Shown here in pieces: positions 1-64,000 of a stretch of 64,000 nucleotides of DNA. The notes under the pieces were generated by a model. The model was not told where the DNA came from and did not search any database. It saw only the letters and a list, made by a program, of their open reading frames with translations. Position 1 is the stretch's first letter, and each line of letters begins with the position of its first letter. Made by a program: the position numbers and the translations under genes. Origin of the DNA: Alphaproteobacteria bacterium. Lineage in GTDB: Bacteria; Pseudomonadota; Alphaproteobacteria; SP197. The stretch is from assembly GCA_964291265.2 (NCBI GenBank), contig OZ219747.1:1600001-1664000 (forward strand), read 5' to 3'.

Positions 1-242
1 TCAGCGCCTGGCACAAACCCGGCGTCGCCTTCGATCCGAAATACCCCAACGGCCGCTCCCCTCATGACAGAGGGCCACTCATAGGCTCACGGGCCTAGCA
101 AGTCAAGACGCGCAGAATCAACAAACCGGCGGCACCAAAACGGCACCCAACGCAACCAACGTCAACACAGACTCAGACCTGACGAGGTACCTGGGCAGTT
201 ACCGAATATCACCAACAATCACCGCGCGACCGAACGCTTACC

Positions 243-373
243 CCGAAGCCATGTTGGCAGGAAAGGACGCCCGGGAGACCTCAAGCACGATGACCTGCAA
301 GCGTCCGGTCTTGCCCCGGTTTTCGATCGGCATTCTCCCAAGCGCTGTCATCCCCTCATGAGCGAACGCTTAC
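243..373. mobile_element. 131-bp repeat, copy 1, ending in an IS66-type terminus (...GAACGCTTAC = GTAAGCGTTC on the minus strand)
   Basis: Matches 1777-1907 with 6 mismatches in 131 bp. GTAAG is the typical IS66-family end. Another CGAACGCTTAC end lies at 231-241. Confidence 0.75.
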
Positions 374-672
374 CGCTGCCTGGGCCTGGCGGCCAGCACA
401 TCATCAAGACTTGGGGCGGCCAGCACCGCCTCCGCCCAGGCTTCCAGTTCGGCGGCCGACGCGCCGCGCACCCGCTCGCGGAACGCATCCGGCACATCAC
501 CGAAGCGCAAGGACAGTTGACGAAGAAGAAGTTCCGCGAGGGCCTCGCTCCGGCCTCGTTCAAGTCCCCTCTCGAGTCCCTCGGCTCTTCCTCTCTCGAT
601 TCCCTCGGCTCTTCCCCTCTCGATACCCTCGGCTCTTCCCTGTTCGACCCAGGTTTGTGCGATCGTGCCCAT
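370..672 (-). CDS. Putative nested RpnS-type antitoxin (100 aa, MGTIAQTWVEQGRAEG...)
   Basis: In-frame ATG at 672 with GGAGG 5 nt upstream (TGGGAGGTGTTGATG), at the typical position of Rpn internal starts. Confidence 0.6.
   Translation of the reverse strand: MGTIAQTWVEQGRAEGIERGRAEGIERGRAEGLERGLERGRSEALAELLLRQLSLRFGDVPDAFRERVRGASAAELEAWAEAVLAAPSLDDVLAARPRQR
568..640. repeat. 24-bp imperfect tandem repeat encoding GRAEGIER units
   Basis: CCCTCGGCTCTTCC... repeats about 3 times; protein GRAEGIERGRAEGIERGRAEGLER. Confidence 0.85.
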
Positions 673-1582
673 CAACACCTCCCAATGGTCCGGCTTCGTC
701 CGGCGCAAAGACGCCTCCAGCATGGCCGGCGTCAGGCCCTTGTGCTCGGTCATATAGCGCACAATATGGTGCTCGAAGTCGCTCCCTGCAAGCAGCCCGT
801 CCATGATCACGTCGAGAAGATCGGGCGGTACTTCCTCGGCAAAGGCAAACCTGAGCGCCAGAAGAGCGGACCGCACCTCGGGCGAGGTCGACGGCCGGTC
901 CGGCGCCATCTCCCCGAGGTCGTGCACCACATAGGCGAACTCCCTGACGAACGACTTCAGCTTCTCGGGCGCGTCGATCATCTCCAGCACCGAGCGCGCC
1001 GCCTTCCAGCGACCCCGGCCGTGATAGAAGACCAGGGGGATGATCGCCGGCAGCTTGATGTCGTTCCCGCCGCCCTCGCTCTTGCTCCGCTCGCTCTTGC
1101 TCCGCTCGATCTCGCGCCGCCAGATGTTGACCATGTATCCCAGGAGCTGGAGCGGCGTCGCGGCGTCGACGTAGCTCTTGTGTTCGAGCAGCACGTAGAG
1201 GCTTAGCATCTTTGCCGTCCTTCAATCTCACCCGGAACAGCGCATCGCACTGGGTGGTACGGGCGGCCTTGTCGACGAAACTCTCCCCAACCGCCTCGAA
1301 CGGCGCCTCGGGATCGAGGAGTTCAGCCACCTTCCGCGGCAGGTAGTCGGTGAGCAGAGAAGCGGCACGGGACGGTTCGGAGACCAGTGCCCGGAACAGC
1401 GTATCGTGTCGATTCACCGGAAGTCTCACCGAGCGAGACCCCGGCGTTTCAACGGGCATCGTGCTCACGGGTTGGAAGGGGGAAGGTGTTCGTCATGGCG
1501 GCACCCTACGCCGAACAGCACCAGGGCGGCAATCGCGGCGCCTGACCCGGGGTGAGGCCTGCCAGGCGTCAAGACCTCGATG

Positions 1583-1716
1583 GCGCTTGTTCCTCAGGTC
1601 GCCGCCATGCCCGTACTTCACTCGGGTGGCCTCAGCCCAAGCTATGGCCCCTCCCTATGCTGGGTTGTGGAACTGATAGAAGACCAGTGATCACCCGCGA
1701 TTTTGGCAACAAACTT
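1583..1716. mobile_element. Degenerate MITE-like element, homologous to 19252-19394
   Basis: Shares TTGTTCCT..GTCG, CTCAGCCCAAGC.ATGG and GTGATCACCCGCGA.TTT.G.AACAAA blocks with 19252-19394. Confidence 0.55.
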
Positions 1717-1776
1717 CAAGGTCACCAACCCGCCCTCGTCCCCGCCTTCGATACCTCAAGACCGCTTCGCTGCCTG

Positions 1777-1907
1777 CCGAAGCCATAGTGGCAGGAAAGG
1801 ACGCCCGGGAGACCTCATGCACGATGACCTGCAAGCGTGCGGTCTTGCCCCGGTTTTCGCTCGGCATTCTCCCAAGCGCTGTCATCCCCTGATGAGCGAA
1901 CGCTTAC
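1777..1907. mobile_element. 131-bp repeat, copy 2, with an IS66-type terminus
   Basis: Direct repeat of 243-373, ending ...GCGAACGCTTAC. Confidence 0.75.
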
Positions 1908-2309
1908 GACGGACCGAGCATCAGCCTGCGACTGACGAAGAACGAAGGGATGCCCGTGCAGCTCCTGAAGGAAGGTGAAGGAGCCGGTGCCGTGGTGGCG
2001 GTGCGCAGGGTGGACGAACTTGGGTACTACAGCCTCGGAGCGAAGCGACTCGCCAGTAAGTTGGGACTGACGCCGCCCAAGTGCCGTGCCGTGATCGACC
2101 ACCTGGGGCTGAGAGAAGACGTTGAATGCTTCAGGGAAATCAGAATTGGCAAGTCGACGTTCGGACGCTACGCGCCTGCCGCGATGCGGAGAATCAACGC
2201 TGCACTCGAAGTCGAATCGATCGAACAGATCTGGGCGCGAGACAGAGCGAAACGACGAGGTGCGAGATTAGCAGGCTCCGCGATCGTAGGGTGGCGCCGG
2301 GGGAGGTAG
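1908..2309 (+). pseudogene. 5'-truncated gene resembling the C-terminal half of DUF3644-domain proteins
   Basis: Frame reads GPSISLRLTKNEGMPVQL...VAVRRVDELGYYSLG...FREIRIGKSTFGRY from the repeat end. An in-frame stop lies upstream inside the repeat. Confidence 0.5.
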
Positions 2310-2435
2310 GGGAAAACCACTCTCAGGTGCGCACGAATCTATTCGCAGGCGAATACCGAATATGGTATCTGGCGCCCGCCCGGAAATAGACCGTTTCGGC
2401 TGACCTTTCGGCGAAGCTTCGGGTTTGATCGCCCC

Positions 2436-2461
2436 ACGGAGCCGCCTGAGCGCTCCGTTTT
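2436..2461 (+). terminator. Possible intrinsic terminator
   Basis: ACGGAGC-loop-GCTCCGT followed by a short T run. Confidence 0.3.
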
Positions 2462-2826
2462 CGAGGCTTGTTCCTGCCGATTCATGGCGGCATCAGGACT
2501 GTCCCAGGCAAGAATCCGGACATCGGGGCGAGCGTTTGCCAGGACTATTCGCTTGTCCGATTTCGTCCGACGAGGGGACGTTGCAGGCAGATCTGGAGGG
2601 CCATTCGGGACCGGATTTCATTGTCGATATGCCGGTTCCGACATCGAGAAGGTGCCACCAAGAACGGCCACCGACGCGATTGTCCGCCGCCGATCGCGAC
2701 AACAGAATGGTCCTTGCCCCAGGTCCACTTTGCTTCGTCCCGGTTGTTGCTGGGTGTCCATCGTGATGGATCCATCTCGGGACCGCATGGCGTCAGGCGT
2801 GCGCTGAGCCTTGATTGGCCGGGGGA

Positions 2827-3723
2827 TCAGTCGATCCAGTAGGGGTTGGACCAGCCCTGCTTGCCGGCGGTGTCGGTGACGGTGACGCGGAACCAGCTGT
2901 TGCGGAAGCGCCGGGTGTCGAATCGGGCGTGCGTGAGCCCGTCGCCGTCGACATAGGCGGCACGCGACCCCTTGCCCTGGACGGAGATGCGCCGCGCCGG
3001 CGTGCAGCGGACGTCGATGTGGCCGTTGTCGACGGTGATGTCGTGGAAGTCCGGCCCCTGGCTCGAGTAGTAGCGTCCCGACTTGAGGCCGGCGAGCAGG
3101 GCATCGGGCTCGTTGTCCTCGGCCTGGACCATGACCCAGCCGCCGAGCCAGTCGTCGACCAGCTTGTGGGCGTCATCGACGGCATAGCCCGAAAGACGCC
3201 AGCCCTCGTTGAGCAGGACATCGAGGAAGGCCCAGCTGTATCCCCGGTCGACCTCGATCTCGGATCCGTGGTTGTAGACCTCGACCGCATGGGCAAAGGG
3301 AAGCCTGTGGGCGTCTACTTGGGTCAGTCCGTACCATGTCGGATGCACCATGCCGATGAAGGCGCCCGCCTCCCAGGCCCGGCGGGCGACCTCGGGTCCC
3401 GTCTCGTCCTTGCGCAGCGCCTCGAAATCGAGGGGAAGGCCGACGGCCTTGATGTGCCAGATCTCCCCGGCCTCGGTCTCGGGGGCATGCAGTTCGGCGC
3501 CGATGATGGTCGTGAAATCGTCGGTCCGGAAGGGCCGCGTGTCCGTGACGCTGAACCCGTAGACCTCCATGAAATGATCGGTCAGGACGAGGAAGTCGTA
3601 TCCCTCTTCACGATAGGCCCGACAGACGTCACGAGCCGCATGGCGGCCGTCCGACGAGGTGCTGTGGGTGTGGATGTTGCCCTTGTAGAATCGTCCCGGC
3701 CTGCCGAAATCCAGGTTCTCCAT
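2827..3723 (-). CDS. PHP-domain metallohydrolase (CehA/McbA-like)
   Basis: KGNIHTHSTSSDG, LTDHF, HP, DDAH motifs and a WSNP C-terminus; GGAGG before the ATG. Confidence 0.85.
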   Translation of the reverse strand: MENLDFGRPGRFYKGNIHTHSTSSDGRHAARDVCRAYREEGYDFLVLTDHFMEVYGFSVTDTRPFRTDDFTTIIGAELHAPETEAGEIWHIKAVGLPLDFEALRKDETGPEVARRAWEAGAFIGMVHPTWYGLTQVDAHRLPFAHAVEVYNHGSEIEVDRGYSWAFLDVLLNEGWRLSGYAVDDAHKLVDDWLGGWVMVQAEDNEPDALLAGLKSGRYYSSQGPDFHDITVDNGHIDVRCTPARRISVQGKGSRAAYVDGDGLTHARFDTRRFRNSWFRVTVTDTAGKQGWSNPYWID

Positions 3724-3819
3724 GATGCCGCCCTCCAGTGGGGTCCGCGAATCGACAGTGTCATCATGTTGACGCATCATGACAACAGCGTTAACGGGGA
3801 CTTGTGTGAGGGACGGGAC

Positions 3820-4659
3820 ATGACGGCAGACGGGTCCGCAGGCGGCATGAGCCAATGGAAGTCGGAAACCGGCGAGTACACCTATCCCTATGACACGCGG
3901 ATGGACCGCAAGACCTACGAGAGACGCAAGGCGGAACTTCAGGTCGAGCTTCTCAAGGTCCAGAGGTGGGTCAAGGAATCGGGTCAGAAGATCGTCGTTC
4001 TCTTCGAGGGCCGCGATGCTGCCGGCAAGGGCGGCACCATCAAGAGATTCATGGAGCACCTCAATCCCCGGGGGGCCCGCGTCGTCGCACTCGACAAGCC
4101 GACGGAACGCGAACGCGGCCAGTGGTACTTCCAGCGCTACGTCGCCCATCTGCCGACGGCCGGCGAAATCGTCTTGTTCGACAGGTCCTGGTACAACCGT
4201 GCCGGGGTCGAGCGGGTCATGGGATTCTGCACCGACCGCGAGTATCTCGAGTTCACGCGCCAGTGCCCGGAGGTCGAGCGCATGCTGGTCAACAGCGGAA
4301 TCAGGCTCTTCAAGTACTGGTTTTCGGTGACCAGGGACGAACAGTCCCGGCGTTTCAATGCCCGACTGAACGACCCGCTGAAGCAGTGGAAGCTCTCGCC
4401 GGTCGACCGAGAATCACGAGCCAAGTGGGAGGCCTACACCCAAGCCAAGGAGGCGATGTTCTTCTACACAGACACGGCTTCCGTGCCCTGGGTCATCATC
4501 AAGTCCAACGACAAGAAGCGGGCCCGTGTCGCCTGCATGCAGCACTTCCTCTCCAGCCTCCCCTATCCGGACAAGAATGAAGACGCCGTGACCGGACCTG
4601 ACCCGCTGCTCGTCACGACGCCGGATCTCTCGACCCTGCCGGGCGCCGTTCCGCATTAG
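3820..4659 (+). CDS. ppk2: Polyphosphate kinase 2
   Basis: FEGRDAAGKGG, FDRSWYNRAGVERVMGF, WKLSPVD. Confidence 0.95.
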   Translation: MTADGSAGGMSQWKSETGEYTYPYDTRMDRKTYERRKAELQVELLKVQRWVKESGQKIVVLFEGRDAAGKGGTIKRFMEHLNPRGARVVALDKPTERERGQWYFQRYVAHLPTAGEIVLFDRSWYNRAGVERVMGFCTDREYLEFTRQCPEVERMLVNSGIRLFKYWFSVTRDEQSRRFNARLNDPLKQWKLSPVDRESRAKWEAYTQAKEAMFFYTDTASVPWVIIKSNDKKRARVACMQHFLSSLPYPDKNEDAVTGPDPLLVTTPDLSTLPGAVPH

Positions 4660-6059
4660 TCGAGCTGTGCGACATGGAGCGTGTTGGTCGCGCCGGGGGT
4701 GCCGAAAGGAACCCCTGCCATGATGACGACGCTCTCTCCGCTTCGCGCGAATCCTTCCCGTGCGGCGAGTACGCAAGCCCGTTCCACCATCCCTGAGAAC
4801 GACCGCGCATCGTCCGTGTGCACCGAGTGCACCCCCCAGGCGAGAGCCAGGCGACGGGCGGCCGTGATGCTCGGCGTCAGGCCCAGGATGGGCACCTCGG
4901 GTCTGACTCGCGATGCCCGCAAGGTCGTCTTCCCCGACACCGAGTAGGTGACGATGGCACTGGCGCCCAGTGTTCCGGCAACCTGGCGTGCCGCCGCCGA
5001 GATGGCGTCGGCTCCGGTGGCTTCCGGCGCCCCGGCCTGGGGGTCGTAGAACGGATCCTGTTCAACCGTCGACATGATGCGGTCCATCATGGAAGCAGCG
5101 TCCACGGGAAAGGCGCCCACGGAGGTTTCTCCGGACAGCATCAGGGCATCCGCGCCGTCATAGACGGCGGTCGCCACATCGTTCACCTCGGCGCGGGAGG
5201 GCGACGGCGCGAACACCATGGAATCCAGCATCTGCGTGGCAACGATCACGGGCTTGCCCGCTTCCCGGCACATGCGGATGACCCGCTTCTGGACGCCGGG
5301 GACCTCTTCGGGCCTGAGTTCCACGCCAAGGTCGCCGCGCGCCACCATGATGCCGTCGGCGAGATCGACAATGCCTGCGAGGCTGTCGATGGCGGCCGGT
5401 TTCTCCAGCTTGGCGATGATGTTGACGCCGTTACCGGCAAGCTCTCTCGCCTCGGTGATGTCGTCGGGGCGCTGCACGAACGAAAGCGCAATCCACTCGA
5501 CGCCGAGTTCACGGGCAAAGGCAAGATCCTCCCTGTCCTTGGGCGTCAGGGCGGCGATGGGGAGCCGCACCCCGGGAAGATTGAGGCCCTTGTGATCGGA
5601 GAGGCCTTCCCCGGCTTCGACGACGGTGGCGACGTGGTCCTCGCCGCTCGCGACAACCCTGAGCACCACCTTGCCGTCATCGAGCAGGATGGTGTCGCCC
5701 TCGCCGATGGCGGCGAAGACTTCCCCATGGGGAGTTCCCACACGCGTTTCGTCGCCGGGCCTGGGATCGAGATCGATGCGGAACTCCTGGCCCCGTTCAA
5801 GGGCGACGCCCGCATCACGGAACACTCCGATGCGCAGCTTTGGCCCCTGGAGGTCGGCGATCATGCCGACGGGCCGGGCAGACGTTGCCTCGAGTTCCCT
5901 CAAGGTCGTCCACCACTGCCGCCACTGATCGCGGTCGCCGTGGCTCATGTTGAATCGGAAGACGTCTGTTCCGGCTTCGAAGAGAGCCGCGATGATGTCA
6001 CGGGACGAGGTGGCCGGTCCCAGTGTCGCCACGATCTTGGTCTGCCGGTTTCGGTGCAT
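4656..6059 (-). CDS. pyk: Pyruvate kinase
   Basis: TKIVATLGP, RFNMSHG, DLQGPKLR, MVARGDLGVE, ATQMLDSM, MLSGET. Confidence 0.97.
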   Translation of the reverse strand: MHRNRQTKIVATLGPATSSRDIIAALFEAGTDVFRFNMSHGDRDQWRQWWTTLRELEATSARPVGMIADLQGPKLRIGVFRDAGVALERGQEFRIDLDPRPGDETRVGTPHGEVFAAIGEGDTILLDDGKVVLRVVASGEDHVATVVEAGEGLSDHKGLNLPGVRLPIAALTPKDREDLAFARELGVEWIALSFVQRPDDITEARELAGNGVNIIAKLEKPAAIDSLAGIVDLADGIMVARGDLGVELRPEEVPGVQKRVIRMCREAGKPVIVATQMLDSMVFAPSPSRAEVNDVATAVYDGADALMLSGETSVGAFPVDAASMMDRIMSTVEQDPFYDPQAGAPEATGADAISAAARQVAGTLGASAIVTYSVSGKTTLRASRVRPEVPILGLTPSITAARRLALAWGVHSVHTDDARSFSGMVERACVLAAREGFARSGESVVIMAGVPFGTPGATNTLHVAQLD

Positions 6060-6075
6060 GACGCCTCCCTGGAGG

Positions 6076-7332
6076 TCACGAGATGAGAATGGCGCGGAAA
6101 TCATTGACATTCGTACATGTCGGTCCGGTGACGATGTGGTCGTCAAGCTGTCGGAAGAGGTGACCGCTGTCCTGTACGGCCAGCACCTCTGCTGGTTGCA
6201 TGCCGCAGCGGCGGGCGCGGTCCAGGGTTCCAGGATCGATCACGGCACCGGCGGCCGGGGTACTGCCGTCGATGCCGTCGGTGTCGCAGGCCAGCGCATG
6301 GATGCCGTCCTCGCCGTCGAGGGTGACGGCAAGGGCCAGGAGGTACTCCTGATTGCGGCCGCCCGTTCCGCTACCGGTGCGGGTCACGGTGGTCTCGCCG
6401 CCCGAGAGGATCACGTGTGGCCGCGGGAGTCGACTTGCGGCGATGTCCCGCGCCAGGCTGGCGTGGCGGCGGCCAAGGGTGCCGGCCTCGCCCTCGAGAT
6501 CGTCGCCGAGAACGGTGACACCGACCCCGCAGCTGACCGCGTGTCCGGCTGCCGCCTCGAGGGCGTCCCGGGCCCTGGCGAGTATGATGAAGGACGAACG
6601 GTCGAGAGCATTGTCGCCGGGCTTGGGCGTCTCGCTTGCCGGGCTTTCCAGCCAGGCCCTGACCGGACGCGGCACATCAAGGCGGTAGCGCTCGAGAATC
6701 GCCAGGGCATCGTGCCTGGTCCCGGGGTCACCCACCGTGGGCCCCGAAGCGATCACCGCGGGATCGTCGCCCGGAACGTCGGAGATGGCGAGGGTGACGG
6801 TCTCGGCCGGCCAGGCGGCGGCGGCAAGCCTGCCCCCCTTGATGGTCGAGAGATGCTTGCGCACGCAGTTCATCTCGTCGATGGCCGCACCGGACCGCAG
6901 CAACCCTTCGGTCACGGTTCGCTTGACGGCAAGCGTCAGGCCCGGCGCCGGCGCGACGAGCAGGGACGATCCGCCGCCGGAGATGAGGGCCAGCACGCGG
7001 TCATCCGCATCAAGTCGGCGAACGAGGCCGAGAATGCGCCGGGCCGCGTCGAGGCCGGCCTCGTCCGGCACCGGATGGGAAGCCTCGACCGTCTCGATGC
7101 GCCGGGTGTCCATGCCGTGGCCATAGGGCGTGACGACGAGTCCCTCGAGGGGATCGCTCCAGGTCGATTCCACGACGCGGGCCATGGCCGAGGCCGCCTT
7201 GCCCGCGCCCACGACGATCGTCCGCCCGGTGGCCGGCGCCGGCAGGACGCCCTCCAGGCGCCGGTCGGCCCGTGCCGCCCCCACGGCCGCATCGAAGAGC
7301 GACATCAGGAATGATCTCGGATCATCAATCAT
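6076..7332 (-). CDS. Glycerate 2-kinase/hydroxypyruvate reductase (MOFRL family)
   Basis: GAGKA, ISGGGSSL, SDVPGDD, GGETTV, GGRNQE, DTDGIDG, TNVND. Confidence 0.93.
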   Translation of the reverse strand: MIDDPRSFLMSLFDAAVGAARADRRLEGVLPAPATGRTIVVGAGKAASAMARVVESTWSDPLEGLVVTPYGHGMDTRRIETVEASHPVPDEAGLDAARRILGLVRRLDADDRVLALISGGGSSLLVAPAPGLTLAVKRTVTEGLLRSGAAIDEMNCVRKHLSTIKGGRLAAAAWPAETVTLAISDVPGDDPAVIASGPTVGDPGTRHDALAILERYRLDVPRPVRAWLESPASETPKPGDNALDRSSFIILARARDALEAAAGHAVSCGVGVTVLGDDLEGEAGTLGRRHASLARDIAASRLPRPHVILSGGETTVTRTGSGTGGRNQEYLLALAVTLDGEDGIHALACDTDGIDGSTPAAGAVIDPGTLDRARRCGMQPAEVLAVQDSGHLFRQLDDHIVTGPTCTNVNDFRAILIS

Positions 7333-7386
7333 GACAGGGCTTGTTGCACGGGGCCGGCCGGTGAGGCAACCGACAGTGACCTTGTG

Positions 7387-8055
7387 TCAGGGCGACGTGC
7401 GCCGGACGATGCGAACATCGCTCGTGATGTCGCCACGTTCCGGCTGGCGGCTCCGGCATGCGGCCTCGCCGCCAGGCTCCAGGCTGCACGTGATGATGCG
7501 CTGGAAGATGTAGGAGCCGTTGGAGCAGTGGACATCTCCGTGATCTTCGATGCGCAGGCGGCCGTCTTCGAGAAATCTCGCGGTGACCGGTTCGGAACAT
7601 GTGGCACCGTCCGACATCACGATTTCCTGATCACCGCGTCCATGGCTGTCAAAGCACATCTCCCATGCCACGGCATCACTCACCTCACCCGTGTCGATGT
7701 CCTCGAAACTCAGATCGGACGCCAGGGACCAGCATCCATCGAGGAGAGTGATGTCGCTTTCCTGCCATCTCTCGGCATCCAGCCTGTCGGGATCGGGGAG
7801 TGGTTCCCGTGGCGGGCAGTCGGGAAGCATGGCGAGCTGTCGCTGCAACCCGTTGAGCCGGTCCGTGAGAAGGGCCTGGCGCTCGATCTCCGTGTCCAGG
7901 CCCGCCGACCTCGCGGATGCGGAAGGGCAATGGTCCAGCCGGCCCAGCGGGCCGAGGTCGACACCGCAGGCGGGGACGATGAGCAGGGCCGCGCATGCCG
8001 CCACTCCGGCAAGGAGGGCAGTGCCGAGAAGGGCCAGAATGGTCTCGACCCTCAT
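7387..8055 (-). CDS. Membrane-anchored Cys-rich exported protein, SrfA C-terminus-like
   Basis: N-terminal hydrophobic segment, short coiled coil, then LDGCW...DGATC..PVTA...CSNGSY...ITC. Confidence 0.55.
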   Translation of the reverse strand: MRVETILALLGTALLAGVAACAALLIVPACGVDLGPLGRLDHCPSASARSAGLDTEIERQALLTDRLNGLQRQLAMLPDCPPREPLPDPDRLDAERWQESDITLLDGCWSLASDLSFEDIDTGEVSDAVAWEMCFDSHGRGDQEIVMSDGATCSEPVTARFLEDGRLRIEDHGDVHCSNGSYIFQRIITCSLEPGGEAACRSRQPERGDITSDVRIVRRTSP

Positions 8056-8156
8056 GGGCTCCGGTTTCGGAAACGGCCTGCCATGCCGGTCACCATAGCA
8101 TGGTCCGGGTGTGCCGGACCCTTGATCGCGTTCACTGCCTGATATAGGTCACACCC

Positions 8157-8993
8157 ATGTCAGCGGAACACTCCCGACATCGCCCGCCTGCATTCGAAGG
8201 TCACGGATTTCTGGGCCTCGACGATCCGCCTGCCGTCGAGATCGTGAACGCCCGAGGTGCGGCGTCGGCGGTCCTGCTGTGCGATCATGCAAGCAACCTG
8301 GTACCGGCCGCCCTTGATTTCCTGGGTCTGCCGGGCGGTGAGCTTGAGCGCCACATCGCCTGGGACATAGGGGCTGCAGCGGTCACGCGACACCTTGCCC
8401 GCCTGCTTGATGCGCCGGCCGTGCTGTCGGGGTTCTCGCGTCTCGTGATCGACTGCAACCGGTACCTGTGGGACGTGCAGTCGATACCCGAAACAAGTGA
8501 CGGGACCGGTGTTCCTGGCAACAGGAACGCGAGTCCGCGGGATGTGGAGGATCGCATCCGGCACTGTTTTGCGCCTTACCACGAGGCCGCCTCGCGCATG
8601 ATCAGCGGCATCGAGGGACGCTGGAGACCGCCCGCCGTCATCTTCATGCACAGCTTCACACCCTCCCTCAACGGCGACATGCGGCCATGGCACATCGGAG
8701 TCCTGTGGGAGCGGGACGGTCGCATGGCGCTGCCGGCGCTGGACGCCCTGCGACAGCGCGGCGACCTTGTCGTCGGGGACAATGAACCCTATTCGGCCCT
8801 CGAACCGCGCGGCTACAGCATGCCCCATCATGCAACCCGAGACGGGCGGCCTGCCATCCAGTTCGAGATCCGCCAGGATCTTGTCGCCGATGAAGGCGGC
8901 GCCGAAGCGTGGGCCGGCATCGTCGCCGATGTGCTGAAGCCGCTGCTTGCCGACGACACGCTCTATCAACGGTTGCCCCGGCATGGAGAATGA
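8157..8993 (+). CDS. N-formylglutamate amidohydrolase family
   Basis: CDHASN, HIAWDIGA, SRLVIDCNR, HSFTP, DNEPY, EIRQD. Confidence 0.93.
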   Translation: MSAEHSRHRPPAFEGHGFLGLDDPPAVEIVNARGAASAVLLCDHASNLVPAALDFLGLPGGELERHIAWDIGAAAVTRHLARLLDAPAVLSGFSRLVIDCNRYLWDVQSIPETSDGTGVPGNRNASPRDVEDRIRHCFAPYHEAASRMISGIEGRWRPPAVIFMHSFTPSLNGDMRPWHIGVLWERDGRMALPALDALRQRGDLVVGDNEPYSALEPRGYSMPHHATRDGRPAIQFEIRQDLVADEGGAEAWAGIVADVLKPLLADDTLYQRLPRHGE

Positions 8994-8996
8994 CGC

Positions 8997-9326
8997 ATGG
9001 ACGAGACCACACGTACCGAAATCGAGGCTGCCGTCTTCCGGCGGTTGCGCGATCACTTCCAGCGCAAGCCCGGAATCCAGAACATCGATCTCATGAACCT
9101 GGCGGATTTCTGCCGCAACTGCCTTTCGAAGTGGTATCGGGCCGAGGCCGGGGATCGCGGCATCGCGATGTCCTACGAAGAGGCGCGCGAGATCGTCTAC
9201 GGCATGCCCTACGGCGACTACAAGGAGCGCTACCAGGAAAAGGCATCGCCGGAGAAGATGGCCGAGTTCGAAGCCGGTGAAGAACGCCGCGCCGCCGAGG
9301 CCGCGGCGCGCGACGAGACCCTGTGA
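8997..9326 (+). CDS. DUF1244 protein
   Basis: EIEAAVFRRL, QNIDLMNLADFCRNCLSKWY, VYGMPY. Confidence 0.9.
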   Translation: MDETTRTEIEAAVFRRLRDHFQRKPGIQNIDLMNLADFCRNCLSKWYRAEAGDRGIAMSYEEAREIVYGMPYGDYKERYQEKASPEKMAEFEAGEERRAAEAAARDETL

Positions 9327-9330
9327 CGCC

Positions 9331-10056
9331 CTACCAGCGCTCGACGGCGGGACGCAGGTCGATCTCGTGACTCCAGGCGGTCGGATGCTGGCCGTGAAGA
9401 TCGAGATAGGTGGCGGCGATGGCATCGGGATCGAGCAGTGTGTCGAGACCCCGTTCGGGGACCTCGTGGGCATGCTGCGGGCCATTGATCTGGCCGTCGA
9501 TGTTGACCAGGGCCACGTGAACGCCGGCTGGTCCCAGTTCGCGCGCCATGGACTGTGCCAGGGCCCGCAGACCGAACTTGCCCACCGCGAAACCGGCGAA
9601 GTGCGACGATCCCTTGTAGCAGGCGGTGGCACCGGTGAAGATCAGGGTGCCGTTGCCCCGTTCCACCATGGCCACAGCGGCGGCGCGGCCGACCATGAAG
9701 GCGCCAAGGCAGGTGACCTGCCACTGCCGGGTGAGTTCCTCTGCCTCGATGTCGAGAATCGACTTTCTCAGGAACCCGCTGGCGTTGTAGACCACGAGTG
9801 ACGGTGCGCCGAGTTCGCCCGTGACCGCAGCGAAGAGGCCGGCGACATCCGCCTCCCTTGTGGCATCGCAGGCAAAGGACCTGACGGGGCCGCCGGTGAT
9901 CCCGGCGATGCCGGTGGCCACGCGTTCCGCGTGGCCGGAATTGCGCGAGGCGACGGCAACCGTCATGCCTGCTGACGAAAACTGGCGCGCCAGACCGGCG
10001 CCAAGGCCTTCACCGGCACCGACGATCAGTGCCACGCCCTCGAATGAGCGGTTCAT
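9331..10056 (-). CDS. SDR family oxidoreductase
   Basis: GAGEGLG, YNAS, FTGATA, KFGLRALAQSMARELGP. Confidence 0.92.
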   Translation of the reverse strand: MNRSFEGVALIVGAGEGLGAGLARQFSSAGMTVAVASRNSGHAERVATGIAGITGGPVRSFACDATREADVAGLFAAVTGELGAPSLVVYNASGFLRKSILDIEAEELTRQWQVTCLGAFMVGRAAAVAMVERGNGTLIFTGATACYKGSSHFAGFAVGKFGLRALAQSMARELGPAGVHVALVNIDGQINGPQHAHEVPERGLDTLLDPDAIAATYLDLHGQHPTAWSHEIDLRPAVERW

Positions 10057-10103
10057 CAACGTGTTCCTTCTTCAGGGATGGGAGGGATCAGCCACGACCT
10101 GCA

Positions 10104-11870
10104 TCACCCGTAGAGAGCATCGAGGCGGGCGCCGAAGCGCTCGCGCACGACATGACGGCGGATCTTGAGGGTTGGGGTCATCAACCTGTTCTCCACCGTG
10201 AAGGGTTCCGGCGCCACCATGATGCGCCTGACCTTCTCGATGGGCGTGAGGTTTGCATTGGCGCGGTCCACGGCCTCCTTCATGGCAGTGTCGAGAGCGT
10301 CATGACCGGCGAGGACGGCGAGGTCGGCGTCAAGACCCCTTTCGCGGGCGAATTCGGCAAGCCAGGTGTCATCGGGCACCACGAGCGCCACGAGATGGGG
10401 TTGACGATCACCGTCCACCATGCACTGGGCGATCTCCGGTTCCACGTTGAGGATGCCTTCCACCCGCTGTGGTGCGATATTGTCACCCCCGGAATTGACG
10501 ATGATGTCCTTCTTGCGGTCGGTGATGCTGAGGAAACCGTCATCGTCGAATTCGCCGATATCGCCGGTATGGAGCCAGCCGTCCCTCAGCGCCTCGCCGG
10601 TGGCCTGCGGATTGTTCCAGTACCCGTCCATGAGGAGGCCGCCGGCGACGAGAACTTCTCCGTCATCGGCAATCCGGACCTCGACCTCCGGGAGAGGCCT
10701 TCCCACGCTTGCCATCCTGGTGTGCCCGGGAAGGTTGCAGGAGACCACCGGTGCCGCCTCCGTCTGGCCGTAGCCCTGGAGCAGCGTGAGGCCGAGAGCC
10801 GAAAAGAACGTTCCGACCTCCGGATTGAGGGCGGCGCCTCCCGATATCATGGCCGTGAGGCGGCCGCCGAAACGGGCGCGCACCTTGTCGCGGACGAGCT
10901 TGTCAAGCACGCGATCCTGGAGGCGTTCGATGAGGCCGAGTGACTCACCCCTGAATCGCCTTCTTCCCAGTTCGACGGCCTTCTCGAAGAGTCGTTTCTT
11001 CATGCCGCCTTCGCGGGCAATGCCGGCGAGAATGCGCTGGCGCATCACCTCGTAGAGCCTCGGGACGCAGGTCATGATGGTGGGACGCGCCTCGGGCATG
11101 TTGGTGATGAGCGTGTCGACGCCTTCGGCGTAGCGGATTTCCGCACCGATCGAGATCGGGAAGAGGAAGCCGGCGGTATGCTCGTAGGCATGCGAGAGCG
11201 GCAGGAAGGAGAGAAAGGTGTCGATGCTCGACAGCATGGGCCTGACACCCATCCAGATGCTCTTGAGGTTCGACAGCAGCGCGTGGTGGGAGAGAATGAC
11301 CCCCTTGGGGAGACCCCCCGTTCCCGATGTGTAGATCAGGCACGCCGTGTCCTTGCGTTCGAGGGCGGCGATTCGCGACTCCACCTCGGCCGTATCGTCG
11401 GCCGAGGCATCGGACCAGGGAATCACCTTGACGTCACCGATGGCCGTGACCTTGTCCATGGCGATGACGCAGGCGACATCCGCGGCGGCAGCGGCGGGAA
11501 GGAAGGTGCGGGCCAGTCCTTCACCGGAGACGAACGCCATCGTCGCGCCGCTGTCCTTCATGAGATGTTCGTGAAGTTCACGGGTGTAGGTCGTGTAGGC
11601 GGGAACGGTGATGCCGCCTGCCGACATGACGGCAAGATCGGCCATGGCCCATTCCGGCCGGTTCTCCGATGCCAGGACAACGCGGTCACCGGGTTTCAGC
11701 CCGAGAGCCACCAGTCCGGCAGCAAGCCTGCGCACGTCTCGTGCGACCCTCTCCCAACTTCGCGGGCGCCATGTGCCGTCCTCCTTGGCCCACAGGAAGG
11801 GACGGTCGGCACACTGCTCGGCCATGTCGAAGAACATGGATGGGATGCCGGACCAGCTGTCGTACCGCAT
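10104..11870 (-). CDS. Long-chain fatty acid-CoA ligase (AMP-binding)
   Basis: IYTSGTGGLPKG, QGYGQTE, WLHTGDIG, DRKKD; GGAGG before the ATG at 11870. Confidence 0.93.
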   Translation of the reverse strand: MRYDSWSGIPSMFFDMAEQCADRPFLWAKEDGTWRPRSWERVARDVRRLAAGLVALGLKPGDRVVLASENRPEWAMADLAVMSAGGITVPAYTTYTRELHEHLMKDSGATMAFVSGEGLARTFLPAAAAADVACVIAMDKVTAIGDVKVIPWSDASADDTAEVESRIAALERKDTACLIYTSGTGGLPKGVILSHHALLSNLKSIWMGVRPMLSSIDTFLSFLPLSHAYEHTAGFLFPISIGAEIRYAEGVDTLITNMPEARPTIMTCVPRLYEVMRQRILAGIAREGGMKKRLFEKAVELGRRRFRGESLGLIERLQDRVLDKLVRDKVRARFGGRLTAMISGGAALNPEVGTFFSALGLTLLQGYGQTEAAPVVSCNLPGHTRMASVGRPLPEVEVRIADDGEVLVAGGLLMDGYWNNPQATGEALRDGWLHTGDIGEFDDDGFLSITDRKKDIIVNSGGDNIAPQRVEGILNVEPEIAQCMVDGDRQPHLVALVVPDDTWLAEFARERGLDADLAVLAGHDALDTAMKEAVDRANANLTPIEKVRRIMVAPEPFTVENRLMTPTLKIRRHVVRERFGARLDALYG

Positions 11871-12014
11871 CGTCGCCTCCATCCGCCGGGACAGGCAGGG
11901 ATCATACCGATGCCGGCGAAGCATCGGCAAGGACAGCGAGCGATCGTCCGCGTCGGCCATGACATTGTCAGACGAGGCGCCGGAGGATAAGGATGGTGTG
12001 CCGCAACCCGAAGG

Positions 12015-13796
12015 ATGCAAGGCGTGATCGAGGCATCCACTCTCCCTCGCTGGGATCTCTCGGATCTCTATTCCGGACCGGAAGATCCGGCGATTGCTGC
12101 AACCCTCGAGAGGCTTTCCGGGGAGGCGGATGCGTTCGCCAGGGACTACCAGGGGCGGCTTCAAGGACTGTCGACTCGGGCCTTCGCCGACCTCATCGAG
12201 CGATACGCGGCCCTCGTTGAGAGCATGGGCCGCGTTGAGAGCTACGCCGACCTGCTGTTTGCCGTCAACAGGAACGATGCCGGTGTCGCCAGACTGCACC
12301 AGATGGTCCGGGAACGGCTGACGGAGGCCAACACGGCGCTGGTCTTCCTGGGGCTGGACATCAACAGGCTTGACGAGGAGACGGTGAAGCGGCTGCTCGG
12401 CGATCCGGGTATCGCACGCTACCGGACCTGGTTCGAGGCCCTGCGCAGCTTCAGGCCGCATCAACTCTCTGACGAAGCCGAGGCGATGCTCAATGAACTC
12501 TCCGTCGTGCAGGCCGGCGCCTGGGTGCGCCTCTTCGATCAGACTATCGCTTCCCTGACCTTCTCGATCGATGGCGAGGACCTGTCGGAGGCAGAGGCGC
12601 TCGACCGTCTGTCCTGGGTCGACGCCGGGGTCAGACAGCGCACGGCGCGGGAACTCGCCGATGTCTTCAACCGGAACGCCAGGCTCTTTTCCCACATCAC
12701 CAACACGCTCGCCAAGATGAAGGCGATCGAGGACGGCTGGAGGTCGTTCACCCGGCCGATTTCCTCGCGCAACGTCGCCAACCTGATTGAGGATGAGACC
12801 GTCGACGCCCTCATCGGCGCCGTGCGCGAGGCCTATCCGCGTCTGTCGCACCGCTACTACGCCCTCAAGGCCGGCTGGTTCGGCGGTGACACACTCGACT
12901 GGTGGGATCGGAATGCACCCTTGCCCGGCATGGATGAGCCTTCATATGGGTGGGACGAGGCCCGCGACATCGTGCTCGATGCCTTCGGCGGGTTCTCGTC
13001 CCGCATAGCCGGTATCGCGGCGGACTTCTTCCAGAAGCGGTGGATCGACGCACCTGTCCTGCCGGGCAAGGATGGAGGAGCGTTCTCCCACCCGACCGTC
13101 CCCGCTGCCCATCCCTACATTCTTCTCAACTACCAGGGCCGGACTCGCGACGTGATGACGCTGGCCCACGAACTCGGCCACGGCGTCCATCAGGTTCTTG
13201 CCGCACCACAGGGTCCACTGCTGGCGCCGACACCCCTGACACTCGCCGAGACGGCATCGGTGTTCGGCGAACAGCTCGCCTTCCGGCATCTCCTCGAACG
13301 CGAGCACGATCCCCGGACCCGCAGGAGAATACTCGCCGGCAAGGTCGAGGACATGCTGAACACGGTGGTGCGGCAGATTGCCTTCTGCGACTTCGAGACG
13401 AGGCTCCATGACGCCCGGGCGGAAGGCGAACTGACCCCTGACGACATCGGTGATCTGTGGATGACCACTCAGTGCGAGAGCCTGGGGCCTGCCGTGCGTC
13501 TTGACGACGACTACCGCAGTTTCTGGTGCTACATTCCGCACTTCATCCATGCTCCCTTCTATGTCTATGCCTATGCCTTCGGCGACTGTCTCGTGAACGC
13601 CCTTCACGTGCTTCATCGCCAGGGCACGACCGGTTTCGAGACGATGTTCCTGGCCATGCTGGAGGCAGGGGGAAGCAAACATCATCGCGAGCTTCTCGCA
13701 CCCTTCGGACTCGATGCGACGAAGAGGGAGTTCTGGGCAGGGGGACTCCAGACGATCAGCGACATGATCGACGAACTCGAGGCAGAGACAGCGTGA
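12015..13796 (+). CDS. pepF: M3 family oligoendopeptidase F
   Basis: WDLSDLY, HELGHGVH zinc motif, AETASVFGE, YIPHF, FYVYAYAFG. Confidence 0.93.
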   Translation: MQGVIEASTLPRWDLSDLYSGPEDPAIAATLERLSGEADAFARDYQGRLQGLSTRAFADLIERYAALVESMGRVESYADLLFAVNRNDAGVARLHQMVRERLTEANTALVFLGLDINRLDEETVKRLLGDPGIARYRTWFEALRSFRPHQLSDEAEAMLNELSVVQAGAWVRLFDQTIASLTFSIDGEDLSEAEALDRLSWVDAGVRQRTARELADVFNRNARLFSHITNTLAKMKAIEDGWRSFTRPISSRNVANLIEDETVDALIGAVREAYPRLSHRYYALKAGWFGGDTLDWWDRNAPLPGMDEPSYGWDEARDIVLDAFGGFSSRIAGIAADFFQKRWIDAPVLPGKDGGAFSHPTVPAAHPYILLNYQGRTRDVMTLAHELGHGVHQVLAAPQGPLLAPTPLTLAETASVFGEQLAFRHLLEREHDPRTRRRILAGKVEDMLNTVVRQIAFCDFETRLHDARAEGELTPDDIGDLWMTTQCESLGPAVRLDDDYRSFWCYIPHFIHAPFYVYAYAFGDCLVNALHVLHRQGTTGFETMFLAMLEAGGSKHHRELLAPFGLDATKREFWAGGLQTISDMIDELEAETA

Positions 13797-15199
13797 CCGA
13801 CAGGGGCCTCAAGGACACCAACCGGTTGACCGGGCGGGCGGCGCGCTACGCGAAAGTCGGCGCAGCGGTCGGCCGCGTCGGCGCCAGGGCCATGACCGGG
13901 CGCGTCCTGGGAAGCCGTTCGGACAATGTCGAGATGGCGGTCAATCTCAAGAACGCGCTGGGCGGACTGAAGGGGCCGCTGATGAAGGTGGCGCAACTTC
14001 TGGCCACCATTCCTGATGTCCTGCCGCCGGAGTACGCCACGGAACTCGCCAAGCTGCAGGTCAACGCGCCGGCCATGGGGTGGCCGTTCGTACGCCGGCG
14101 GATGGCCGGTGAACTCGGCGCTGACTGGCAGGAGAAATTCACGTCCTTCGACCGCCAGGCATCGGCCGCCGCGTCGCTTGGCCAGGTGCACCGGGCGACC
14201 ACACCGGACGGCGTCGAGCGGGCCTGCAAACTCCAGTATCCCGACATGCAGTCGGCGGTGGAGGCGGATCTGAAGCAACTGAAGGTGCTGTTCGCGCTCT
14301 ATCACCGCTACGACAGGGCGATCGATCCAAGCCGGGTCTACGAGGAGATATCCGAGCGCTTGAGGGAAGAGCTCGACTACCGCCTGGAAGCGCGCCACCA
14401 GCGGCTCTACCGCGCCATCCTGGCGCAGCAGTCCAGGATCAATGTCCCGGCCGTCATCGACGAGCTATCCAGCGACCGCCTGATCACCATGGACTGGATC
14501 GAGGGGGTGCCGCTGATGTCGATGACCGAAGCCGACGCCGGGTCAAGAAACGAGATCGCGATGTCGATGTTCCTAGCCTGGTACGAGCCGTTCTACGGCT
14601 ACGGCGTCATCCACGGGGACCCCCATCCGGGCAACTACAAGGTGCGGCCCGACATGGGCATTCACCTGCTCGATTTCGGCTGCATCCGCATCTTTCCTCC
14701 ACGCTTCGTGACCGGAGTGATCAATCTCTATCACGCGCTCGGCAACGACGATCGCGATCTTGCCGTTCACGCCTACGAGACCTGGGGGTTCACGGGCCTC
14801 AGCGGCGAGGTGATCGATACCCTCAACATGTGGGCTGCCTTCGTCTACGCGCCCCTTCTCGAGAACCGGCCGCGGGTCATCCAGGACGAGGGGTCGCGCT
14901 ACGGGGCCCGGGTGGCATCGAAGGTCCATGCGCGCCTGAGGGAGCTGGGTGGGGTCACCGTGCCGCGGGAGTTCGTGTTCATGGACCGTGCCGCTCTTGG
15001 ATTGGGCAGCATCTTTCTTCATCTCAAGGCCGAAGTGAACTGGCACCGTGTCTTCCACAACCTCATCGACGGTTACCGGGAAGAGGATCTCGCCCGCCGC
15101 CAGACCCGAGCACTGGCCTCGGTCGGTCTGGGGGAGGGAGTGTCCCCGGCATTTGCCGAGGCAGCCGGAAACGCTGCGGGTCAGCAGATGCTTCCATGA
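13793..15199 (+). CDS. AarF/ABC1/UbiB kinase family protein
   Basis: LKGPLMKVAQ, AAASLGQVH, KLQYP, HGDPHPGN, LLDFG; GTGA overlap with the pepF stop. Confidence 0.92.
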   Translation: MTDRGLKDTNRLTGRAARYAKVGAAVGRVGARAMTGRVLGSRSDNVEMAVNLKNALGGLKGPLMKVAQLLATIPDVLPPEYATELAKLQVNAPAMGWPFVRRRMAGELGADWQEKFTSFDRQASAAASLGQVHRATTPDGVERACKLQYPDMQSAVEADLKQLKVLFALYHRYDRAIDPSRVYEEISERLREELDYRLEARHQRLYRAILAQQSRINVPAVIDELSSDRLITMDWIEGVPLMSMTEADAGSRNEIAMSMFLAWYEPFYGYGVIHGDPHPGNYKVRPDMGIHLLDFGCIRIFPPRFVTGVINLYHALGNDDRDLAVHAYETWGFTGLSGEVIDTLNMWAAFVYAPLLENRPRVIQDEGSRYGARVASKVHARLRELGGVTVPREFVFMDRAALGLGSIFLHLKAEVNWHRVFHNLIDGYREEDLARRQTRALASVGLGEGVSPAFAEAAGNAAGQQMLP

Positions 15200-15272
15200 T
15201 CCGTTCGCCGTCTGCACCGACGGCAGACAGACCGCTCATCGAACATGACCGCCCAGCAGGCAGGTCGCCCGG

Positions 15273-16955
15273 TCACGCGATCCATTCGCTCACGGGTGCC
15301 GCGCTCTCTTCAAGCGGCTGGGCGATGATATCGAGGAGCGCCGGTCCATCGTGATGCAGCAGGTCCTTGAGGGCGCCTTCGAGGTCACGCGATTCCGTCA
15401 CCCGCCGGGCCTTGATGCCGAAGGCTGCGGCAACGGCAGCATGATCCGTCGCCATGAAGTCGACACCGAAATAACGGCCGTTGAAGGAGGCCTTCTGGCC
15501 TGCCTTGATCCAGCCGAAGCCGGCGTTGGAAAGGACGATGAAGAGAATCGGCAGGCCAAGGCGCCGGACGGTCTCGAGTTCCCCTGCACTCATGGCAAAG
15601 CTGCCGTCTCCCATGACGGCCACGACCTGTCTTTCGGGCTGGGCAACGGCGGCGCCGATGGCCGCAGCGAGGGCGTATCCCAGTGCGCCATGAGCGCGGT
15701 TGGTGATGATGGAGCGGCCCGGCACGCGCACCTCGAAGTACGCCGCAACATAGGGGCAGGGCGTCCCGGCATCGGCGCACACGATGACATCGTCCGGCAG
15801 GGCGCGGCGCATCTCGACCATGATCCGTTCCGGCCGGATCGGTGCTCCGTCGCCCGGTCGTGCGAGTTGGCGTCTTCGCGCTTCCCGCACCGAGCGGGCG
15901 AGGCGGGCGCCGTGGTTGCGGACCGGTCCGTCGATGACCTCGAGCAATGCTTCCAGGGCGAGGCGGGCGTCGCCGTGAAGCGCCGCATCGCAGGCATAGT
16001 TGGCGCCGATCACGCCGGCATCGACATCGATGTGGATGGTCCGGGTTCCGGGATGCGGGAACTGCCAGCGTTCCGTGGTGACGGAGCCGGCGCGACAGCC
16101 GATGAAAAGGACGCAGTCGGCCTCGGCGACCGCGGCCCGCGTGGCCGGTATGCCGCCGTTGGATCCGACCACACCGAGTGACAGGGGATGGGTTTCGGCA
16201 AGGCTGCCCTTGCCGCTCACCGTGGTGGCCACCGCCATCCCGGTCCGCTCCGCCAGTGCGCCGAGGGCGTCCATGGCGCCGGACAGCAGGACCCCGCCAC
16301 CGCAGATCGCCAGGGGCCGTTCGGCACCGGCGACGATCGCGGCGGCACGCTCCGTCTCGCTGGCTGCCGGTGCTCCGGGGCGGCGATCGGACCGGGGGTC
16401 CGCCCGGATGCCGTCCGCCGGCACCGGCGCCTGCTGGACATCGAAGGGAAGCGATAGGTGAACGGCGCCCGGACGCCCGCTCGACGCCTCGCGAAAGGCC
16501 CGGCGGACGCCACGCGGCAGGGCGGCGCCTTCGTCGAGGATCGCGTTCCACTTGGTGACGGGCCGAAAGAGAGCTTCCTGATCGAGTTCCGTGAGGGTGA
16601 ACCGGCCGCGTGACGAGCGGGCGACGTCGCTGGTGATGGCCACCAGGGGGATCGCGCTTTCCTGGGCTTCGACGACTCCGGGAAGAATGTAGGTGGCGCC
16701 TCCGCCTGACGGTCCTTCGCAGACACCGACCCGGTCCGTGAGCTTGGCATAGGCGTCGGCCATGTAGGCGGCGTGACGTTCGTCGCGGACGAGAACATGG
16801 CTGATCGCATGATCAAGGCGAGCGAGAGCATCGTAGAAGGGAAGCGAGGTATCGCCGCACAGACCGAAGATGTGCCGCACGCCATGGAGCTCGAGCAGGC
16901 GCACCAGCGCCTCGGCGCCGTTGGGTTCGTTGCCTGATCCCGTGGTTCCCTGCAT
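15273..16955 (-). CDS. Thiamine diphosphate-dependent enzyme (acetolactate synthase-like)
   Basis: RDERHAAYMAD, GDGSF...N ThDP motif. Confidence 0.9.
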   Translation of the reverse strand: MQGTTGSGNEPNGAEALVRLLELHGVRHIFGLCGDTSLPFYDALARLDHAISHVLVRDERHAAYMADAYAKLTDRVGVCEGPSGGGATYILPGVVEAQESAIPLVAITSDVARSSRGRFTLTELDQEALFRPVTKWNAILDEGAALPRGVRRAFREASSGRPGAVHLSLPFDVQQAPVPADGIRADPRSDRRPGAPAASETERAAAIVAGAERPLAICGGGVLLSGAMDALGALAERTGMAVATTVSGKGSLAETHPLSLGVVGSNGGIPATRAAVAEADCVLFIGCRAGSVTTERWQFPHPGTRTIHIDVDAGVIGANYACDAALHGDARLALEALLEVIDGPVRNHGARLARSVREARRRQLARPGDGAPIRPERIMVEMRRALPDDVIVCADAGTPCPYVAAYFEVRVPGRSIITNRAHGALGYALAAAIGAAVAQPERQVVAVMGDGSFAMSAGELETVRRLGLPILFIVLSNAGFGWIKAGQKASFNGRYFGVDFMATDHAAVAAAFGIKARRVTESRDLEGALKDLLHHDGPALLDIIAQPLEESAAPVSEWIA

Positions 16956-17006
16956 CCTTGCCACGGTCCCGAAAATTCCGGGAACGTCAAGCACCGGAGG
17001 AGGGCG

Positions 17007-17661
17007 GTGATCGTCCAGGGGGCAAGGCCGTTTACGGGGCGGCTCCGGGTTCCCGCGCATTCCGGGCGACATGGGCCATGCCGGCACCTGGCCCTTTCCG
17101 GTGCTCTACCGGGTCGTGCGCGGCGCCTCGCCGGACCGGATGGTGCGGCACGACGCACCGGTTCTTTTCGAGGCCTTTCTCGCCGCCGGAAGAGAACCGG
17201 TGCGCGACGGAGCGGACGCCATCACCACCAATCGCGGCTTCCTCTCCGTCCTCCAGGAGCCTCTGGCGCGCCGTCTCGACGTTCCGGTCGCCGCGTCGTC
17301 CCTGATGCAGGTGCCGCTTGTGGCTGCCACCCTGCCGCCGCAACGGACCGTCGGCATCGTCAGCGTCTCGAAAGAATCGCTGACCCCCCGCGCACCTCGC
17401 TGCAGACGGCGCCCTTGCCGGGACCCTGCTCGGCAATCGCCCGGAGCTCGATGTCGCGGCAGCCCGCACGGAGGTGGTCGGGCGGCGATGGACCTGAAAC
17501 GCACCGTGCCCGGCCTTGGCGCCGTGGTGTTGGAATGCACGAACATGGACCCCTATGCCGCCGATATCCGCAAGGTCACCGGAGTGCTGGTCCACTCGAT
17601 CAGGACCTGCATGGCGTGGTTTCGCGTGTCCCTGGAACCAGCGCACTTCGCCCCGGCATGA
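17007..17661 (+). pseudogene. Asp/Glu/hydantoin racemase-like protein, degraded
   Basis: FPRIPGDMGHAGTWPFPV, AITTNRGF (the usual Cys is replaced), LECTNM. N-terminal GGKAVYGA is in another frame and the middle is scrambled. Confidence 0.7.
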
Positions 17662-17970
17662 AGGGCCTGGAACCCCGTGCCGGATCCCTCATTGCCCCTG
17701 GAGGTCCGCGAGGTTCATCCGCATCTCAAGCGTCCGGCCGACGTTTCGGTGCGGATGGCGCGATCATCCCGGGGGCCGCCAGGGAGGTATTCGGGCACGG
17801 CATCGCGTCCATCTGCCATGGCCGCCCCGCACCGGCATCCCCAGAAGATATCCTGAGCGGCCCGGGCAGGGAGGTGGACCATGCATCGGCCGGTCGCACG
17901 ATCCTCCCTCGGTCGATTCCGTCCGGCCTCGCTCGATGCTTGCGTGCACCCGAAGCCGGATGACGGGCGA

Positions 17971-18615
17971 TCAGTCGTCCTGGACCCGGTCGTGGACCTG
18001 GCGGCGGGGTTTCTCGAAGACCCGGTTGAGCGCAGGCATGAAGGCCTTGAGCGGCATGGTGTCGTAGGCCGGGTCGAAGGCAGCCTGGTCATAGTCGTCG
18101 CAGAACCGCCGGCAGGCCTCGAAGTGGGGGTGACCCCGCAGCGACTCCCTTGCGTGCCTGTCTCCACCGAGATGGTGGAAGAAATGATAGCCCTGGAACA
18201 TCTCGTGGTGCTTGACGATCCAGTAGACCTGGGGCCGCACGTAGGGCTTGAGAACCGCGGCACAGAATTCGCCGTGGTTGTCGCGGGCAAAGAAGTCGCC
18301 GATATCGTGAAGCAGGGCGGCAGCGATGATCTCGTCATCGTCGTCGTGTCCGTCACGCCAGGCGCGGCTGGCGGTTTGCAGGCTGTGTTCGTAGCGGTCG
18401 ACGGGATAGACGTGATCGGGCGCACGCAGCATGTCGAGATGTTCGAGGCACAGCTCCAGAACCCGGGAAGGTTCATGAGCTCCGTACTTTTCGATCGCAG
18501 CCCAGTCCTCGACCGTCGACTCCTCGAAACAGGTGAATGTCGCCTTCTTCCTGATGGGTCCGCCCTCGGCAATGAGGTCGTGGGCGGTCCTGCGCCGTTC
18601 CGCAACGAGGGTCAT
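17971..18615 (-). CDS. HD-domain protein (PhnZ/TmpB-like diiron subfamily)
   Basis: EHSLQTA, ALLHDIG, NH, KHH, DQAAFDP. Confidence 0.85.
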   Translation of the reverse strand: MTLVAERRRTAHDLIAEGGPIRKKATFTCFEESTVEDWAAIEKYGAHEPSRVLELCLEHLDMLRAPDHVYPVDRYEHSLQTASRAWRDGHDDDDEIIAAALLHDIGDFFARDNHGEFCAAVLKPYVRPQVYWIVKHHEMFQGYHFFHHLGGDRHARESLRGHPHFEACRRFCDDYDQAAFDPAYDTMPLKAFMPALNRVFEKPRRQVHDRVQDD

Positions 18616-19028
18616 GGGGTGGACTCCCGGTGTTCGTGTGGATGCTCATCATGAAACGCCACGGGACTGTCTGTCCACCCAGTTCGCCGAGCGTTACTCC
18701 GGACACATGACTGCTGGTGGCCTGGCAAGGATGCGTCGATTGCGGTCATAGATCGGACACTCTGACCTGATCACCTGAGGTGGTATGTCGCATATCCCAG
18801 GAAATCCACTGTTTTCCCGTGTTTCCGGCTGTTCCGGTGCGGATCTTGCTGAACAGGTGGTGACGGGAACATCCAGTACGTGACGTTCCGCCATGAGCCT
18901 GTCATGACGCCCTGCCCGCCGTTCCAGGGCGCCGATGCCACACGACACGGGTCGCGCCGTTGCCGGCGAGTGACCGCGCGGTCACGCCGGGGCCGTCGTC
19001 ACAGCACAAGCAGGCCAACTGGTGGAAT

Positions 19029-19251
19029 GTTGCCGGGTGCAAGCTCCGGCAGGAAGAGAGATGAACCACCACTTTCTCCGTGAACCATGCGTCGGGCGTC
19101 GTAAGGCGAAGCGTTGGTGAGCGGCAGGCGTGGGCCGGGCCATTGAGCCACGAAATGCAGTGAAACCGGAGTGCCGAGGTCGTCCGCTTGGCCGAAGGCA
19201 ACACCCTCGGAGTCGCGTTGGCGAGGCAAGCAGGGGCTCGGCGGGGTCCGA
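19029..19251 (+). ncRNA. Truncated 5' portion (domain I) of a group II intron
   Basis: GCCGGGTGCAAGCTCCGGC, GCGAAGCGTTGG, GTGGGCCGGGCCATTGAGCCACGAAAT, GGAGTGCCGAGG and CCGAAGGCAACACC occur in the usual order. No RT ORF or domain V follows. Confidence 0.55.
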
Positions 19252-19394
19252 GAGTTTGTTCCTTATGTCGTCGCTATGCCTATACTGCGCTTAGGTTGGT
19301 CTCAGCCCAAGCCATGGTACCTGACTACATGTGGTATTGTGTATCCAACAGAATACCATGATTCGTGATCACCCGCGACTTTAGGAACAAATTC
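19252..19394. mobile_element. 143-bp MITE-like element with terminal inverted repeats
   Basis: Left GAGTTTGTTCCTTATGTCG versus right CGACTTTAGGAACAAATTC (16/19 complementary). Second copy at 1583-1716. Confidence 0.6.
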
Positions 19395-19441
19395 ACATGC
19401 CTCGACATCGCTCATCGGCAACGGGGCACAACGACGAAAGA

Positions 19442-20755
19442 ATGAACGTGTCAGTGGATTCATCCCGGCTTGTCGCTTCGCTGCACCATCTCGGGGCCGC
19501 GCTCGATCTCAAGACAATCGATCTCTGCTTCCTCGCTGCCCTCTACGCCCGGGGCAACCAGCAGGGCCTCAGCGCCCTGGAAGACGAAGACATGGTCGCC
19601 GTGTTCGAGCAGGTCTGCGACCTCGTCGAGCCCGGCGCCGAAAACCCGCGCAGACGGGCGACGCTCGCTATCCAGCGTCTGCGCGAACAGGGTCTCCTCG
19701 CCCGCATCGACGGCGATGGACTGGCCCGGCCCGGTGATTACAGCCTGACGCTCCTGTCCACCGGCATCGTCGAGTTCTTCATTGCCGATAGCCGCGACAT
19801 TCTCGACAGGGACTCCCTCGACCTCCTCACCGGCCAGGTCATAGCCGCTCTCACCGAGGTCCTGAGCGCAGCCCGCCAAGCGCGGACCGGCCAGGAGCGG
19901 GCCGATGCCGTCGTCGGTCCGCTCCGAATCACTGTCAGGGACCTGGTGACGGGCATCGACCGCCGCCAGCGTGGCCTGGAACGCCAGCAGGAGGACCTCA
20001 AGGCCCGCATTTCCGACCTGCTGGCCAAGGACTGGTTCGCGGCCATAGATGAATGCGAGGGTCTGCTCTCGGATTCCGCCAGAGCCCTCGCCGAACTGAA
20101 GACAGTGCTGCTCAGCCGGGTCCACCAGATGCAGGGCCTTCTCCAGGACATCGAACAGGTGGCCGAAGACCAGGACTTCCCCGGAGCCGCCCAGGAGGCC
20201 CAGGAGGTCGCCAGCCATCTCGACCGCATCGCGGCCTGGGGCAATGCCCGCCAGAAGTCCTGGTCCGACTATTACGAGTACATCCATGGCTATCTGCGCG
20301 ATGTCGTGCGCCTGGACCCAGACCGGGCCCTCAGCGAACGCCTGCGCGACCAGGTTGCCGGCTGGCCAGGCAACCGGTTCTTTCTGATCATCCCGCAGCC
20401 GCAGCCCATGCGGGTCCTGCGCGATATGGAGACCCGTATTGAGCGGCCGCCGGTCGTCCGCCCGAGCAAGGACCGCGAGGCCGACCTCGACGACGTGCCG
20501 GACGGCCCGGACCCCGCCGAAATCGTGCAACGGGCCACCGACGCCCTTGCCCGATCACCGGACACGCTCGCAAGCGTGGTGCGCGAGGTCCTGGCCGGGC
20601 TCGACGAGAACCGGCGCTACCCGGCGATTGGAGAGGTCGCAGCCCTGGTCGCAGAGCGTGCCGCGCTGCCGCCCGGCAAGGACCGCCCGTGGGTGACGCT
20701 ACCCGGCGGATACGAGATCGAGGACTGGCCACTGCGCCGGGAGGCCGGGAAATGA
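19442..20755 (+). CDS. mukF: MukF-type kleisin (alternative start 19397)
   Basis: LCFLAAL...RATLAIQRLREQGLL...YSLT..G, ISDLLAKDWFAAIDECEGLL, LDRIAAWG and LDPDRALSERLR parallel E. coli MukF segments. Confidence 0.88.
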   Translation: MNVSVDSSRLVASLHHLGAALDLKTIDLCFLAALYARGNQQGLSALEDEDMVAVFEQVCDLVEPGAENPRRRATLAIQRLREQGLLARIDGDGLARPGDYSLTLLSTGIVEFFIADSRDILDRDSLDLLTGQVIAALTEVLSAARQARTGQERADAVVGPLRITVRDLVTGIDRRQRGLERQQEDLKARISDLLAKDWFAAIDECEGLLSDSARALAELKTVLLSRVHQMQGLLQDIEQVAEDQDFPGAAQEAQEVASHLDRIAAWGNARQKSWSDYYEYIHGYLRDVVRLDPDRALSERLRDQVAGWPGNRFFLIIPQPQPMRVLRDMETRIERPPVVRPSKDREADLDDVPDGPDPAEIVQRATDALARSPDTLASVVREVLAGLDENRRYPAIGEVAALVAERAALPPGKDRPWVTLPGGYEIEDWPLRREAGK

Positions 20756-21421
20756 GCGAAGAGAGGTTCCGGCGCCTGGAAGACGTCGTCACCGACTCCC
20801 TCTTCGCCGAGGTCGATATCGGCCTGCGCCGGGGGCGGCACATCAACGCCCATGATGGGGAGCAGTACGGGTTCCTGCGCGATGCGCAGGCTTGGTTGGA
20901 GGACTTTTATGGCCGGTACGATTGCGAGCTGCGCCATGCCGCGGACGGCTACTTCCACCTGGTCCCGTGCGGAGACCGGCTCGGCCGCGCCCGGCTGTCC
21001 GAGGCCGAGATGCTCGTCGGCCAGACGCTCGCCCTGTTTTACCTCGATCCCCGGATCGCTAGCGTCGGCGGCGTCCTGAAGGACGACGAGCTGGTCCGCA
21101 GACTTGAAGCCCTGGTCGGCAGGGGACGGCTGATCTCCGAACTCCGGGGCGGACGCCAGAAACGCAGCGCGGAGAGGGTCGATGAGGAGGGCGTACGCAA
21201 AGCGGTCACGCGCCCTGCGCAGCCTGGACGACCTCGGGTTCGTGGCTTACTCGGCGGACGAGCACGAGATCCGGCTGTATTCGGCCCTGCTCCGGTTTGC
21301 GGAACCGGTCCGGTCGCTTGAGGATCGGTCCCGGGCTCTGGAACGGCTGGTCGCCGAGGGCTCGGTCGAGACCGTCGACACCACAGATGACGACGCCGAC
21401 CTTGCGGAGGAGGAACCATGA
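20752..21421 (+). pseudogene. mukE: MukE-type KITE subunit, frameshift at about 21208
   Basis: LFAEVDIGLRRGRHI, FLRDAQAWLEDFYGRY, LSEAEMLVG. The C-terminus RALRSLDDLGFV...LLRFAEPVR is in a shifted frame. ATGA overlaps on both sides. Confidence 0.85.
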
Positions 21422-24400
21422 AACTGGCCTGCAAACGGGTCAGGGCGGCCCAGCTTGCCCTCGTCAACTGGCGCGGTGTGTTCTACGAGCGCTACGAGCT
21501 CAGCGGCACCGTCACCGCTCTGGAAGGGGCGAACGGGGCCGGCAAGACGACGGTCCTTATCGCCGCGTTCGTCGCCTTGCTTCCCGATATGAACCATCTG
21601 CGGTTCACTGCGGCTGGCTCGGGTGGAGACCGCGGGATCTGGGGGCGTCTCGGCGAGGCGGGACGACCGGCCTACGCCGTGCTCGACTTCGCCCTCGCGA
21701 ACGGCGAGCGCTTCCTCGCCGGCGTACGCCTGGAGCGGCGCGCCGAGCCGGCCGTGGAACTGACCCCGTTCTTCATCGAGGACTTTCCGCATGGCGCGCG
21801 GCTCCAGGATCTCCTGCTCCTGCGCGGGACCGAAAAGGACGCTGTCCCGGAGATAGATGAAATCCGGGCGCAGGCCGGCCGCCACGGAGCGAACTTCCAT
21901 GTCTGTGCAACGGCGAAGGAATATTTCGGTGCTCTGTTCGATCGCGGCGTGTCCCCGCTGCGCCTCGAGCGCGAAGGCGATCGCCGGAAGTTCGCAGAGA
22001 TGCTTCGCACCAGCATGACCGGTGGAATGTCGCAGGTCCTGACCACCGGGCTGCGCGCCTTCCTGTTGAAGGAGGAAGGCGGTCTCGCCGCCACTCTGAA
22101 GCGGATGCGCTCCACTATCGACGCCTGCCGGCGCACGCGCGCCGAAGTCGATGACACCCGCAGGCTCGAGGCTGAGATATCCCTCGTCTTGGAGGCGGGC
22201 CAGAACATGTTCCGGGCCGCTGCCCAGGCCACCGAACAGGCCGCCGAGGAAGCGGCCGGAGGCATCGCCGAGGCCGAGGAGGCGCTGCGCCTGGCCGAGC
22301 ACCAGGTCACCGCCGCCGACACGGAACTCGATTCGACCGAAAAGGAGGCCCGCGCGCTTGGCGAGCGTCTGAAGACGCTCGCATCCGCCCTGAAGCAGGC
22401 CGAGGAGCACCGCGGGCGGCTGGAGACCGGGCGCGGCCAGCAGGAGCGCATCGAGCGGGTCGGCGCGGAGATCGAGACCCTTTGTCAGACCCATGGCTGG
22501 GACGGTGACATTCACGCTGACGGCTATGTCGACGTCCGCCGCCGGACGTTGTCCGGCCAGCGCGACGAGGTCCGTGACGAAGCTGCCCGGCTGGAAAAGG
22601 CGCGCAAGGAGACCGAAGCCCGGCTGCGTTCCCTCCAGCAGGCCGGCGGCAGTTTGCCGGCCGCCATCCGCGCCATCGCGGCCCGCCTGGGTGTGCCGAC
22701 GGCCGTGGAGAGGTTCGAGGATATCGCGATCGGCGATGCCGGTGCCCGGCAGGCCCGGCTCGGCCCGCTCGTCGAGGCGGTCCTGGTGGACGACCCGCAG
22801 GCCGCCGCCCGGACCGTGGCTGAAATCGAAGACCGTCCTGACACGGTCTGGCTGGCCCGCCCGGAGGCTCTGGACGGAGGGAAGTCAGGAGACACCGCGC
22901 AGGCTGGCTCTGCCAGCGGTTCCGTCATCGTCCAGAGCGGTCCGGACGTGGTGCGGGTGAGCCGGATCCCGGACCAGCCCGTGCTCGGGCGCCGGGCTCG
23001 CGAGACCCGCATCCGGGCTCTCGAAGACGAATTGGCCCGCACCGCCGCCGAAATCCGGGCTCTGGAGGGCCGGTTCGCCGCTCTTGACCGCGAACGCGAC
23101 GCTCTCGACAGTCTCCAGAGGAAGCAGGCCGATATCACCGCCGCCCGCAACACGCTTGCCGGACTCGGCATCGAGAATGCGGGCGAAGCGGCCTTGGCGA
23201 GCGCCCGCGAACGCCTCGACGAGTGCCGCCGCAGCCACGGCGAAGCCGACAGTCTGTCGCGCAAGCTGCAAAGCCGGCAAGCGGTGCTTCAGCACAGTCT
23301 GGAACAACGGCGTCAGGATCACACCCAAGCCCGTCAGGCCCTGAACGAGCGTCGTGCGACCGCAGAACCCGCGCGGCAGCGCTGGGAGCGTCTGCGCGCC
23401 GAGGCCGACGGCCTGCTTGCCGGTCTGTCCGGTGCGAGGGAAGCGCAGCGGGCCGCCGTGCGCGGCAGCGTCGCACTGTATGGCGAAGCACGCGCCCATG
23501 CCGAGAGGCTTCACGAGCGTCTCACCCGTGCCGAGCCAGGCGGCGAAGCCGCCAACGTGATCGACGGGCTTTTCCGTCTTGAGGACGGAGCCCGGTCGGG
23601 TGTGGCTTACCTGCGCGCCTGGCGCGAGGTGTGCGTCTGGATTCAGCGCCGCGTCCCCGCTCAGATCGCCCAGATGGACGACCCTCTGGAGGCGCTCACG
23701 AGGCTCCGCAGCCAGCTGGGTGATCTTCAGGATCGTCTCGTGCGCCAGGAAGCCGACCTTCAAGGCAACACAGCTGACGTGGCCAATGTGATCGGGGTGC
23801 ATATCCGCGGGGCGGACCGGGAGGTCGCCAAGCTCAACATGGACCTCGCCGGGGTCCGGTTCGGCAGCATTGCCGGGGTCAGGCTGCGGCTGGGCCGCGT
23901 GTCGGAGATGATCAACATCTTGGACGCCCTCCGGGAGAGAGAAGACCAGGGCAGCCTGTTCGCTGCCGATCGTCCCCTGGAAGAAACTCTGGACGACCTC
24001 CTCCATAAATATGCGGGCGGGCGGGCGCAGGGAGAGCGGCTGCTCGATTATCGCGAGTATGTCGACCCGCGCGTCGAGGTCCAGCGGAATTCCGGGATCG
24101 ACTGGGAAGCCGCAAACCCCAACCGCCTCTCAACCGGAGAGAGCATCGGAATCGGGGCGGCCCTCATGATGGTAGTGCTCACGGCATGGGAGCACGACGC
24201 CCGCCCGTTCAAGGCCCGGAGCGCTGAAAGCACGCTCAGGCTTCTCCTTCTCGACGAGGCGAACCGGCTTGACCGCGACAATCTTGGAATGCTCTTCGAC
24301 CTCTGCGCCAGCCTCGACCTTCAGCTGCTGGTAGCGTCCCCCGAGGTCGTGCGGGCGGAAGGCAACACGACCTACCGCCTGGTGCGCGTAGCCGACGGCG

Positions 24401-24453
24401 AGCGCGGCGGAGAGGTCCGGGTCACCGGCCGGCGCGCTGTCCGGGCCGCGTGA
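21418..24453 (+). CDS. mukB: MukB-type SMC ATPase, short-armed (1011 aa)
   Basis: LVNWRG, Walker A GANGAGKT, MukB-type hinge (ERFEDI..DA...LGP...VSRIPDQPVLGRRARE), LLDYREY, signature LSTGESIG, Walker B LLLDEANRLD. Confidence 0.92.
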   Translation: MKLACKRVRAAQLALVNWRGVFYERYELSGTVTALEGANGAGKTTVLIAAFVALLPDMNHLRFTAAGSGGDRGIWGRLGEAGRPAYAVLDFALANGERFLAGVRLERRAEPAVELTPFFIEDFPHGARLQDLLLLRGTEKDAVPEIDEIRAQAGRHGANFHVCATAKEYFGALFDRGVSPLRLEREGDRRKFAEMLRTSMTGGMSQVLTTGLRAFLLKEEGGLAATLKRMRSTIDACRRTRAEVDDTRRLEAEISLVLEAGQNMFRAAAQATEQAAEEAAGGIAEAEEALRLAEHQVTAADTELDSTEKEARALGERLKTLASALKQAEEHRGRLETGRGQQERIERVGAEIETLCQTHGWDGDIHADGYVDVRRRTLSGQRDEVRDEAARLEKARKETEARLRSLQQAGGSLPAAIRAIAARLGVPTAVERFEDIAIGDAGARQARLGPLVEAVLVDDPQAAARTVAEIEDRPDTVWLARPEALDGGKSGDTAQAGSASGSVIVQSGPDVVRVSRIPDQPVLGRRARETRIRALEDELARTAAEIRALEGRFAALDRERDALDSLQRKQADITAARNTLAGLGIENAGEAALASARERLDECRRSHGEADSLSRKLQSRQAVLQHSLEQRRQDHTQARQALNERRATAEPARQRWERLRAEADGLLAGLSGAREAQRAAVRGSVALYGEARAHAERLHERLTRAEPGGEAANVIDGLFRLEDGARSGVAYLRAWREVCVWIQRRVPAQIAQMDDPLEALTRLRSQLGDLQDRLVRQEADLQGNTADVANVIGVHIRGADREVAKLNMDLAGVRFGSIAGVRLRLGRVSEMINILDALREREDQGSLFAADRPLEETLDDLLHKYAGGRAQGERLLDYREYVDPRVEVQRNSGIDWEAANPNRLSTGESIGIGAALMMVVLTAWEHDARPFKARSAESTLRLLLLDEANRLDRDNLGMLFDLCASLDLQLLVASPEVVRAEGNTTYRLVRVADGERGGEVRVTGRRAVRAA

Positions 24454-25441
24454 TGTGGGACCGGGATGAGAACAGGCTTGCGCTGGTCGAGCTGGTTCAC
24501 GAGGGACGTCTGAGCCTCCGGGAGGGATAGAGAGCCGCATGGGAGTTTGCCGCCGGTCTTCGCTGGACCAGGACCACGGGCCGACGCAACGAACTCAAGC
24601 TTGTCCCTGCGCTCCGGGCCGATGCCGAGGACATGCTCGACGGACGCTGGCCCGAATGGCGCGCCGTCCGGGCGCGACTGGTCGATGCCGGCCTGCCGGT
24701 AACCCACGAGGGCTGGAAGCGCCTCCGGGATCAGGACCGGGCCTCCCGGGCCGGGGTTCTGCCGGGGCGCCTCAACGCCAGGACGGCGGCCGCCCTGGTC
24801 GGGCCGCACTCGAAGGCCGGGCTCACCGGTGCGCGCCGTGCGGGTCTCGACGGCATCGAGCTCACGGATGATGGCATCGCGCGGCTTCGTCCGAACCGGG
24901 GCCTGATTCTCCAGACCGCTTCCTGTCGGGTTGCAGCGTCCCTGCTCGTTGGGGTCGCGGGCGAGGTTGCGCTGAACGAAAGGGCGCTCCGGGACGGCAC
25001 CCGACTCGCGGGGGACCGCCCGCGCGCGGTTCTGACCGTCGAAAACCTCGGGCCGTTTATGGACATCCAAGCATCTGCCGACTGGATGGTCGTTCACGTC
25101 CCCGGATGGAACACCGCCACGGCCATGCGGGTTCTGGACCAGGTTGAGGACACCCCCCTGGTTCATTTCGGCGATCTGGATCCTGAGGGGGCCCGGATCG
25201 TGGGACACCTGAGGCAGCGCTACCCTCGGCTGCATGGGCGGCGCCAGACTTCTGGAGGGAATGTCTGCCGGATCGAGCACAACGCAAGCTATGGCCCGAT
25301 GGCCTGGATCTCTCCGGGGCGCCCGGCCTCGTGCAGGACCTGCAGCACCAAGGACTGTGGCTCGAGCAGGAGACAATCACCCTGGATCCGCGGCTACCGG
25401 GAGCCCTCGAGGCGTTCGCGCTGTCTGGAACCTGTTTCTGA
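24453..25441 (+). pseudogene. JetD/MksG-like TOPRIM nuclease (about 329 aa restored); amber at codon 26 and frameshift at about 25234
   Basis: TGATG overlap with mukB; VLTVEN, PGWN, HFGDLDPEG. C-terminal LWLEQE is in a shifted frame. In-frame TAG at 24528-24530. Confidence 0.8.
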
Positions 25442-25444
25442 ACG

Positions 25445-25550
25445 GGGGGTCTGGCTGCATGGGGAGTGGTATCCCCACTTCCACTGCCTCGTTCCCAACG
25501 GCGGCTTCAACATCAACTCCGGAGCGTGGAAGGCGGGGCTCCCATTCCTC
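25445..25550 (+). mobile_element. Small fragment of an IS91-type HUH transposase
   Basis: WYPHFHCLVPNGG resembles the IS91 HPHLHxLVPGGG motif. Confidence 0.45.
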
Positions 25551-25587
25551 ATGGGTCACAATGCACGGCCTCCTCAGGCAGGCCGAG

Positions 25588-26469
25588 TTAACAGTGCCCG
25601 TTGCCGGGTTGCCAGTAGACAATTTCCATCGGTAAGTTCTTCGAGTCGCACCTTGATTGCTTGGGAAGAGTTTCAAATTGACTCAACCATCCCCTCTTGG
25701 CGGTTACCGCCGCTGCCAGTGCGTCAATCACGTCAGTTCTACCAACACCCTTTCCAGACAAACTGACACGGCCGTCCTCAACTATATGCTTTGACTTTTT
25801 CTCGACCCTATGAAGGGCATCGAGTCGCTCCTTTTTCCCTTCGGTTTTCCTCTTCCTGTGCAGCATGGGTCTTCCATTGTTCAGTGCGAAAAAGCAGATT
25901 TCAGGATGTGTTTCCCTGACCCTTGGGCCATCAGGGCGCGGCAACAAAACATCAACTTCGGCAATTTTATCTGCGATTGCCAATGTTTGTGCAGAAAGGG
26001 ATTTCCCTGTGACTTGACGCTGAATACTCCTGGCGACTGCATGGCGAATTTGCCTGGCTATCTGGCGCCTGGCATCCTGAGCGATATCTGGCTTCAATTG
26101 CTTGTATGGCATCGCCTTCATGACTTGATATAGGTGACATTGGACCGCCTCGATGATATCTCCACAACAGGAAAAGTCCTGATAATACTTGATAACGGCT
26201 CTGACAGGAGTCGGGAAGACGGTGGACCCCCTTCCGTGCCCGCTCTGATTCAGCAATTTCCTGGCTTGCTTGTCACAGCACCTTTCCTCTCCACCATCTG
26301 GCAATCCAATTGGGATATCCACCAAGATGAGTTGGGCGCTCTTGTAGTGTTTCAGCAAGTTGTCGAATCTGGAAAAAGTTTTTAACTCATAGTTTTCATT
26401 GGAATCAAGGCCGACGCTGAACCAGCCGGCGGGACATCCGTCCACTCCCACAAACTGACTGTCGGGCAT
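25588..26469 (-). CDS. DUF429 (predicted RNase H-like nuclease)
   Basis: VGVDGCPAGW, VDIPIGLP, CDKQARKLL, VFPTPVR, ETHPEICF, DVIDAL; GC visibly lower than the flanks. Confidence 0.85.
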   Translation of the reverse strand: MPDSQFVGVDGCPAGWFSVGLDSNENYELKTFSRFDNLLKHYKSAQLILVDIPIGLPDGGEERCCDKQARKLLNQSGHGRGSTVFPTPVRAVIKYYQDFSCCGDIIEAVQCHLYQVMKAMPYKQLKPDIAQDARRQIARQIRHAVARSIQRQVTGKSLSAQTLAIADKIAEVDVLLPRPDGPRVRETHPEICFFALNNGRPMLHRKRKTEGKKERLDALHRVEKKSKHIVEDGRVSLSGKGVGRTDVIDALAAAVTAKRGWLSQFETLPKQSRCDSKNLPMEIVYWQPGNGHC

Positions 26470-26567
26470 GCCATTATCCCCTCGCGCATCGTTCGAGCTC
26501 ACCTTAAGTCGCGTACGTGCACGAAGACAAGGTCTATGTCCGTATCCGGTTTTGGTAAGGTGCGACC

Positions 26568-27326
26568 ATGCACTGCGCGAGTCATGACGAAAGGGTAGTG
26601 GCACCATCGTACGTGCGGTTGCACCACTCGTGGCCTCCCATCCCGGGGGATGTCTGGAAAGTACGGCGTGAAATCCGCTGCATCTTCAACGACGCCGTCG
26701 CCCTCCTCACCGCACGCTCCGGCGGCAAGGGGCCGAGAACATCGCCACACTGCGAGGAAGCCTGGCACGCCGTACGCCACTACCTCGCCCATGACCGCCG
26801 CCTGCCAGACCGTTGCCTGGACGCTTGCCGACAGCACGGCCTCGTCGCCGCCGACGAACGCAGAAACGCCGTCTTCACATGCACCAACGCACAAAGAGAT
26901 ATCTCCGGCGCCGAGATCGTCGGTACCGTCCCCAACGCAGACGGAAAGCAGTACAGAGCCATGGCGCGTGGATCACGCAAGGCCGCCGGCAGCTTCTGGA
27001 TCCCCGTGGACCGCTCCATGCCACGCACCATCATCATCACCGAAAGCGCCATCGACGCCCTCTCCGCATGGTGCCTCAAGGAATGTCGGCAATCCGCTAC
27101 CGTGATCCTGTCAACCGCCGGCATCGCTTACCGTCTCCCAACATGGGCCGAAGCCTGGACGCCAAAGCGCATCCTCGTCGCCTTCGACGCCGATCCCGTC
27201 GGAGAACAGGCCGCCGAGCGCCTCGTCAGCCAAGACCCAAGAGCTCTCCGCATGAGACCCCCAGACGGACACAAAGACTGGAACGACGTCCTCAAGGCAC
27301 GAACACCAGCCTTCCCTTCCAAGTAG
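26568..27326 (+). CDS. DUF3991 + Toprim protein (plasmid/ICE-type), start uncertain, possibly 5'-truncated
   Basis: VRHYLAHDRRL, NAVF, GAEIVG, ESAIDALS, STAG, AFDADPVG, KDWNDVL. Confidence 0.75.
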   Translation: MHCASHDERVVAPSYVRLHHSWPPIPGDVWKVRREIRCIFNDAVALLTARSGGKGPRTSPHCEEAWHAVRHYLAHDRRLPDRCLDACRQHGLVAADERRNAVFTCTNAQRDISGAEIVGTVPNADGKQYRAMARGSRKAAGSFWIPVDRSMPRTIIITESAIDALSAWCLKECRQSATVILSTAGIAYRLPTWAEAWTPKRILVAFDADPVGEQAAERLVSQDPRALRMRPPDGHKDWNDVLKARTPAFPSK

Positions 27327-27349
27327 CCTTCAAGAACCGCAAACCAAGC

Positions 27350-28155
27350 GCAGCGCGAAAGCTCATGTCCACTAAATTGCCCGATCAACGCATCATCAAT
27401 CTGCCTGAAGGCGCTCAGGCGCAGTGCCGTCAGCTCGCTCTTCTGTTCAGCATTCTGGCACTTCAGAGCGTCCCTTTCCCGCTCCAGCGCCTCCGCCAGG
27501 GCCTGTCCCCGCTTCACCTCCCGGCGAGCCTTTTTGAGCTGATCACGAGTGCGGTCGAGATGAAACTTGAATGTGCCCGCACAGGCACGGGCAGAATTCT
27601 TCGCACAGCACAATTCCGCATGCTCGCATCCGCCGCATCCGCACGAACCGGGAGCGATTCTCATACGGGGTAATTTTGTTTAATGTTTCCCGAGTGTTTC
27701 ATCATATGGGCCATGCCGCCGTCCTTCTCGGAAACATCTACGTAAGTTCCTCATAAGTCGCCCTTTGACAGTCTTCGGAACACCTTTGAACCAATAGTAC
27801 TGATGAAACGTAGCCGTGATGACAACCGCCAGGCACGGGTCAAATTAAGTCCGAATATGCGTCTAATTCCTGAATCTTGATACAGCACTCAGAAAAATGC
27901 GGGCAGATAACAGGCAAACAGCGAACTTTACAAGTACATAACTGGCACAAACAACGAACATATTACCCCGTACGAGAACCACACCCCACGAACCCGCTCC
28001 GCTTCATAGAGCGCACGCCAGTCAGACGCCTCGCATGACAAGGCCGCTGGCGCCCGACATAGGCCGTCGCCACCTCCCGTCAGATGCTGTGTCGCTCCGC
28101 GTGTCTCGGTAAAAGTCTCCATGCCTCGGCCATAATCGAGACCAGGCCGACTTAC
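27350..28155 (-). mobile_element. IS66-like remnant (left end plus N-terminal coiled-coil ORF), interrupted by a MITE
   Basis: Starts GTAAG at 28155 on the minus strand. The ORF METFTETRGATQHLTG...DWRALYEAERVR continues ADAADA once 27650-27986 and one TSD copy are removed. Confidence 0.5.
27650..27986. mobile_element. 337-bp non-autonomous element with 26-bp TIRs and an 8-bp TSD
   Basis: TIRs GGGAGCGATTCTCATACGGGGTAATT and (reverse complement) GGGTGTGGTTCTCGTACGGGGTAATA, 21/26. CACGAACC is duplicated at 27642-27649 and 27987-27994. AT-rich interior. Confidence 0.85.
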
Positions 28156-28235
28156 CGGCCCTTTCTCAGACGATTGTCAGCGAGCCCCAAACCAACCAGA
28201 ATCAGCCATCATCGCGCGGCCGAACGCCTACTGGT

Positions 28236-28445
28236 TCATCTATGGATAGGATGATACCGGAAAGGATCGCTCGGTCCTCCCAGTCCCTTACGCTCCACCA
28301 GATTGCGACTTATCAACAGCCGGCAATCGCCATTGACACGTTGTTGATAGCTGCCTGGACCGAATAGAACCTTGGCCAACTCGCTCTCGGTGAGTCCCGG
28401 TTTTTTCTCGATCAAGTCAAGCAGTCTTTCAATAATGGTAGCCAT
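28236..28445 (-). CDS. Small winged-helix protein (69 aa)
   Basis: LLDLIEKKPGLTESELAKVLFG...VNGDCRLL...VERKG..PFRY. Confidence 0.6.
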   Translation of the reverse strand: MATIIERLLDLIEKKPGLTESELAKVLFGPGSYQQRVNGDCRLLISRNLVERKGLGGPSDPFRYHPIHR

Positions 28446-28743
28446 CGACGTTCCTTGTACAAGGGGTTGGATCGATAGTGCTCGAAGGGTCTTGCAACGG
28501 CATCCGGCGTCGGATTGGGATCATCGTCTATACCGTGTTTGGTTGCCGAGAGCCAGCCTTCTATCGCGCCTGAATCAAGCGGCGCTGCGTCCAGCAACGG
28601 CGCGTCATGCGCTGGGTCCGGCGATAGCGCGACGACATGGAGTCCCGGATCTTGTGCTCTGCACAGGCTCGGCCCAACGGACACAACCGGCATGCGAGAC
28701 GGAAGCCGGCCTTCGTCCAGACATTGCTTCAGTCGAGGGCCGG

Positions 28744-29538
28744 TCAGGTCAGGAACTTGGTGAAGCCGCCGTCGACGTTCCAGCAGGCGCCGGTCACGAA
28801 GCTCGCCCGTTCCGACGCGAGGAAGGCGACGACGCCGGCCACCTCGTCCGGCCGGCCGTAGCGCTTGATCATCAGCATCTGGGCGGCGAGGTTGCCGAAC
28901 ACCTCGTCGACGTTCTCGCCGGCCGTGCCGACGAAATTGTCTTCCGCGATGCGCTCCCACAGTGGCGTGTGGATGAGCGCCGGGTTGACCGCGTTCACCC
29001 GGATGCCCTCGTCCGCCAGGTCCTGAGCCAGGGTCTTGGTCATCGCAAGCATCGCCGCCTTGGCGGAATTGTAGTCCGCCATGCCGGCGAGACCGCTGTG
29101 GCCGCTCACCGAAGCGACATTGACGATTGAGCCGCCGTTCTGCTTGCGGATCAACGGCACCGCGGCGCGCGTCGCCCGGACCGCGCTCCAGAAATTGATG
29201 TTGTGGGTCTGCTCCCAGACCTCGTCCGGGTCCTCGACGGTCCGGCCGACCGCGGCGTCTCCGGCGTTGTTCACCAGAATGTCCAGCCGACCGAAGTGCG
29301 CAGCGGTGTCGTTGACGAAACGCTCGATATCGGCGCGCTCGCTCATGTCGGCGACGCAGGAGAAGACCTCGCCGCCAGCCGCCTCGATCACCGCTCTGGT
29401 CTCGTCGAGCGGGGCCTTGCGGCGCGCGCAGATCGAAACCCTGGCGCCTTCCCGGGCCAACTCCATCGCGATCGCCTGGCCGAGGCCCAGGCTCGAGGCC
29501 GTCACGGCGGCAACCTTGCCGTTCAATCCGAGATCCAT
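28744..29538 (-). CDS. SDR family oxidoreductase
   Basis: MDLGLNGKVAAVTASSLGLG, NNAG, YNSAK. Confidence 0.93.
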   Translation of the reverse strand: MDLGLNGKVAAVTASSLGLGQAIAMELAREGARVSICARRKAPLDETRAVIEAAGGEVFSCVADMSERADIERFVNDTAAHFGRLDILVNNAGDAAVGRTVEDPDEVWEQTHNINFWSAVRATRAAVPLIRKQNGGSIVNVASVSGHSGLAGMADYNSAKAAMLAMTKTLAQDLADEGIRVNAVNPALIHTPLWERIAEDNFVGTAGENVDEVFGNLAAQMLMIKRYGRPDEVAGVVAFLASERASFVTGACWNVDGGFTKFLT

Positions 29539-29588
29539 TGTCCGTTTCCTTTGCAGTGTGGTCCTCAGGTTCTGACCGGGCGCTTTCC

Positions 29589-30581
29589 CTAGAAGGCCGG
29601 GCTCAACCGGTGCTTGGGATACTCCGCCCCGACGACATGCTGAATGGTGATGGCGCGTACCATCTGGTAGGTCCGGATGCGGAAGGCCGGGTCGCAGGAC
29701 ATGCGGATGTAGGTGTCCTGAGGTTTGACGCCGTAATCCTCGCTCAGCCAGTCGATCATGTTGGCGCAGGCGTCGTAGACGGCCTGCTCCATGGGCAGGT
29801 TGATGCCGACAGCGACGATGCTCTCCGGCTTGACGATCCGCACGGTCGGCTGGCGCCTGTTCTTGATGACGGCGCAGTTGAGCTGCACGGTAGCGCGCGT
29901 CTCGTCGGCGATGCCGGTGAACTCCGTATCGCCCTGCCCGCCGTGGATGTCTCCGATGTAGAGCAATCCGCCCTCGTGGTAGGAATTGAGCAGGATCGTG
30001 TGGCCGGGCGCCACATCGCGACAGTCGATGTTGCCACCGAACGGGCCCTGGCCGAGCAGGGAGGTGAACACTTCGCGCTCGGGCGCGGTCGCGAGCGTTC
30101 CGCAGAAAGGCTCCAGATCCCAGGTCAGCTTGTCGGAGTACTTGCCCTTGCCGTCCCGCGTCTTGCCGCTCGGACCGGGCAGGTGTTCGATGACCTGGAC
30201 CCGCGGCTCGGCGCACTGACCTCCCCAGCGGGACGACTCGCCGTAGGGCCCGATGCCGGGGAGGATGCCCGAAAAGCCGTAGCGCCATGGGTCGATGAAC
30301 TCGAGGTTCACGGCGAGGACATCGCCGGCTTCGCAGCCCTCGACGTAGATCGGACCGACCACGGGATTGTACTTGGGCGGCCATGCCGCGTTCAGCGCAT
30401 CGACATGGGCATCGCCGACGAACTGGTGCACCACGGGGTTGTCGCTGTCGTCTTCGATGAGGCCCGACAGCGCGTCATCGGTCTCGATCTGGAATGACTC
30501 GTCCTGCCTGACGCGAAGCACGGGCTCGTCCCGCGCATCGAATGCGTACTTCGTGACTTCGCCCCGCTTGATGATCTGCAT
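29589..30581 (-). CDS. Acetamidase/formamidase family protein
   Basis: NPVVGPIYVEG, GGNIDC, GDIHGGQGDTE; AGGAGG before the ATG. Confidence 0.88.
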   Translation of the reverse strand: MQIIKRGEVTKYAFDARDEPVLRVRQDESFQIETDDALSGLIEDDSDNPVVHQFVGDAHVDALNAAWPPKYNPVVGPIYVEGCEAGDVLAVNLEFIDPWRYGFSGILPGIGPYGESSRWGGQCAEPRVQVIEHLPGPSGKTRDGKGKYSDKLTWDLEPFCGTLATAPEREVFTSLLGQGPFGGNIDCRDVAPGHTILLNSYHEGGLLYIGDIHGGQGDTEFTGIADETRATVQLNCAVIKNRRQPTVRIVKPESIVAVGINLPMEQAVYDACANMIDWLSEDYGVKPQDTYIRMSCDPAFRIRTYQMVRAITIQHVVGAEYPKHRLSPAF

Positions 30582-30759
30582 CGATCGGCCTCCTTGGGTT
30601 CGATGGATGGCCGGACTGCGGTTCGACCGGCACGTTGCGTGTTCCGTATCAGTGAAACCATACGATACCGAGCGCACCGAAGTAAACTTCGCCTTGTGTC
30701 TCGAAGCGCCGCCGGCCGGAGAGTCCCGCGGCACGGCACTCCGGCGCAGTCTGCCGATG

Positions 30760-31010
30760 CGCTGAGCCAGCCGGCTTTGGTGGGTCGCGGCCCGGATGAA
30801 GGACATGAACAGGAAGTCCGTCGCAACAGGGCGACTCCTCGGTTCGCAACCGTACGCCGACGAGCCAGGGTTGGCCCTCCAGCTCGACGATTTCCGGCAG
30901 CGCGCGCCGTCTGACGGACAGGCCGGAGAGGCGCAGGCCCGCCGCCTCCAGCCGCTCGCGACAGGCGATGTTGACCTCGCAGCGGTGGCGCTCGCTGATC
31001 GTGGTCTCGA
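30760..31010 (-). pseudogene. pyrG: Degraded 3' fragment of CTP synthase
   Basis: ISERHRCEVN..RERLEAAGLRLSG..LPEIVEL..PWLVGV and, in another frame, SRP...LFMSFIRAA..QSRL. Confidence 0.7.
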
Positions 31011-31054
31011 CGGAGAGCGCATCTGGCTGAATCAGCAAGCCGTGTGGCGAGGCG

Positions 31055-32233
31055 TCAGCGGCGTGACGCCCAGGCGATGGCGGCGAGGCATGCCGCGCCC
31101 GAGATGGCGAAGGAGCCCATGAGGACGAAGAGGGTGCCGTCGTAGAGGTAGCCGATCAGCCCCCCCGCGGGCACGGAAACGAGAGTGGAGATCAGAGTGA
31201 CGATGGCCGCTCCGACGCCGGCGATGTTGCCCAGGGGCTGCATGGCAAGGGCGTTGAGGTTGCCGAAGAGCAGTCCCACCCCGCCGAAGATCACCAACAG
31301 CGATGCCAGGAAGAGCCACAGCGGCGGAACTCCGTCGAAGGTGAAGGTCAGCCCCCAGATGACGGCGGAGCCGACGGTCACGACGATGGCCGCGATGACG
31401 GAGAGCCGCAGTATGCCGTAGCGCATGACGAGATGACCGTTGACGAGAACGGTGACACCGAAGGAAAGGGCGAGTCCAGCGAAGTAGAGGGGAAAGAGGA
31501 GGCCGACGCCGTACGTCACCTGAAAGATCTGCTGTGCGGTGCCGAGATAGGCGACAAAGGGGGCGAAGATGCAGCCCAGCGCCAGCGTGTAGGCGAATGC
31601 CTCGCGGGTTCGTGCCACCATGGCGGCCGATCTCGCGATCGCCGTCACCGAGAATGGCAGGCGACGCTGGCGGGGCAGTGTCTCCGGCTGGCGGATCAGG
31701 AGCCATAGGCCGGCGATGCCGGCCACGACGAAGAGGGCGACGAAGATGGCCCGCCACTCGGCGACGAGCAGGAGTCCCTGCCCCATGGCCGGGGCCACCA
31801 TGGGGACGGTGATGAAGACAGCCATCACGAAGGACAGGATACGCGCCATCAGGCGTCCCTCGTACTGGTCGCGCACCAGGGCCATGGAGACGACACGGGG
31901 TGCGGCGGCCCCCACTCCCTGGAGCACGCGCCCGGCGATCATGATCCAGAACTCCGTGGCGGCGATCGAGATGACGCAGCCCGCCATGAAGAGCGCCAGA
32001 CCGATGAGAATGGAACCCTTGCGCCCGATGCAGTCCGACAGTGGTCCGAAGAGAAGGGGGCCGATACCCATGCCGAGGAAGAGGGCGGTGATGATGTACT
32101 GCACGTCGTTGCGTGCGGCGGCTCCGAGCTCGGATCCGATGTCCGGCAGTGCCGGCAGCATGGCATCGGTCGACAGGGCCGAGAGCGACATGAGCAAGGC
32201 CACCAGCGGCACGAATTCGCTGTTCTTCAACAT
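31055..32233 (-). CDS. Bcr/CflA-family MFS drug efflux transporter
   Basis: ALSTDAMLPALP, GPLSDCIGRK, GRVLQG, ETLP; many hydrophobic segments. Confidence 0.92.
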   Translation of the reverse strand: MLKNSEFVPLVALLMSLSALSTDAMLPALPDIGSELGAAARNDVQYIITALFLGMGIGPLLFGPLSDCIGRKGSILIGLALFMAGCVISIAATEFWIMIAGRVLQGVGAAAPRVVSMALVRDQYEGRLMARILSFVMAVFITVPMVAPAMGQGLLLVAEWRAIFVALFVVAGIAGLWLLIRQPETLPRQRRLPFSVTAIARSAAMVARTREAFAYTLALGCIFAPFVAYLGTAQQIFQVTYGVGLLFPLYFAGLALSFGVTVLVNGHLVMRYGILRLSVIAAIVVTVGSAVIWGLTFTFDGVPPLWLFLASLLVIFGGVGLLFGNLNALAMQPLGNIAGVGAAIVTLISTLVSVPAGGLIGYLYDGTLFVLMGSFAISGAACLAAIAWASRR

Positions 32234-32485
32234 GGACTCATGCCGCTCCCGAACGGAATTCTGGCCGGGTCAAGGTGATGTTCGGGGGAATCCTGAGGCC
32301 CTGGCGAGCTCGCCTGCAGCCAGGAACGTTCGCCCTTGCCCGGCGGACGATACCACCAGGGAAGCGGCTCCGCTACCGGACTGCGGCAAGGTGGCGCTCA
32401 CCGCAGGACGGCGACTGAACCTGGCGGACAGGGCATGAGGAGCGGTCGCTCGAGACCGACAAGCCCGCGGGACAAGGGGCCTCGG

Positions 32486-33247
32486 TTACTGGACGAGCGG
32501 TGTGTCCGCGGCGGCGATCCGGAAGCCCAGGATGCTGGCCTTGCTTGCCAGAAGCTGAACGTACTGCCGGAAGGCGCGGCGCCAGGAGGCCTCCTTCAGG
32601 TAGTCTTCAACCCTGTCGGCGACGGCTTCATAGGGGAGCTGACGCCCGGGAACCCGTTTGTCGACGCGCACGACATGGATGCCGTAGCGGCTCCTCACCG
32701 GAACGGGCGAGAGCTGGCCCTCTTCCAGGTTGAAGAGAAAGGTCTCGAGTTCGGGCACGGTGTCGCCACGCGAAACCTGGCCGAGCCTGCCGTCATTGTG
32801 TCGTGAATCGCAGGCCGAGTGGGCCCGAGCCAGTTCGCCGAAGCGTTCGGGAGTTGCGCTCAGGGTGTCGATGGCGCGCCGCGCCTCGGCTTCTTTCTTC
32901 GTGCGTTCTTCGGCATCGTCGGGTGGCGTGGCGAAGAGGATGTGCGCCGCTTCCACCAGATCGGGGCTGCGAAACCGTTCCCGGTTGTTGCCGTAATAGC
33001 GGCGGCATTCCTCGTCGGAGGGCTCGGGAACGTCCACCTCGCGTTCGATCAGGGACTGGAACGTCCCGCTGTCGTCGTCGCCCTCGATGCCCATGGCTCG
33101 TGCCCGGTGGAGAATGAGAGTGCGGATTACCAGCCACTCGCAGGCGGCATGGCGGGCCTCGGCGGCGCTCTCTGCCGGGTGATACTGCATCTCCCGCAGG
33201 ATGTCGTCTTCGCTGATGTGGTGATCGTTGACGCGGATTCCGTTCAC
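32486..33247 (-). CDS. Parvulin-type peptidyl-prolyl isomerase of the nar operon
   Basis: EMQYHPA, AHILF, HSACDS, GRLG, VPELE, SRYGIHVV; GTGA overlap with narI. Confidence 0.88.
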   Translation of the reverse strand: MNGIRVNDHHISEDDILREMQYHPAESAAEARHAACEWLVIRTLILHRARAMGIEGDDDSGTFQSLIEREVDVPEPSDEECRRYYGNNRERFRSPDLVEAAHILFATPPDDAEERTKKEAEARRAIDTLSATPERFGELARAHSACDSRHNDGRLGQVSRGDTVPELETFLFNLEEGQLSPVPVRSRYGIHVVRVDKRVPGRQLPYEAVADRVEDYLKEASWRRAFRQYVQLLASKASILGFRIAAADTPLVQ

Positions 33248-33954
33248 GGCGAGGCCGTCCGCCCGTGATTGCGGCTGCGCACCACTTGGTAGCCGCGGCG
33301 GCCAAGATAGCCGAAGGGTGCGCTCCAGATGTGGACGAGGCGGCTGAACGGAAAGATGAGAAAGATTGTCAGCCCGAGAGCGATATGCGCCTTGTAGACC
33401 CAGGAGACGTCGACCACATGGAGCGCGGCATCGCTCTGGAAGGTGACGATTTTCTGTGCCCACAGCGACAGGGTCACCATGACGTCGCCGGTTTCGCGAT
33501 GCGCCCAGGAGAACGGCAGCGTCACCATGCCGAGCACGAGCTGCAGCCACAGGATGACAAGGATGGCGATGTCCATGGTGCTCGAGGTCCTGCGGATTCG
33601 CGGATCGAAGAGACGCCGATGGAGCAGCATGGTGAGGCCGACAAGGCACACAGCTCCGAAGAGCCCGCCGGCGACCACCGCCAGCACCTGCTTGGCCGAC
33701 GAGGTGAGACCGACGGCGTGGTAGATCTCCTGCGGCGTCAGGAGCCCGACAAAGTGCCCCAGGAACAGCAACAGGATCCCGACATGGAAAAGGACGCTGC
33801 CCATCATCAGCTGGCGCCGGCGCAGCAGTTGGCTCGAGCCGCTGCGCCAGGTGTACTGCTCGCGGTCGAAGCGGATCAGGCTTCCCGCCAGGAACACCGT
33901 TGCCGCCAGGTAGGGGTAGTAACCGAAGACCAGGATGTGGAACCAGTCGCCCAT
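33244..33954 (-). CDS. narI: Respiratory nitrate reductase gamma subunit
   Basis: YYPYL, RFDREQYTW..SSQLL, LFHVG, GHFVG, FPFSRLVH. Confidence 0.96.
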   Translation of the reverse strand: MGDWFHILVFGYYPYLAATVFLAGSLIRFDREQYTWRSGSSQLLRRRQLMMGSVLFHVGILLLFLGHFVGLLTPQEIYHAVGLTSSAKQVLAVVAGGLFGAVCLVGLTMLLHRRLFDPRIRRTSSTMDIAILVILWLQLVLGMVTLPFSWAHRETGDVMVTLSLWAQKIVTFQSDAALHVVDVSWVYKAHIALGLTIFLIFPFSRLVHIWSAPFGYLGRRGYQVVRSRNHGRTASP

Positions 33955-33956
33955 GG

Positions 33957-34652
33957 TCACGCTCCGTCCCGTGCGTCGCCCGTGGGAAGGGCAAGTTCCG
34001 CCATGCGGTTCAGACTCTCCCGTGCTGCCGGACATGACCCGTCACCGGAGAAGGCAGGCGCTTCTTCCCAGTCGCTGTCAAGTGCTGCCGCCTCGGCCTC
34101 CGGTGTCTTGTCATGTTCGAGAAGGCCTTCCACCGCGGCGCGGGAAGCCTTCCTGCCCGCGATGTCCTCGAGCGCCGCGAACACCGCGGCATAGTCGCTG
34201 CCGCGCCGTTCCAGGCGAATGCGGACGGCCGAGAGGATGTGGGCAACATCGCCGAGGAGGCTTGCCGCCTCTTCATCCGGCCTCAGTGACAGGAACTCGA
34301 GGAAGAGCGGTAGGTAGTCCGGCAGTTCGTTGGCATCGATTCGGTACCCCGCGGCCTCGTAGTGGGCCGTCAGGTTGACCATCGCCTGGCCCCGGTCACG
34401 GGACTCGCCGTGAATGTGTTCGAAGAGGTGAAGTGACAGGCTGCGTGACCGGTCGAACTGGCCGACATAGATTTCCTGTGCCTCCAGGAGTTCGCTGTTC
34501 CCGAGGCGCGAGAGAAACCGGTGGACCGCTTTCAGCGTCTTGCTCGACAGCCGGTCATCGGCATGGAGAACCGCGCCGATCTCCGGCGCCGCCTCCAGCA
34601 GTCCGGGGCCGGGGTACTGCAGGAGGGCGCCCAGGGCACGGTAGATCATCAT
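33957..34652 (-). CDS. narJ: Nitrate reductase maturation chaperone
   Basis: LLQYP, FDRSRSLSLHLFEHIHGESRDRGQAM, ELPDYLP. Confidence 0.96.
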   Translation of the reverse strand: MMIYRALGALLQYPGPGLLEAAPEIGAVLHADDRLSSKTLKAVHRFLSRLGNSELLEAQEIYVGQFDRSRSLSLHLFEHIHGESRDRGQAMVNLTAHYEAAGYRIDANELPDYLPLFLEFLSLRPDEEAASLLGDVAHILSAVRIRLERRGSDYAAVFAALEDIAGRKASRAAVEGLLEHDKTPEAEAAALDSDWEEAPAFSGDGSCPAARESLNRMAELALPTGDARDGA

Positions 34653-36190
34653 CGATCGCCGGCATGGACGCCCGACCGCCCGCCGGCGCTCGGTCCCACC
34701 CGGACCTCGTGGCTGAAGAGATCGATGCCGCCACCGCCGCTGCACCCGTCGCCGAAGCTGAATCCGCACTCCCCGCGCAGGTCGAAGGCCTCCTCGGCAT
34801 ACTCGCGGTGGGTGGTGGGGATGACGAAGCGGTCCTCGTAGTTGGCGATCGCCATGGTCTGGTACATGTCCTCGACATCCGCCTCGGTCAGACCGGCCTC
34901 CTCGAGAACGTCCGTCGCGCGCCGCCCCTCGACATGCCTGGCGCGCATGTAGATCCGCATGGCCAGCATCCGCTCGAGTCCCAGCGTCACCGGCTTCTCG
35001 TCACCGGCGGTGAGGAGGTTGGCGAGGTACCGGACAGGAATCCGCAACTGGGAGACGTCCGGGATCAGGCCTTGTGTTTCGAGCATTCCGGTCTCCGCTG
35101 CCGACTGGATCGGCGACAGGGGCGGCACGTACCACACCATGGGCAGCGTCCGGTACTCCGGGTGCAGCGGGAAGGCGACCTTCCAGTCCATGGCCATGCG
35201 CCACACCGGCGAGCGCTGGGCCGCGTCGATCCAGGCCGGTGGGACGCCGTCCTCGCGTGCCTGACGGATGACGTTCGGATCATGGGGGTCGAGAAAGATG
35301 TCGAGCTGCGCCTGGTAGAGGTCGCGGGGATCCTCGACGGCGGCGGCCTCCTCGATGCGGTCGGCGTCGTACATGAGCACGCCGAGATAGCGGATCCGCC
35401 CCACGCAGGTTTCGGAGCACACCGTCGGTTCGCCCGCCTCGATGCGCGGATAGCAGAAGATGCACTTCTCCGACTTTCCCGATCGCCAGTTGTAGTAGAT
35501 CTTCTTATAGGGGCAGGCGGAAACGCACATGCGCCAGCCGCGGCACTTGTCCTGATCGATGAGGACGATGCCGTCCTCCTCGCGCTTGTAGATGGCGCCG
35601 GAGGGGCAGGCAGCGACGCAGGACGGATTGAGACAGTGTTCACACAGGCGCGGCAGGTACATCATGAAGGTGTTTTCGAACTGCCCGTAGATCTCCTTTT
35701 CCATCGCCTCGAAATTGACGTCACGGCTGCGGCTGGAGAACTCGCCTCCGAGTATCTCTTCCCAGTTCGGTCCCCACTTCACCTTGTCCATGCGTTCGCC
35801 GCTGATCAGCGAACGCGGGCGCGCCGTCGGCGGCGTGCGCGATTCCGGGGCGTTGTGGAGATGCTCGTAATCGAAGGTGAAGGGTTCGTAGTAATCATCG
35901 ATCTGGGGCATGTCCGGGTTGGCGAATATCTTGGCCAGGATGCGCAGCTTGCCCCCCATTCTGGGCGCGATCCTGCCGTTTCTCTTGCGCACCCAGCCGC
36001 CGTTCCAGACGTCCTGGTTCTCCCACTGCCGGGGATAGCCGACGCCGGGCTTGGTCTCGACGTTGTTGAACCAAGCGTATTCCATGCCCTCGCGACTGGT
36101 CCACACGTTCTTGCAGGTGACCGAGCAGGTATGGCAGCCGATGCACTTGTCGAGATTGAGAACCTTGCCGATCTGTGCCCGCACCTTCAT
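34649..36190 (-). CDS. narH: Nitrate reductase beta subunit
   Basis: LNLDKCIGCHTCSVTCK and further Fe-S motifs. Confidence 0.98.
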   Translation of the reverse strand: MKVRAQIGKVLNLDKCIGCHTCSVTCKNVWTSREGMEYAWFNNVETKPGVGYPRQWENQDVWNGGWVRKRNGRIAPRMGGKLRILAKIFANPDMPQIDDYYEPFTFDYEHLHNAPESRTPPTARPRSLISGERMDKVKWGPNWEEILGGEFSSRSRDVNFEAMEKEIYGQFENTFMMYLPRLCEHCLNPSCVAACPSGAIYKREEDGIVLIDQDKCRGWRMCVSACPYKKIYYNWRSGKSEKCIFCYPRIEAGEPTVCSETCVGRIRYLGVLMYDADRIEEAAAVEDPRDLYQAQLDIFLDPHDPNVIRQAREDGVPPAWIDAAQRSPVWRMAMDWKVAFPLHPEYRTLPMVWYVPPLSPIQSAAETGMLETQGLIPDVSQLRIPVRYLANLLTAGDEKPVTLGLERMLAMRIYMRARHVEGRRATDVLEEAGLTEADVEDMYQTMAIANYEDRFVIPTTHREYAEEAFDLRGECGFSFGDGCSGGGGIDLFSHEVRVGPSAGGRSGVHAGDR

Positions 36191-39100
36191 GACGCCGCCT
36201 CCATTGCCGCGGCCGGCAGCGGGTCATCCATCCAGTCGACCTCCCGCATCCGGCGCACGATCACGAATTCGTCTCGATTCGAGCCGACCGTGCCGTAGTA
36301 GTTGAAGCCGTATGACTGCTGCGCATAGCCGCCGATCATGTGGGTCGGCTTGACCGTGGTGCGGGTGACCGAATTGTGGATCCCGCCACGGGTTCCGGTG
36401 ACCTCGCTGCCCGGCATGTTCATGATCTTCTCCTGGGCATGGTACATCAGCGTCATGCCTTCCGGAACGCGCTGGCTGACGACTGCACGGGCCACCAGCG
36501 CCCCATTGGTGTTGTAGGCCTCGATCCAGTCGTTGTCCGCGGCGTCGATCCGGGCCGCGTCGGTTTCGCTGATCCAGATGATCGGCCCACCACGGGACAG
36601 GGTGAGCATCAGGAGATTGTCGGTGTAGGTGGAGTGGATACCCCACTTCTGGTGCGGTGTGATGAAGTTGAGCACGACCTGCGGGTTGCCGTTGTCCCGG
36701 TCGTCGATCAGCGGCCGGATGGTCTTGGTGTCGATGGGCGGCTTGTAGACGCACAGCTGTTCACCGAAGGCGCGCATCCACAGGTGGTCCTGGTAGAGTT
36801 GCTGGCGGCCGGTCAGGGTGCGCCACGGGATGAGTTCGTGCACGTTGGTGTAGCCCGCCGTGTAGGTGACATGCTCGGATTCCACGCCCGACCACGTGGG
36901 TGACGAGATGATCTTGCGCGGCTGGGCCTGGAGGTCGCGGAAGCGCAGGCTGTCCTCTTCCCGGGACGCCGCCAGGTGCTCGTGATCGCGTCCTGTCGCC
37001 TTGCCGAGCGCCGCCCAGGCCTTGACCGCCACCTTGCCGTTGGTCTCCGGGGCCAGGGCCAGGACGACCTCCGATGCATCGATGTCGGAATCGATCCTCG
37101 CCAGGCCCTGCGTGATGCCTTCCGTGCGCACCTCGCCGTTCAACCGCTTCAGGAAGGCGACCTCGTCTTCGGTGTTCCACGTGATGCCCTTGCCGCCGTT
37201 GCCGACCGTCGTGAGCAGCGGCCCGAGAGCGGTGAACTTCCTGTATGTATTCGGGTAGTCGCGCTCGACGACCACCATGTTGGGCATGGTCTTGCCGGGC
37301 CGGGGCTCGCACTCTCCCTTCTTCCAGTCCCTGACCTCGATCGCCTGGGCGAGTTCCGCGGGCGTGTCGTGCAGGACCGGCGCCAGGACCAGGTCGCGCT
37401 CGACACCGAGCGTGCCTTCGGCGAGGTCGGAGAACGTCCTGGCGATTCCCTTGAAGATCTCCCAGTCGCTGCGGGTTTCCCATACCGGATCCACGGCCGC
37501 GGACAACGGATGGATGAACGGGTGCATGTCCGAGGTGTTGAGATCGTTCTTCTCGTACCAGGTCGCCGTGGGGAGAACGATGTCGGAGTAGAGACAGGTC
37601 GTCGACATGCGGAAGTCGAGGGTGACGAGAAGGTCGAGCTTGCCCTCGGGAGCACTCTCGTGCCACTCCACCTCGACCGGCCGTTGCCCCCCCGACTCCC
37701 CGAGGTCCTTGCCCTGCACGCCGTGCCTGGTTCCCAGAAGGTGCTTGAGGAAGTACTCGTGTCCCTTGCCGCTGGAACCCAGGAGGTTGGAGCGCCACAC
37801 GAAGAGATTGCGCGGCCAGTTCTTCGGATTGTCGGGGTCTTCGGCTGAGAAGCGCAATGTGCCCGACGCGAGCCCGGCGACGGCCGTCTGCACCGGATCA
37901 TCGGCTCCCGCCGCCCGCGTCACCTCCAGGGGATTGGTTTCGAGCTGAGGCGCGGAGGGCAGCCAGCCCATGCGCTCGGACCTGACGTTGAAGTCGATGA
38001 GGCTGAGCGAGGTCCATTCGCCGTCGGGCGCCAGGGGCGAGACCAGTTCGCTGGCCGTCAGCTGCTCGTATCGCCACTGATCGGTGTGAGCGTACCAGAA
38101 GGACGTGCTGTTCATGTGCCGCGGCGGCCGGTTCCAGTCCAGTGCGAAGGCGAGCGGCAGCCAGCCGGTCTGCGGCCGCAGCTTTTCCTGACCGACATAG
38201 TGCGACCAGCCTCCACCGGACTTGCCGACGCACCCGCACATCACCAGGAGGTTGATGATGCCGCGATAGATCATGTCCATGTGGTACCAGTGGTTGAGGG
38301 CCGCCCCGACGATGACCATGGAACGGCCCTCGGTCTTGTGGGCGTTGTCCGCGAAGGCCCGGGCCACGGCGATGACCTTCTCGCGTGTCACCCCGGTGAT
38401 CCGCTCCTGCCAGGCCGGCGTGCAGGGCACGTCGTCATCGAAGGTGCCGGCGACGTGGTCGCCGCCCAGTCCGCGGTCGATGCCGTAGTTGGCCACGAGG
38501 AGGTCGAAGACCGTGGCGACCGGCACCTCACCTTGCAGGGTCGTGACGGTCTTCACAGGGACATGGCGCCACAGAACGTCGTCGTGATCCGTGCCTGCGA
38601 AGTGGTCGTGGGAAGCGTTGCCGAAATAGGGGAACCCGACCGGCAGCACATCGTCACGGGATTCCAGGAGGCTGAGACGCAACCTCGTCGCTTCGCCCCG
38701 GCCCCCCTCGCGTTCCTCGATGTTCCACTTGCCGCCCTCTCCCCAGCGGTAACCGACGGATCCCACCGGGCACACGAGGGAATCGTCCGCGTTGGCGTCC
38801 ACGGCGACGGTCTTCCATTCGGGATTGTTCGTCTCTTCCAGGGCTCCTTCGATATCGGCGGCGCGCAGCAGGCGATCCGGCACCCAGCCTTCATTCGACT
38901 GTCTCAGGGTGACCAGCATCGGCATGTCGGTAAAGCGCCGGCAGTAGTCCTCGAAGTAGGGGCTCTTCGACGCCAAGTGCCATTCCTTCAGGATGACGTG
39001 GCCCATGGCGAGGGCGAGGGCGGCATCGGTGCCCTGCTTGGGGTTGAGCCAGATGTCGGCGAACTTCGACGCCTCGCTGTAGTCGGGCGTGACCGTCACG

Positions 39101-39930
39101 GTGGTGGCGCCCTTATAGCGGACCTCGGTCATGAAATGTGCGTCGGGCGTACGTGTCTGCGGCACGTTCGAGCCCCACATCATGAGGAAGGTGGAGTTGT
39201 ACCAGTCGGCGCTCTCGGGGACGTCGGTCTGTTCGCCCCAGGTCTGTGGACTCGACGGCGGCAAATCGCAGTACCAGTCGTAGAAGCTCATGCAGACGCC
39301 GCCGATCAGCGACAGGTAGCGCGACCCGGCGGCATAGGAGACCATCGACATCGCCGGAATCGGCGAAAAGCCGATCACCCGGTCAGGACCGTAGGTCCTG
39401 ATGGTGTGGATGTTGGCGGCGGCGATGATCTCGTTGACCTCGTCCCAGTTCGAGCGGACAAATCCACCGTGACCGCGGACCTGCTGGTAGTCCCGGCGCT
39501 TTCCGGCATCGCCTGCGATCGAGGCCCAGGCGGCCACCGGATCCATGGTCTTGCGCGCCTCGCGCCAGTGTCGCACCAGCCGGCTGCGCACCAGCGGATA
39601 CTTGAGCCGGTTGGCGCTGTAGATGTACCAGGAATAGCTGGCGCCGCGCGAACAGCCGCGCGGCTCGTGGTTGGGCAGGTCAGGCCGGGTGCGGGGATAA
39701 TCGGTCTGCTGTGTTTCCCAGGTGATGATTCCGCCCTTGACGTAGATCTTCCAGCTGCACGATCCGGTGCAGTTCACCCCGTGGGTCGAGCGCACGATCT
39801 TGTCATGGCTCCAGCGCGCCCGGTAGGCGTCCTCCCAGGTGCGGTCCTCGCTCGTGACCACGCCGTGCCCGTCCGAGAAGGTGTCGACTGTCTTCGTGAA
39901 GAAGGTCAGTCGGTCCAGGAAATGGCTCAT
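36187..39930 (-). CDS. narG: Nitrate reductase alpha subunit
   Basis: RSTHGVNCTGSCSW, SFYDWYCDLP; 1247 aa. Confidence 0.98.
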   Translation of the reverse strand: MSHFLDRLTFFTKTVDTFSDGHGVVTSEDRTWEDAYRARWSHDKIVRSTHGVNCTGSCSWKIYVKGGIITWETQQTDYPRTRPDLPNHEPRGCSRGASYSWYIYSANRLKYPLVRSRLVRHWREARKTMDPVAAWASIAGDAGKRRDYQQVRGHGGFVRSNWDEVNEIIAAANIHTIRTYGPDRVIGFSPIPAMSMVSYAAGSRYLSLIGGVCMSFYDWYCDLPPSSPQTWGEQTDVPESADWYNSTFLMMWGSNVPQTRTPDAHFMTEVRYKGATTVTVTPDYSEASKFADIWLNPKQGTDAALALAMGHVILKEWHLASKSPYFEDYCRRFTDMPMLVTLRQSNEGWVPDRLLRAADIEGALEETNNPEWKTVAVDANADDSLVCPVGSVGYRWGEGGKWNIEEREGGRGEATRLRLSLLESRDDVLPVGFPYFGNASHDHFAGTDHDDVLWRHVPVKTVTTLQGEVPVATVFDLLVANYGIDRGLGGDHVAGTFDDDVPCTPAWQERITGVTREKVIAVARAFADNAHKTEGRSMVIVGAALNHWYHMDMIYRGIINLLVMCGCVGKSGGGWSHYVGQEKLRPQTGWLPLAFALDWNRPPRHMNSTSFWYAHTDQWRYEQLTASELVSPLAPDGEWTSLSLIDFNVRSERMGWLPSAPQLETNPLEVTRAAGADDPVQTAVAGLASGTLRFSAEDPDNPKNWPRNLFVWRSNLLGSSGKGHEYFLKHLLGTRHGVQGKDLGESGGQRPVEVEWHESAPEGKLDLLVTLDFRMSTTCLYSDIVLPTATWYEKNDLNTSDMHPFIHPLSAAVDPVWETRSDWEIFKGIARTFSDLAEGTLGVERDLVLAPVLHDTPAELAQAIEVRDWKKGECEPRPGKTMPNMVVVERDYPNTYRKFTALGPLLTTVGNGGKGITWNTEDEVAFLKRLNGEVRTEGITQGLARIDSDIDASEVVLALAPETNGKVAVKAWAALGKATGRDHEHLAASREEDSLRFRDLQAQPRKIISSPTWSGVESEHVTYTAGYTNVHELIPWRTLTGRQQLYQDHLWMRAFGEQLCVYKPPIDTKTIRPLIDDRDNGNPQVVLNFITPHQKWGIHSTYTDNLLMLTLSRGGPIIWISETDAARIDAADNDWIEAYNTNGALVARAVVSQRVPEGMTLMYHAQEKIMNMPGSEVTGTRGGIHNSVTRTTVKPTHMIGGYAQQSYGFNYYGTVGSNRDEFVIVRRMREVDWMDDPLPAAAMEAAS

Positions 39931-39943
39931 CGGGCCCGCCTCC

Positions 39944-41551
39944 TCACGGGTTCTTCACGTAGGCGTTCGGTCGCAGGTAGAACCACCAGTTGATCATGAT
40001 GCACAACGCGTAGAAGGCAGCAAAGCCGTAGAGGGCGTTCTCCGGGGTGGTCGCCTTGATCTGTTCCCCGAAGACCTTCGGAATGATGAAGGCGCCATAG
40101 GCGGCGACTGCCGATGTCCAGCCAAGCACCGGGCCGGCCTGCACCTTGTCGAAGACGATGGCGATGGTCCGGAAGGTGGAACCGTTGCCGATCCCGGTGG
40201 CGGCGAAGAGGACGAGAAAGAGGACAAGGAAAGGCAGGAAGTAGTCTTCCGGCGTCGGCGAGACGTAGGCCAGGGACAGGATGTAGGCCACGCCGAGGGC
40301 GCAGGCGACCATGACGAAGGAGACGATCTGCGTGACCAGCGCACCGCCGAACCGGTCCGAGATCATGCCGCCGAGGGGACGGATGAGAGCGCCGATGAAG
40401 GGGCCGGTCCACGCGTACATGAGGGCGCTTGGTCCGTTGGCATTGACGGTCGTGTGGGTGAGCACCCCGTCGACCTCGAGGTGCTGGAAGCCGAACACGA
40501 CCTTGATGGCGAGCCCGAACGTGGCCGCATAGCCGATGAAGGAACCGAAGGTCATGGTGTAGATGACCGTCATCGCCCACGTGTGGCGGTTGCGGAAGAT
40601 GGCGTACTGCTGATCGAGGCTGCGGCGAATGGTGCCGGGGATCAGTCTGAGGGCAAGGACAGTCGCCGCGATGACGAGCGGAAGGACCAGCCACTTGCTG
40701 AGCTCCAGCCCCGAACCGCCGGCGTCGGCCGGCAGCAGCAGCCACAATCCGGCGGCGGCGGTGACGAGACCGATTCCCAGCATGCCGAGAATCTTGCCGA
40801 ACGCGCCGGTTGTCGAGTTGAGACCGGGGGAGACATGGTCCGCGGTGATGTTGTTCATGCCGAACCAGGCGGCGATGACCAGCGGTACCAGGATGGCGAC
40901 CCAGATGTAGCCTGCATTGTGGATGTAGGTCTCGGTGCCGGCCGGAATCTTGCCGATAAGGGTGCCTGAACCGTTGGCCAGGATGAGAGCCGAACCACCG
41001 AACACGCCGACGGTCATCACGAGGGGCACCAGGATCTGCATCGTGGTGACGCCGAAGTTGCCGAGCCCGGCGTTCATTCCCAGCGAATAACCCTGCACTC
41101 TCTTCGGGTAGAAGAACGAGATGTTCGACATCGACGAGGCAAAGTTGCCGCCTCCGAAGCCCGACAGCAGGGCCATGAGCTGGAACTGCCACAGGGGGGT
41201 CGACGGATCCTGCAGGAGGAACCCCGTGCCGGCGGCCGGGATGATGAGCAACGCCGTGGTCAGGAAGATCGTGTTGCGTCCGCCGGCGATGCGGATGAAG
41301 AAGGAAGACGGGATGCGCAGCGTGGCGCCGCTCAGACCGGCGATGGCCGCGAGGGTGAAAAGTTCCGCCTGGGCGAAGGGGAACTTCAGGTTGATCATCT
41401 GGACGGTGATGATCCCCCAGTAGAGCCACACCGCGAACCCGCACAGGAGACAGGGGATTGATATCCACAGGTTGCGGGTCGCGATGCGCCGACCCTCGCC
41501 CTGCCAGAAACCCTCGTCTTCCGGGTTCCAGTTCGTCAGGTTTCTGGCCAT
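39944..41551 (-). CDS. narK: NarK2-type nitrate/nitrite MFS transporter
   Basis: WNPED, RNLWISIP, GGGNFASSM, GIGNGSTF. Confidence 0.92.
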   Translation of the reverse strand: MARNLTNWNPEDEGFWQGEGRRIATRNLWISIPCLLCGFAVWLYWGIITVQMINLKFPFAQAELFTLAAIAGLSGATLRIPSSFFIRIAGGRNTIFLTTALLIIPAAGTGFLLQDPSTPLWQFQLMALLSGFGGGNFASSMSNISFFYPKRVQGYSLGMNAGLGNFGVTTMQILVPLVMTVGVFGGSALILANGSGTLIGKIPAGTETYIHNAGYIWVAILVPLVIAAWFGMNNITADHVSPGLNSTTGAFGKILGMLGIGLVTAAAGLWLLLPADAGGSGLELSKWLVLPLVIAATVLALRLIPGTIRRSLDQQYAIFRNRHTWAMTVIYTMTFGSFIGYAATFGLAIKVVFGFQHLEVDGVLTHTTVNANGPSALMYAWTGPFIGALIRPLGGMISDRFGGALVTQIVSFVMVACALGVAYILSLAYVSPTPEDYFLPFLVLFLVLFAATGIGNGSTFRTIAIVFDKVQAGPVLGWTSAVAAYGAFIIPKVFGEQIKATTPENALYGFAAFYALCIMINWWFYLRPNAYVKNP

Positions 41552-41558
41552 GGCGAGC

Positions 41559-42896
41559 CTATCCCCGGCGCCCCGTGGGGTCCGGTGACTCCGGTGGCAT
41601 TTCGGGCACATCGGAAAGATGGCGCTCGTCCGCAAGCCTGGGATAGCGGCGGCGCTCCATCAGCCGGATGGCGACATGCATCCACACGGTGCTCACCAGC
41701 ACGATGCCAAACAGCAGCATGAAGGAACTTGTCCAGACTCCGAACCAGTCGTTGAAAATGCCGAAGGTGATCGGCAGGACAAAGCCTCCCAGGCCGCCGA
41801 TCATGCCGACCAGTCCGCCGACCGATCCCACGTGCTCCGGATAGTAGACAGGGATGTGCTTGTAGACGGCGGCCTTGCCCAGCGACATGACGAAACCGAG
41901 CACGACGGTGAGGCTGACGAAGACGGTGAGGCTGACGCCGAAGGTGAACTCCATCGGACCCTCGATGCCCTGAACGACGTAACGGGTCTGCGGATAGCTC
42001 ATCACGAAGAGGCAGGCCAGCGATACGATGAACGTCAGGTACATGACGGCCCGCGCTCCCCACCTGTCCGACATCCAGCCGCCAAGCGCCCGGAAGACGG
42101 AACCCGGCATCGAATAGGCGGCGGCCAGCATGCCGGCCGTGGCCAGGGGCAGATCGTAGGCGCCGACATAGAACCGCGGCAGGTAGGAAGCGAGGGCGAC
42201 AAAACCGCCGAAGACGAAGAAGTAATAGGTAGCGAAGCGCCACACCTGCAGGTTCTTCAGGGGCGCCAGCTGGTTCGCCGTCGACACCGGTTTCAGACCC
42301 TGGCGCTTGCGCGCCACCTCCCCCGGGTCAGGACGCGCCAGCACATAGTAGAGAACGGCGGTCGCGGCGAGGACGACGGCATAGATCTGGGCTGTCTGTT
42401 CCCAGCCGAAGGCCAGCACGAGGAAGGGAGCCCCGAAGTTGGTGACAGCGGCGCCGACATTGCCGACACCGAAGATACCCAATGCCGTTCCCTGGTGCTC
42501 CTTGTCGAACCACTGGGAGGTATAGGCGATGCCGACGATGAAGGATCCGCCGGCGAGGCCGACGCCGAGTGCGGCGATGAGGAAGACCTCGTAGGTCCTG
42601 ACCTCGGAGAGGAGCCAGCAGGCCACGGCGGTGGCCAGCATCTGCAGGGTGAAGACCAGACGGCCTCCGAACTGTTCCGTCCACACACCCAGGAAGATCC
42701 GGCTGATCGATCCGGTCAGGACCGGTGTTGCGACCAGGATGCCGAATTCCGTCTCCGAGAGACCGAGGTCCTGCTTGATCTTGACGCCGATGATGGAAAA
42801 GATCGTCCAGACGGCAAAGCAGACGGTGAAGGCGAATGTGCTCAGGCCGAGGGCCTTCAGCTGATCGCCTCTCGTGACGTCCTTGAGATCTGACAT
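41559..42896 (-). CDS. narK: NarK1-type nitrate MFS transporter
   Basis: STFAFTVCFAVW, GLAGGSF, YFFVFGGFV, GKAAVYK. Confidence 0.92.
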   Translation of the reverse strand: MSDLKDVTRGDQLKALGLSTFAFTVCFAVWTIFSIIGVKIKQDLGLSETEFGILVATPVLTGSISRIFLGVWTEQFGGRLVFTLQMLATAVACWLLSEVRTYEVFLIAALGVGLAGGSFIVGIAYTSQWFDKEHQGTALGIFGVGNVGAAVTNFGAPFLVLAFGWEQTAQIYAVVLAATAVLYYVLARPDPGEVARKRQGLKPVSTANQLAPLKNLQVWRFATYYFFVFGGFVALASYLPRFYVGAYDLPLATAGMLAAAYSMPGSVFRALGGWMSDRWGARAVMYLTFIVSLACLFVMSYPQTRYVVQGIEGPMEFTFGVSLTVFVSLTVVLGFVMSLGKAAVYKHIPVYYPEHVGSVGGLVGMIGGLGGFVLPITFGIFNDWFGVWTSSFMLLFGIVLVSTVWMHVAIRLMERRRYPRLADERHLSDVPEMPPESPDPTGRRG

Positions 42897-42993
42897 GGGT
42901 CAACCGCCACCACGGTGCCTGACGTGCAGGAATAGTCGAAGCGGGTATACCGTGTCAAGACACCGGAGGTCCTTGTCGTGGAGGAGGAAAGGC

Positions 42994-43842
42994 ATGGCCG
43001 ACATCATTGATCAACACGAGGCTGCGCGCCGGCTCGGCATGACTGTCGAGGAGGTCACCTACCGTCTCGCCTACGGGCAGATGATGGGCGTCGAGGCCGA
43101 GGACAACTGGCGGATCGACACCCGGGATCTGGAGTCGTTCAGGCGGGGTCAGGCCCTTGGCCGTGCCATCGCGGCGGCGGGAAAGGCGCCGGTGGACAGC
43201 AAGTCGCCCGAGGACTTCCAGGAGATCTCGCCGGATGCATCCCCGGGTTGGCGGCGCAACCCCGAATACGAGGTCGATCTTGCCATCGTGCCCGCGAGGG
43301 TCGAGGCCCGTTGCGCAGGCGCCACCGTTGCAGCCAGCCAACGCGCCCTCACGGTCATGGAGCTCGGCCACGGGGCTGTCTACTACATGCCGAAGGACGA
43401 TGTGGAGTGGTCGTGCCTTGTGGCCAGCACGCATTCCACATACTGCCAGTACAAGGGCTTTGCGCGTTACTGGACGCTCCGGATCGGTTCCCGGGTCGAG
43501 GAGAACGTGATCTGGGCCTATGACGAACCGCACCGGGAGGTTGACGGCCTGAAGGATCACGTGGGTTTCTACTGGCACCGCATGGATGCCTGGCTTGAGG
43601 ACGGCGTGACGGTCGAACGGCCGCGCGACATCGCCGGGCGATGCGATGCGCGGCACAGTTTCCGCGCGCTCTATCCCGAGCTCGCCCGCCAGTGGCATCC
43701 CGAGAGGAATCCCAACATCAACCCCTACGAATGCGCGCCCTGGTTCCATGCATGCGTCTGGTGGCAGGACGACAGCGGCCGCGAATGGCGTCAGCCGATC
43801 CGCGACCGCGTGCTCGGCCACCCGCCCCGTCACGCTCCCTGA
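42994..43842 (+). CDS. HTH + DUF427 + DUF4379-like fusion protein (282 aa)
   Basis: GAGGAGG before the ATG. EAARRLG...WRI (excisionase-like HTH); VYYMP..DV, TYCQYKGFARYW, IWAYDEP (DUF427); LYPELARQWHPERN...VWW (DUF4379-like). Confidence 0.75.
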   Translation: MADIIDQHEAARRLGMTVEEVTYRLAYGQMMGVEAEDNWRIDTRDLESFRRGQALGRAIAAAGKAPVDSKSPEDFQEISPDASPGWRRNPEYEVDLAIVPARVEARCAGATVAASQRALTVMELGHGAVYYMPKDDVEWSCLVASTHSTYCQYKGFARYWTLRIGSRVEENVIWAYDEPHREVDGLKDHVGFYWHRMDAWLEDGVTVERPRDIAGRCDARHSFRALYPELARQWHPERNPNINPYECAPWFHACVWWQDDSGREWRQPIRDRVLGHPPRHAP

Positions 43843-43960
43843 GAACCCCGTCGGCCGGACTGTCGATCTGCGGTCGAAGGACGATCACGAGATCCGGCGT
43901 GCCGAAACCGGTGGATCGCGACCGTGCGCCGGTTCGCGCTCCTGATCGTTGCGCCCGTGT

Positions 43961-45037
43961 TCAGGAGTCGAAGACGATGACGCTGCGCGCCACCTCGCCG
44001 GCCTTCATGTCGTCGAAGCCCTCGTTGATCTCCTCGAGGGTGATGCGGCGGCTGATCATGTCGTCGAGCTTGAGCTTGCCGTCGAGGTAGAAGTCGACAT
44101 AGCGGGGCATGTCGACCCGGAAGTGGTTGGAACCCATGTTGGAGCCGCGCAGCACCTTGTCGTCGAGCAGGTCGGCACCGTGAATCTCCAGCATCTCGCC
44201 CTCCGGCACCATGCCGATGACCGTGGCCATGCCGGAGGTCCTGAGCATCCGGAAGGCCTGTTCGCTGGTCTGCTTGAGACCAAGCGCCTCGAAGGAGTAT
44301 TCGACGCCGCCCCCCGTCATCTCCCGCACCGCCTCCACCGGGTCGACCTCGGCGGCATTGACCGCGTCCGTGGCTCCGAAGTGGCGGGCGAGGTTGAGCT
44401 TGCTGCCCTTGACGTCGACGGCAATGATGCGTCCGGCGCCGGCGATGGCCGCTCCGTTGATGGCCGAGAGACCCACTCCGCCGTAGCCGATGACCGCCAC
44501 CGTGCTTCCGACCTCGATCTTCGCCGTGTTGATCACGGCGCCGAATCCGGTGGTGACGCCGCAGCCGATCAGCGCGGCGCGGTCGAAGGGCATGTCGTTG
44601 CGGATCTTCACGAGCGCATGTTCGTGAACGAGCATCATCTCGGCGAAGGCGGAGAGGTTGTAGAACTGGCTCACACCGTTGCCGAGGCGGGGCTCCTCGC
44701 CTTCCGCGCGTGACACCTCGGGATTCTGACAGCTGAAGGGACGGCCTGTCGTGCAGTATTCGCAGTGGCCGCAGAAGACGCTGAGGCAGGAAATCACGTG
44801 ATCGCCAGGCGTGAAATGGTGCACCTCGGAACCGACCGCCTCGACGACACCCGCGGCCTCGTGCCCGAGAACCGTCGGCAACGGTGCGGCATACTTGCCC
44901 TCGATGTAATGAAGGTCGCTGTGGCAGACGCCGCACGCCGCCGTGCGCACGAGGACCTCGCGGGACCTTGGCTTCGAGACCGGTACATCCTCGATGACAA
45001 GGGGGGCATTGACCTCATGCAGTACTGCAGCCTTCAT
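43961..45037 (-). CDS. Zn-dependent alcohol dehydrogenase
   Basis: GVCHSD, GHEAAG, CGHCEYC, GCGVTTG, GYGGVG. Confidence 0.95.
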   Translation of the reverse strand: MKAAVLHEVNAPLVIEDVPVSKPRSREVLVRTAACGVCHSDLHYIEGKYAAPLPTVLGHEAAGVVEAVGSEVHHFTPGDHVISCLSVFCGHCEYCTTGRPFSCQNPEVSRAEGEEPRLGNGVSQFYNLSAFAEMMLVHEHALVKIRNDMPFDRAALIGCGVTTGFGAVINTAKIEVGSTVAVIGYGGVGLSAINGAAIAGAGRIIAVDVKGSKLNLARHFGATDAVNAAEVDPVEAVREMTGGGVEYSFEALGLKQTSEQAFRMLRTSGMATVIGMVPEGEMLEIHGADLLDDKVLRGSNMGSNHFRVDMPRYVDFYLDGKLKLDDMISRRITLEEINEGFDDMKAGEVARSVIVFDS

Positions 45038-45125
45038 GGTATGCTCCTCCGTGGATCCATCAGGCGCTCATGCTCCTGATCGGGTCTGTCAAGTCAAGCT
45101 GCCGCAAGATGTAAGGTCCCGCAGG

Positions 45126-46001
45126 ATGCCGCATGCTGACGTGATGCCCGTTCCCCGGAAAACGGTCGATGATTTCCGCCGTGACGGCGCCGTGGTGCTG
45201 AGAGGTGTTCTCGATCCTGTCTGGCGCCGGGAACTCGAGCGGGGTATCGCCGCCCTGAAGGACAAGCCTGGCCGCCACAGGGCGGACTGGATCCGTGACG
45301 AGGCGACCGGCGATCATGTCCTCTTCGATGCGGCCGCCGTGCCCGACAATCCCTTCTTCGCCTCCTGCATGACTTCGTCGCCGCTCGGCCCGATCGCGGC
45401 GCGGATGATGGAGTCGCCCACGGCCCTGGCGTTCTACGTGTCGATGTTCCTTCGCTCGCCCGGCACGTCGACGCCCACGCCATGGCACCAGGACCAGACC
45501 TACTGGTGTGCCGAAGGCCGCCAGGCGCTGAGTGTCTGGACATCCCTCGACCCGGTGCCGGCCGGCACGGAGCTGACGTTTGTCCGCGGGTCCCACCTGT
45601 GGGATCGCCCCCTGGCGCAGCCGTTCTTCGAGCACGAACATCTTGGCGGGGTGCGCGATGACGGCCTCGGCGGCAGCGTGGCGATCACCGACTTCGCGGC
45701 CAGCGACCTCCACGAGGTCATCGGCTGGCCAACGGAACCCGGCGACGTCGTGGTGTTTCACGGCATGACCGTCCACGGCGGATCGGGCAACCTGCCCGAA
45801 GGGCTTGGAAGACGCACACTGTCGTTCCAGTGGCTGGGCGAGGATGTCCGGGTCACCACACGCCCCGGGGGCTGTTCGCCGGACTGGTTGCCGGAGTTCG
45901 CCCACCACGGCGTGAAGCCAGGCGACTATCCATGGTGCGCCATGTGCCCCAGGGTCTCGGCCAACGGGGTGGTCTCGCATCGGCAAGGGCGATTGTCATG
46001 A
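45126..46001 (+). CDS. Phytanoyl-CoA dioxygenase (PhyH) family Fe/2OG oxygenase
   Basis: TPWHQD, VRGSH, PGDVVVFHG.TVHG. Confidence 0.9.
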   Translation: MPHADVMPVPRKTVDDFRRDGAVVLRGVLDPVWRRELERGIAALKDKPGRHRADWIRDEATGDHVLFDAAAVPDNPFFASCMTSSPLGPIAARMMESPTALAFYVSMFLRSPGTSTPTPWHQDQTYWCAEGRQALSVWTSLDPVPAGTELTFVRGSHLWDRPLAQPFFEHEHLGGVRDDGLGGSVAITDFAASDLHEVIGWPTEPGDVVVFHGMTVHGGSGNLPEGLGRRTLSFQWLGEDVRVTTRPGGCSPDWLPEFAHHGVKPGDYPWCAMCPRVSANGVVSHRQGRLS

Positions 46002-47248
46002 CCCGTATCGGCTTGCGTCCCGGACGTTTCGACGCCTCGGGCCTGGCGCCGGTCGCGTTGCCGTTCACCGAAGAGGAGTACTGCGCGCGCCTGAAGAAAC
46101 TCACCGCCATGGCGGCCGACGAGGGAATCGACCTGCTCTGGGTGACGTCGCCCGAGGGTGTTGCCTGGCTCCACGGGTTCACGGCCTCGTGGTACAAGGG
46201 CCAGTCGCCGATGCGTTACCCGCAGTGCTACGGCACCGCCGTTCACGTCGCCAGCCGGCGGTTCATCCATTTCGACAACCCGACCGAGGAACCGGTCCTG
46301 GCCCTGACCTCGCGGTCACGGGACAACCGCTGGCTTCCCGACCGCGAGGCAGGGCCCAACATCGCGTTCGTTGTCGATGAGCTCGCCAGGGAGGGGTGGC
46401 TCTCCGGCACCATCGGCATGGAGTTCTGGAGCTATCTGCCGAACCGCGCCATCAGCACCATGTTCGAAGGAGCCTTTCTCGCTGCCGGCGCCCGCCCGGT
46501 CGACATGAGCGCCATGATCCGCCGGGCCCGGCGGGTCAAGTCCGCGGCGGAAATCGCCTGCATCGAGAGGGCCATGGAGATCTGCGACATCGGACACCGG
46601 GCGATCGTCGACAACCTCGAGCCCGGCATCACCGAGCTCGAGCTCTTCGGCAGGGTGATGGCCGCCATGATGGCGGTTGGCGGGGAGTTCTCGGCGCTCA
46701 TCCCGATCTTCAACGCCATGCCGCTTGCCGGGTCGAAGCCGCTGTCAAGCGGCCATGCGATGGCCTCACGCAGGGTGATCAACGCCGGGGAAATCCTGGC
46801 CGCGGACCTGTGCGGCGTCTTCAACCGCTATCATGCCAATGCCCTGCGCGGATACTACGTCGGCGATGATCCTCCATGCGACCTCGTGGAGCGCTACCGC
46901 CTCTCGGGCGGCGTCTTCGGGGTGATCGCCAGCGACGTGAAGGCGGGCATGACGGTGCGCGAGGTCAATCGCGTACTGCGCTCCTACTACGAGGAAACCG
47001 GTCTGTGGTCCGAAAGCGAGGGCTGGGCGCTGGGCTATGAACTCGGCTGGTCGTTGCCTCCCGACTGGGTCGGGGACTTCTACTTTCATCTGGGCGACGA
47101 ACGCTATCTCGACCGGGTGTTCGAGGAGAACATGGTGACCAACTTCGAAAGCCTCTTCGACACCCACCTCATCGACACACTCGTTTACGGCAGGGACGGA
47201 ACGAGGGTGCTCTCGAAGACCCCGCTCGAGCTGATCGCAGTGGGATAG
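45998..47248 (+). CDS. M24 (Xaa-Pro peptidase/creatinase-like) protein
   Basis: PFTEEEY..RL, RRVKSAAEI, PGITELE, RYHAN..R, FEENMV. Confidence 0.8.
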   Translation: MTRIGLRPGRFDASGLAPVALPFTEEEYCARLKKLTAMAADEGIDLLWVTSPEGVAWLHGFTASWYKGQSPMRYPQCYGTAVHVASRRFIHFDNPTEEPVLALTSRSRDNRWLPDREAGPNIAFVVDELAREGWLSGTIGMEFWSYLPNRAISTMFEGAFLAAGARPVDMSAMIRRARRVKSAAEIACIERAMEICDIGHRAIVDNLEPGITELELFGRVMAAMMAVGGEFSALIPIFNAMPLAGSKPLSSGHAMASRRVINAGEILAADLCGVFNRYHANALRGYYVGDDPPCDLVERYRLSGGVFGVIASDVKAGMTVREVNRVLRSYYEETGLWSESEGWALGYELGWSLPPDWVGDFYFHLGDERYLDRVFEENMVTNFESLFDTHLIDTLVYGRDGTRVLSKTPLELIAVG

Positions 47249-47305
47249 ACCGGACAGGGGCTTGCGCCCTGGTTCCTTGAACATGGCACAGAGTGGAGGT
47301 GGTCC

Positions 47306-48472
47306 ATGAGCGAACCGGCTACAGCCGGCCTCCCGGAGACCGAGGCCCAGATTCTGGCGGCGCTTGACCGCTTTCTTGTCCGCGAGGTCGAGCCCCGTGT
47401 CATGGCGTTGGAGGATGCCGACGAGTATCCGGGCGACATCGTCGAGGGCATGAAGGAACTGGGGCTCTTCGGCTGTGTCATTTCCGAGGATCACGGCGGC
47501 CTCGGCCTGCCGGTGACGACCTACGTGCGCATTGTCGAGCGCATCTGCGAGACCTGGATGTCCCTGTCGGGTGTCTTCAACACCCATCTCCTCATGGCCT
47601 GGATCGTCCAGATGTTCGGCACCGCGGAACAGAAGGCGACCTGGCTGCCGAAGTTCGCCAGTGGCGAGATGAGGGGCGGCCTGGCGCTGACGGAACCCGG
47701 GTGCGGCACGGACCTGCAGGCCATTCGCACACGGGCCGTGCGGGACGGAACCGACTACATCGTGAACGGGACCAAGACCTGGATCACCAACGGCTATCAC
47801 GGAGATTGCGTGGCCCTGCTGGTCAAGACCGATCCTGCGGCAGAGCCGCGTCACAGGGGAATGAGTCTCTTCCTTGCGCAAAAGGGCGAGGGATTCACGG
47901 CAAGCCGCAAGCTCCCCAAGCTCGGATACCGGGGTATCGACACGGCAGAGCTCGTCTTCGACGACTTCAGGATTCCCCGGGACCGGCTGATCGGAACAAG
48001 GGAGGGATTGGGGCTCAAGCAGGCCCTTGGCGCCCTCGAGCTCGGCCGCATCAATGTCGCGGCACGCGGTGTCGGCGTCGCCAGGCGGGCCCTCGATCTC
48101 GCGGTGGACTATGCCCGGCAGCGCCACACGTTCGGCAAGCCCATTGCGGCTCACCAGGCCATCCAGATCAAGCTTGCCGACATGGCGACGAGGCTCGAGG
48201 CGTCCCGGCATCTCACGCGGTCCGCTGCCGAGGCGTTCGACGCGGGGGAACGGTGCGACATGGAGGCCGGCATGGCCAAGCTGCACGCCACTGAGACCGC
48301 GCTCTTCAATGCGACGGAATCCATGCGCATCCATGGCGCCTACGGCTATTCCAAGGAATTCGAGATCGAGCGCCTCTACCGGGACGCTCCCCTGCTTGTC
48401 ATCGGCGAGGGGACCAACGAGTTGCAGCGCATCGTCATTGCCCGGCAGCTTGTCGCCCGCCACCCGGACTGA
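47306..48472 (+). CDS. Acyl-CoA dehydrogenase
   Basis: ALTEPGCGTD, NGTKTWITN, HGAYGYS, IGEGTNELQR. Confidence 0.95.
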   Translation: MSEPATAGLPETEAQILAALDRFLVREVEPRVMALEDADEYPGDIVEGMKELGLFGCVISEDHGGLGLPVTTYVRIVERICETWMSLSGVFNTHLLMAWIVQMFGTAEQKATWLPKFASGEMRGGLALTEPGCGTDLQAIRTRAVRDGTDYIVNGTKTWITNGYHGDCVALLVKTDPAAEPRHRGMSLFLAQKGEGFTASRKLPKLGYRGIDTAELVFDDFRIPRDRLIGTREGLGLKQALGALELGRINVAARGVGVARRALDLAVDYARQRHTFGKPIAAHQAIQIKLADMATRLEASRHLTRSAAEAFDAGERCDMEAGMAKLHATETALFNATESMRIHGAYGYSKEFEIERLYRDAPLLVIGEGTNELQRIVIARQLVARHPD

Positions 48473-48479
48473 TCTCGTC

Positions 48480-49676
48480 ATGGCATTCCCCCTCGAGGGC
48501 GTGCGGGTCCTCTCGATCGAGCAGTACGCCGCCGGTCCATTCGGCACCCTGCCGCTCGCCGATCTCGGGGCCGAGATCGTCCGGATCGAGAATCCGGCGG
48601 ATGGCGGCGACATCGGTCGGCGCGTTCGACTCGCCAGCGAAACCTCCGGCGAGGGCATGAGCCTGTTTCATCAGACCTTCAACAGGAACAAGAAGAGCAT
48701 CACGCTTGATCTCAAGCATCCCCGGGGGCGCGAGATCCTGCACCGCCTCGTGGCCCGTTCGGACGCGGTCTTCAACAATCTCAGGGGCGACCTGCCGGAG
48801 ACTCTCGGTCTCGACTACCGTTCGCTCTCTCCGGCGAAGCGCGACATTGTCTGTGTTCACCTCTCCGCCTACGGCAGGGCGAACGAGCGCGCCGGCTGGC
48901 CGGGCTACGATTATCTCATGCAGGCCGAGTGCGGCTGGCTCTCGGTGACCGGCGACCCCGGTGGCGCGCCGCAGCGCGTGGGGCTCTCCCTCGTGGACCT
49001 CTCCGCCGGTCTCCAGGCTGGCGTTGCCATCCTCGCCGGAATCATCGGCGCCCGGGCATCCGGAAGGGGAGGGGACCTTGACGTCAGCCTCTTCGGGGCT
49101 GCCATCACCAGCCTTGCCTACGTCGCCACCTGGTACCTCTCGGCCGGCGTCCAGACCGGTCGCAGCGCCCGCTCGGCGCACCCCAGTCTCACGCCGAGCC
49201 AGTTGTTCCGCACCGGCGACGGCTGGATCTTCATCATGTGCAACAAGGAGAAGTTCTGGCCAAGGCTGTGCGTCGCAATCGGGGAACCGGGCCTTGCCGA
49301 AAACCCGGACTTTGCCGGATTCGCCGAACGCCTCATTCATCGCGACCGCCTCACCGGGTTGCTCGACCGGGCGCTCGCGCGACGGACCACCAGCGAGTGG
49401 ATGACGGTGTTCTCCGGCAAGGTGCCGGCCGCGCCGGTGCACGACATCAGGGACGCTCTCGACAGCCCCTTTGCGCGCAAGAGCGGCTACATCCTCTCTC
49501 TCGAGACATCCACCGGAGCACCTGTCACGGCCCCCGGTTCCGCCATACGGGTCGCCGGGGCCGGATCCCTGGCGGAACCGGCGCCGGAACTGGCCCGCGA
49601 TCTCGAATCGGTGATGGCCGAGATCGGCATCGACGGGGAAGACCTTGCCGGCTTGCGGGACGCGGGCGTCGTCTGA
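48480..49676 (+). CDS. Family III CoA transferase (CaiB/BaiF)
   Basis: LEGVRVL, AGPFG..LADLGAE, NRNKKSITLDLK, PGYD. Confidence 0.93.
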   Translation: MAFPLEGVRVLSIEQYAAGPFGTLPLADLGAEIVRIENPADGGDIGRRVRLASETSGEGMSLFHQTFNRNKKSITLDLKHPRGREILHRLVARSDAVFNNLRGDLPETLGLDYRSLSPAKRDIVCVHLSAYGRANERAGWPGYDYLMQAECGWLSVTGDPGGAPQRVGLSLVDLSAGLQAGVAILAGIIGARASGRGGDLDVSLFGAAITSLAYVATWYLSAGVQTGRSARSAHPSLTPSQLFRTGDGWIFIMCNKEKFWPRLCVAIGEPGLAENPDFAGFAERLIHRDRLTGLLDRALARRTTSEWMTVFSGKVPAAPVHDIRDALDSPFARKSGYILSLETSTGAPVTAPGSAIRVAGAGSLAEPAPELARDLESVMAEIGIDGEDLAGLRDAGVV

Positions 49677-49844
49677 ACATCGCCGCCTCCTTAACCTGCG
49701 CAGCACCCGAACGGGGCTCATCGGCGAATCGCATCAGAGGTCATCGCGCTGGCCTTGGTCGCCATCCTCCGGGACCCTCTTGCCGGAGTCGCTCCCGTGG
49801 TCTCCGGGGAATGCGGCACGCCAGGCATCGTGGTGATTCGCCCG

Positions 49845-50486
49845 TCACGCGATGAGGTAGGCGTGCTCCACGAGTCGGGTCACGCCGCGCTTGCGCAGGT
49901 TCGAGCGCTCGATGATGTCTTCCTCCCCGACGTGCCGTACCCGGCGCCGTTCACCGAAGAGCACGCGGATTTCCTGTTCGGTGACCGGGAATGGGGGCCC
50001 CTCAGTCTCGTGTTCGGGATACTCCATGGAGATCAGGAGAATCGGAGCGTCGAGAAGTTCGGTGAGGCGCCGGGCGTAGCATTGGCGCACGGAGGGCGGC
50101 AGGGCGACCAGGGCCGCCCGGTCGTAGACGCCTGCAACGCCTTCGAGATCGCCGGCATCGAGCTCGAAGAAATCTCCCGCGAACAGGCGGAACCCGGGAC
50201 TCTCGATGAGAGAGTACCGGGCGTGCCTTGTCTCGGTGAAGGCAAGACCGCGGGCGTCCAGAAACTCGCGTCCCGCAAAGGGACTGAGGTCGATGCCGAG
50301 CACCTCGAACCCCTGTTCATGGAGCCACCACATGTCTTCGGCCTTCCCGCACAACGGCACGAAGACTCGGTCCCCGGGCTGCAGATCGAGCCAATCCAGG
50401 TGGCGCCTGAGCGCCGCGTTGGGGACACCCTCGTTCCAGGGGGTGTTGCCCTCGCGCCAGCGCTGCAACCAGAATTCCGCTTCCAC
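49845..50486 (-). CDS. tpm: Thiopurine S-methyltransferase
   Basis: FWLQRW, VFVPLCGK, GDFF, YDRAALVALP, GPPF; GTG start after AGGAGG. Confidence 0.9.
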   Translation of the reverse strand: MEAEFWLQRWREGNTPWNEGVPNAALRRHLDWLDLQPGDRVFVPLCGKAEDMWWLHEQGFEVLGIDLSPFAGREFLDARGLAFTETRHARYSLIESPGFRLFAGDFFELDAGDLEGVAGVYDRAALVALPPSVRQCYARRLTELLDAPILLISMEYPEHETEGPPFPVTEQEIRVLFGERRRVRHVGEEDIIERSNLRKRGVTRLVEHAYLIA

Positions 50487-50813
50487 GCATCCCTCCTGCA
50501 TCAACGCCTGCCAGTCGACGTTCCCGGCGTCTTCTCCTGGATTCGGGTTCCCGCCTGAGTCACTCCTGAACCTTCACCTGAAGACATCTTCGACATGCCG
50601 CTTCCGCAACCGTCGGCGCGCAGACGATACCATGCGTCCCTCCGTCGGTCTTGCCGGACCGCCGGCAAGCAGTTTCGCCATGGTCGGGCCGGCGATCCGA
50701 TATCAACCTGCCCGTGCCCGTTGTCATGATGACGTGTCGAATTGAGCCGATTAGACTGGATCCTTAGCATTGCTTCCCTGCCACTGTTGGTGTCGGAAGA
50801 GACACGGAGCGAC

Positions 50814-51224
50814 ATGCCGCCAAGGCTCTGCATGTTCCTGTTCGTCGTTGCACTGGGCGTGGCCGGCTACCTGGTTGTCAGCGGCGGCGGCACGAATGAA
50901 GGGCGGCCCAGCGCTTCGGTGGATGTGCCTGCAGCGTTCTCGGTGCAAGCACAGCTTGGGCAGAAGGTCTACGATGCCAACTGTGCCTCCTGTCATGGCA
51001 GGAATGCTGCCGGACAGGACGGAGTCGCACCGCCGCTCGTCCATGTCATCTATGAACCTGGCCATCATGGTGACGAGTCATTCCAGCGGGCGATTGCACG
51101 GGGTGTGCGGGCCCATCACTGGCCTTTCGGAGACATGCCGCCTGTCGACGGGCTGACCCGCGACGATGTGGCGGATGTCGTTGCCTACATCCGGGAACTC
51201 CAGCGGACCAACGGCATCCGGTGA
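50814..51224 (+). CDS. Monoheme c-type cytochrome
   Basis: Signal/anchor segment, CASCHG, IYEPGHH, HHWPFGDMP. Confidence 0.88.
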   Translation: MPPRLCMFLFVVALGVAGYLVVSGGGTNEGRPSASVDVPAAFSVQAQLGQKVYDANCASCHGRNAAGQDGVAPPLVHVIYEPGHHGDESFQRAIARGVRAHHWPFGDMPPVDGLTRDDVADVVAYIRELQRTNGIR

Positions 51225-51960
51225 GGGAATGACGACGACGATGATGGCAGGAAGGCGCGCAACGGCCGTGACCTGCACGCTTCATTTCAAGCGTCCCGGG
51301 GAACATGCCATCCGGCATCGTCCTCATGATCCCCCTGGGAACTCGGCCTTCAACAGTCTTCGAGGCGATCTGCCGCGGAGACCCGGTCCCGGCCAGCGTT
51401 CGCCCGGTCGTGCGCTTTCGCGCGTGTCCACATCTTCAGACGTCCTGACCTCGTGAGCTGACTTGATCAGTCCGTCCCCACTTTATCCCAGCACAATGAA
51501 CGGTTTGCCCGGTGTTGTGCTTGACAACAGAGTTGCGTTGCGGTCCACTGTAACATGATGCCTGTCATGGGATGATTCCGGCCCTGGACACGCTCGCGAT
51601 GCACCCCGCCTGAAGCCGTCCTGATCAGAGTCGCGTGCTTCTCCCTTGCCGACGGAGCGATCGTCTCCTTCTCGAACTTGGAGCCCTGTGACTGCCAGAC
51701 AACGCACGCAAACTCCGCCCAGAAGCATCACTCTGATTGGAAACATCGAAGCCGAGGTCAGGACGTCTGATCGTGGCCTGAAGCCGGGCCCACGAGAGGC
51801 GCAATCCGGACCTGGTTGCCGAACTGTCTCGCTGGACCTGCACCGCCCTGCTGGTCAACGAGGACGTTGGTGTCACGGAATTTTCGGTCAATCTCGAAAT
51901 ATGTTAGTAGTAACCGGGGTACAACCCGTCGTGGGAGCATTCACACAGGGAGAGAAGACC

Positions 51961-53502
51961 ATGAACTTCAAGAACTGGTTGCGCTCGGCGATTGCCTTGG
52001 GAGCATTCGCCACAATTGTGGGCACGGCTTTCGCGTCCGGGACCTTGCGCTATGCGACCGTCGGCGAGCCACCAAGTCTGGACCAGCAGGTTGTGACGTC
52101 CGATCTGTCGACGACGATTGCCCATCACATCTTCGAGGGGCTCTACACCTTCGATGCCTCGAATTCCCCGGTTGGCCTGCTCGCCAACGGCGAGACAGTC
52201 TCGGATGACGGGAAGACGATCACGATCACGCTCCGGGAAGGCGTGAAGTTCCACAATGGGCAGGACATGACATCGGCAGATGTCGTCGCATCGCTGAACC
52301 GATGGGGAGAATTCGGATCACGCGGAGGGCTGCTGTTCGAGAATGTCGACAGCGTGACGGCGGCGGGAGATCACGAGGTCACGATCAGGCTTGCCCAGCC
52401 CTTCGGTCCCTGGAAGAACCTGCTGGCCTTCATCAACGGCGGGCCGGCGATCTACCCGGCATCCGTGGCGGAAGGGGCCGGCAAGGAACCCATCGCGCCG
52501 GGGAGCTACATCGGTACGGGGCCCTACAGGTTTGGCGAGTGGGAGCCGAACCGCCATGTGGAGCTGATCAGGTTCGAGGGCTATGTCTCGCCCGCCGGCG
52601 AACCGGACGGCTACGGCGGGGCGCGCGTCGCCGAGTTCGACACGCTTCAATTCATCCCCGTGCCCGATGTCGGGACACGCGTGGCGGGCATCAAGGCCGG
52701 CGATTATGACTACGCCGAGAGCATTCCGGGCGATCTCTATGCGGACCTCGAGGCTGATCCCTCGGTCGTCACGATACTGAATGGCGGACCGATCTTCGGC
52801 CTGGTGTTCACGAATTCGAGCGACGGCCCGCTTCGGGAGAACTTCGGCCTGCGGCGCGCGATTCAGGCAGCGCTGGACAAGGTGCCCGCGCTGCACGTGG
52901 CCATCGGCCCGGAGGGACTTTGGCGTGCGAACGGCTCGTTCCTGCCCGAGGGCAACGTATGGTTCACGGATGCCGGCGCCGAGCACTTCAGCATGGGTGA
53001 CGCGAACGCCGCTCGCGTCATGGCCGAGGAGGCCGGGTACACTGGCGAACCGATCAAGTTCATGGTTTCGACAAACTACCCGTTCCATTACGACACCGCG
53101 ATCGTCTACACGAGGCAGCTGGCACAGGCCGGATTCAACATCGACCTTCAGGTCTATGACTGGGCTACTCTGATCGAAAAGCGGGCTCAACCGGACCAGT
53201 GGGACCTGTTCTTCACCCATCATGGCTTCGTGCCCGACCCGATCCTGATTTCGGTGATGAACGACAACTATCCCGGTTGGTGGAAAACCGAGGAGAAGAA
53301 CGCTCTGAAGGCCAGGTTCACCGGGAGTTCAGACCCCGCCGAGCGTCAGGCGATCTGGGCCGAGATTCAGGCGTTGATCTACCAGCAGGTACCGACGATG
53401 AAGACGGGCGATGTCTACACCTACAACATCGCGTCGCCCGACCTGGAGGGCCTCGGTGAGGCCACACTGATCTGGCCGCACTTCTGGAACGTTTCGAAGT
53501 AG
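51961..53502 (+). CDS. ABC transporter substrate-binding protein, family 5
   Basis: Signal peptide, LREGVKFHNG, IGTGPY. Confidence 0.93.
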   Translation: MNFKNWLRSAIALGAFATIVGTAFASGTLRYATVGEPPSLDQQVVTSDLSTTIAHHIFEGLYTFDASNSPVGLLANGETVSDDGKTITITLREGVKFHNGQDMTSADVVASLNRWGEFGSRGGLLFENVDSVTAAGDHEVTIRLAQPFGPWKNLLAFINGGPAIYPASVAEGAGKEPIAPGSYIGTGPYRFGEWEPNRHVELIRFEGYVSPAGEPDGYGGARVAEFDTLQFIPVPDVGTRVAGIKAGDYDYAESIPGDLYADLEADPSVVTILNGGPIFGLVFTNSSDGPLRENFGLRRAIQAALDKVPALHVAIGPEGLWRANGSFLPEGNVWFTDAGAEHFSMGDANAARVMAEEAGYTGEPIKFMVSTNYPFHYDTAIVYTRQLAQAGFNIDLQVYDWATLIEKRAQPDQWDLFFTHHGFVPDPILISVMNDNYPGWWKTEEKNALKARFTGSSDPAERQAIWAEIQALIYQQVPTMKTGDVYTYNIASPDLEGLGEATLIWPHFWNVSK

Positions 53503-53513
53503 GGAACAGTCCC

Positions 53514-53548
53514 CCGGCCTCCCCGCCGTTCGGAGGCGGGGAGGCCGG
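53514..53548 (+). promoter_or_regulatory. Strong intergenic hairpin after the SBP gene (mRNA stabiliser or partial terminator)
   Basis: 14-bp perfect stem CCGGCCTCCCCGCC / GGCGGGGAGGCCGG. Confidence 0.6.
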
Positions 53549-53572
53549 ATCGCGTCCTCATCAGGTCGTTTC

Positions 53573-54520
53573 ATGTTGCATTACGCTCTGAACAGGATTC
53601 TGACGCTTGTGCCCACCCTTGTGGCCGCGTCGTTCCTGGTCTTCATGTTCATCCACCTGATCCCCGGCGATCCGGCCTCGATTCTGCTTGGTGATACGGC
53701 AACGCCGGAGGAAATCGAGGCGCTCTCTCGCGAGCTTGGCCTCGATGAGCCGCTCTGGACGCAGTATGTCCTGTGGCTGGGCAACGTTCTGCAGGGTGAT
53801 CTCGGGACATCGGTGTTCTTTCGTGAACCGGTTCTGTCGGTCATCGCCGACGGTGCCGAGACCTCGATTCTCCTGGCGACGATGACCATGTTCTGGATTG
53901 TCGTGTTCGGTGTTCCGATCGGCATCACGTCCGCAATGCGTCACGGTTCATGGGTCGATCAGGCGACCTCCGGCGGCGCCATGCTGTTCGCCTCGGTGCC
54001 AACGTTCTGGCTGGGACTCTACCTGATCCTGATCTTCTCGGTCGGGCTGGGCTGGTTTCCCTCTTCGGGATTTCCGTCGCTTGCCGATGAGGGCGGCGCA
54101 TCGAACCTGCGCTACCTGGTTCTGCCCAGCCTCACCCTCGCCGCACCCAACGCGGCGCTCATCATCCGCCTGATCCGCGCTTCCATGCTCGATGTCTCGC
54201 GGGAAGATCACGTGCGCACGGCCCGAGCCAAGGGTCTTCACCCGGTTCGTGTGGCTGTCAGGCATGTCTTCCGGAACGCGCTCATTGCCGTTTCCGCCGC
54301 GTTCGGCTTCACCTTCGCGGCACTGGTCAGCGAGGCGGTGGTGACGGAAACCGTCTTCTCCCTGCCCGGCATCGGCAGGCTTGTCGTGCAGTCCATCCTG
54401 CGTCGAGACTATCCAGTGATCCAGGGCGTCATTCTGATCATCGTGGTCTTCTACATGGCCGTCAATCTCCTGGTGGACCTTGCCTATGCCAGGCTCGATC
54501 CAAGGGTGTCGCTGAGATGA
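53573..54520 (+). CDS. ABC permease (DppB-like)
   Basis: IPGDPA, GLDEP, RTARAKG, ETVFSLPGIG, RDYP. Confidence 0.94.
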   Translation: MLHYALNRILTLVPTLVAASFLVFMFIHLIPGDPASILLGDTATPEEIEALSRELGLDEPLWTQYVLWLGNVLQGDLGTSVFFREPVLSVIADGAETSILLATMTMFWIVVFGVPIGITSAMRHGSWVDQATSGGAMLFASVPTFWLGLYLILIFSVGLGWFPSSGFPSLADEGGASNLRYLVLPSLTLAAPNAALIIRLIRASMLDVSREDHVRTARAKGLHPVRVAVRHVFRNALIAVSAAFGFTFAALVSEAVVTETVFSLPGIGRLVVQSILRRDYPVIQGVILIIVVFYMAVNLLVDLAYARLDPRVSLR

Positions 54521-55368
54521 GTGTGCCGCTTTCGATCGCGCTTGTCTTTCGCGGCCGCGCACTGGCAACGATCGGAGCATGCTGGCTTCTGGTCGTCGGC
54601 ATTGCGGCCATCGGCGCGCCGCTCCTGGCGCCGTTCGACCCACTGGAATTCGACCCGTTCGTCCGCCTTTCCGATCCCGGGTGGCCCCATGTCTTCGGTA
54701 CCGATCACTTTGGACGGGACTCGCTTTCCCGTGCGATCTACGGCGCACGCATGGCGATCCTGATTGGCTCGGGCAGCGTGCTGATCGCCTTGTTCGTCGG
54801 TGGCCTTGCCGGCATGCTTTCCGCTTACTTTGTCCGCTTGGGTCACGTGCTGATGCGGATCGTGGACGTGCTGATGGCGTTTCCCGCGCTGCTCCTGGCG
54901 CTGGTTCTGATGACGCTCCTGGAGCGCAGCGTGCTGAACACGGTCATCGTGATCGGCATCGTCTACGCCACGACCACAGCCAGGATCGTGTTCGGCATGA
55001 CCTTGAAACTGAAGCGCGATGTCTTCGTCGATGCCGCGATCTGTTCCGGCGCAGGGCACGCCTCGATCCTGTTTCGGCACATCTTGCCGAATCTCGTGTC
55101 GCCGATGCTGGTGCAGGCAAGCTTCATCTTTGCGTTCGCGCAATTGCAGGCAGCGGCGCTTGACTTCCTGGGGCTGGGCCTTCCGCCGGAAGTTCCGAGC
55201 TGGGGAAACATGTTGAGCGAGGAGAGAATCTACGTGACCAGGGCACCGTGGCTGCTGATCTTCCCCGGAGCGCTGATCATTCTTTCGGTCTTTTCCATGA
55301 ACCTTGTCGGAGACGCGTTGCGTGACAGCATCGATCCCCGGTTCAAGGACGATATTGCAGGGGTCTGA
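54517..55368 (+). CDS. ABC permease (DppC-like)
   Basis: FGTDHFGRD, HILPN, FLGLG..P..PSWG. Confidence 0.94.
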   Translation: MSVPLSIALVFRGRALATIGACWLLVVGIAAIGAPLLAPFDPLEFDPFVRLSDPGWPHVFGTDHFGRDSLSRAIYGARMAILIGSGSVLIALFVGGLAGMLSAYFVRLGHVLMRIVDVLMAFPALLLALVLMTLLERSVLNTVIVIGIVYATTTARIVFGMTLKLKRDVFVDAAICSGAGHASILFRHILPNLVSPMLVQASFIFAFAQLQAAALDFLGLGLPPEVPSWGNMLSEERIYVTRAPWLLIFPGALIILSVFSMNLVGDALRDSIDPRFKDDIAGV

Positions 55369-55371
55369 CCC

Positions 55372-56346
55372 CTGGCTCTGCTCGACATAAGGAACCTGGA
55401 CCTGCGCATCGTGCGCGGCCGCGAACTCCTGCCCGTGGTTCAAGGGGTGTCACTGGCTGTCGAGGACAATGAAACGCTGGGAATCGTCGGCGAGAGCGGG
55501 TGCGGCAAGAGTCTGACCGCACTGGCGATCATGGGTTTGCTCGAAGGCTCGGCGGTGCGGATTGCCGGAGGGTCAGTGCACTTCCAGGGCCGGGACCTCC
55601 TAGCGCTTTCACGCGATGAGCGCCGGCGCGTGATGGGAGACCAGATGGCCATGATATTTCAGGAACCTATGACAAGCCTGAATCCTGTCTACCGGGTCGG
55701 CGACCAGATCAGGGAAGCCATCCTGCAGCATCGTCGCATGTCCAGAAGGCAGGCACATGACCGTGCGCTTGACCTGCTGGAACTCGTGCGCATTCCCGAT
55801 CCGATGCGCCGGATCGACAGTTTTCCGCACCAGATGTCCGGCGGACAAAGACAGAGGGTCATGATCGCCATGGCGCTTGCCTGCGATCCGAAGCTCCTGA
55901 TTGCCGATGAGCCGACGACGGCCCTTGACGTCACCGTACAGAAGGAGGTGCTGGAACTCCTGTGCGGCCTGCAGGCGCGAACCGGCATGTCCATCATCCT
56001 GATCTCGCACGATCTGGGGGTGATTTCCGAGATCTGCGACAAGGTCGCCGTCATGTATCGAGGCAGGATTGTCGAGCAGGCATCGACTTCGACGCTCTTT
56101 TCGAACATGAGCCACCCGTACACCCTGGGGCTGTTCGGCTCGATTCCGGCGGTCGATCACGACATCGAATGGCTTGACGCGATTCCCGGCCGGGTGCCGA
56201 CCCTGGATGAAGCGGTGCCGGGCTGCGCGTTTCACCCGCGCTGCTTCGCGGCCAGGGGGTCCTGCAGGAGCGCGGACCCGAGCGCCTCAGCCGTGTCACC
56301 GGGCCACTTCGTGCGGTGCCACTTTCCGCAAGGATCGTCGTCATGA
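55372..56346 (+). CDS. ABC ATPase (DppD-like); start CTG 55372 or GTG 55411
   Basis: [32 protein letters not shown], Cys-rich C-terminus. Confidence 0.92.
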   Translation: MALLDIRNLDLRIVRGRELLPVVQGVSLAVEDNETLGIVGESGCGKSLTALAIMGLLEGSAVRIAGGSVHFQGRDLLALSRDERRRVMGDQMAMIFQEPMTSLNPVYRVGDQIREAILQHRRMSRRQAHDRALDLLELVRIPDPMRRIDSFPHQMSGGQRQRVMIAMALACDPKLLIADEPTTALDVTVQKEVLELLCGLQARTGMSIILISHDLGVISEICDKVAVMYRGRIVEQASTSTLFSNMSHPYTLGLFGSIPAVDHDIEWLDAIPGRVPTLDEAVPGCAFHPRCFAARGSCRSADPSASAVSPGHFVRCHFPQGSSS

Positions 56347-57149
56347 CCCGCCCCTTGCTGGAAGTGTGCGAACTCAGGACCCACTTCAGCATCGGCAGAG
56401 GCGGGTTCAGGCGAAGGAAGTCAGTCCTCAGGGCCGTCGATGGCGTTTCGTTCAGCATCCAGGAAGGAGAAGTACTCAGTCTCGTTGGCGAGAGCGGTTG
56501 CGGCAAGACCACGGTCGGACGGACCCTGACCCATCTGGAAACGGCCACGGCCGGAACTGCATTGTTCGACGGGCAGGACATCCTGAACCTGTCGTCTGCC
56601 GAGTTCCGGCCGCTGCGGCGCGACATCCAGATGATCTTCCAGGACCCGTTTGCCTCGCTCAATCCACGTCTCAGCATCGAGCAGATGCTGGCCGAGCCGC
56701 TCTTCATTCACGGACTTGTGAGCGACCGCTCGCAGGCACGCGAGAGGATTGCTGCGACACTTGAACTCGTGGGCATGGATGCAGGATCGATGCGTTGCCA
56801 TCCGCACGAGTTTTCCGGCGGCCAGCGGCAGCGCATCGGCATCGCCAGGGTGATGATCCTGACACCGCGTCTCGTCATTGCAGACGAGCCGGTGTCGGCC
56901 CTTGATGTCTCCATCCAGGCCCAGGTTCTGAACCTGCTCAAGAGGCTTCAGCGCGACAGCGGCGTATCGATGTTGTTCATCAGTCACGATCTCGGTGCAG
57001 TCCGCCACATAAGCGACCGGGTTGCGGTCATGTACAGGGGGAAGCTGGTGGAGACCGGAAGCAAGCGACAAGTCTTCGAGACTCCGCGGCACGCCTATAC
57101 GCGAAGGCTGCTGGCCTCGATTCCGCGTCTCGGAAAGAGGCTCGCATGA
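56343..57149 (+). CDS. ABC ATPase (DppF-like)
   Basis: GESGCGKT, FQDPFASLNP, FSGGQRQR, DEPVSALD. Confidence 0.93.
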   Translation: MTRPLLEVCELRTHFSIGRGGFRRRKSVLRAVDGVSFSIQEGEVLSLVGESGCGKTTVGRTLTHLETATAGTALFDGQDILNLSSAEFRPLRRDIQMIFQDPFASLNPRLSIEQMLAEPLFIHGLVSDRSQARERIAATLELVGMDAGSMRCHPHEFSGGQRQRIGIARVMILTPRLVIADEPVSALDVSIQAQVLNLLKRLQRDSGVSMLFISHDLGAVRHISDRVAVMYRGKLVETGSKRQVFETPRHAYTRRLLASIPRLGKRLA

Positions 57150-57279
57150 TGGCCCCGAAACATGCCTTCCCGGGATCAACTGCAACGGAAACCGGCACGT
57201 CTTCGCCGCTGCGGACAAGGCTTGCGTGATTCTCTGCATCCACGGGCTTTTCTACCGGACATCGTCAGTTCCTTGTTCA

Positions 57280-57790
57280 TGAGACTGTGCATCGTGGACC
57301 ATCAGGATCGACTCCGGACGTCTGGCGTCGTCGTCTGCCGAGGGCAAGCACGTGGCAAGTCCCGGGTACGGGGATCGTGCGAGCGCGGGGCCGGCGCAAC
57401 GCGAAGGGCGGCCTTGCCTCGGCGTGCGCGGGCCTGCCTGATCCTGCTTCGTCTCCAGACATCGTTCTTCCTCTACCGAAGGCCTCGTCTTCTCGGCGCC
57501 GGCATCCTCGAGCAGGACTATCCCTCGCATGTTCCCGGGAGGATATCGCAGAGGTCACCGTGGAGCCGGTCGGTGACGGCGAGGACGAGCGCCTGGACCG
57601 GTTGATGGTGGCGGCCTGGCATCCCGAGGGCGAGCCGCCGGATCAACTCGTCGCGCCACGGCCGCCTCGGCGGCCCGGTGTTCGGTGCGACCGGTTGGCA
57701 CCGTATGAGCACGCGACGGCTTCATCGGCTGGTCCCGGGGAGCCCTCTTGAGGTCCATCTCGGCAAGCTCGTTGAGCGCATGCCCTCACC
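57280..57790 (+). pseudogene. Heavily degraded DUF4338-type (IS-associated) fragment
   Basis: Pieces in different frames: RRNAKG, VTVEPV...RLMVAAWHPEG, FGATGWH, ARDGFIGWS. Confidence 0.45.
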
Positions 57791-58022
57791 GACCCGGCGC
57801 GCGGCGGGCCGGGCGAAGGCTGCGAGGCTCTCCACGACACAGGTCATGGCGCTCCTCCGCGGACTTGCGCCAGACATGCAACGGCTGGCTGAAGGTGGAG
57901 GTGTTGTTGGCTGGGCGCGTCGCCGCGGCACGGCATGATGTCCTCGAAGGTCTGCAAACCGGTCGGCATGGACGAGAACATGTCGGTCCCGGTCACGAGG
58001 CAGGCGATGGGGGCTGTCAGGT

Positions 58023-59012
58023 CTATCCCCTCACGGGGTCGCGGTTCGGGGCGGCGGCGCCATAGAGATAGCATTCCGTCCTGTGGCCGCCGTCCGAGAC
58101 CGGCCGGGGTGGCTCGGACCGGCAGATCGACATGCACTCCGGGCAGCGGGGGTGAAACGTGCAGCCGGGCGGCGGCTCGATCGGGTTCGGGAACACGGCG
58201 CCCAGATGCGTATCGGGCACGCCGAGGCGCGGATCGGGCGTCAGCACCGAGTCGAGAAGGGCGCGGGTATAGGGATGGCGCGGGTCGTCAAACAGCGTGT
58301 CCGAGTCGGCCTCCTCGACGATCCGGCCCAGATACATCACCGCCACCCGGTCCGCCATGTGTTGGACCACGGCCAGGTTGTGGCTGATGAGCAGGTAGGT
58401 CAGCCCGAACTCCTCTTTGAGATCCTGCAGCAGGTTGAGGATCTGGCTCTGCACCGAGACATCGAGCGCCGAGGTCGGCTCGTCGCAGATCACCACGTCC
58501 GGCCGCATGATGAGCGCGCGGGCGATCGCCACCCTCTGGCGCTGACCGCCGGAAAGCTGGCTGGGGTAGCTCGATGCCACACGGCGCGGCAGACCCACGA
58601 CATCGAGCATGTCAGCGACCCTGTCGGACCACTCGGAAGGCTCCCCGACACCGTGGATCCTGAGCGGTTGAGACACGATGAACCCGATGGTCTTGGTTGG
58701 GTTGAGCGACGAATAGGGGTCCTGGAAGATCGGCTGTATCCGGCGCGCGATCTGGCGGCGGGAGAAACTGGACGCGCTGTCGCCGGAATAGAGCACATCC
58801 CCTGAACTCGGTCGCTGCAGGCCGAGCAGGATGTTCGCCATCGTACTCTTGCCGCAGCCGGATTCGCCTACCAGCCCGACGACCTTGCCCCCGGGTATGC
58901 TCAGCGACACGCCGTTGACCGCGCGGAGCGGCTTCGAGCCGCGAAACAAGCCCTGGCTGACCTGAAAGACGCAGCTGACATCCACGGTTTCGAGCACAGG
59001 GGCTTCGCTCAT
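58023..59012 (-). CDS. ABC ATPase (DppF-like)
   Basis: [26 protein letters not shown]. Confidence 0.94.
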   Translation of the reverse strand: MSEAPVLETVDVSCVFQVSQGLFRGSKPLRAVNGVSLSIPGGKVVGLVGESGCGKSTMANILLGLQRPSSGDVLYSGDSASSFSRRQIARRIQPIFQDPYSSLNPTKTIGFIVSQPLRIHGVGEPSEWSDRVADMLDVVGLPRRVASSYPSQLSGGQRQRVAIARALIMRPDVVICDEPTSALDVSVQSQILNLLQDLKEEFGLTYLLISHNLAVVQHMADRVAVMYLGRIVEEADSDTLFDDPRHPYTRALLDSVLTPDPRLGVPDTHLGAVFPNPIEPPPGCTFHPRCPECMSICRSEPPRPVSDGGHRTECYLYGAAAPNRDPVRG

Positions 59013-60019
59013 GGCGCGACGGCCGCCGGCCGTTCGTTCAGCACGTCTTCCGGCGGGCGCAAGCAGGTATAGGCGTGGCCGTCGTCCATGCGCGTCGGCT
59101 CGTCCCTCATGCCGGCGCAGGCGTCTGTCGCGTATTCGCAGCGATTGCGGAACATGCAGCCGGAGAGTTCGCCGACGAGGTTCGGCACGATGCCCGGCAC
59201 CGAACCCAGGCGCTCGCCGCGCCGGGTCCGGCCCGGAATCGGGATGCAGCGCAGCAGCCCCTGCGTATAGGGGTGCATGGGTGAATCGAAGACCGCCTCG
59301 CACCGGCCCTCCTCGACCGTCTTGCCCGCATACATCACCTGCACCTTGTCGGCGACCCGCGCGACGATGCCGAGATCGTGGGTGATGAGGATCATGCCCA
59401 TCTCGAATTCGTGTTGGAGTTCCGCCAGAAGATGGAGAATCTGGGCCTGGATGGTGACATCGAGCGCGGTGGTCGGTTCGTCCGCGATAATCAGCTCCGG
59501 TCCGCACATCAGCGCCATGGCGATCATCACGCGCTGGCGCTGTCCGCCGGACAGCTGATGGGGATACTGGCCGAGGCGCGAAGCGGCGGAGGACATGCCA
59601 ACCTTTTCAAGCAGGAACACGGCCCGGTCGCGCGCCGCCATGCGGTTCTGCTCCACATGACGCAGATAGACCTCGGAAAGCTGGTTGCCGATGGTGTAGG
59701 ACGGGTTGAGCGAGGTCATCGGCTCCTGGAAGATCATCGCCATGGAGCCGCCGCGCAAATGCGCCATCTCGCGCTCGCGGAGATGGCGGATATCGCGGCC
59801 GAGAAAGTCCATCCGGTCGGCGGCGCACCGGGCGGTCTTCGGCAGAAGCCCCATGATCGCGAGCGATGTCAGCGACTTGCCGCAGCCGGACTCGCCGACG
59901 ATGCAGAGCGTCTTGCCGCGCGAGACGGAAAAATCGATGCCGCGCACGGGATGCAGCATCCCGGCCGCGACGGGGATATCGACCGAGAGGTTCTCCACCT
60001 CGAGGAGGGTCCCGGACAC
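59009..60019 (-). CDS. ABC ATPase (DppD-like)
   Basis: [26 protein letters not shown]. Confidence 0.94.
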
Positions 60020-60023
60020 CGTC

Positions 60024-60950
60024 TCAGCGTTCCCGTTCGAGCGTCACGTCGCGCAGCCCGTCGCCGAAGAGGTTGATCGCCAGCACGAGCATGAAAAGGC
60101 AGACGCCGGGCAATGCCAGAAGCCAGGGCGAGAAGAACATGTATTCGCGCCCCTCGCTCAGCATCAGGCCCCAGCTCGGCGTCGGTGCCTGCACGCCGAA
60201 GCCGAGGAAGGAGAGCGCGGCTTCGAGCAGGATCGCGTTCGCCATCTCGACCGTCGCCACCACGGTCAGCGACGAGAGCACATTGGGGAATATCTCGCGC
60301 ACGATGATGTAGGGCGTCGAGCAGCCTAGGGCGCGCGCTGCCTTCACGTAGTCGAGGTCTCGCGCCTGCATGGTGATGCTCCGCATCACCACGGCGAAAC
60401 GGTCCCACAGGAACAATCCAAGAACAATGATCACCACGGCCAGCGAGGCGCCAAAGGCCACCACCGCCGCCATCGCCACCAGGAAGACGGGCATGGCGAG
60501 CCGCGTGTTGATGACGAAATTCACCACCATGTCGACCCGGCCGCCGAAGTATCCCGCCGTCACGCCCAGAACCGTGCCGATGGCGCCCGAGATGAGCATT
60601 GTCGAGAAGCCGATCAGCAGCGATATCCGGCTGCCGTGGATGAGCCGCGAGAGATAGTCCCGGCCCACCTTGTCGGTGCCGAGGACATGCTCCGGATCCA
60701 CCTTCTGGTCATGCCAGAACGGGTTGGTCAGGCGCTTCGCAAGGTCCTGATCGTAAGGGTCGTGCGGCGAGAGCAGGGGGGCGAGGATCGCCACCGCGAG
60801 AATGGTGGCGAGGATGACCGCGCCGATCAGGAAGCTGTGGTTCCCGAGAATGCGCCGGAGGAGCTTGGACCAGGGCGAGGGTTCGAGAATGTCCTCGGCC
60901 GTCTGCCGCTGTCGCAAGACCAGAGATCCAGCGGCGCCGGTGTCGGTCAT
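60024..60950 (-). CDS. ABC permease (DppC-like)
   Basis: LGTDKVGRD, EAALSFLGFG, PSWG. Confidence 0.94.
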   Translation of the reverse strand: MTDTGAAGSLVLRQRQTAEDILEPSPWSKLLRRILGNHSFLIGAVILATILAVAILAPLLSPHDPYDQDLAKRLTNPFWHDQKVDPEHVLGTDKVGRDYLSRLIHGSRISLLIGFSTMLISGAIGTVLGVTAGYFGGRVDMVVNFVINTRLAMPVFLVAMAAVVAFGASLAVVIIVLGLFLWDRFAVVMRSITMQARDLDYVKAARALGCSTPYIIVREIFPNVLSSLTVVATVEMANAILLEAALSFLGFGVQAPTPSWGLMLSEGREYMFFSPWLLALPGVCLFMLVLAINLFGDGLRDVTLERER

Positions 60951-60959
60951 GGCAGCCTC

Positions 60960-61877
60960 TCAGCGCACCGAGATTCGCGGATCGAGCCAGGCGTTGAGCA
61001 GGTCGGCCAGCAGTGTCAGCACCACATAGAACGAGGCGAAGACCAGCACGATCGCCTGCACCACCGGCAGGTCCGAGCGCAGCAGCGCATCGTACGAGAG
61101 CCAGCCGATGCCCTTGAGGTTGAAGATCGTCTCGATGACGATTGAACCGCCGAGCATGAACCCGAACCACACCGCCGCGAGTGCGACGACCGGGATGATC
61201 GCGTTCCTCAGCGCGTGCTTGAAGAGCACCGCAGCCGGGCTCAACCCCTTGGCGCGCGCCGTGCGTATGTAGTCGGAGCCCAGCACCTCGATCATGCCGG
61301 CCCGGGTCAGGCGCATCAGCGCCGGCGTGGCGTAGTAGCCGAGGGCGATGGTCGGCATGACATAGTTGGCCCACTGCGTATGGCCGGAAATCGGCAGCCA
61401 GCGCCACCAGACGCCGAAGGCGATAATCATCATCAGGGCGAACCAGAAGGTCGGCAGCGCCTGGCCGAGAACCGCGATGAACAACGCGATCCTGTCGATG
61501 ATCGAGTTGGGCCGCATGGCGGCGAGCGTACCCAGAGGGATCGAGACGACCAGCGCGAACAGGATCGCCAGCGTGCCGAGCAGCATGGTGCGCCCGATTC
61601 GCTCGGAGATCATGTCGAAGACGCGCTGCCTGTAGTGGTAGCTCTCGCCGAAGTCTCCGGCGAGCGCACGGCCGAGCCAGTCCAGATACTGGATGTGGAT
61701 CGGCCGATCGAAGCCGTAGAGCTTGCGGATCGCCTGGATGTCCTCCTCGCTCGCCTGCTCTCCTCCGATGGTCAGCGCCGGGTCAGCCGAGAGGTGGCTG
61801 AGCGAAAAGGTCAGTCCCGACACGACGATCAGGATCAGGAACGCAACGAGGGTCCGCTTGAGCGTGTAGGCCGGCAT
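60960..61877 (-). CDS. ABC permease (DppB-like)
   Basis: YGFDRP, DYIRTARAKG, HALRNA, IETIF. Confidence 0.94.
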   Translation of the reverse strand: MPAYTLKRTLVAFLILIVVSGLTFSLSHLSADPALTIGGEQASEEDIQAIRKLYGFDRPIHIQYLDWLGRALAGDFGESYHYRQRVFDMISERIGRTMLLGTLAILFALVVSIPLGTLAAMRPNSIIDRIALFIAVLGQALPTFWFALMMIIAFGVWWRWLPISGHTQWANYVMPTIALGYYATPALMRLTRAGMIEVLGSDYIRTARAKGLSPAAVLFKHALRNAIIPVVALAAVWFGFMLGGSIVIETIFNLKGIGWLSYDALLRSDLPVVQAIVLVFASFYVVLTLLADLLNAWLDPRISVR

Positions 61878-61905
61878 TCCGCCGCTCTCCGACCGCTAGG
61901 GAAGC

Positions 61906-61934
61906 GGCAGGGCGGGAACGCGCTCCGCCCTGCC
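61906..61934 (-). promoter_or_regulatory. Intergenic hairpin after the SBP gene
   Basis: 10-bp stem GGCAGGGCGG / CCGCCCTGCC. Confidence 0.5.
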
Positions 61935-61965
61935 ACGCTGCATCTCCGGCAGGGGCGCCGTAGCG

Positions 61966-63510
61966 TCAGCTGGTCGCCCAGCCGTATTGCCAGAAGCGCG
62001 GGATTTCATCCTGGTAGGGGATGAAGTTCAGCTCATCGCGATAGGCGTAGTTGCGGACATGGTTGAACATCGGCAGCCAGTAGACCTCGCGCGTGATCTT
62101 CTCGACGGCCTTGCGGTAGGCGGCCTTGCGCACCTCCGGGTCGGAACTGGTGTCGCCTTCCTCGAGCCAGGTCGCCACATCGTCGTCGAGCGCGAAGTCG
62201 TCCGGCCCCTTCTTGAAGAAGTGGCTCGTGATCGCCGACATGTCGTTCATGGAATAGGAGCCCCAGTCCATCAGGAACATCGGCGTCGTGCCCTCGTTGC
62301 GCTGTTTGTCGCGCAGCGCGAAGTAAGGCAGCTTGGTGAGTGTCGCCCTGATGCCGACCTTGGCCAGGTCGCCCATGATCGCTTCGGCCCAGTCCGCGGG
62401 GCGGAAGGTGTAGAAGTCGATGTCGAACCCGTCCGGATAGCCTGCCTCGGCGAGAAGCGCCCTGGCCTTTTCGGGATCGAACTCGTATCTGACAGCCGCC
62501 TCGGCGTCGCAGCCGAACTGGGTCGGGAAGCAGGGTGTGTGGATGACGTCGGCGTCGCCGCGGATCAGGTTCTTGACGAGGGCGGCGCGGTCGATCGCGT
62601 GGGCGATCGCCTGGCGGACCTTGAGCTTCGTGGTCGGCTCGAAATCGCCGCGTCCGGCGGCGTCGAAGCCGATATAGCCGGTGCGCATCGTGCCGGCCTG
62701 CAGGGCCTTGTAGCCCGGCACCTGGCCGATCTGGTCCACATGGTCGGCCGATATGTCGGCTGTCATGTCGATGCCGCCGGCCAGCAATTCGGCGATCTGG
62801 GTCTGCACGTCAGCGATCTCGCGCACGACCATCCTGGAAACCTGCGCCGCACCCTTCGGGCTGCCCCAGGTGTAGTCCTCGTTCCTCTCGAAGACATACT
62901 CCTCGGCGGTCTTGATCGAGACAACCTTCATCGGGCCCGTGCCGACCGGCTCCCGGCCCATGCCCTCGGGGCCGACCTCGGCGTAGTACTCGTTCGGATA
63001 AATCGTCAGCGGCCCCGACAGAAACTCGAAGGCCTGCGGGAACGGTTTCTTCATGTGCAGGTTGACGGTGTACCGGTCCACCTTCTCGGCCCGGTCGATC
63101 CAGTTGACGTTGCGCTGCGCCTTGACGCCGTTGTCCGGGTTCGAGACCCAGTTCAGCGTGAAGACCACGTCATCGGCGTCGAAGGGCTCGCCATTGTGGA
63201 ACTTGACGCCCTCACGCAGCTTGAATTTCCAGGTCGTGTCGTTCAGCAACTCCCAGCTCGTGGCCAGCAACGGCTTGTATTCGAAGGTCTTCGGTTCACG
63301 GTAGATGAGCTGATCCCAGACCATGCGGCTGAACCAGATGCCCGTCCGATTGGTGTTGTAATAGCTGTCAACATTCTCGATGGGGCCGGTCGCCCCCCAT
63401 GCGACGACCAGCGAATCGTCGTCCGGTGCGGCGGCTGCCGAGACCGCGATCATCGCCGCCCCTGCGATCGATGCTGCGGCACCCGCAAGTTTCCCGATAT
63501 TCATGCGCAT
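61966..63510 (-). CDS. ABC transporter substrate-binding protein, family 5
   Basis: Signal peptide, LREGVKFHNG, PVGTGP, VRQAIAHAIDR. Confidence 0.93.
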   Translation of the reverse strand: MRMNIGKLAGAAASIAGAAMIAVSAAAAPDDDSLVVAWGATGPIENVDSYYNTNRTGIWFSRMVWDQLIYREPKTFEYKPLLATSWELLNDTTWKFKLREGVKFHNGEPFDADDVVFTLNWVSNPDNGVKAQRNVNWIDRAEKVDRYTVNLHMKKPFPQAFEFLSGPLTIYPNEYYAEVGPEGMGREPVGTGPMKVVSIKTAEEYVFERNEDYTWGSPKGAAQVSRMVVREIADVQTQIAELLAGGIDMTADISADHVDQIGQVPGYKALQAGTMRTGYIGFDAAGRGDFEPTTKLKVRQAIAHAIDRAALVKNLIRGDADVIHTPCFPTQFGCDAEAAVRYEFDPEKARALLAEAGYPDGFDIDFYTFRPADWAEAIMGDLAKVGIRATLTKLPYFALRDKQRNEGTTPMFLMDWGSYSMNDMSAITSHFFKKGPDDFALDDDVATWLEEGDTSSDPEVRKAAYRKAVEKITREVYWLPMFNHVRNYAYRDELNFIPYQDEIPRFWQYGWATS

Positions 63511-64000
63511 CTTCTCCGTGTTTGGGGCCGACGGGTGGTTCTCGCGCGGTGTTCCTGACCATCAAGGCCTGTATCCGGCATGTGCCGACAGGCCGCCGCG
63601 CCCAAGCATCCCCACAGTCGTTGACGACATGGGACCTCCCGTCGGGGTTGCTGAACGATACACCATCCCGCCCCCCTGTCAACGCGCGATTGGCCGTGTC
63701 TCGAAGCCCGGCGGGCGTGAACGGGACGCTCCGCGCCGCAGGTCTCGACCCAGACAGGCTGGCGCGGTTTCTGGGCCAGGCGGCGCTCCATGTCGATGTC
63801 GTGTTCGACCTCACTGCGCCGTTTCCCTTCCGGCAGCTCGCCAAGCCGTCCGGAACGAGTGGGCCCGTTCTCCGTGGTCCTGACTTGCGTCCATGCCGCG
63901 ACACCACCCGACGACGTGACCGTGAGGTGTGTCATGACACGAACCTGGTGAAGCACGGATCCCCGTGTCAACGGACGTCCGGTGACGCTGCTCCGCTACA

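What the first reader, a model, noticed from the sequence alone, without database searches (positions are those of the whole stretch)
19442..25441. MukBEF-clade SMC operon coupled to a JetD-like TOPRIM nuclease: Wadjet-like system in an accessory island
Seen: four genes joined by ATGA, ATGA and TGATG overlaps. The first three match E. coli MukF, MukE and MukB segment by segment (LLAKDWFAAI, LRRGRHI, LVNWRG, LSTGESIG, the MukB hinge) rather than looking like generic JetABC/MksBEF. The fourth has TOPRIM motifs VEN, GDLDPEG and LEQE. No smtA precedes the operon, and it sits among mobile debris in a probable alphaproteobacterium. Known: canonical MukBEF is a nuclease-free chromosome organiser of certain gammaproteobacteria, while Wadjet JetABCD uses an SMC plus JetD to cut circular plasmids. 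Inference: a horizontally acquired anti-plasmid system bridging Wadjet and housekeeping MukBEF. I cannot tell whether this variant is already catalogued.
Basis: partly seen in the sequence, partly recalled or inferred. Interest (0 to 1): 0.9.

Follow-up and report, generated by a model that had tools for sequence, protein, structure and literature searches.

The report
Broken short-armed MukBEF-type Wadjet operon
This is a recently broken copy of a four-gene operon that pairs relatives of E. coli's chromosome-folding proteins MukF, MukE and MukB with a JetD-type DNA-cutting enzyme, likely a plasmid-defence machine; the family is already listed in a 2025 dataset, but this branch's MukB is about 460 residues shorter and lacks the 'elbow' that E. 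coli MukB needs.

Summary
In detail: mukF-, mukE-, mukB- and jetD-like genes overlap as described. This copy is dead. mukE has a frameshift, and jetD has a stop codon and a frameshift. Run X1 carries all three breaks; a ~98%-identical strain (X2) and L001 lack them. The family is not new: Bürmann 2025 Data S1 lists at least 10 Muk-like 'FEBG' operons, and this scan found the kind at least 7 times on other DNA. I found no experimental test of it in the papers searched. JetD follows MukB in 35 of 71 related loci, often among other defence systems; the host keeps its own Smc and ScpA. A plasmid-cutting Wadjet-group system is the likeliest reading (~0.75). It is not canonical MukBEF's sister (AU p=0.0002). 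What is distinctive is the MukB: 1011 aa against ~1475, with matched gaps in both arm strands (E. coli ~363-614 and ~825-1031) that remove the elbow. The short form is shared by 23 proteins in one clade under purifying selection; it was not in the Data S1 rows I saw. In passing, a second nuclease-less branch sits among housekeeping genes. Verdict: new variant of a known kind.

The parts
19041..19256 (+). Group II intron D1-D4 remnant just upstream (mobile debris, not part of the system)
   Evidence: Rfam RF02005, 111.6 bits, E=2e-31; up to about 29 similar stretches elsewhere in the genome
19442..20755 (+). mukF-like kleisin, 437 aa, intact (an upstream ATG at 19397 is out of frame in L001)
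   Evidence: Pfam KicB and MukF_M; NCBIfam MukF 281 bits; 93-94% identical to L001; 2-nt indel at 19406 against L001; dN/dS 0.21
20752..21421 (+). mukE-like KITE subunit, broken by a 2-nt gap near 21209 (223 aa in L001)
   Evidence: Pfam MukE on both pieces; gap located against L001; the break is in an X1 contig with 0 differences and absent from X2, X3 and X4
21418..24453 (+). mukB-like SMC ATPase, 1011 aa, intact, with Walker A, signature and Walker B motifs and a MukB-type hinge; short arm lacking E. coli-equivalent ~363-614 and ~825-1031, including the elbow
   Evidence: Pfam MukB and MukB_hinge; NCBIfam 653 bits; deletions mapped; all 7 PDB sequence hits are MukB; Foldseek top 7 are MukBEF
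24453..25441 (+). jetD/mksG-like TOPRIM nuclease gene, broken by TAG at 24528 and a 1-nt gap near 25234 (329 aa in L001)
   Evidence: Pfam JetD_C; model of the L001 protein pLDDT 95, best folds MksG 8b7f and JetD 7til; acidic residues invariant in 106 of 106 aligned homologues; breaks seen in X1 and absent from X2
25588..26463 (-). DUF429 gene with low GC (0.50), convergent neighbour; not shown to belong to the system
   Evidence: Pfam DUF429 E=4e-45; GC and GC3
26568..27326 (+). DUF3991-Toprim ORF of a repeated mobile element (flanking debris)
   Evidence: Pfam; six further copies at ~97% protein identity in the genome

Best explanation
The operon is a broken copy of a Wadjet-group (MksBEFG) system whose motor belongs to the MukBEF branch, and its intact alleles likely destroy small circular DNA such as plasmids. 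Shown: gene content and order; conservation of the nuclease gene and its metal-binding residues; defence-island neighbours; a separate host Smc-ScpA; patchy distribution; the three breaks. Inferred from Wadjet I and II biochemistry: MukF-MukE-MukB forms a dimer of motors that loads on DNA and extrudes a loop using ATP; on a small circle the two motors meet and switch on the JetD dimer, which cuts the DNA, while the chromosome and linear DNA escape. The MukB of this branch most likely arose from a ~1475-aa nuclease-coupled ancestor by matched loss of ~250 and ~208 residues from the two arm strands. That would give an elbow-less arm of roughly 24 nm (estimate) on a MukB-type hinge, predicted still to extrude loops and cut but to pass DNA-bound obstacles poorly. 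In this strain mukE and jetD were inactivated recently.
For: JetD-like gene directly after MukB in 35 of 71 loci with at least 1 kb of downstream room and in B. pyrrocinia pBPJTT next to CBASS-type genes, a WYL gene and IS21. Specific PADLOC hits (Gabija, Lamassu, Druantia, AbiE, HEC-01, CARF, PDC systems; E<=2e-20) beside 12 of 29 JetD-bearing loci (11 of 24 after merging near-copies), against no specific hit in 60 proteins from 27 JetD-less loci. E197, D241, D243, E305 and E307 invariant in 106 aligned homologues; four of them align to MksG E236, D279, E349 and E351. Fold closest to MksG and JetD. Host Smc 757 bits and ScpA present. dN/dS against L001 0.21-0.38 per gene, 0.5 in the arms. Short clade nested among long forms by three starred branches. 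The predicted helix runs unbroken across the C-strand junction, residues 526-582. [quoted passage not shown]
Against: No activity has been measured for any member in the papers I searched. About half of the related loci (36 of 71) lack JetD, so the motor has uses without a nuclease. Most of the JetD-less loci are close kin, so the neighbour contrast is not 27 independent cases. No IFDR motif in the MukE-like N-terminus, so how the nuclease docks is unknown. The window's own flanks hold no recognised defence system. The AU test does not reject a tree with the short form basal (p=0.27), so the direction of the arm change is not established. The MukB model is low in confidence overall (pLDDT 63, pTM 0.37). 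Elbow point mutants of E. coli MukB are null (bioRxiv 464701). No RNA run was available to show expression.
Confidence: 0.75

Rival explanations
1. The operon is an auxiliary chromosome organiser (a MukBEF-like back-up to Smc-ScpAB), and the TOPRIM protein is inactive or serves in decatenation or repair rather than defence.
For: All three core genes score best against Muk families. A sister branch without JetD sits in a fixed housekeeping neighbourhood. Wadjet motors are thought to extrude on the chromosome too (bioRxiv 2025.03.10.642339).
Against: Not found in 21 of 21 other genomes of the genus searched; broken here while intact in near-identical strains; defence neighbours in JetD-bearing relatives; catalytic residues invariant; no cmoM linkage.
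Confidence: 0.08
2. It is a defence system, but its main target is circular phage DNA or another mobile element, or it kills the infected cell, rather than clearing small plasmids.
For: Neighbours are mostly anti-phage systems. The SMC-like Lamassu system acts on phages and plasmids (PMC10586767). The short arm may change which DNA is recognised.
Against: The architecture (kleisin, KITE, hinge-type SMC, JetD) is that of Wadjet; types I and II cut circular plasmid DNA. Defence islands mix system types.
Confidence: 0.12
3. The short-armed MukB is a decayed, non-working form that lingers in host-associated bacteria rich in insertion sequences.
For: This copy and L002 are broken; several short-clade clusters include fragments; the elbow is essential in E. 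coli MukB.
Against: 22 full-length short proteins of 1010-1060 aa, down to 52% identity, keep the ATPase motifs and the same arm length; dN/dS below 1 in every region; L001 is intact in all four genes.
Confidence: 0.05

Closest known systems
Muk-like 'FEBG' operons listed in Bürmann et al. 2025 (PMC7617805, Data S1): Sorangium cellulosum So ce56 and So0157-2, Bradymonas sediminis, Pseudomonas aeruginosa NCMG1179, Thiococcus, Plasticicumulans, Sulfurifustis, Salmonella SPB7, two Vibrio
   Same: Gene order F-E-B-G, Muk-type head motifs, short MksG of 315-340 aa by coordinates. A Sorangium JetD is 51% identical to the L001 JetD (P0227); a Sorangium MukB is 46% identical to the window's.
   Different: All 10 rows seen have a long MksB (1445-1527 aa by coordinates); the window's clade has 1010-1020 aa and lacks the elbow region. 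The window's copy is broken.
Canonical MukBEF (E. coli cmoM-mukF-mukE-mukB)
   Same: Same three protein families and order, MukB-type hinge, 27% identity over 975 aligned MukB columns.
   Different: Has a nuclease gene, no cmoM, coexists with Smc-ScpA, is accessory, lacks the elbow, scores below the NCBIfam cut-offs, and is not the sister group (p-AU 0.0002).
Wadjet types I-III (JetABCD/MksBEFG/EptABCD)
   Same: Kleisin-KITE-SMC-TOPRIM nuclease in four genes; JetD fold and catalytic residues; defence-island context.
   Different: No PADLOC JetA hit; JetB marginal (E=9e-4); JetC no better than E. coli MukB scores; JetD models match only the C-terminal TOPRIM part; no IFDR motif; SMC shorter than the JetC-containing frames fetched here (~1120-1250 aa).

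Membership tests
Wadjet/Mks group as defined by Bürmann et al. 2025 | Co-directional consecutive genes for MksF (400-1200 aa), MksE (150-800 aa) and MksB (>890 aa with Walker motifs) | tested here: met
   437, 223 (intact in L001) and 1011 aa; Walker A at 37, signature at 904, Walker B at ~945. mukE is frameshifted in this copy.
Wadjet/Mks group as defined by Bürmann et al. 2025 | Flanking MksG/JetD TOPRIM nuclease with the conserved acidic metal-binding residues | tested here: met
   JetD_C hit; E197/D241/E305/E307 align to MksG E236/D279/E349/E351; fold matches 8b7f and 7til. The gene is broken in this copy.
Wadjet/Mks group as defined by Bürmann et al. 2025 | ATP-dependent cleavage of circular, not linear, DNA; plasmid restriction in vivo | not testable with these tools
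   Needs bench work
Wadjet types I-III (PADLOC/Doron) | JetA, JetB and JetC match the type-specific profiles | tested here: not met
   JetA none; JetB E=9e-4 on the intact L001 protein; JetC 68 bits against 57 for E. coli MukB
Wadjet types I-III (PADLOC/Doron) | Type I JetB IFDR motif that docks JetD | tested here: not met
   Absent from the N-termini of 40 aligned MukE-like proteins of the family
Wadjet types I-III (PADLOC/Doron) | JetD N-terminal DUF3322 (CAP) domain | tested here: inconclusive
   Precomputed Pfam for the homologues lists JetD_C but no DUF3322; Foldseek aligns over most of the chain to MksG/JetD but with high rmsd
Canonical MukBEF | MukF, MukE and MukB above the NCBIfam equivalog cut-offs | tested here: not met
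   281/407, 86/250 (5' piece only) and 653/699 bits
Canonical MukBEF | No nuclease gene; cmoM (smtA) upstream | tested here: not met
   jetD-like gene present; cmoM absent here but found in 9 of 15 canonical loci, none of which has JetD
Canonical MukBEF | Long arm with an elbow (near residues 427/970; Y416, L960) | tested here: not met
   Both positions fall in gaps in 23 of 23 short-clade proteins; a long Sorangium relative keeps both
Canonical MukBEF | Replaces Smc-ScpAB as the host's condensin | tested here: not met
   Host has Smc (757 bits, over cut-off) and ScpA; ScpB was not searched
Canonical MukBEF | MatP/matS unloading, Topo IV and ACP binding | not tested
   A glance at recalled residue numbers was not reliable and is not used

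The most novel reading that the evidence does not exclude
Intact alleles (L001, strain X2) encode a working plasmid-cutting machine built on a naturally elbow-less, roughly half-length MukB with a MukB-type (channel-less) hinge. That would break the published pattern that channel-less hinges go with long arms, and give a natural minimal MukBEF motor with a built-in cleavage read-out for testing loop extrusion, the role of the elbow and obstacle bypass. The same family also holds a second nuclease-less, housekeeping-embedded branch, lost independently of E. coli's, which may be a parallel domestication of a defence motor.
Probability: 0.55. Interest if true: 0.62.

Novelty: new variant of a known kind. 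Interest (0 to 1): 0.45.

Why it matters
The idea that MukBEF is a domesticated Wadjet is in print as a hypothesis (PMC10586767; bioRxiv 2025.03.10.642339), and nuclease-bearing Muk-like operons are listed in a supplement, but I found no test of one. A MukBEF-type motor coupled to a nuclease gives a simple cleavage assay for MukBEF loop extrusion. The short-arm branch adds a natural deletion of the elbow, which is essential in E. coli MukB yet dispensable in engineered JetC, so it bears on models of how SMC motors move and pass obstacles. Standard defence finders would miss these systems or call them 'MukB'. The copy in this window is itself only a recent pseudogene.

Tried and rejected
1. 'The short MukB is a lesion of this genome': rejected. 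L001 (1012 aa) and about 20 other proteins share the length. 2. 'The frameshifts and stop are assembly errors': rejected. X1 contigs match the window with 0 differences across all three sites; X1 may be the source sample, so this rules out an assembly slip but is not a second occurrence. 3. 'Nearest relative of canonical MukB': rejected. 4. 'One loss of the nuclease explains all JetD-less members': rejected under LG+G4 (p-AU 0.0002). 5. Rooting with 5 JetC sequences did not fix the direction of the arm change (p-AU 0.27, long branches). 6. Complex prediction of the MukE-like dimer with JetD gave no verdict. 7. No relatives in viral contigs (0 of 20 candidates); among plasmids only B. pyrrocinia is of this family (1 of 17 records). 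8. No RNA holder listed. 9. No sigma-70-like promoter match in 18900-19500; uninformative. 10. The genome-contig scan used the single protein and found only 2 loci. 11. Whether the lineages branching closest to canonical MukB (P0365, P0384, P0364) carry JetD could not be read: no genomic context was available. 12. The tree file in Data S1 was cut and figure images are not held, so I could not see how the authors drew this clade; Petrushenko 2011 and the journal version of Bürmann 2019 were not held. 13. The wide VIA-align search did not run. 14. The deletion lengths do not clearly fit the 91-aa arm period of B. subtilis Smc (PMC5344682); inconclusive.
Full report
Observation. The four genes, their overlaps and the quoted motifs are in the sequence. 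Pfam gives KicB and MukF_M for gene 1, MukE for both pieces of gene 2, MukB and MukB_hinge for gene 3 and JetD_C for gene 4. NCBIfam Muk models score high but below their cut-offs. PADLOC Wadjet models give nothing for JetA or JetB and only 68 bits for JetC, about what E. coli MukB gets (57 bits). All 7 PDB sequence hits of the L001 SMC are MukB.

State of this copy. Against L001, an intact copy 89% identical over 6.0 kb in a record titled Alphaproteobacteria MAG, the window has a 2-nt gap in mukE near 21209, a TAG at 24528 and a 1-nt gap near 25234 in jetD. Contigs of run X1 match the window with no difference across all three sites, so they are not assembly slips; X1 may be the source sample. 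Run X2 holds an allele about 98% identical with none of the three breaks, and X1 also holds a second, roughly 90% identical variant without the two jetD breaks. The inactivation is therefore recent and strain-specific. dN/dS against L001 is 0.21 (F), 0.27 (E, 5' part), 0.38 (B) and 0.30 (jetD, 5' part).

Host context. The genome is 100% complete, has its own Smc (757 bits) and ScpA, and has no other JetD_C match. A strong MukB N-terminal match occurs in 1 of 41 genomes, the window's own; the other 7 matches are weak P-loop stretches. The JetD query hits 0 of 400 other genomes of the class. The operon lies between a group II intron remnant and multi-copy mobile repeats. Its GC and GC3 equal those of the host smc, so transfer is argued from patchiness, not composition.

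Family. A metagenome scan kept 80 of 295 confirmed loci. With L001 and L002, 71 have at least 1 kb downstream of MukB, and 35 of these carry a JetD-like gene directly after it. A profile of 106 JetD homologues added only two loci whose contigs end at the start of the gene. In those 106 proteins E197, D241, D243, E305 and E307 are invariant; four align to the metal-binding and proposed nucleophilic residues of C. glutamicum MksG (PMC10123090 passages). The AlphaFold model (pLDDT 95) is closest to MksG, JetD and Topo VI-A. At least 8 of the 21 other full-length short MukB entries have JetD beside them: L001 directly, and 7 by sharing a contig length with a JetD hit (indirect).

Neighbours. I scanned 97 of 169 predicted flanking proteins from 29 JetD-bearing loci, dropping short and duplicate ones. 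Specific defence hits at E<=2e-20, leaving out generic kinase and ABC-ATPase matches, occur at 12 of 29 loci (11 of 24 after merging near-copies): Gabija, Lamassu, Druantia, AbiE, HEC-01, CARF proteins and PDC candidates. The B. pyrrocinia pBPJTT copy sits beside nucleotidyltransferase, ThiF, JAB, SAVED and WYL genes, a CBASS-type set, and IS21. Of 143 flanking proteins of JetD-less loci I scanned 60 from 27 loci; only generic sigma-54, ABC and oxidase matches appeared, and Pfam shows housekeeping genes. Most JetD-less loci are close kin, so this is a contrast between branches, not between independent cases.

The short arm. The window's MukB has 1011 aa. Twenty-two entries of 1010-1060 aa head the homologue list, followed by ~1474-aa forms named from Sorangium, Polyangiaceae, Phycisphaerae, Deferrisomatales and others. 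Among the best 150 representatives at 50% identity, one full-length entry (P0016) has the short form. Alignment puts the missing parts at E. coli ~363-614 and ~825-1031. Pairwise junctions wander within the coiled coil, but the totals hold at about 253 and 209 residues. The elbow of E. coli MukB lies near 427/970, and Y416 and L960 mutants are null (bioRxiv 464701 passages). Both positions are gaps in 23 of 23 short-clade proteins. The published elbow construct pairs 333 with 1053 and 526 with 893, so the two gaps are roughly in register (inference). The model has a continuous helix across the C-strand junction and ends a helix at the N-strand junction, but its overall confidence is low. From the published 580 A for MukB and 1.5 A per residue (recalled) I estimate an arm of about 24 nm, shorter than E. 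coli JetC (295 A). PMC12647877 (passages and section 13) reports that MukBEF hinges lack a channel, that such hinges tend to go with long arms, and that a JetC without the elbow-to-hinge segment still cuts plasmids but cannot bypass obstacles. The short clade looks like an exception to the first pattern and a natural test of the second; that its hinge is channel-less is inferred from the MukB_hinge match.

Phylogeny. A 200-row FastTree and a 50-row IQ-TREE of head segments (460 columns, LG+G4; 3 rows dropped for a missed Walker B pattern) place the short clade with P0031/P0036 (100/100), inside long forms that include JetD-bearing loci (99/94, 98/80). Canonical MukB sits far away at the end of a ladder of unplaced MukB-like proteins. 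Short plus canonical as one clade is rejected, and so is one clade of all nuclease-less members (both p-AU 0.0002). A tree with the short form basal is not rejected (p-AU 0.27), because the JetC outgroup is too distant. I favour deletion from a long ancestor (about 85%) on the nesting and the low diversity of the short clade.

What is known. Bürmann et al. 2025 (PMC7617805; passages, supplementary figure legends and searched rows of Data S1; the tree file was cut and figures are not held) place MukBEF inside the Wadjet group and map nuclease loss. Motif searches of their alignment gave 13 Muk-like SMCs. I looked up 12: 10 are FEBG with MksB of 1445-1527 aa and 2 (E. coli, Endozoicomonas) are FEB. 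The motif search was not exhaustive. Six literature searches (listings and abstract starts) showed no experimental study of a Muk-clade FEBG system and no report of a short-armed MukB; most subscription papers and bioRxiv supplements are outside the library. The domestication hypothesis is stated in PMC10586767 and bioRxiv 2025.03.10.642339 (passages). This scan's notes report the long-armed kind at least 7 times on other DNA, nothing for the short-arm words and no look-alike of this sequence.

Verdict. It works like a Wadjet (inferred, 0.75) and meets the published sequence criteria for the Wadjet/Mks group. It is not a member of PADLOC types I-III and not canonical MukBEF. The kind is catalogued but apparently untested; the elbow-less short arm is the new variant; this copy is a recent pseudogene. 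Interest 0.45.

Noticed in passing
L029, L031, L032, L035, L036, L040, L045, L046, L048, L050-L055, L060-L063, L066, L068, L072, L075, L081 and others: A JetD-less branch of the same family (20 of 22 complete JetD-less loci in one clade, support 0.95; 98/92 for 7 rows). Many have a MukB tail ending like QGAFRFES, a long acidic MukE tail and fixed housekeeping neighbours (acyltransferase, flavin oxidoreductase, sigma-54 regulators, Omp85). One origin with canonical MukB is rejected. It may be a second domestication into a chromosome organiser; hosts unknown.
   Followed up: partly
L104 (Burkholderia pyrrocinia pBPJTT, 10011-17405): Intact long-armed FEB plus DUF2220 operon on an 880-kb plasmid record, next to a CBASS-type cluster, WYL regulator and IS21.
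   Followed up: partly
P0384 cluster, P0365, P0364, P0380: MukB-like proteins, including some from Pseudomonas umsongensis and relatives, branch closest to canonical MukB; their neighbours could not be read.
   Followed up: partly
L002 6161-11083: Another broken short-arm operon: mukF, mukE and the first ~285 codons of mukB are not found in the locus, while jetD is intact.
   Followed up: no
window 26568-27326 and genome: A DUF3991-Toprim element present in 7 near-identical copies, plus over 40 weaker copies of a related element; the genome shows a large expansion of mobile repeats.
   Followed up: no
window 25588-26463 (-): Low-GC DUF429 gene convergent with jetD; a weak IS91-type transposase trace lies near 25465-25535.
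   Followed up: no
genome C2, ARAGORN list: Nine 101-nt 'tRNA-Arg(acg)' calls scattered over the chromosome look like a repeated element rather than true tRNAs.
   Followed up: no
run X1, window 19500-25400: A second variant of the operon, about 90% identical and without the jetD breaks, occurs in the same run at similar depth.
   Followed up: partly
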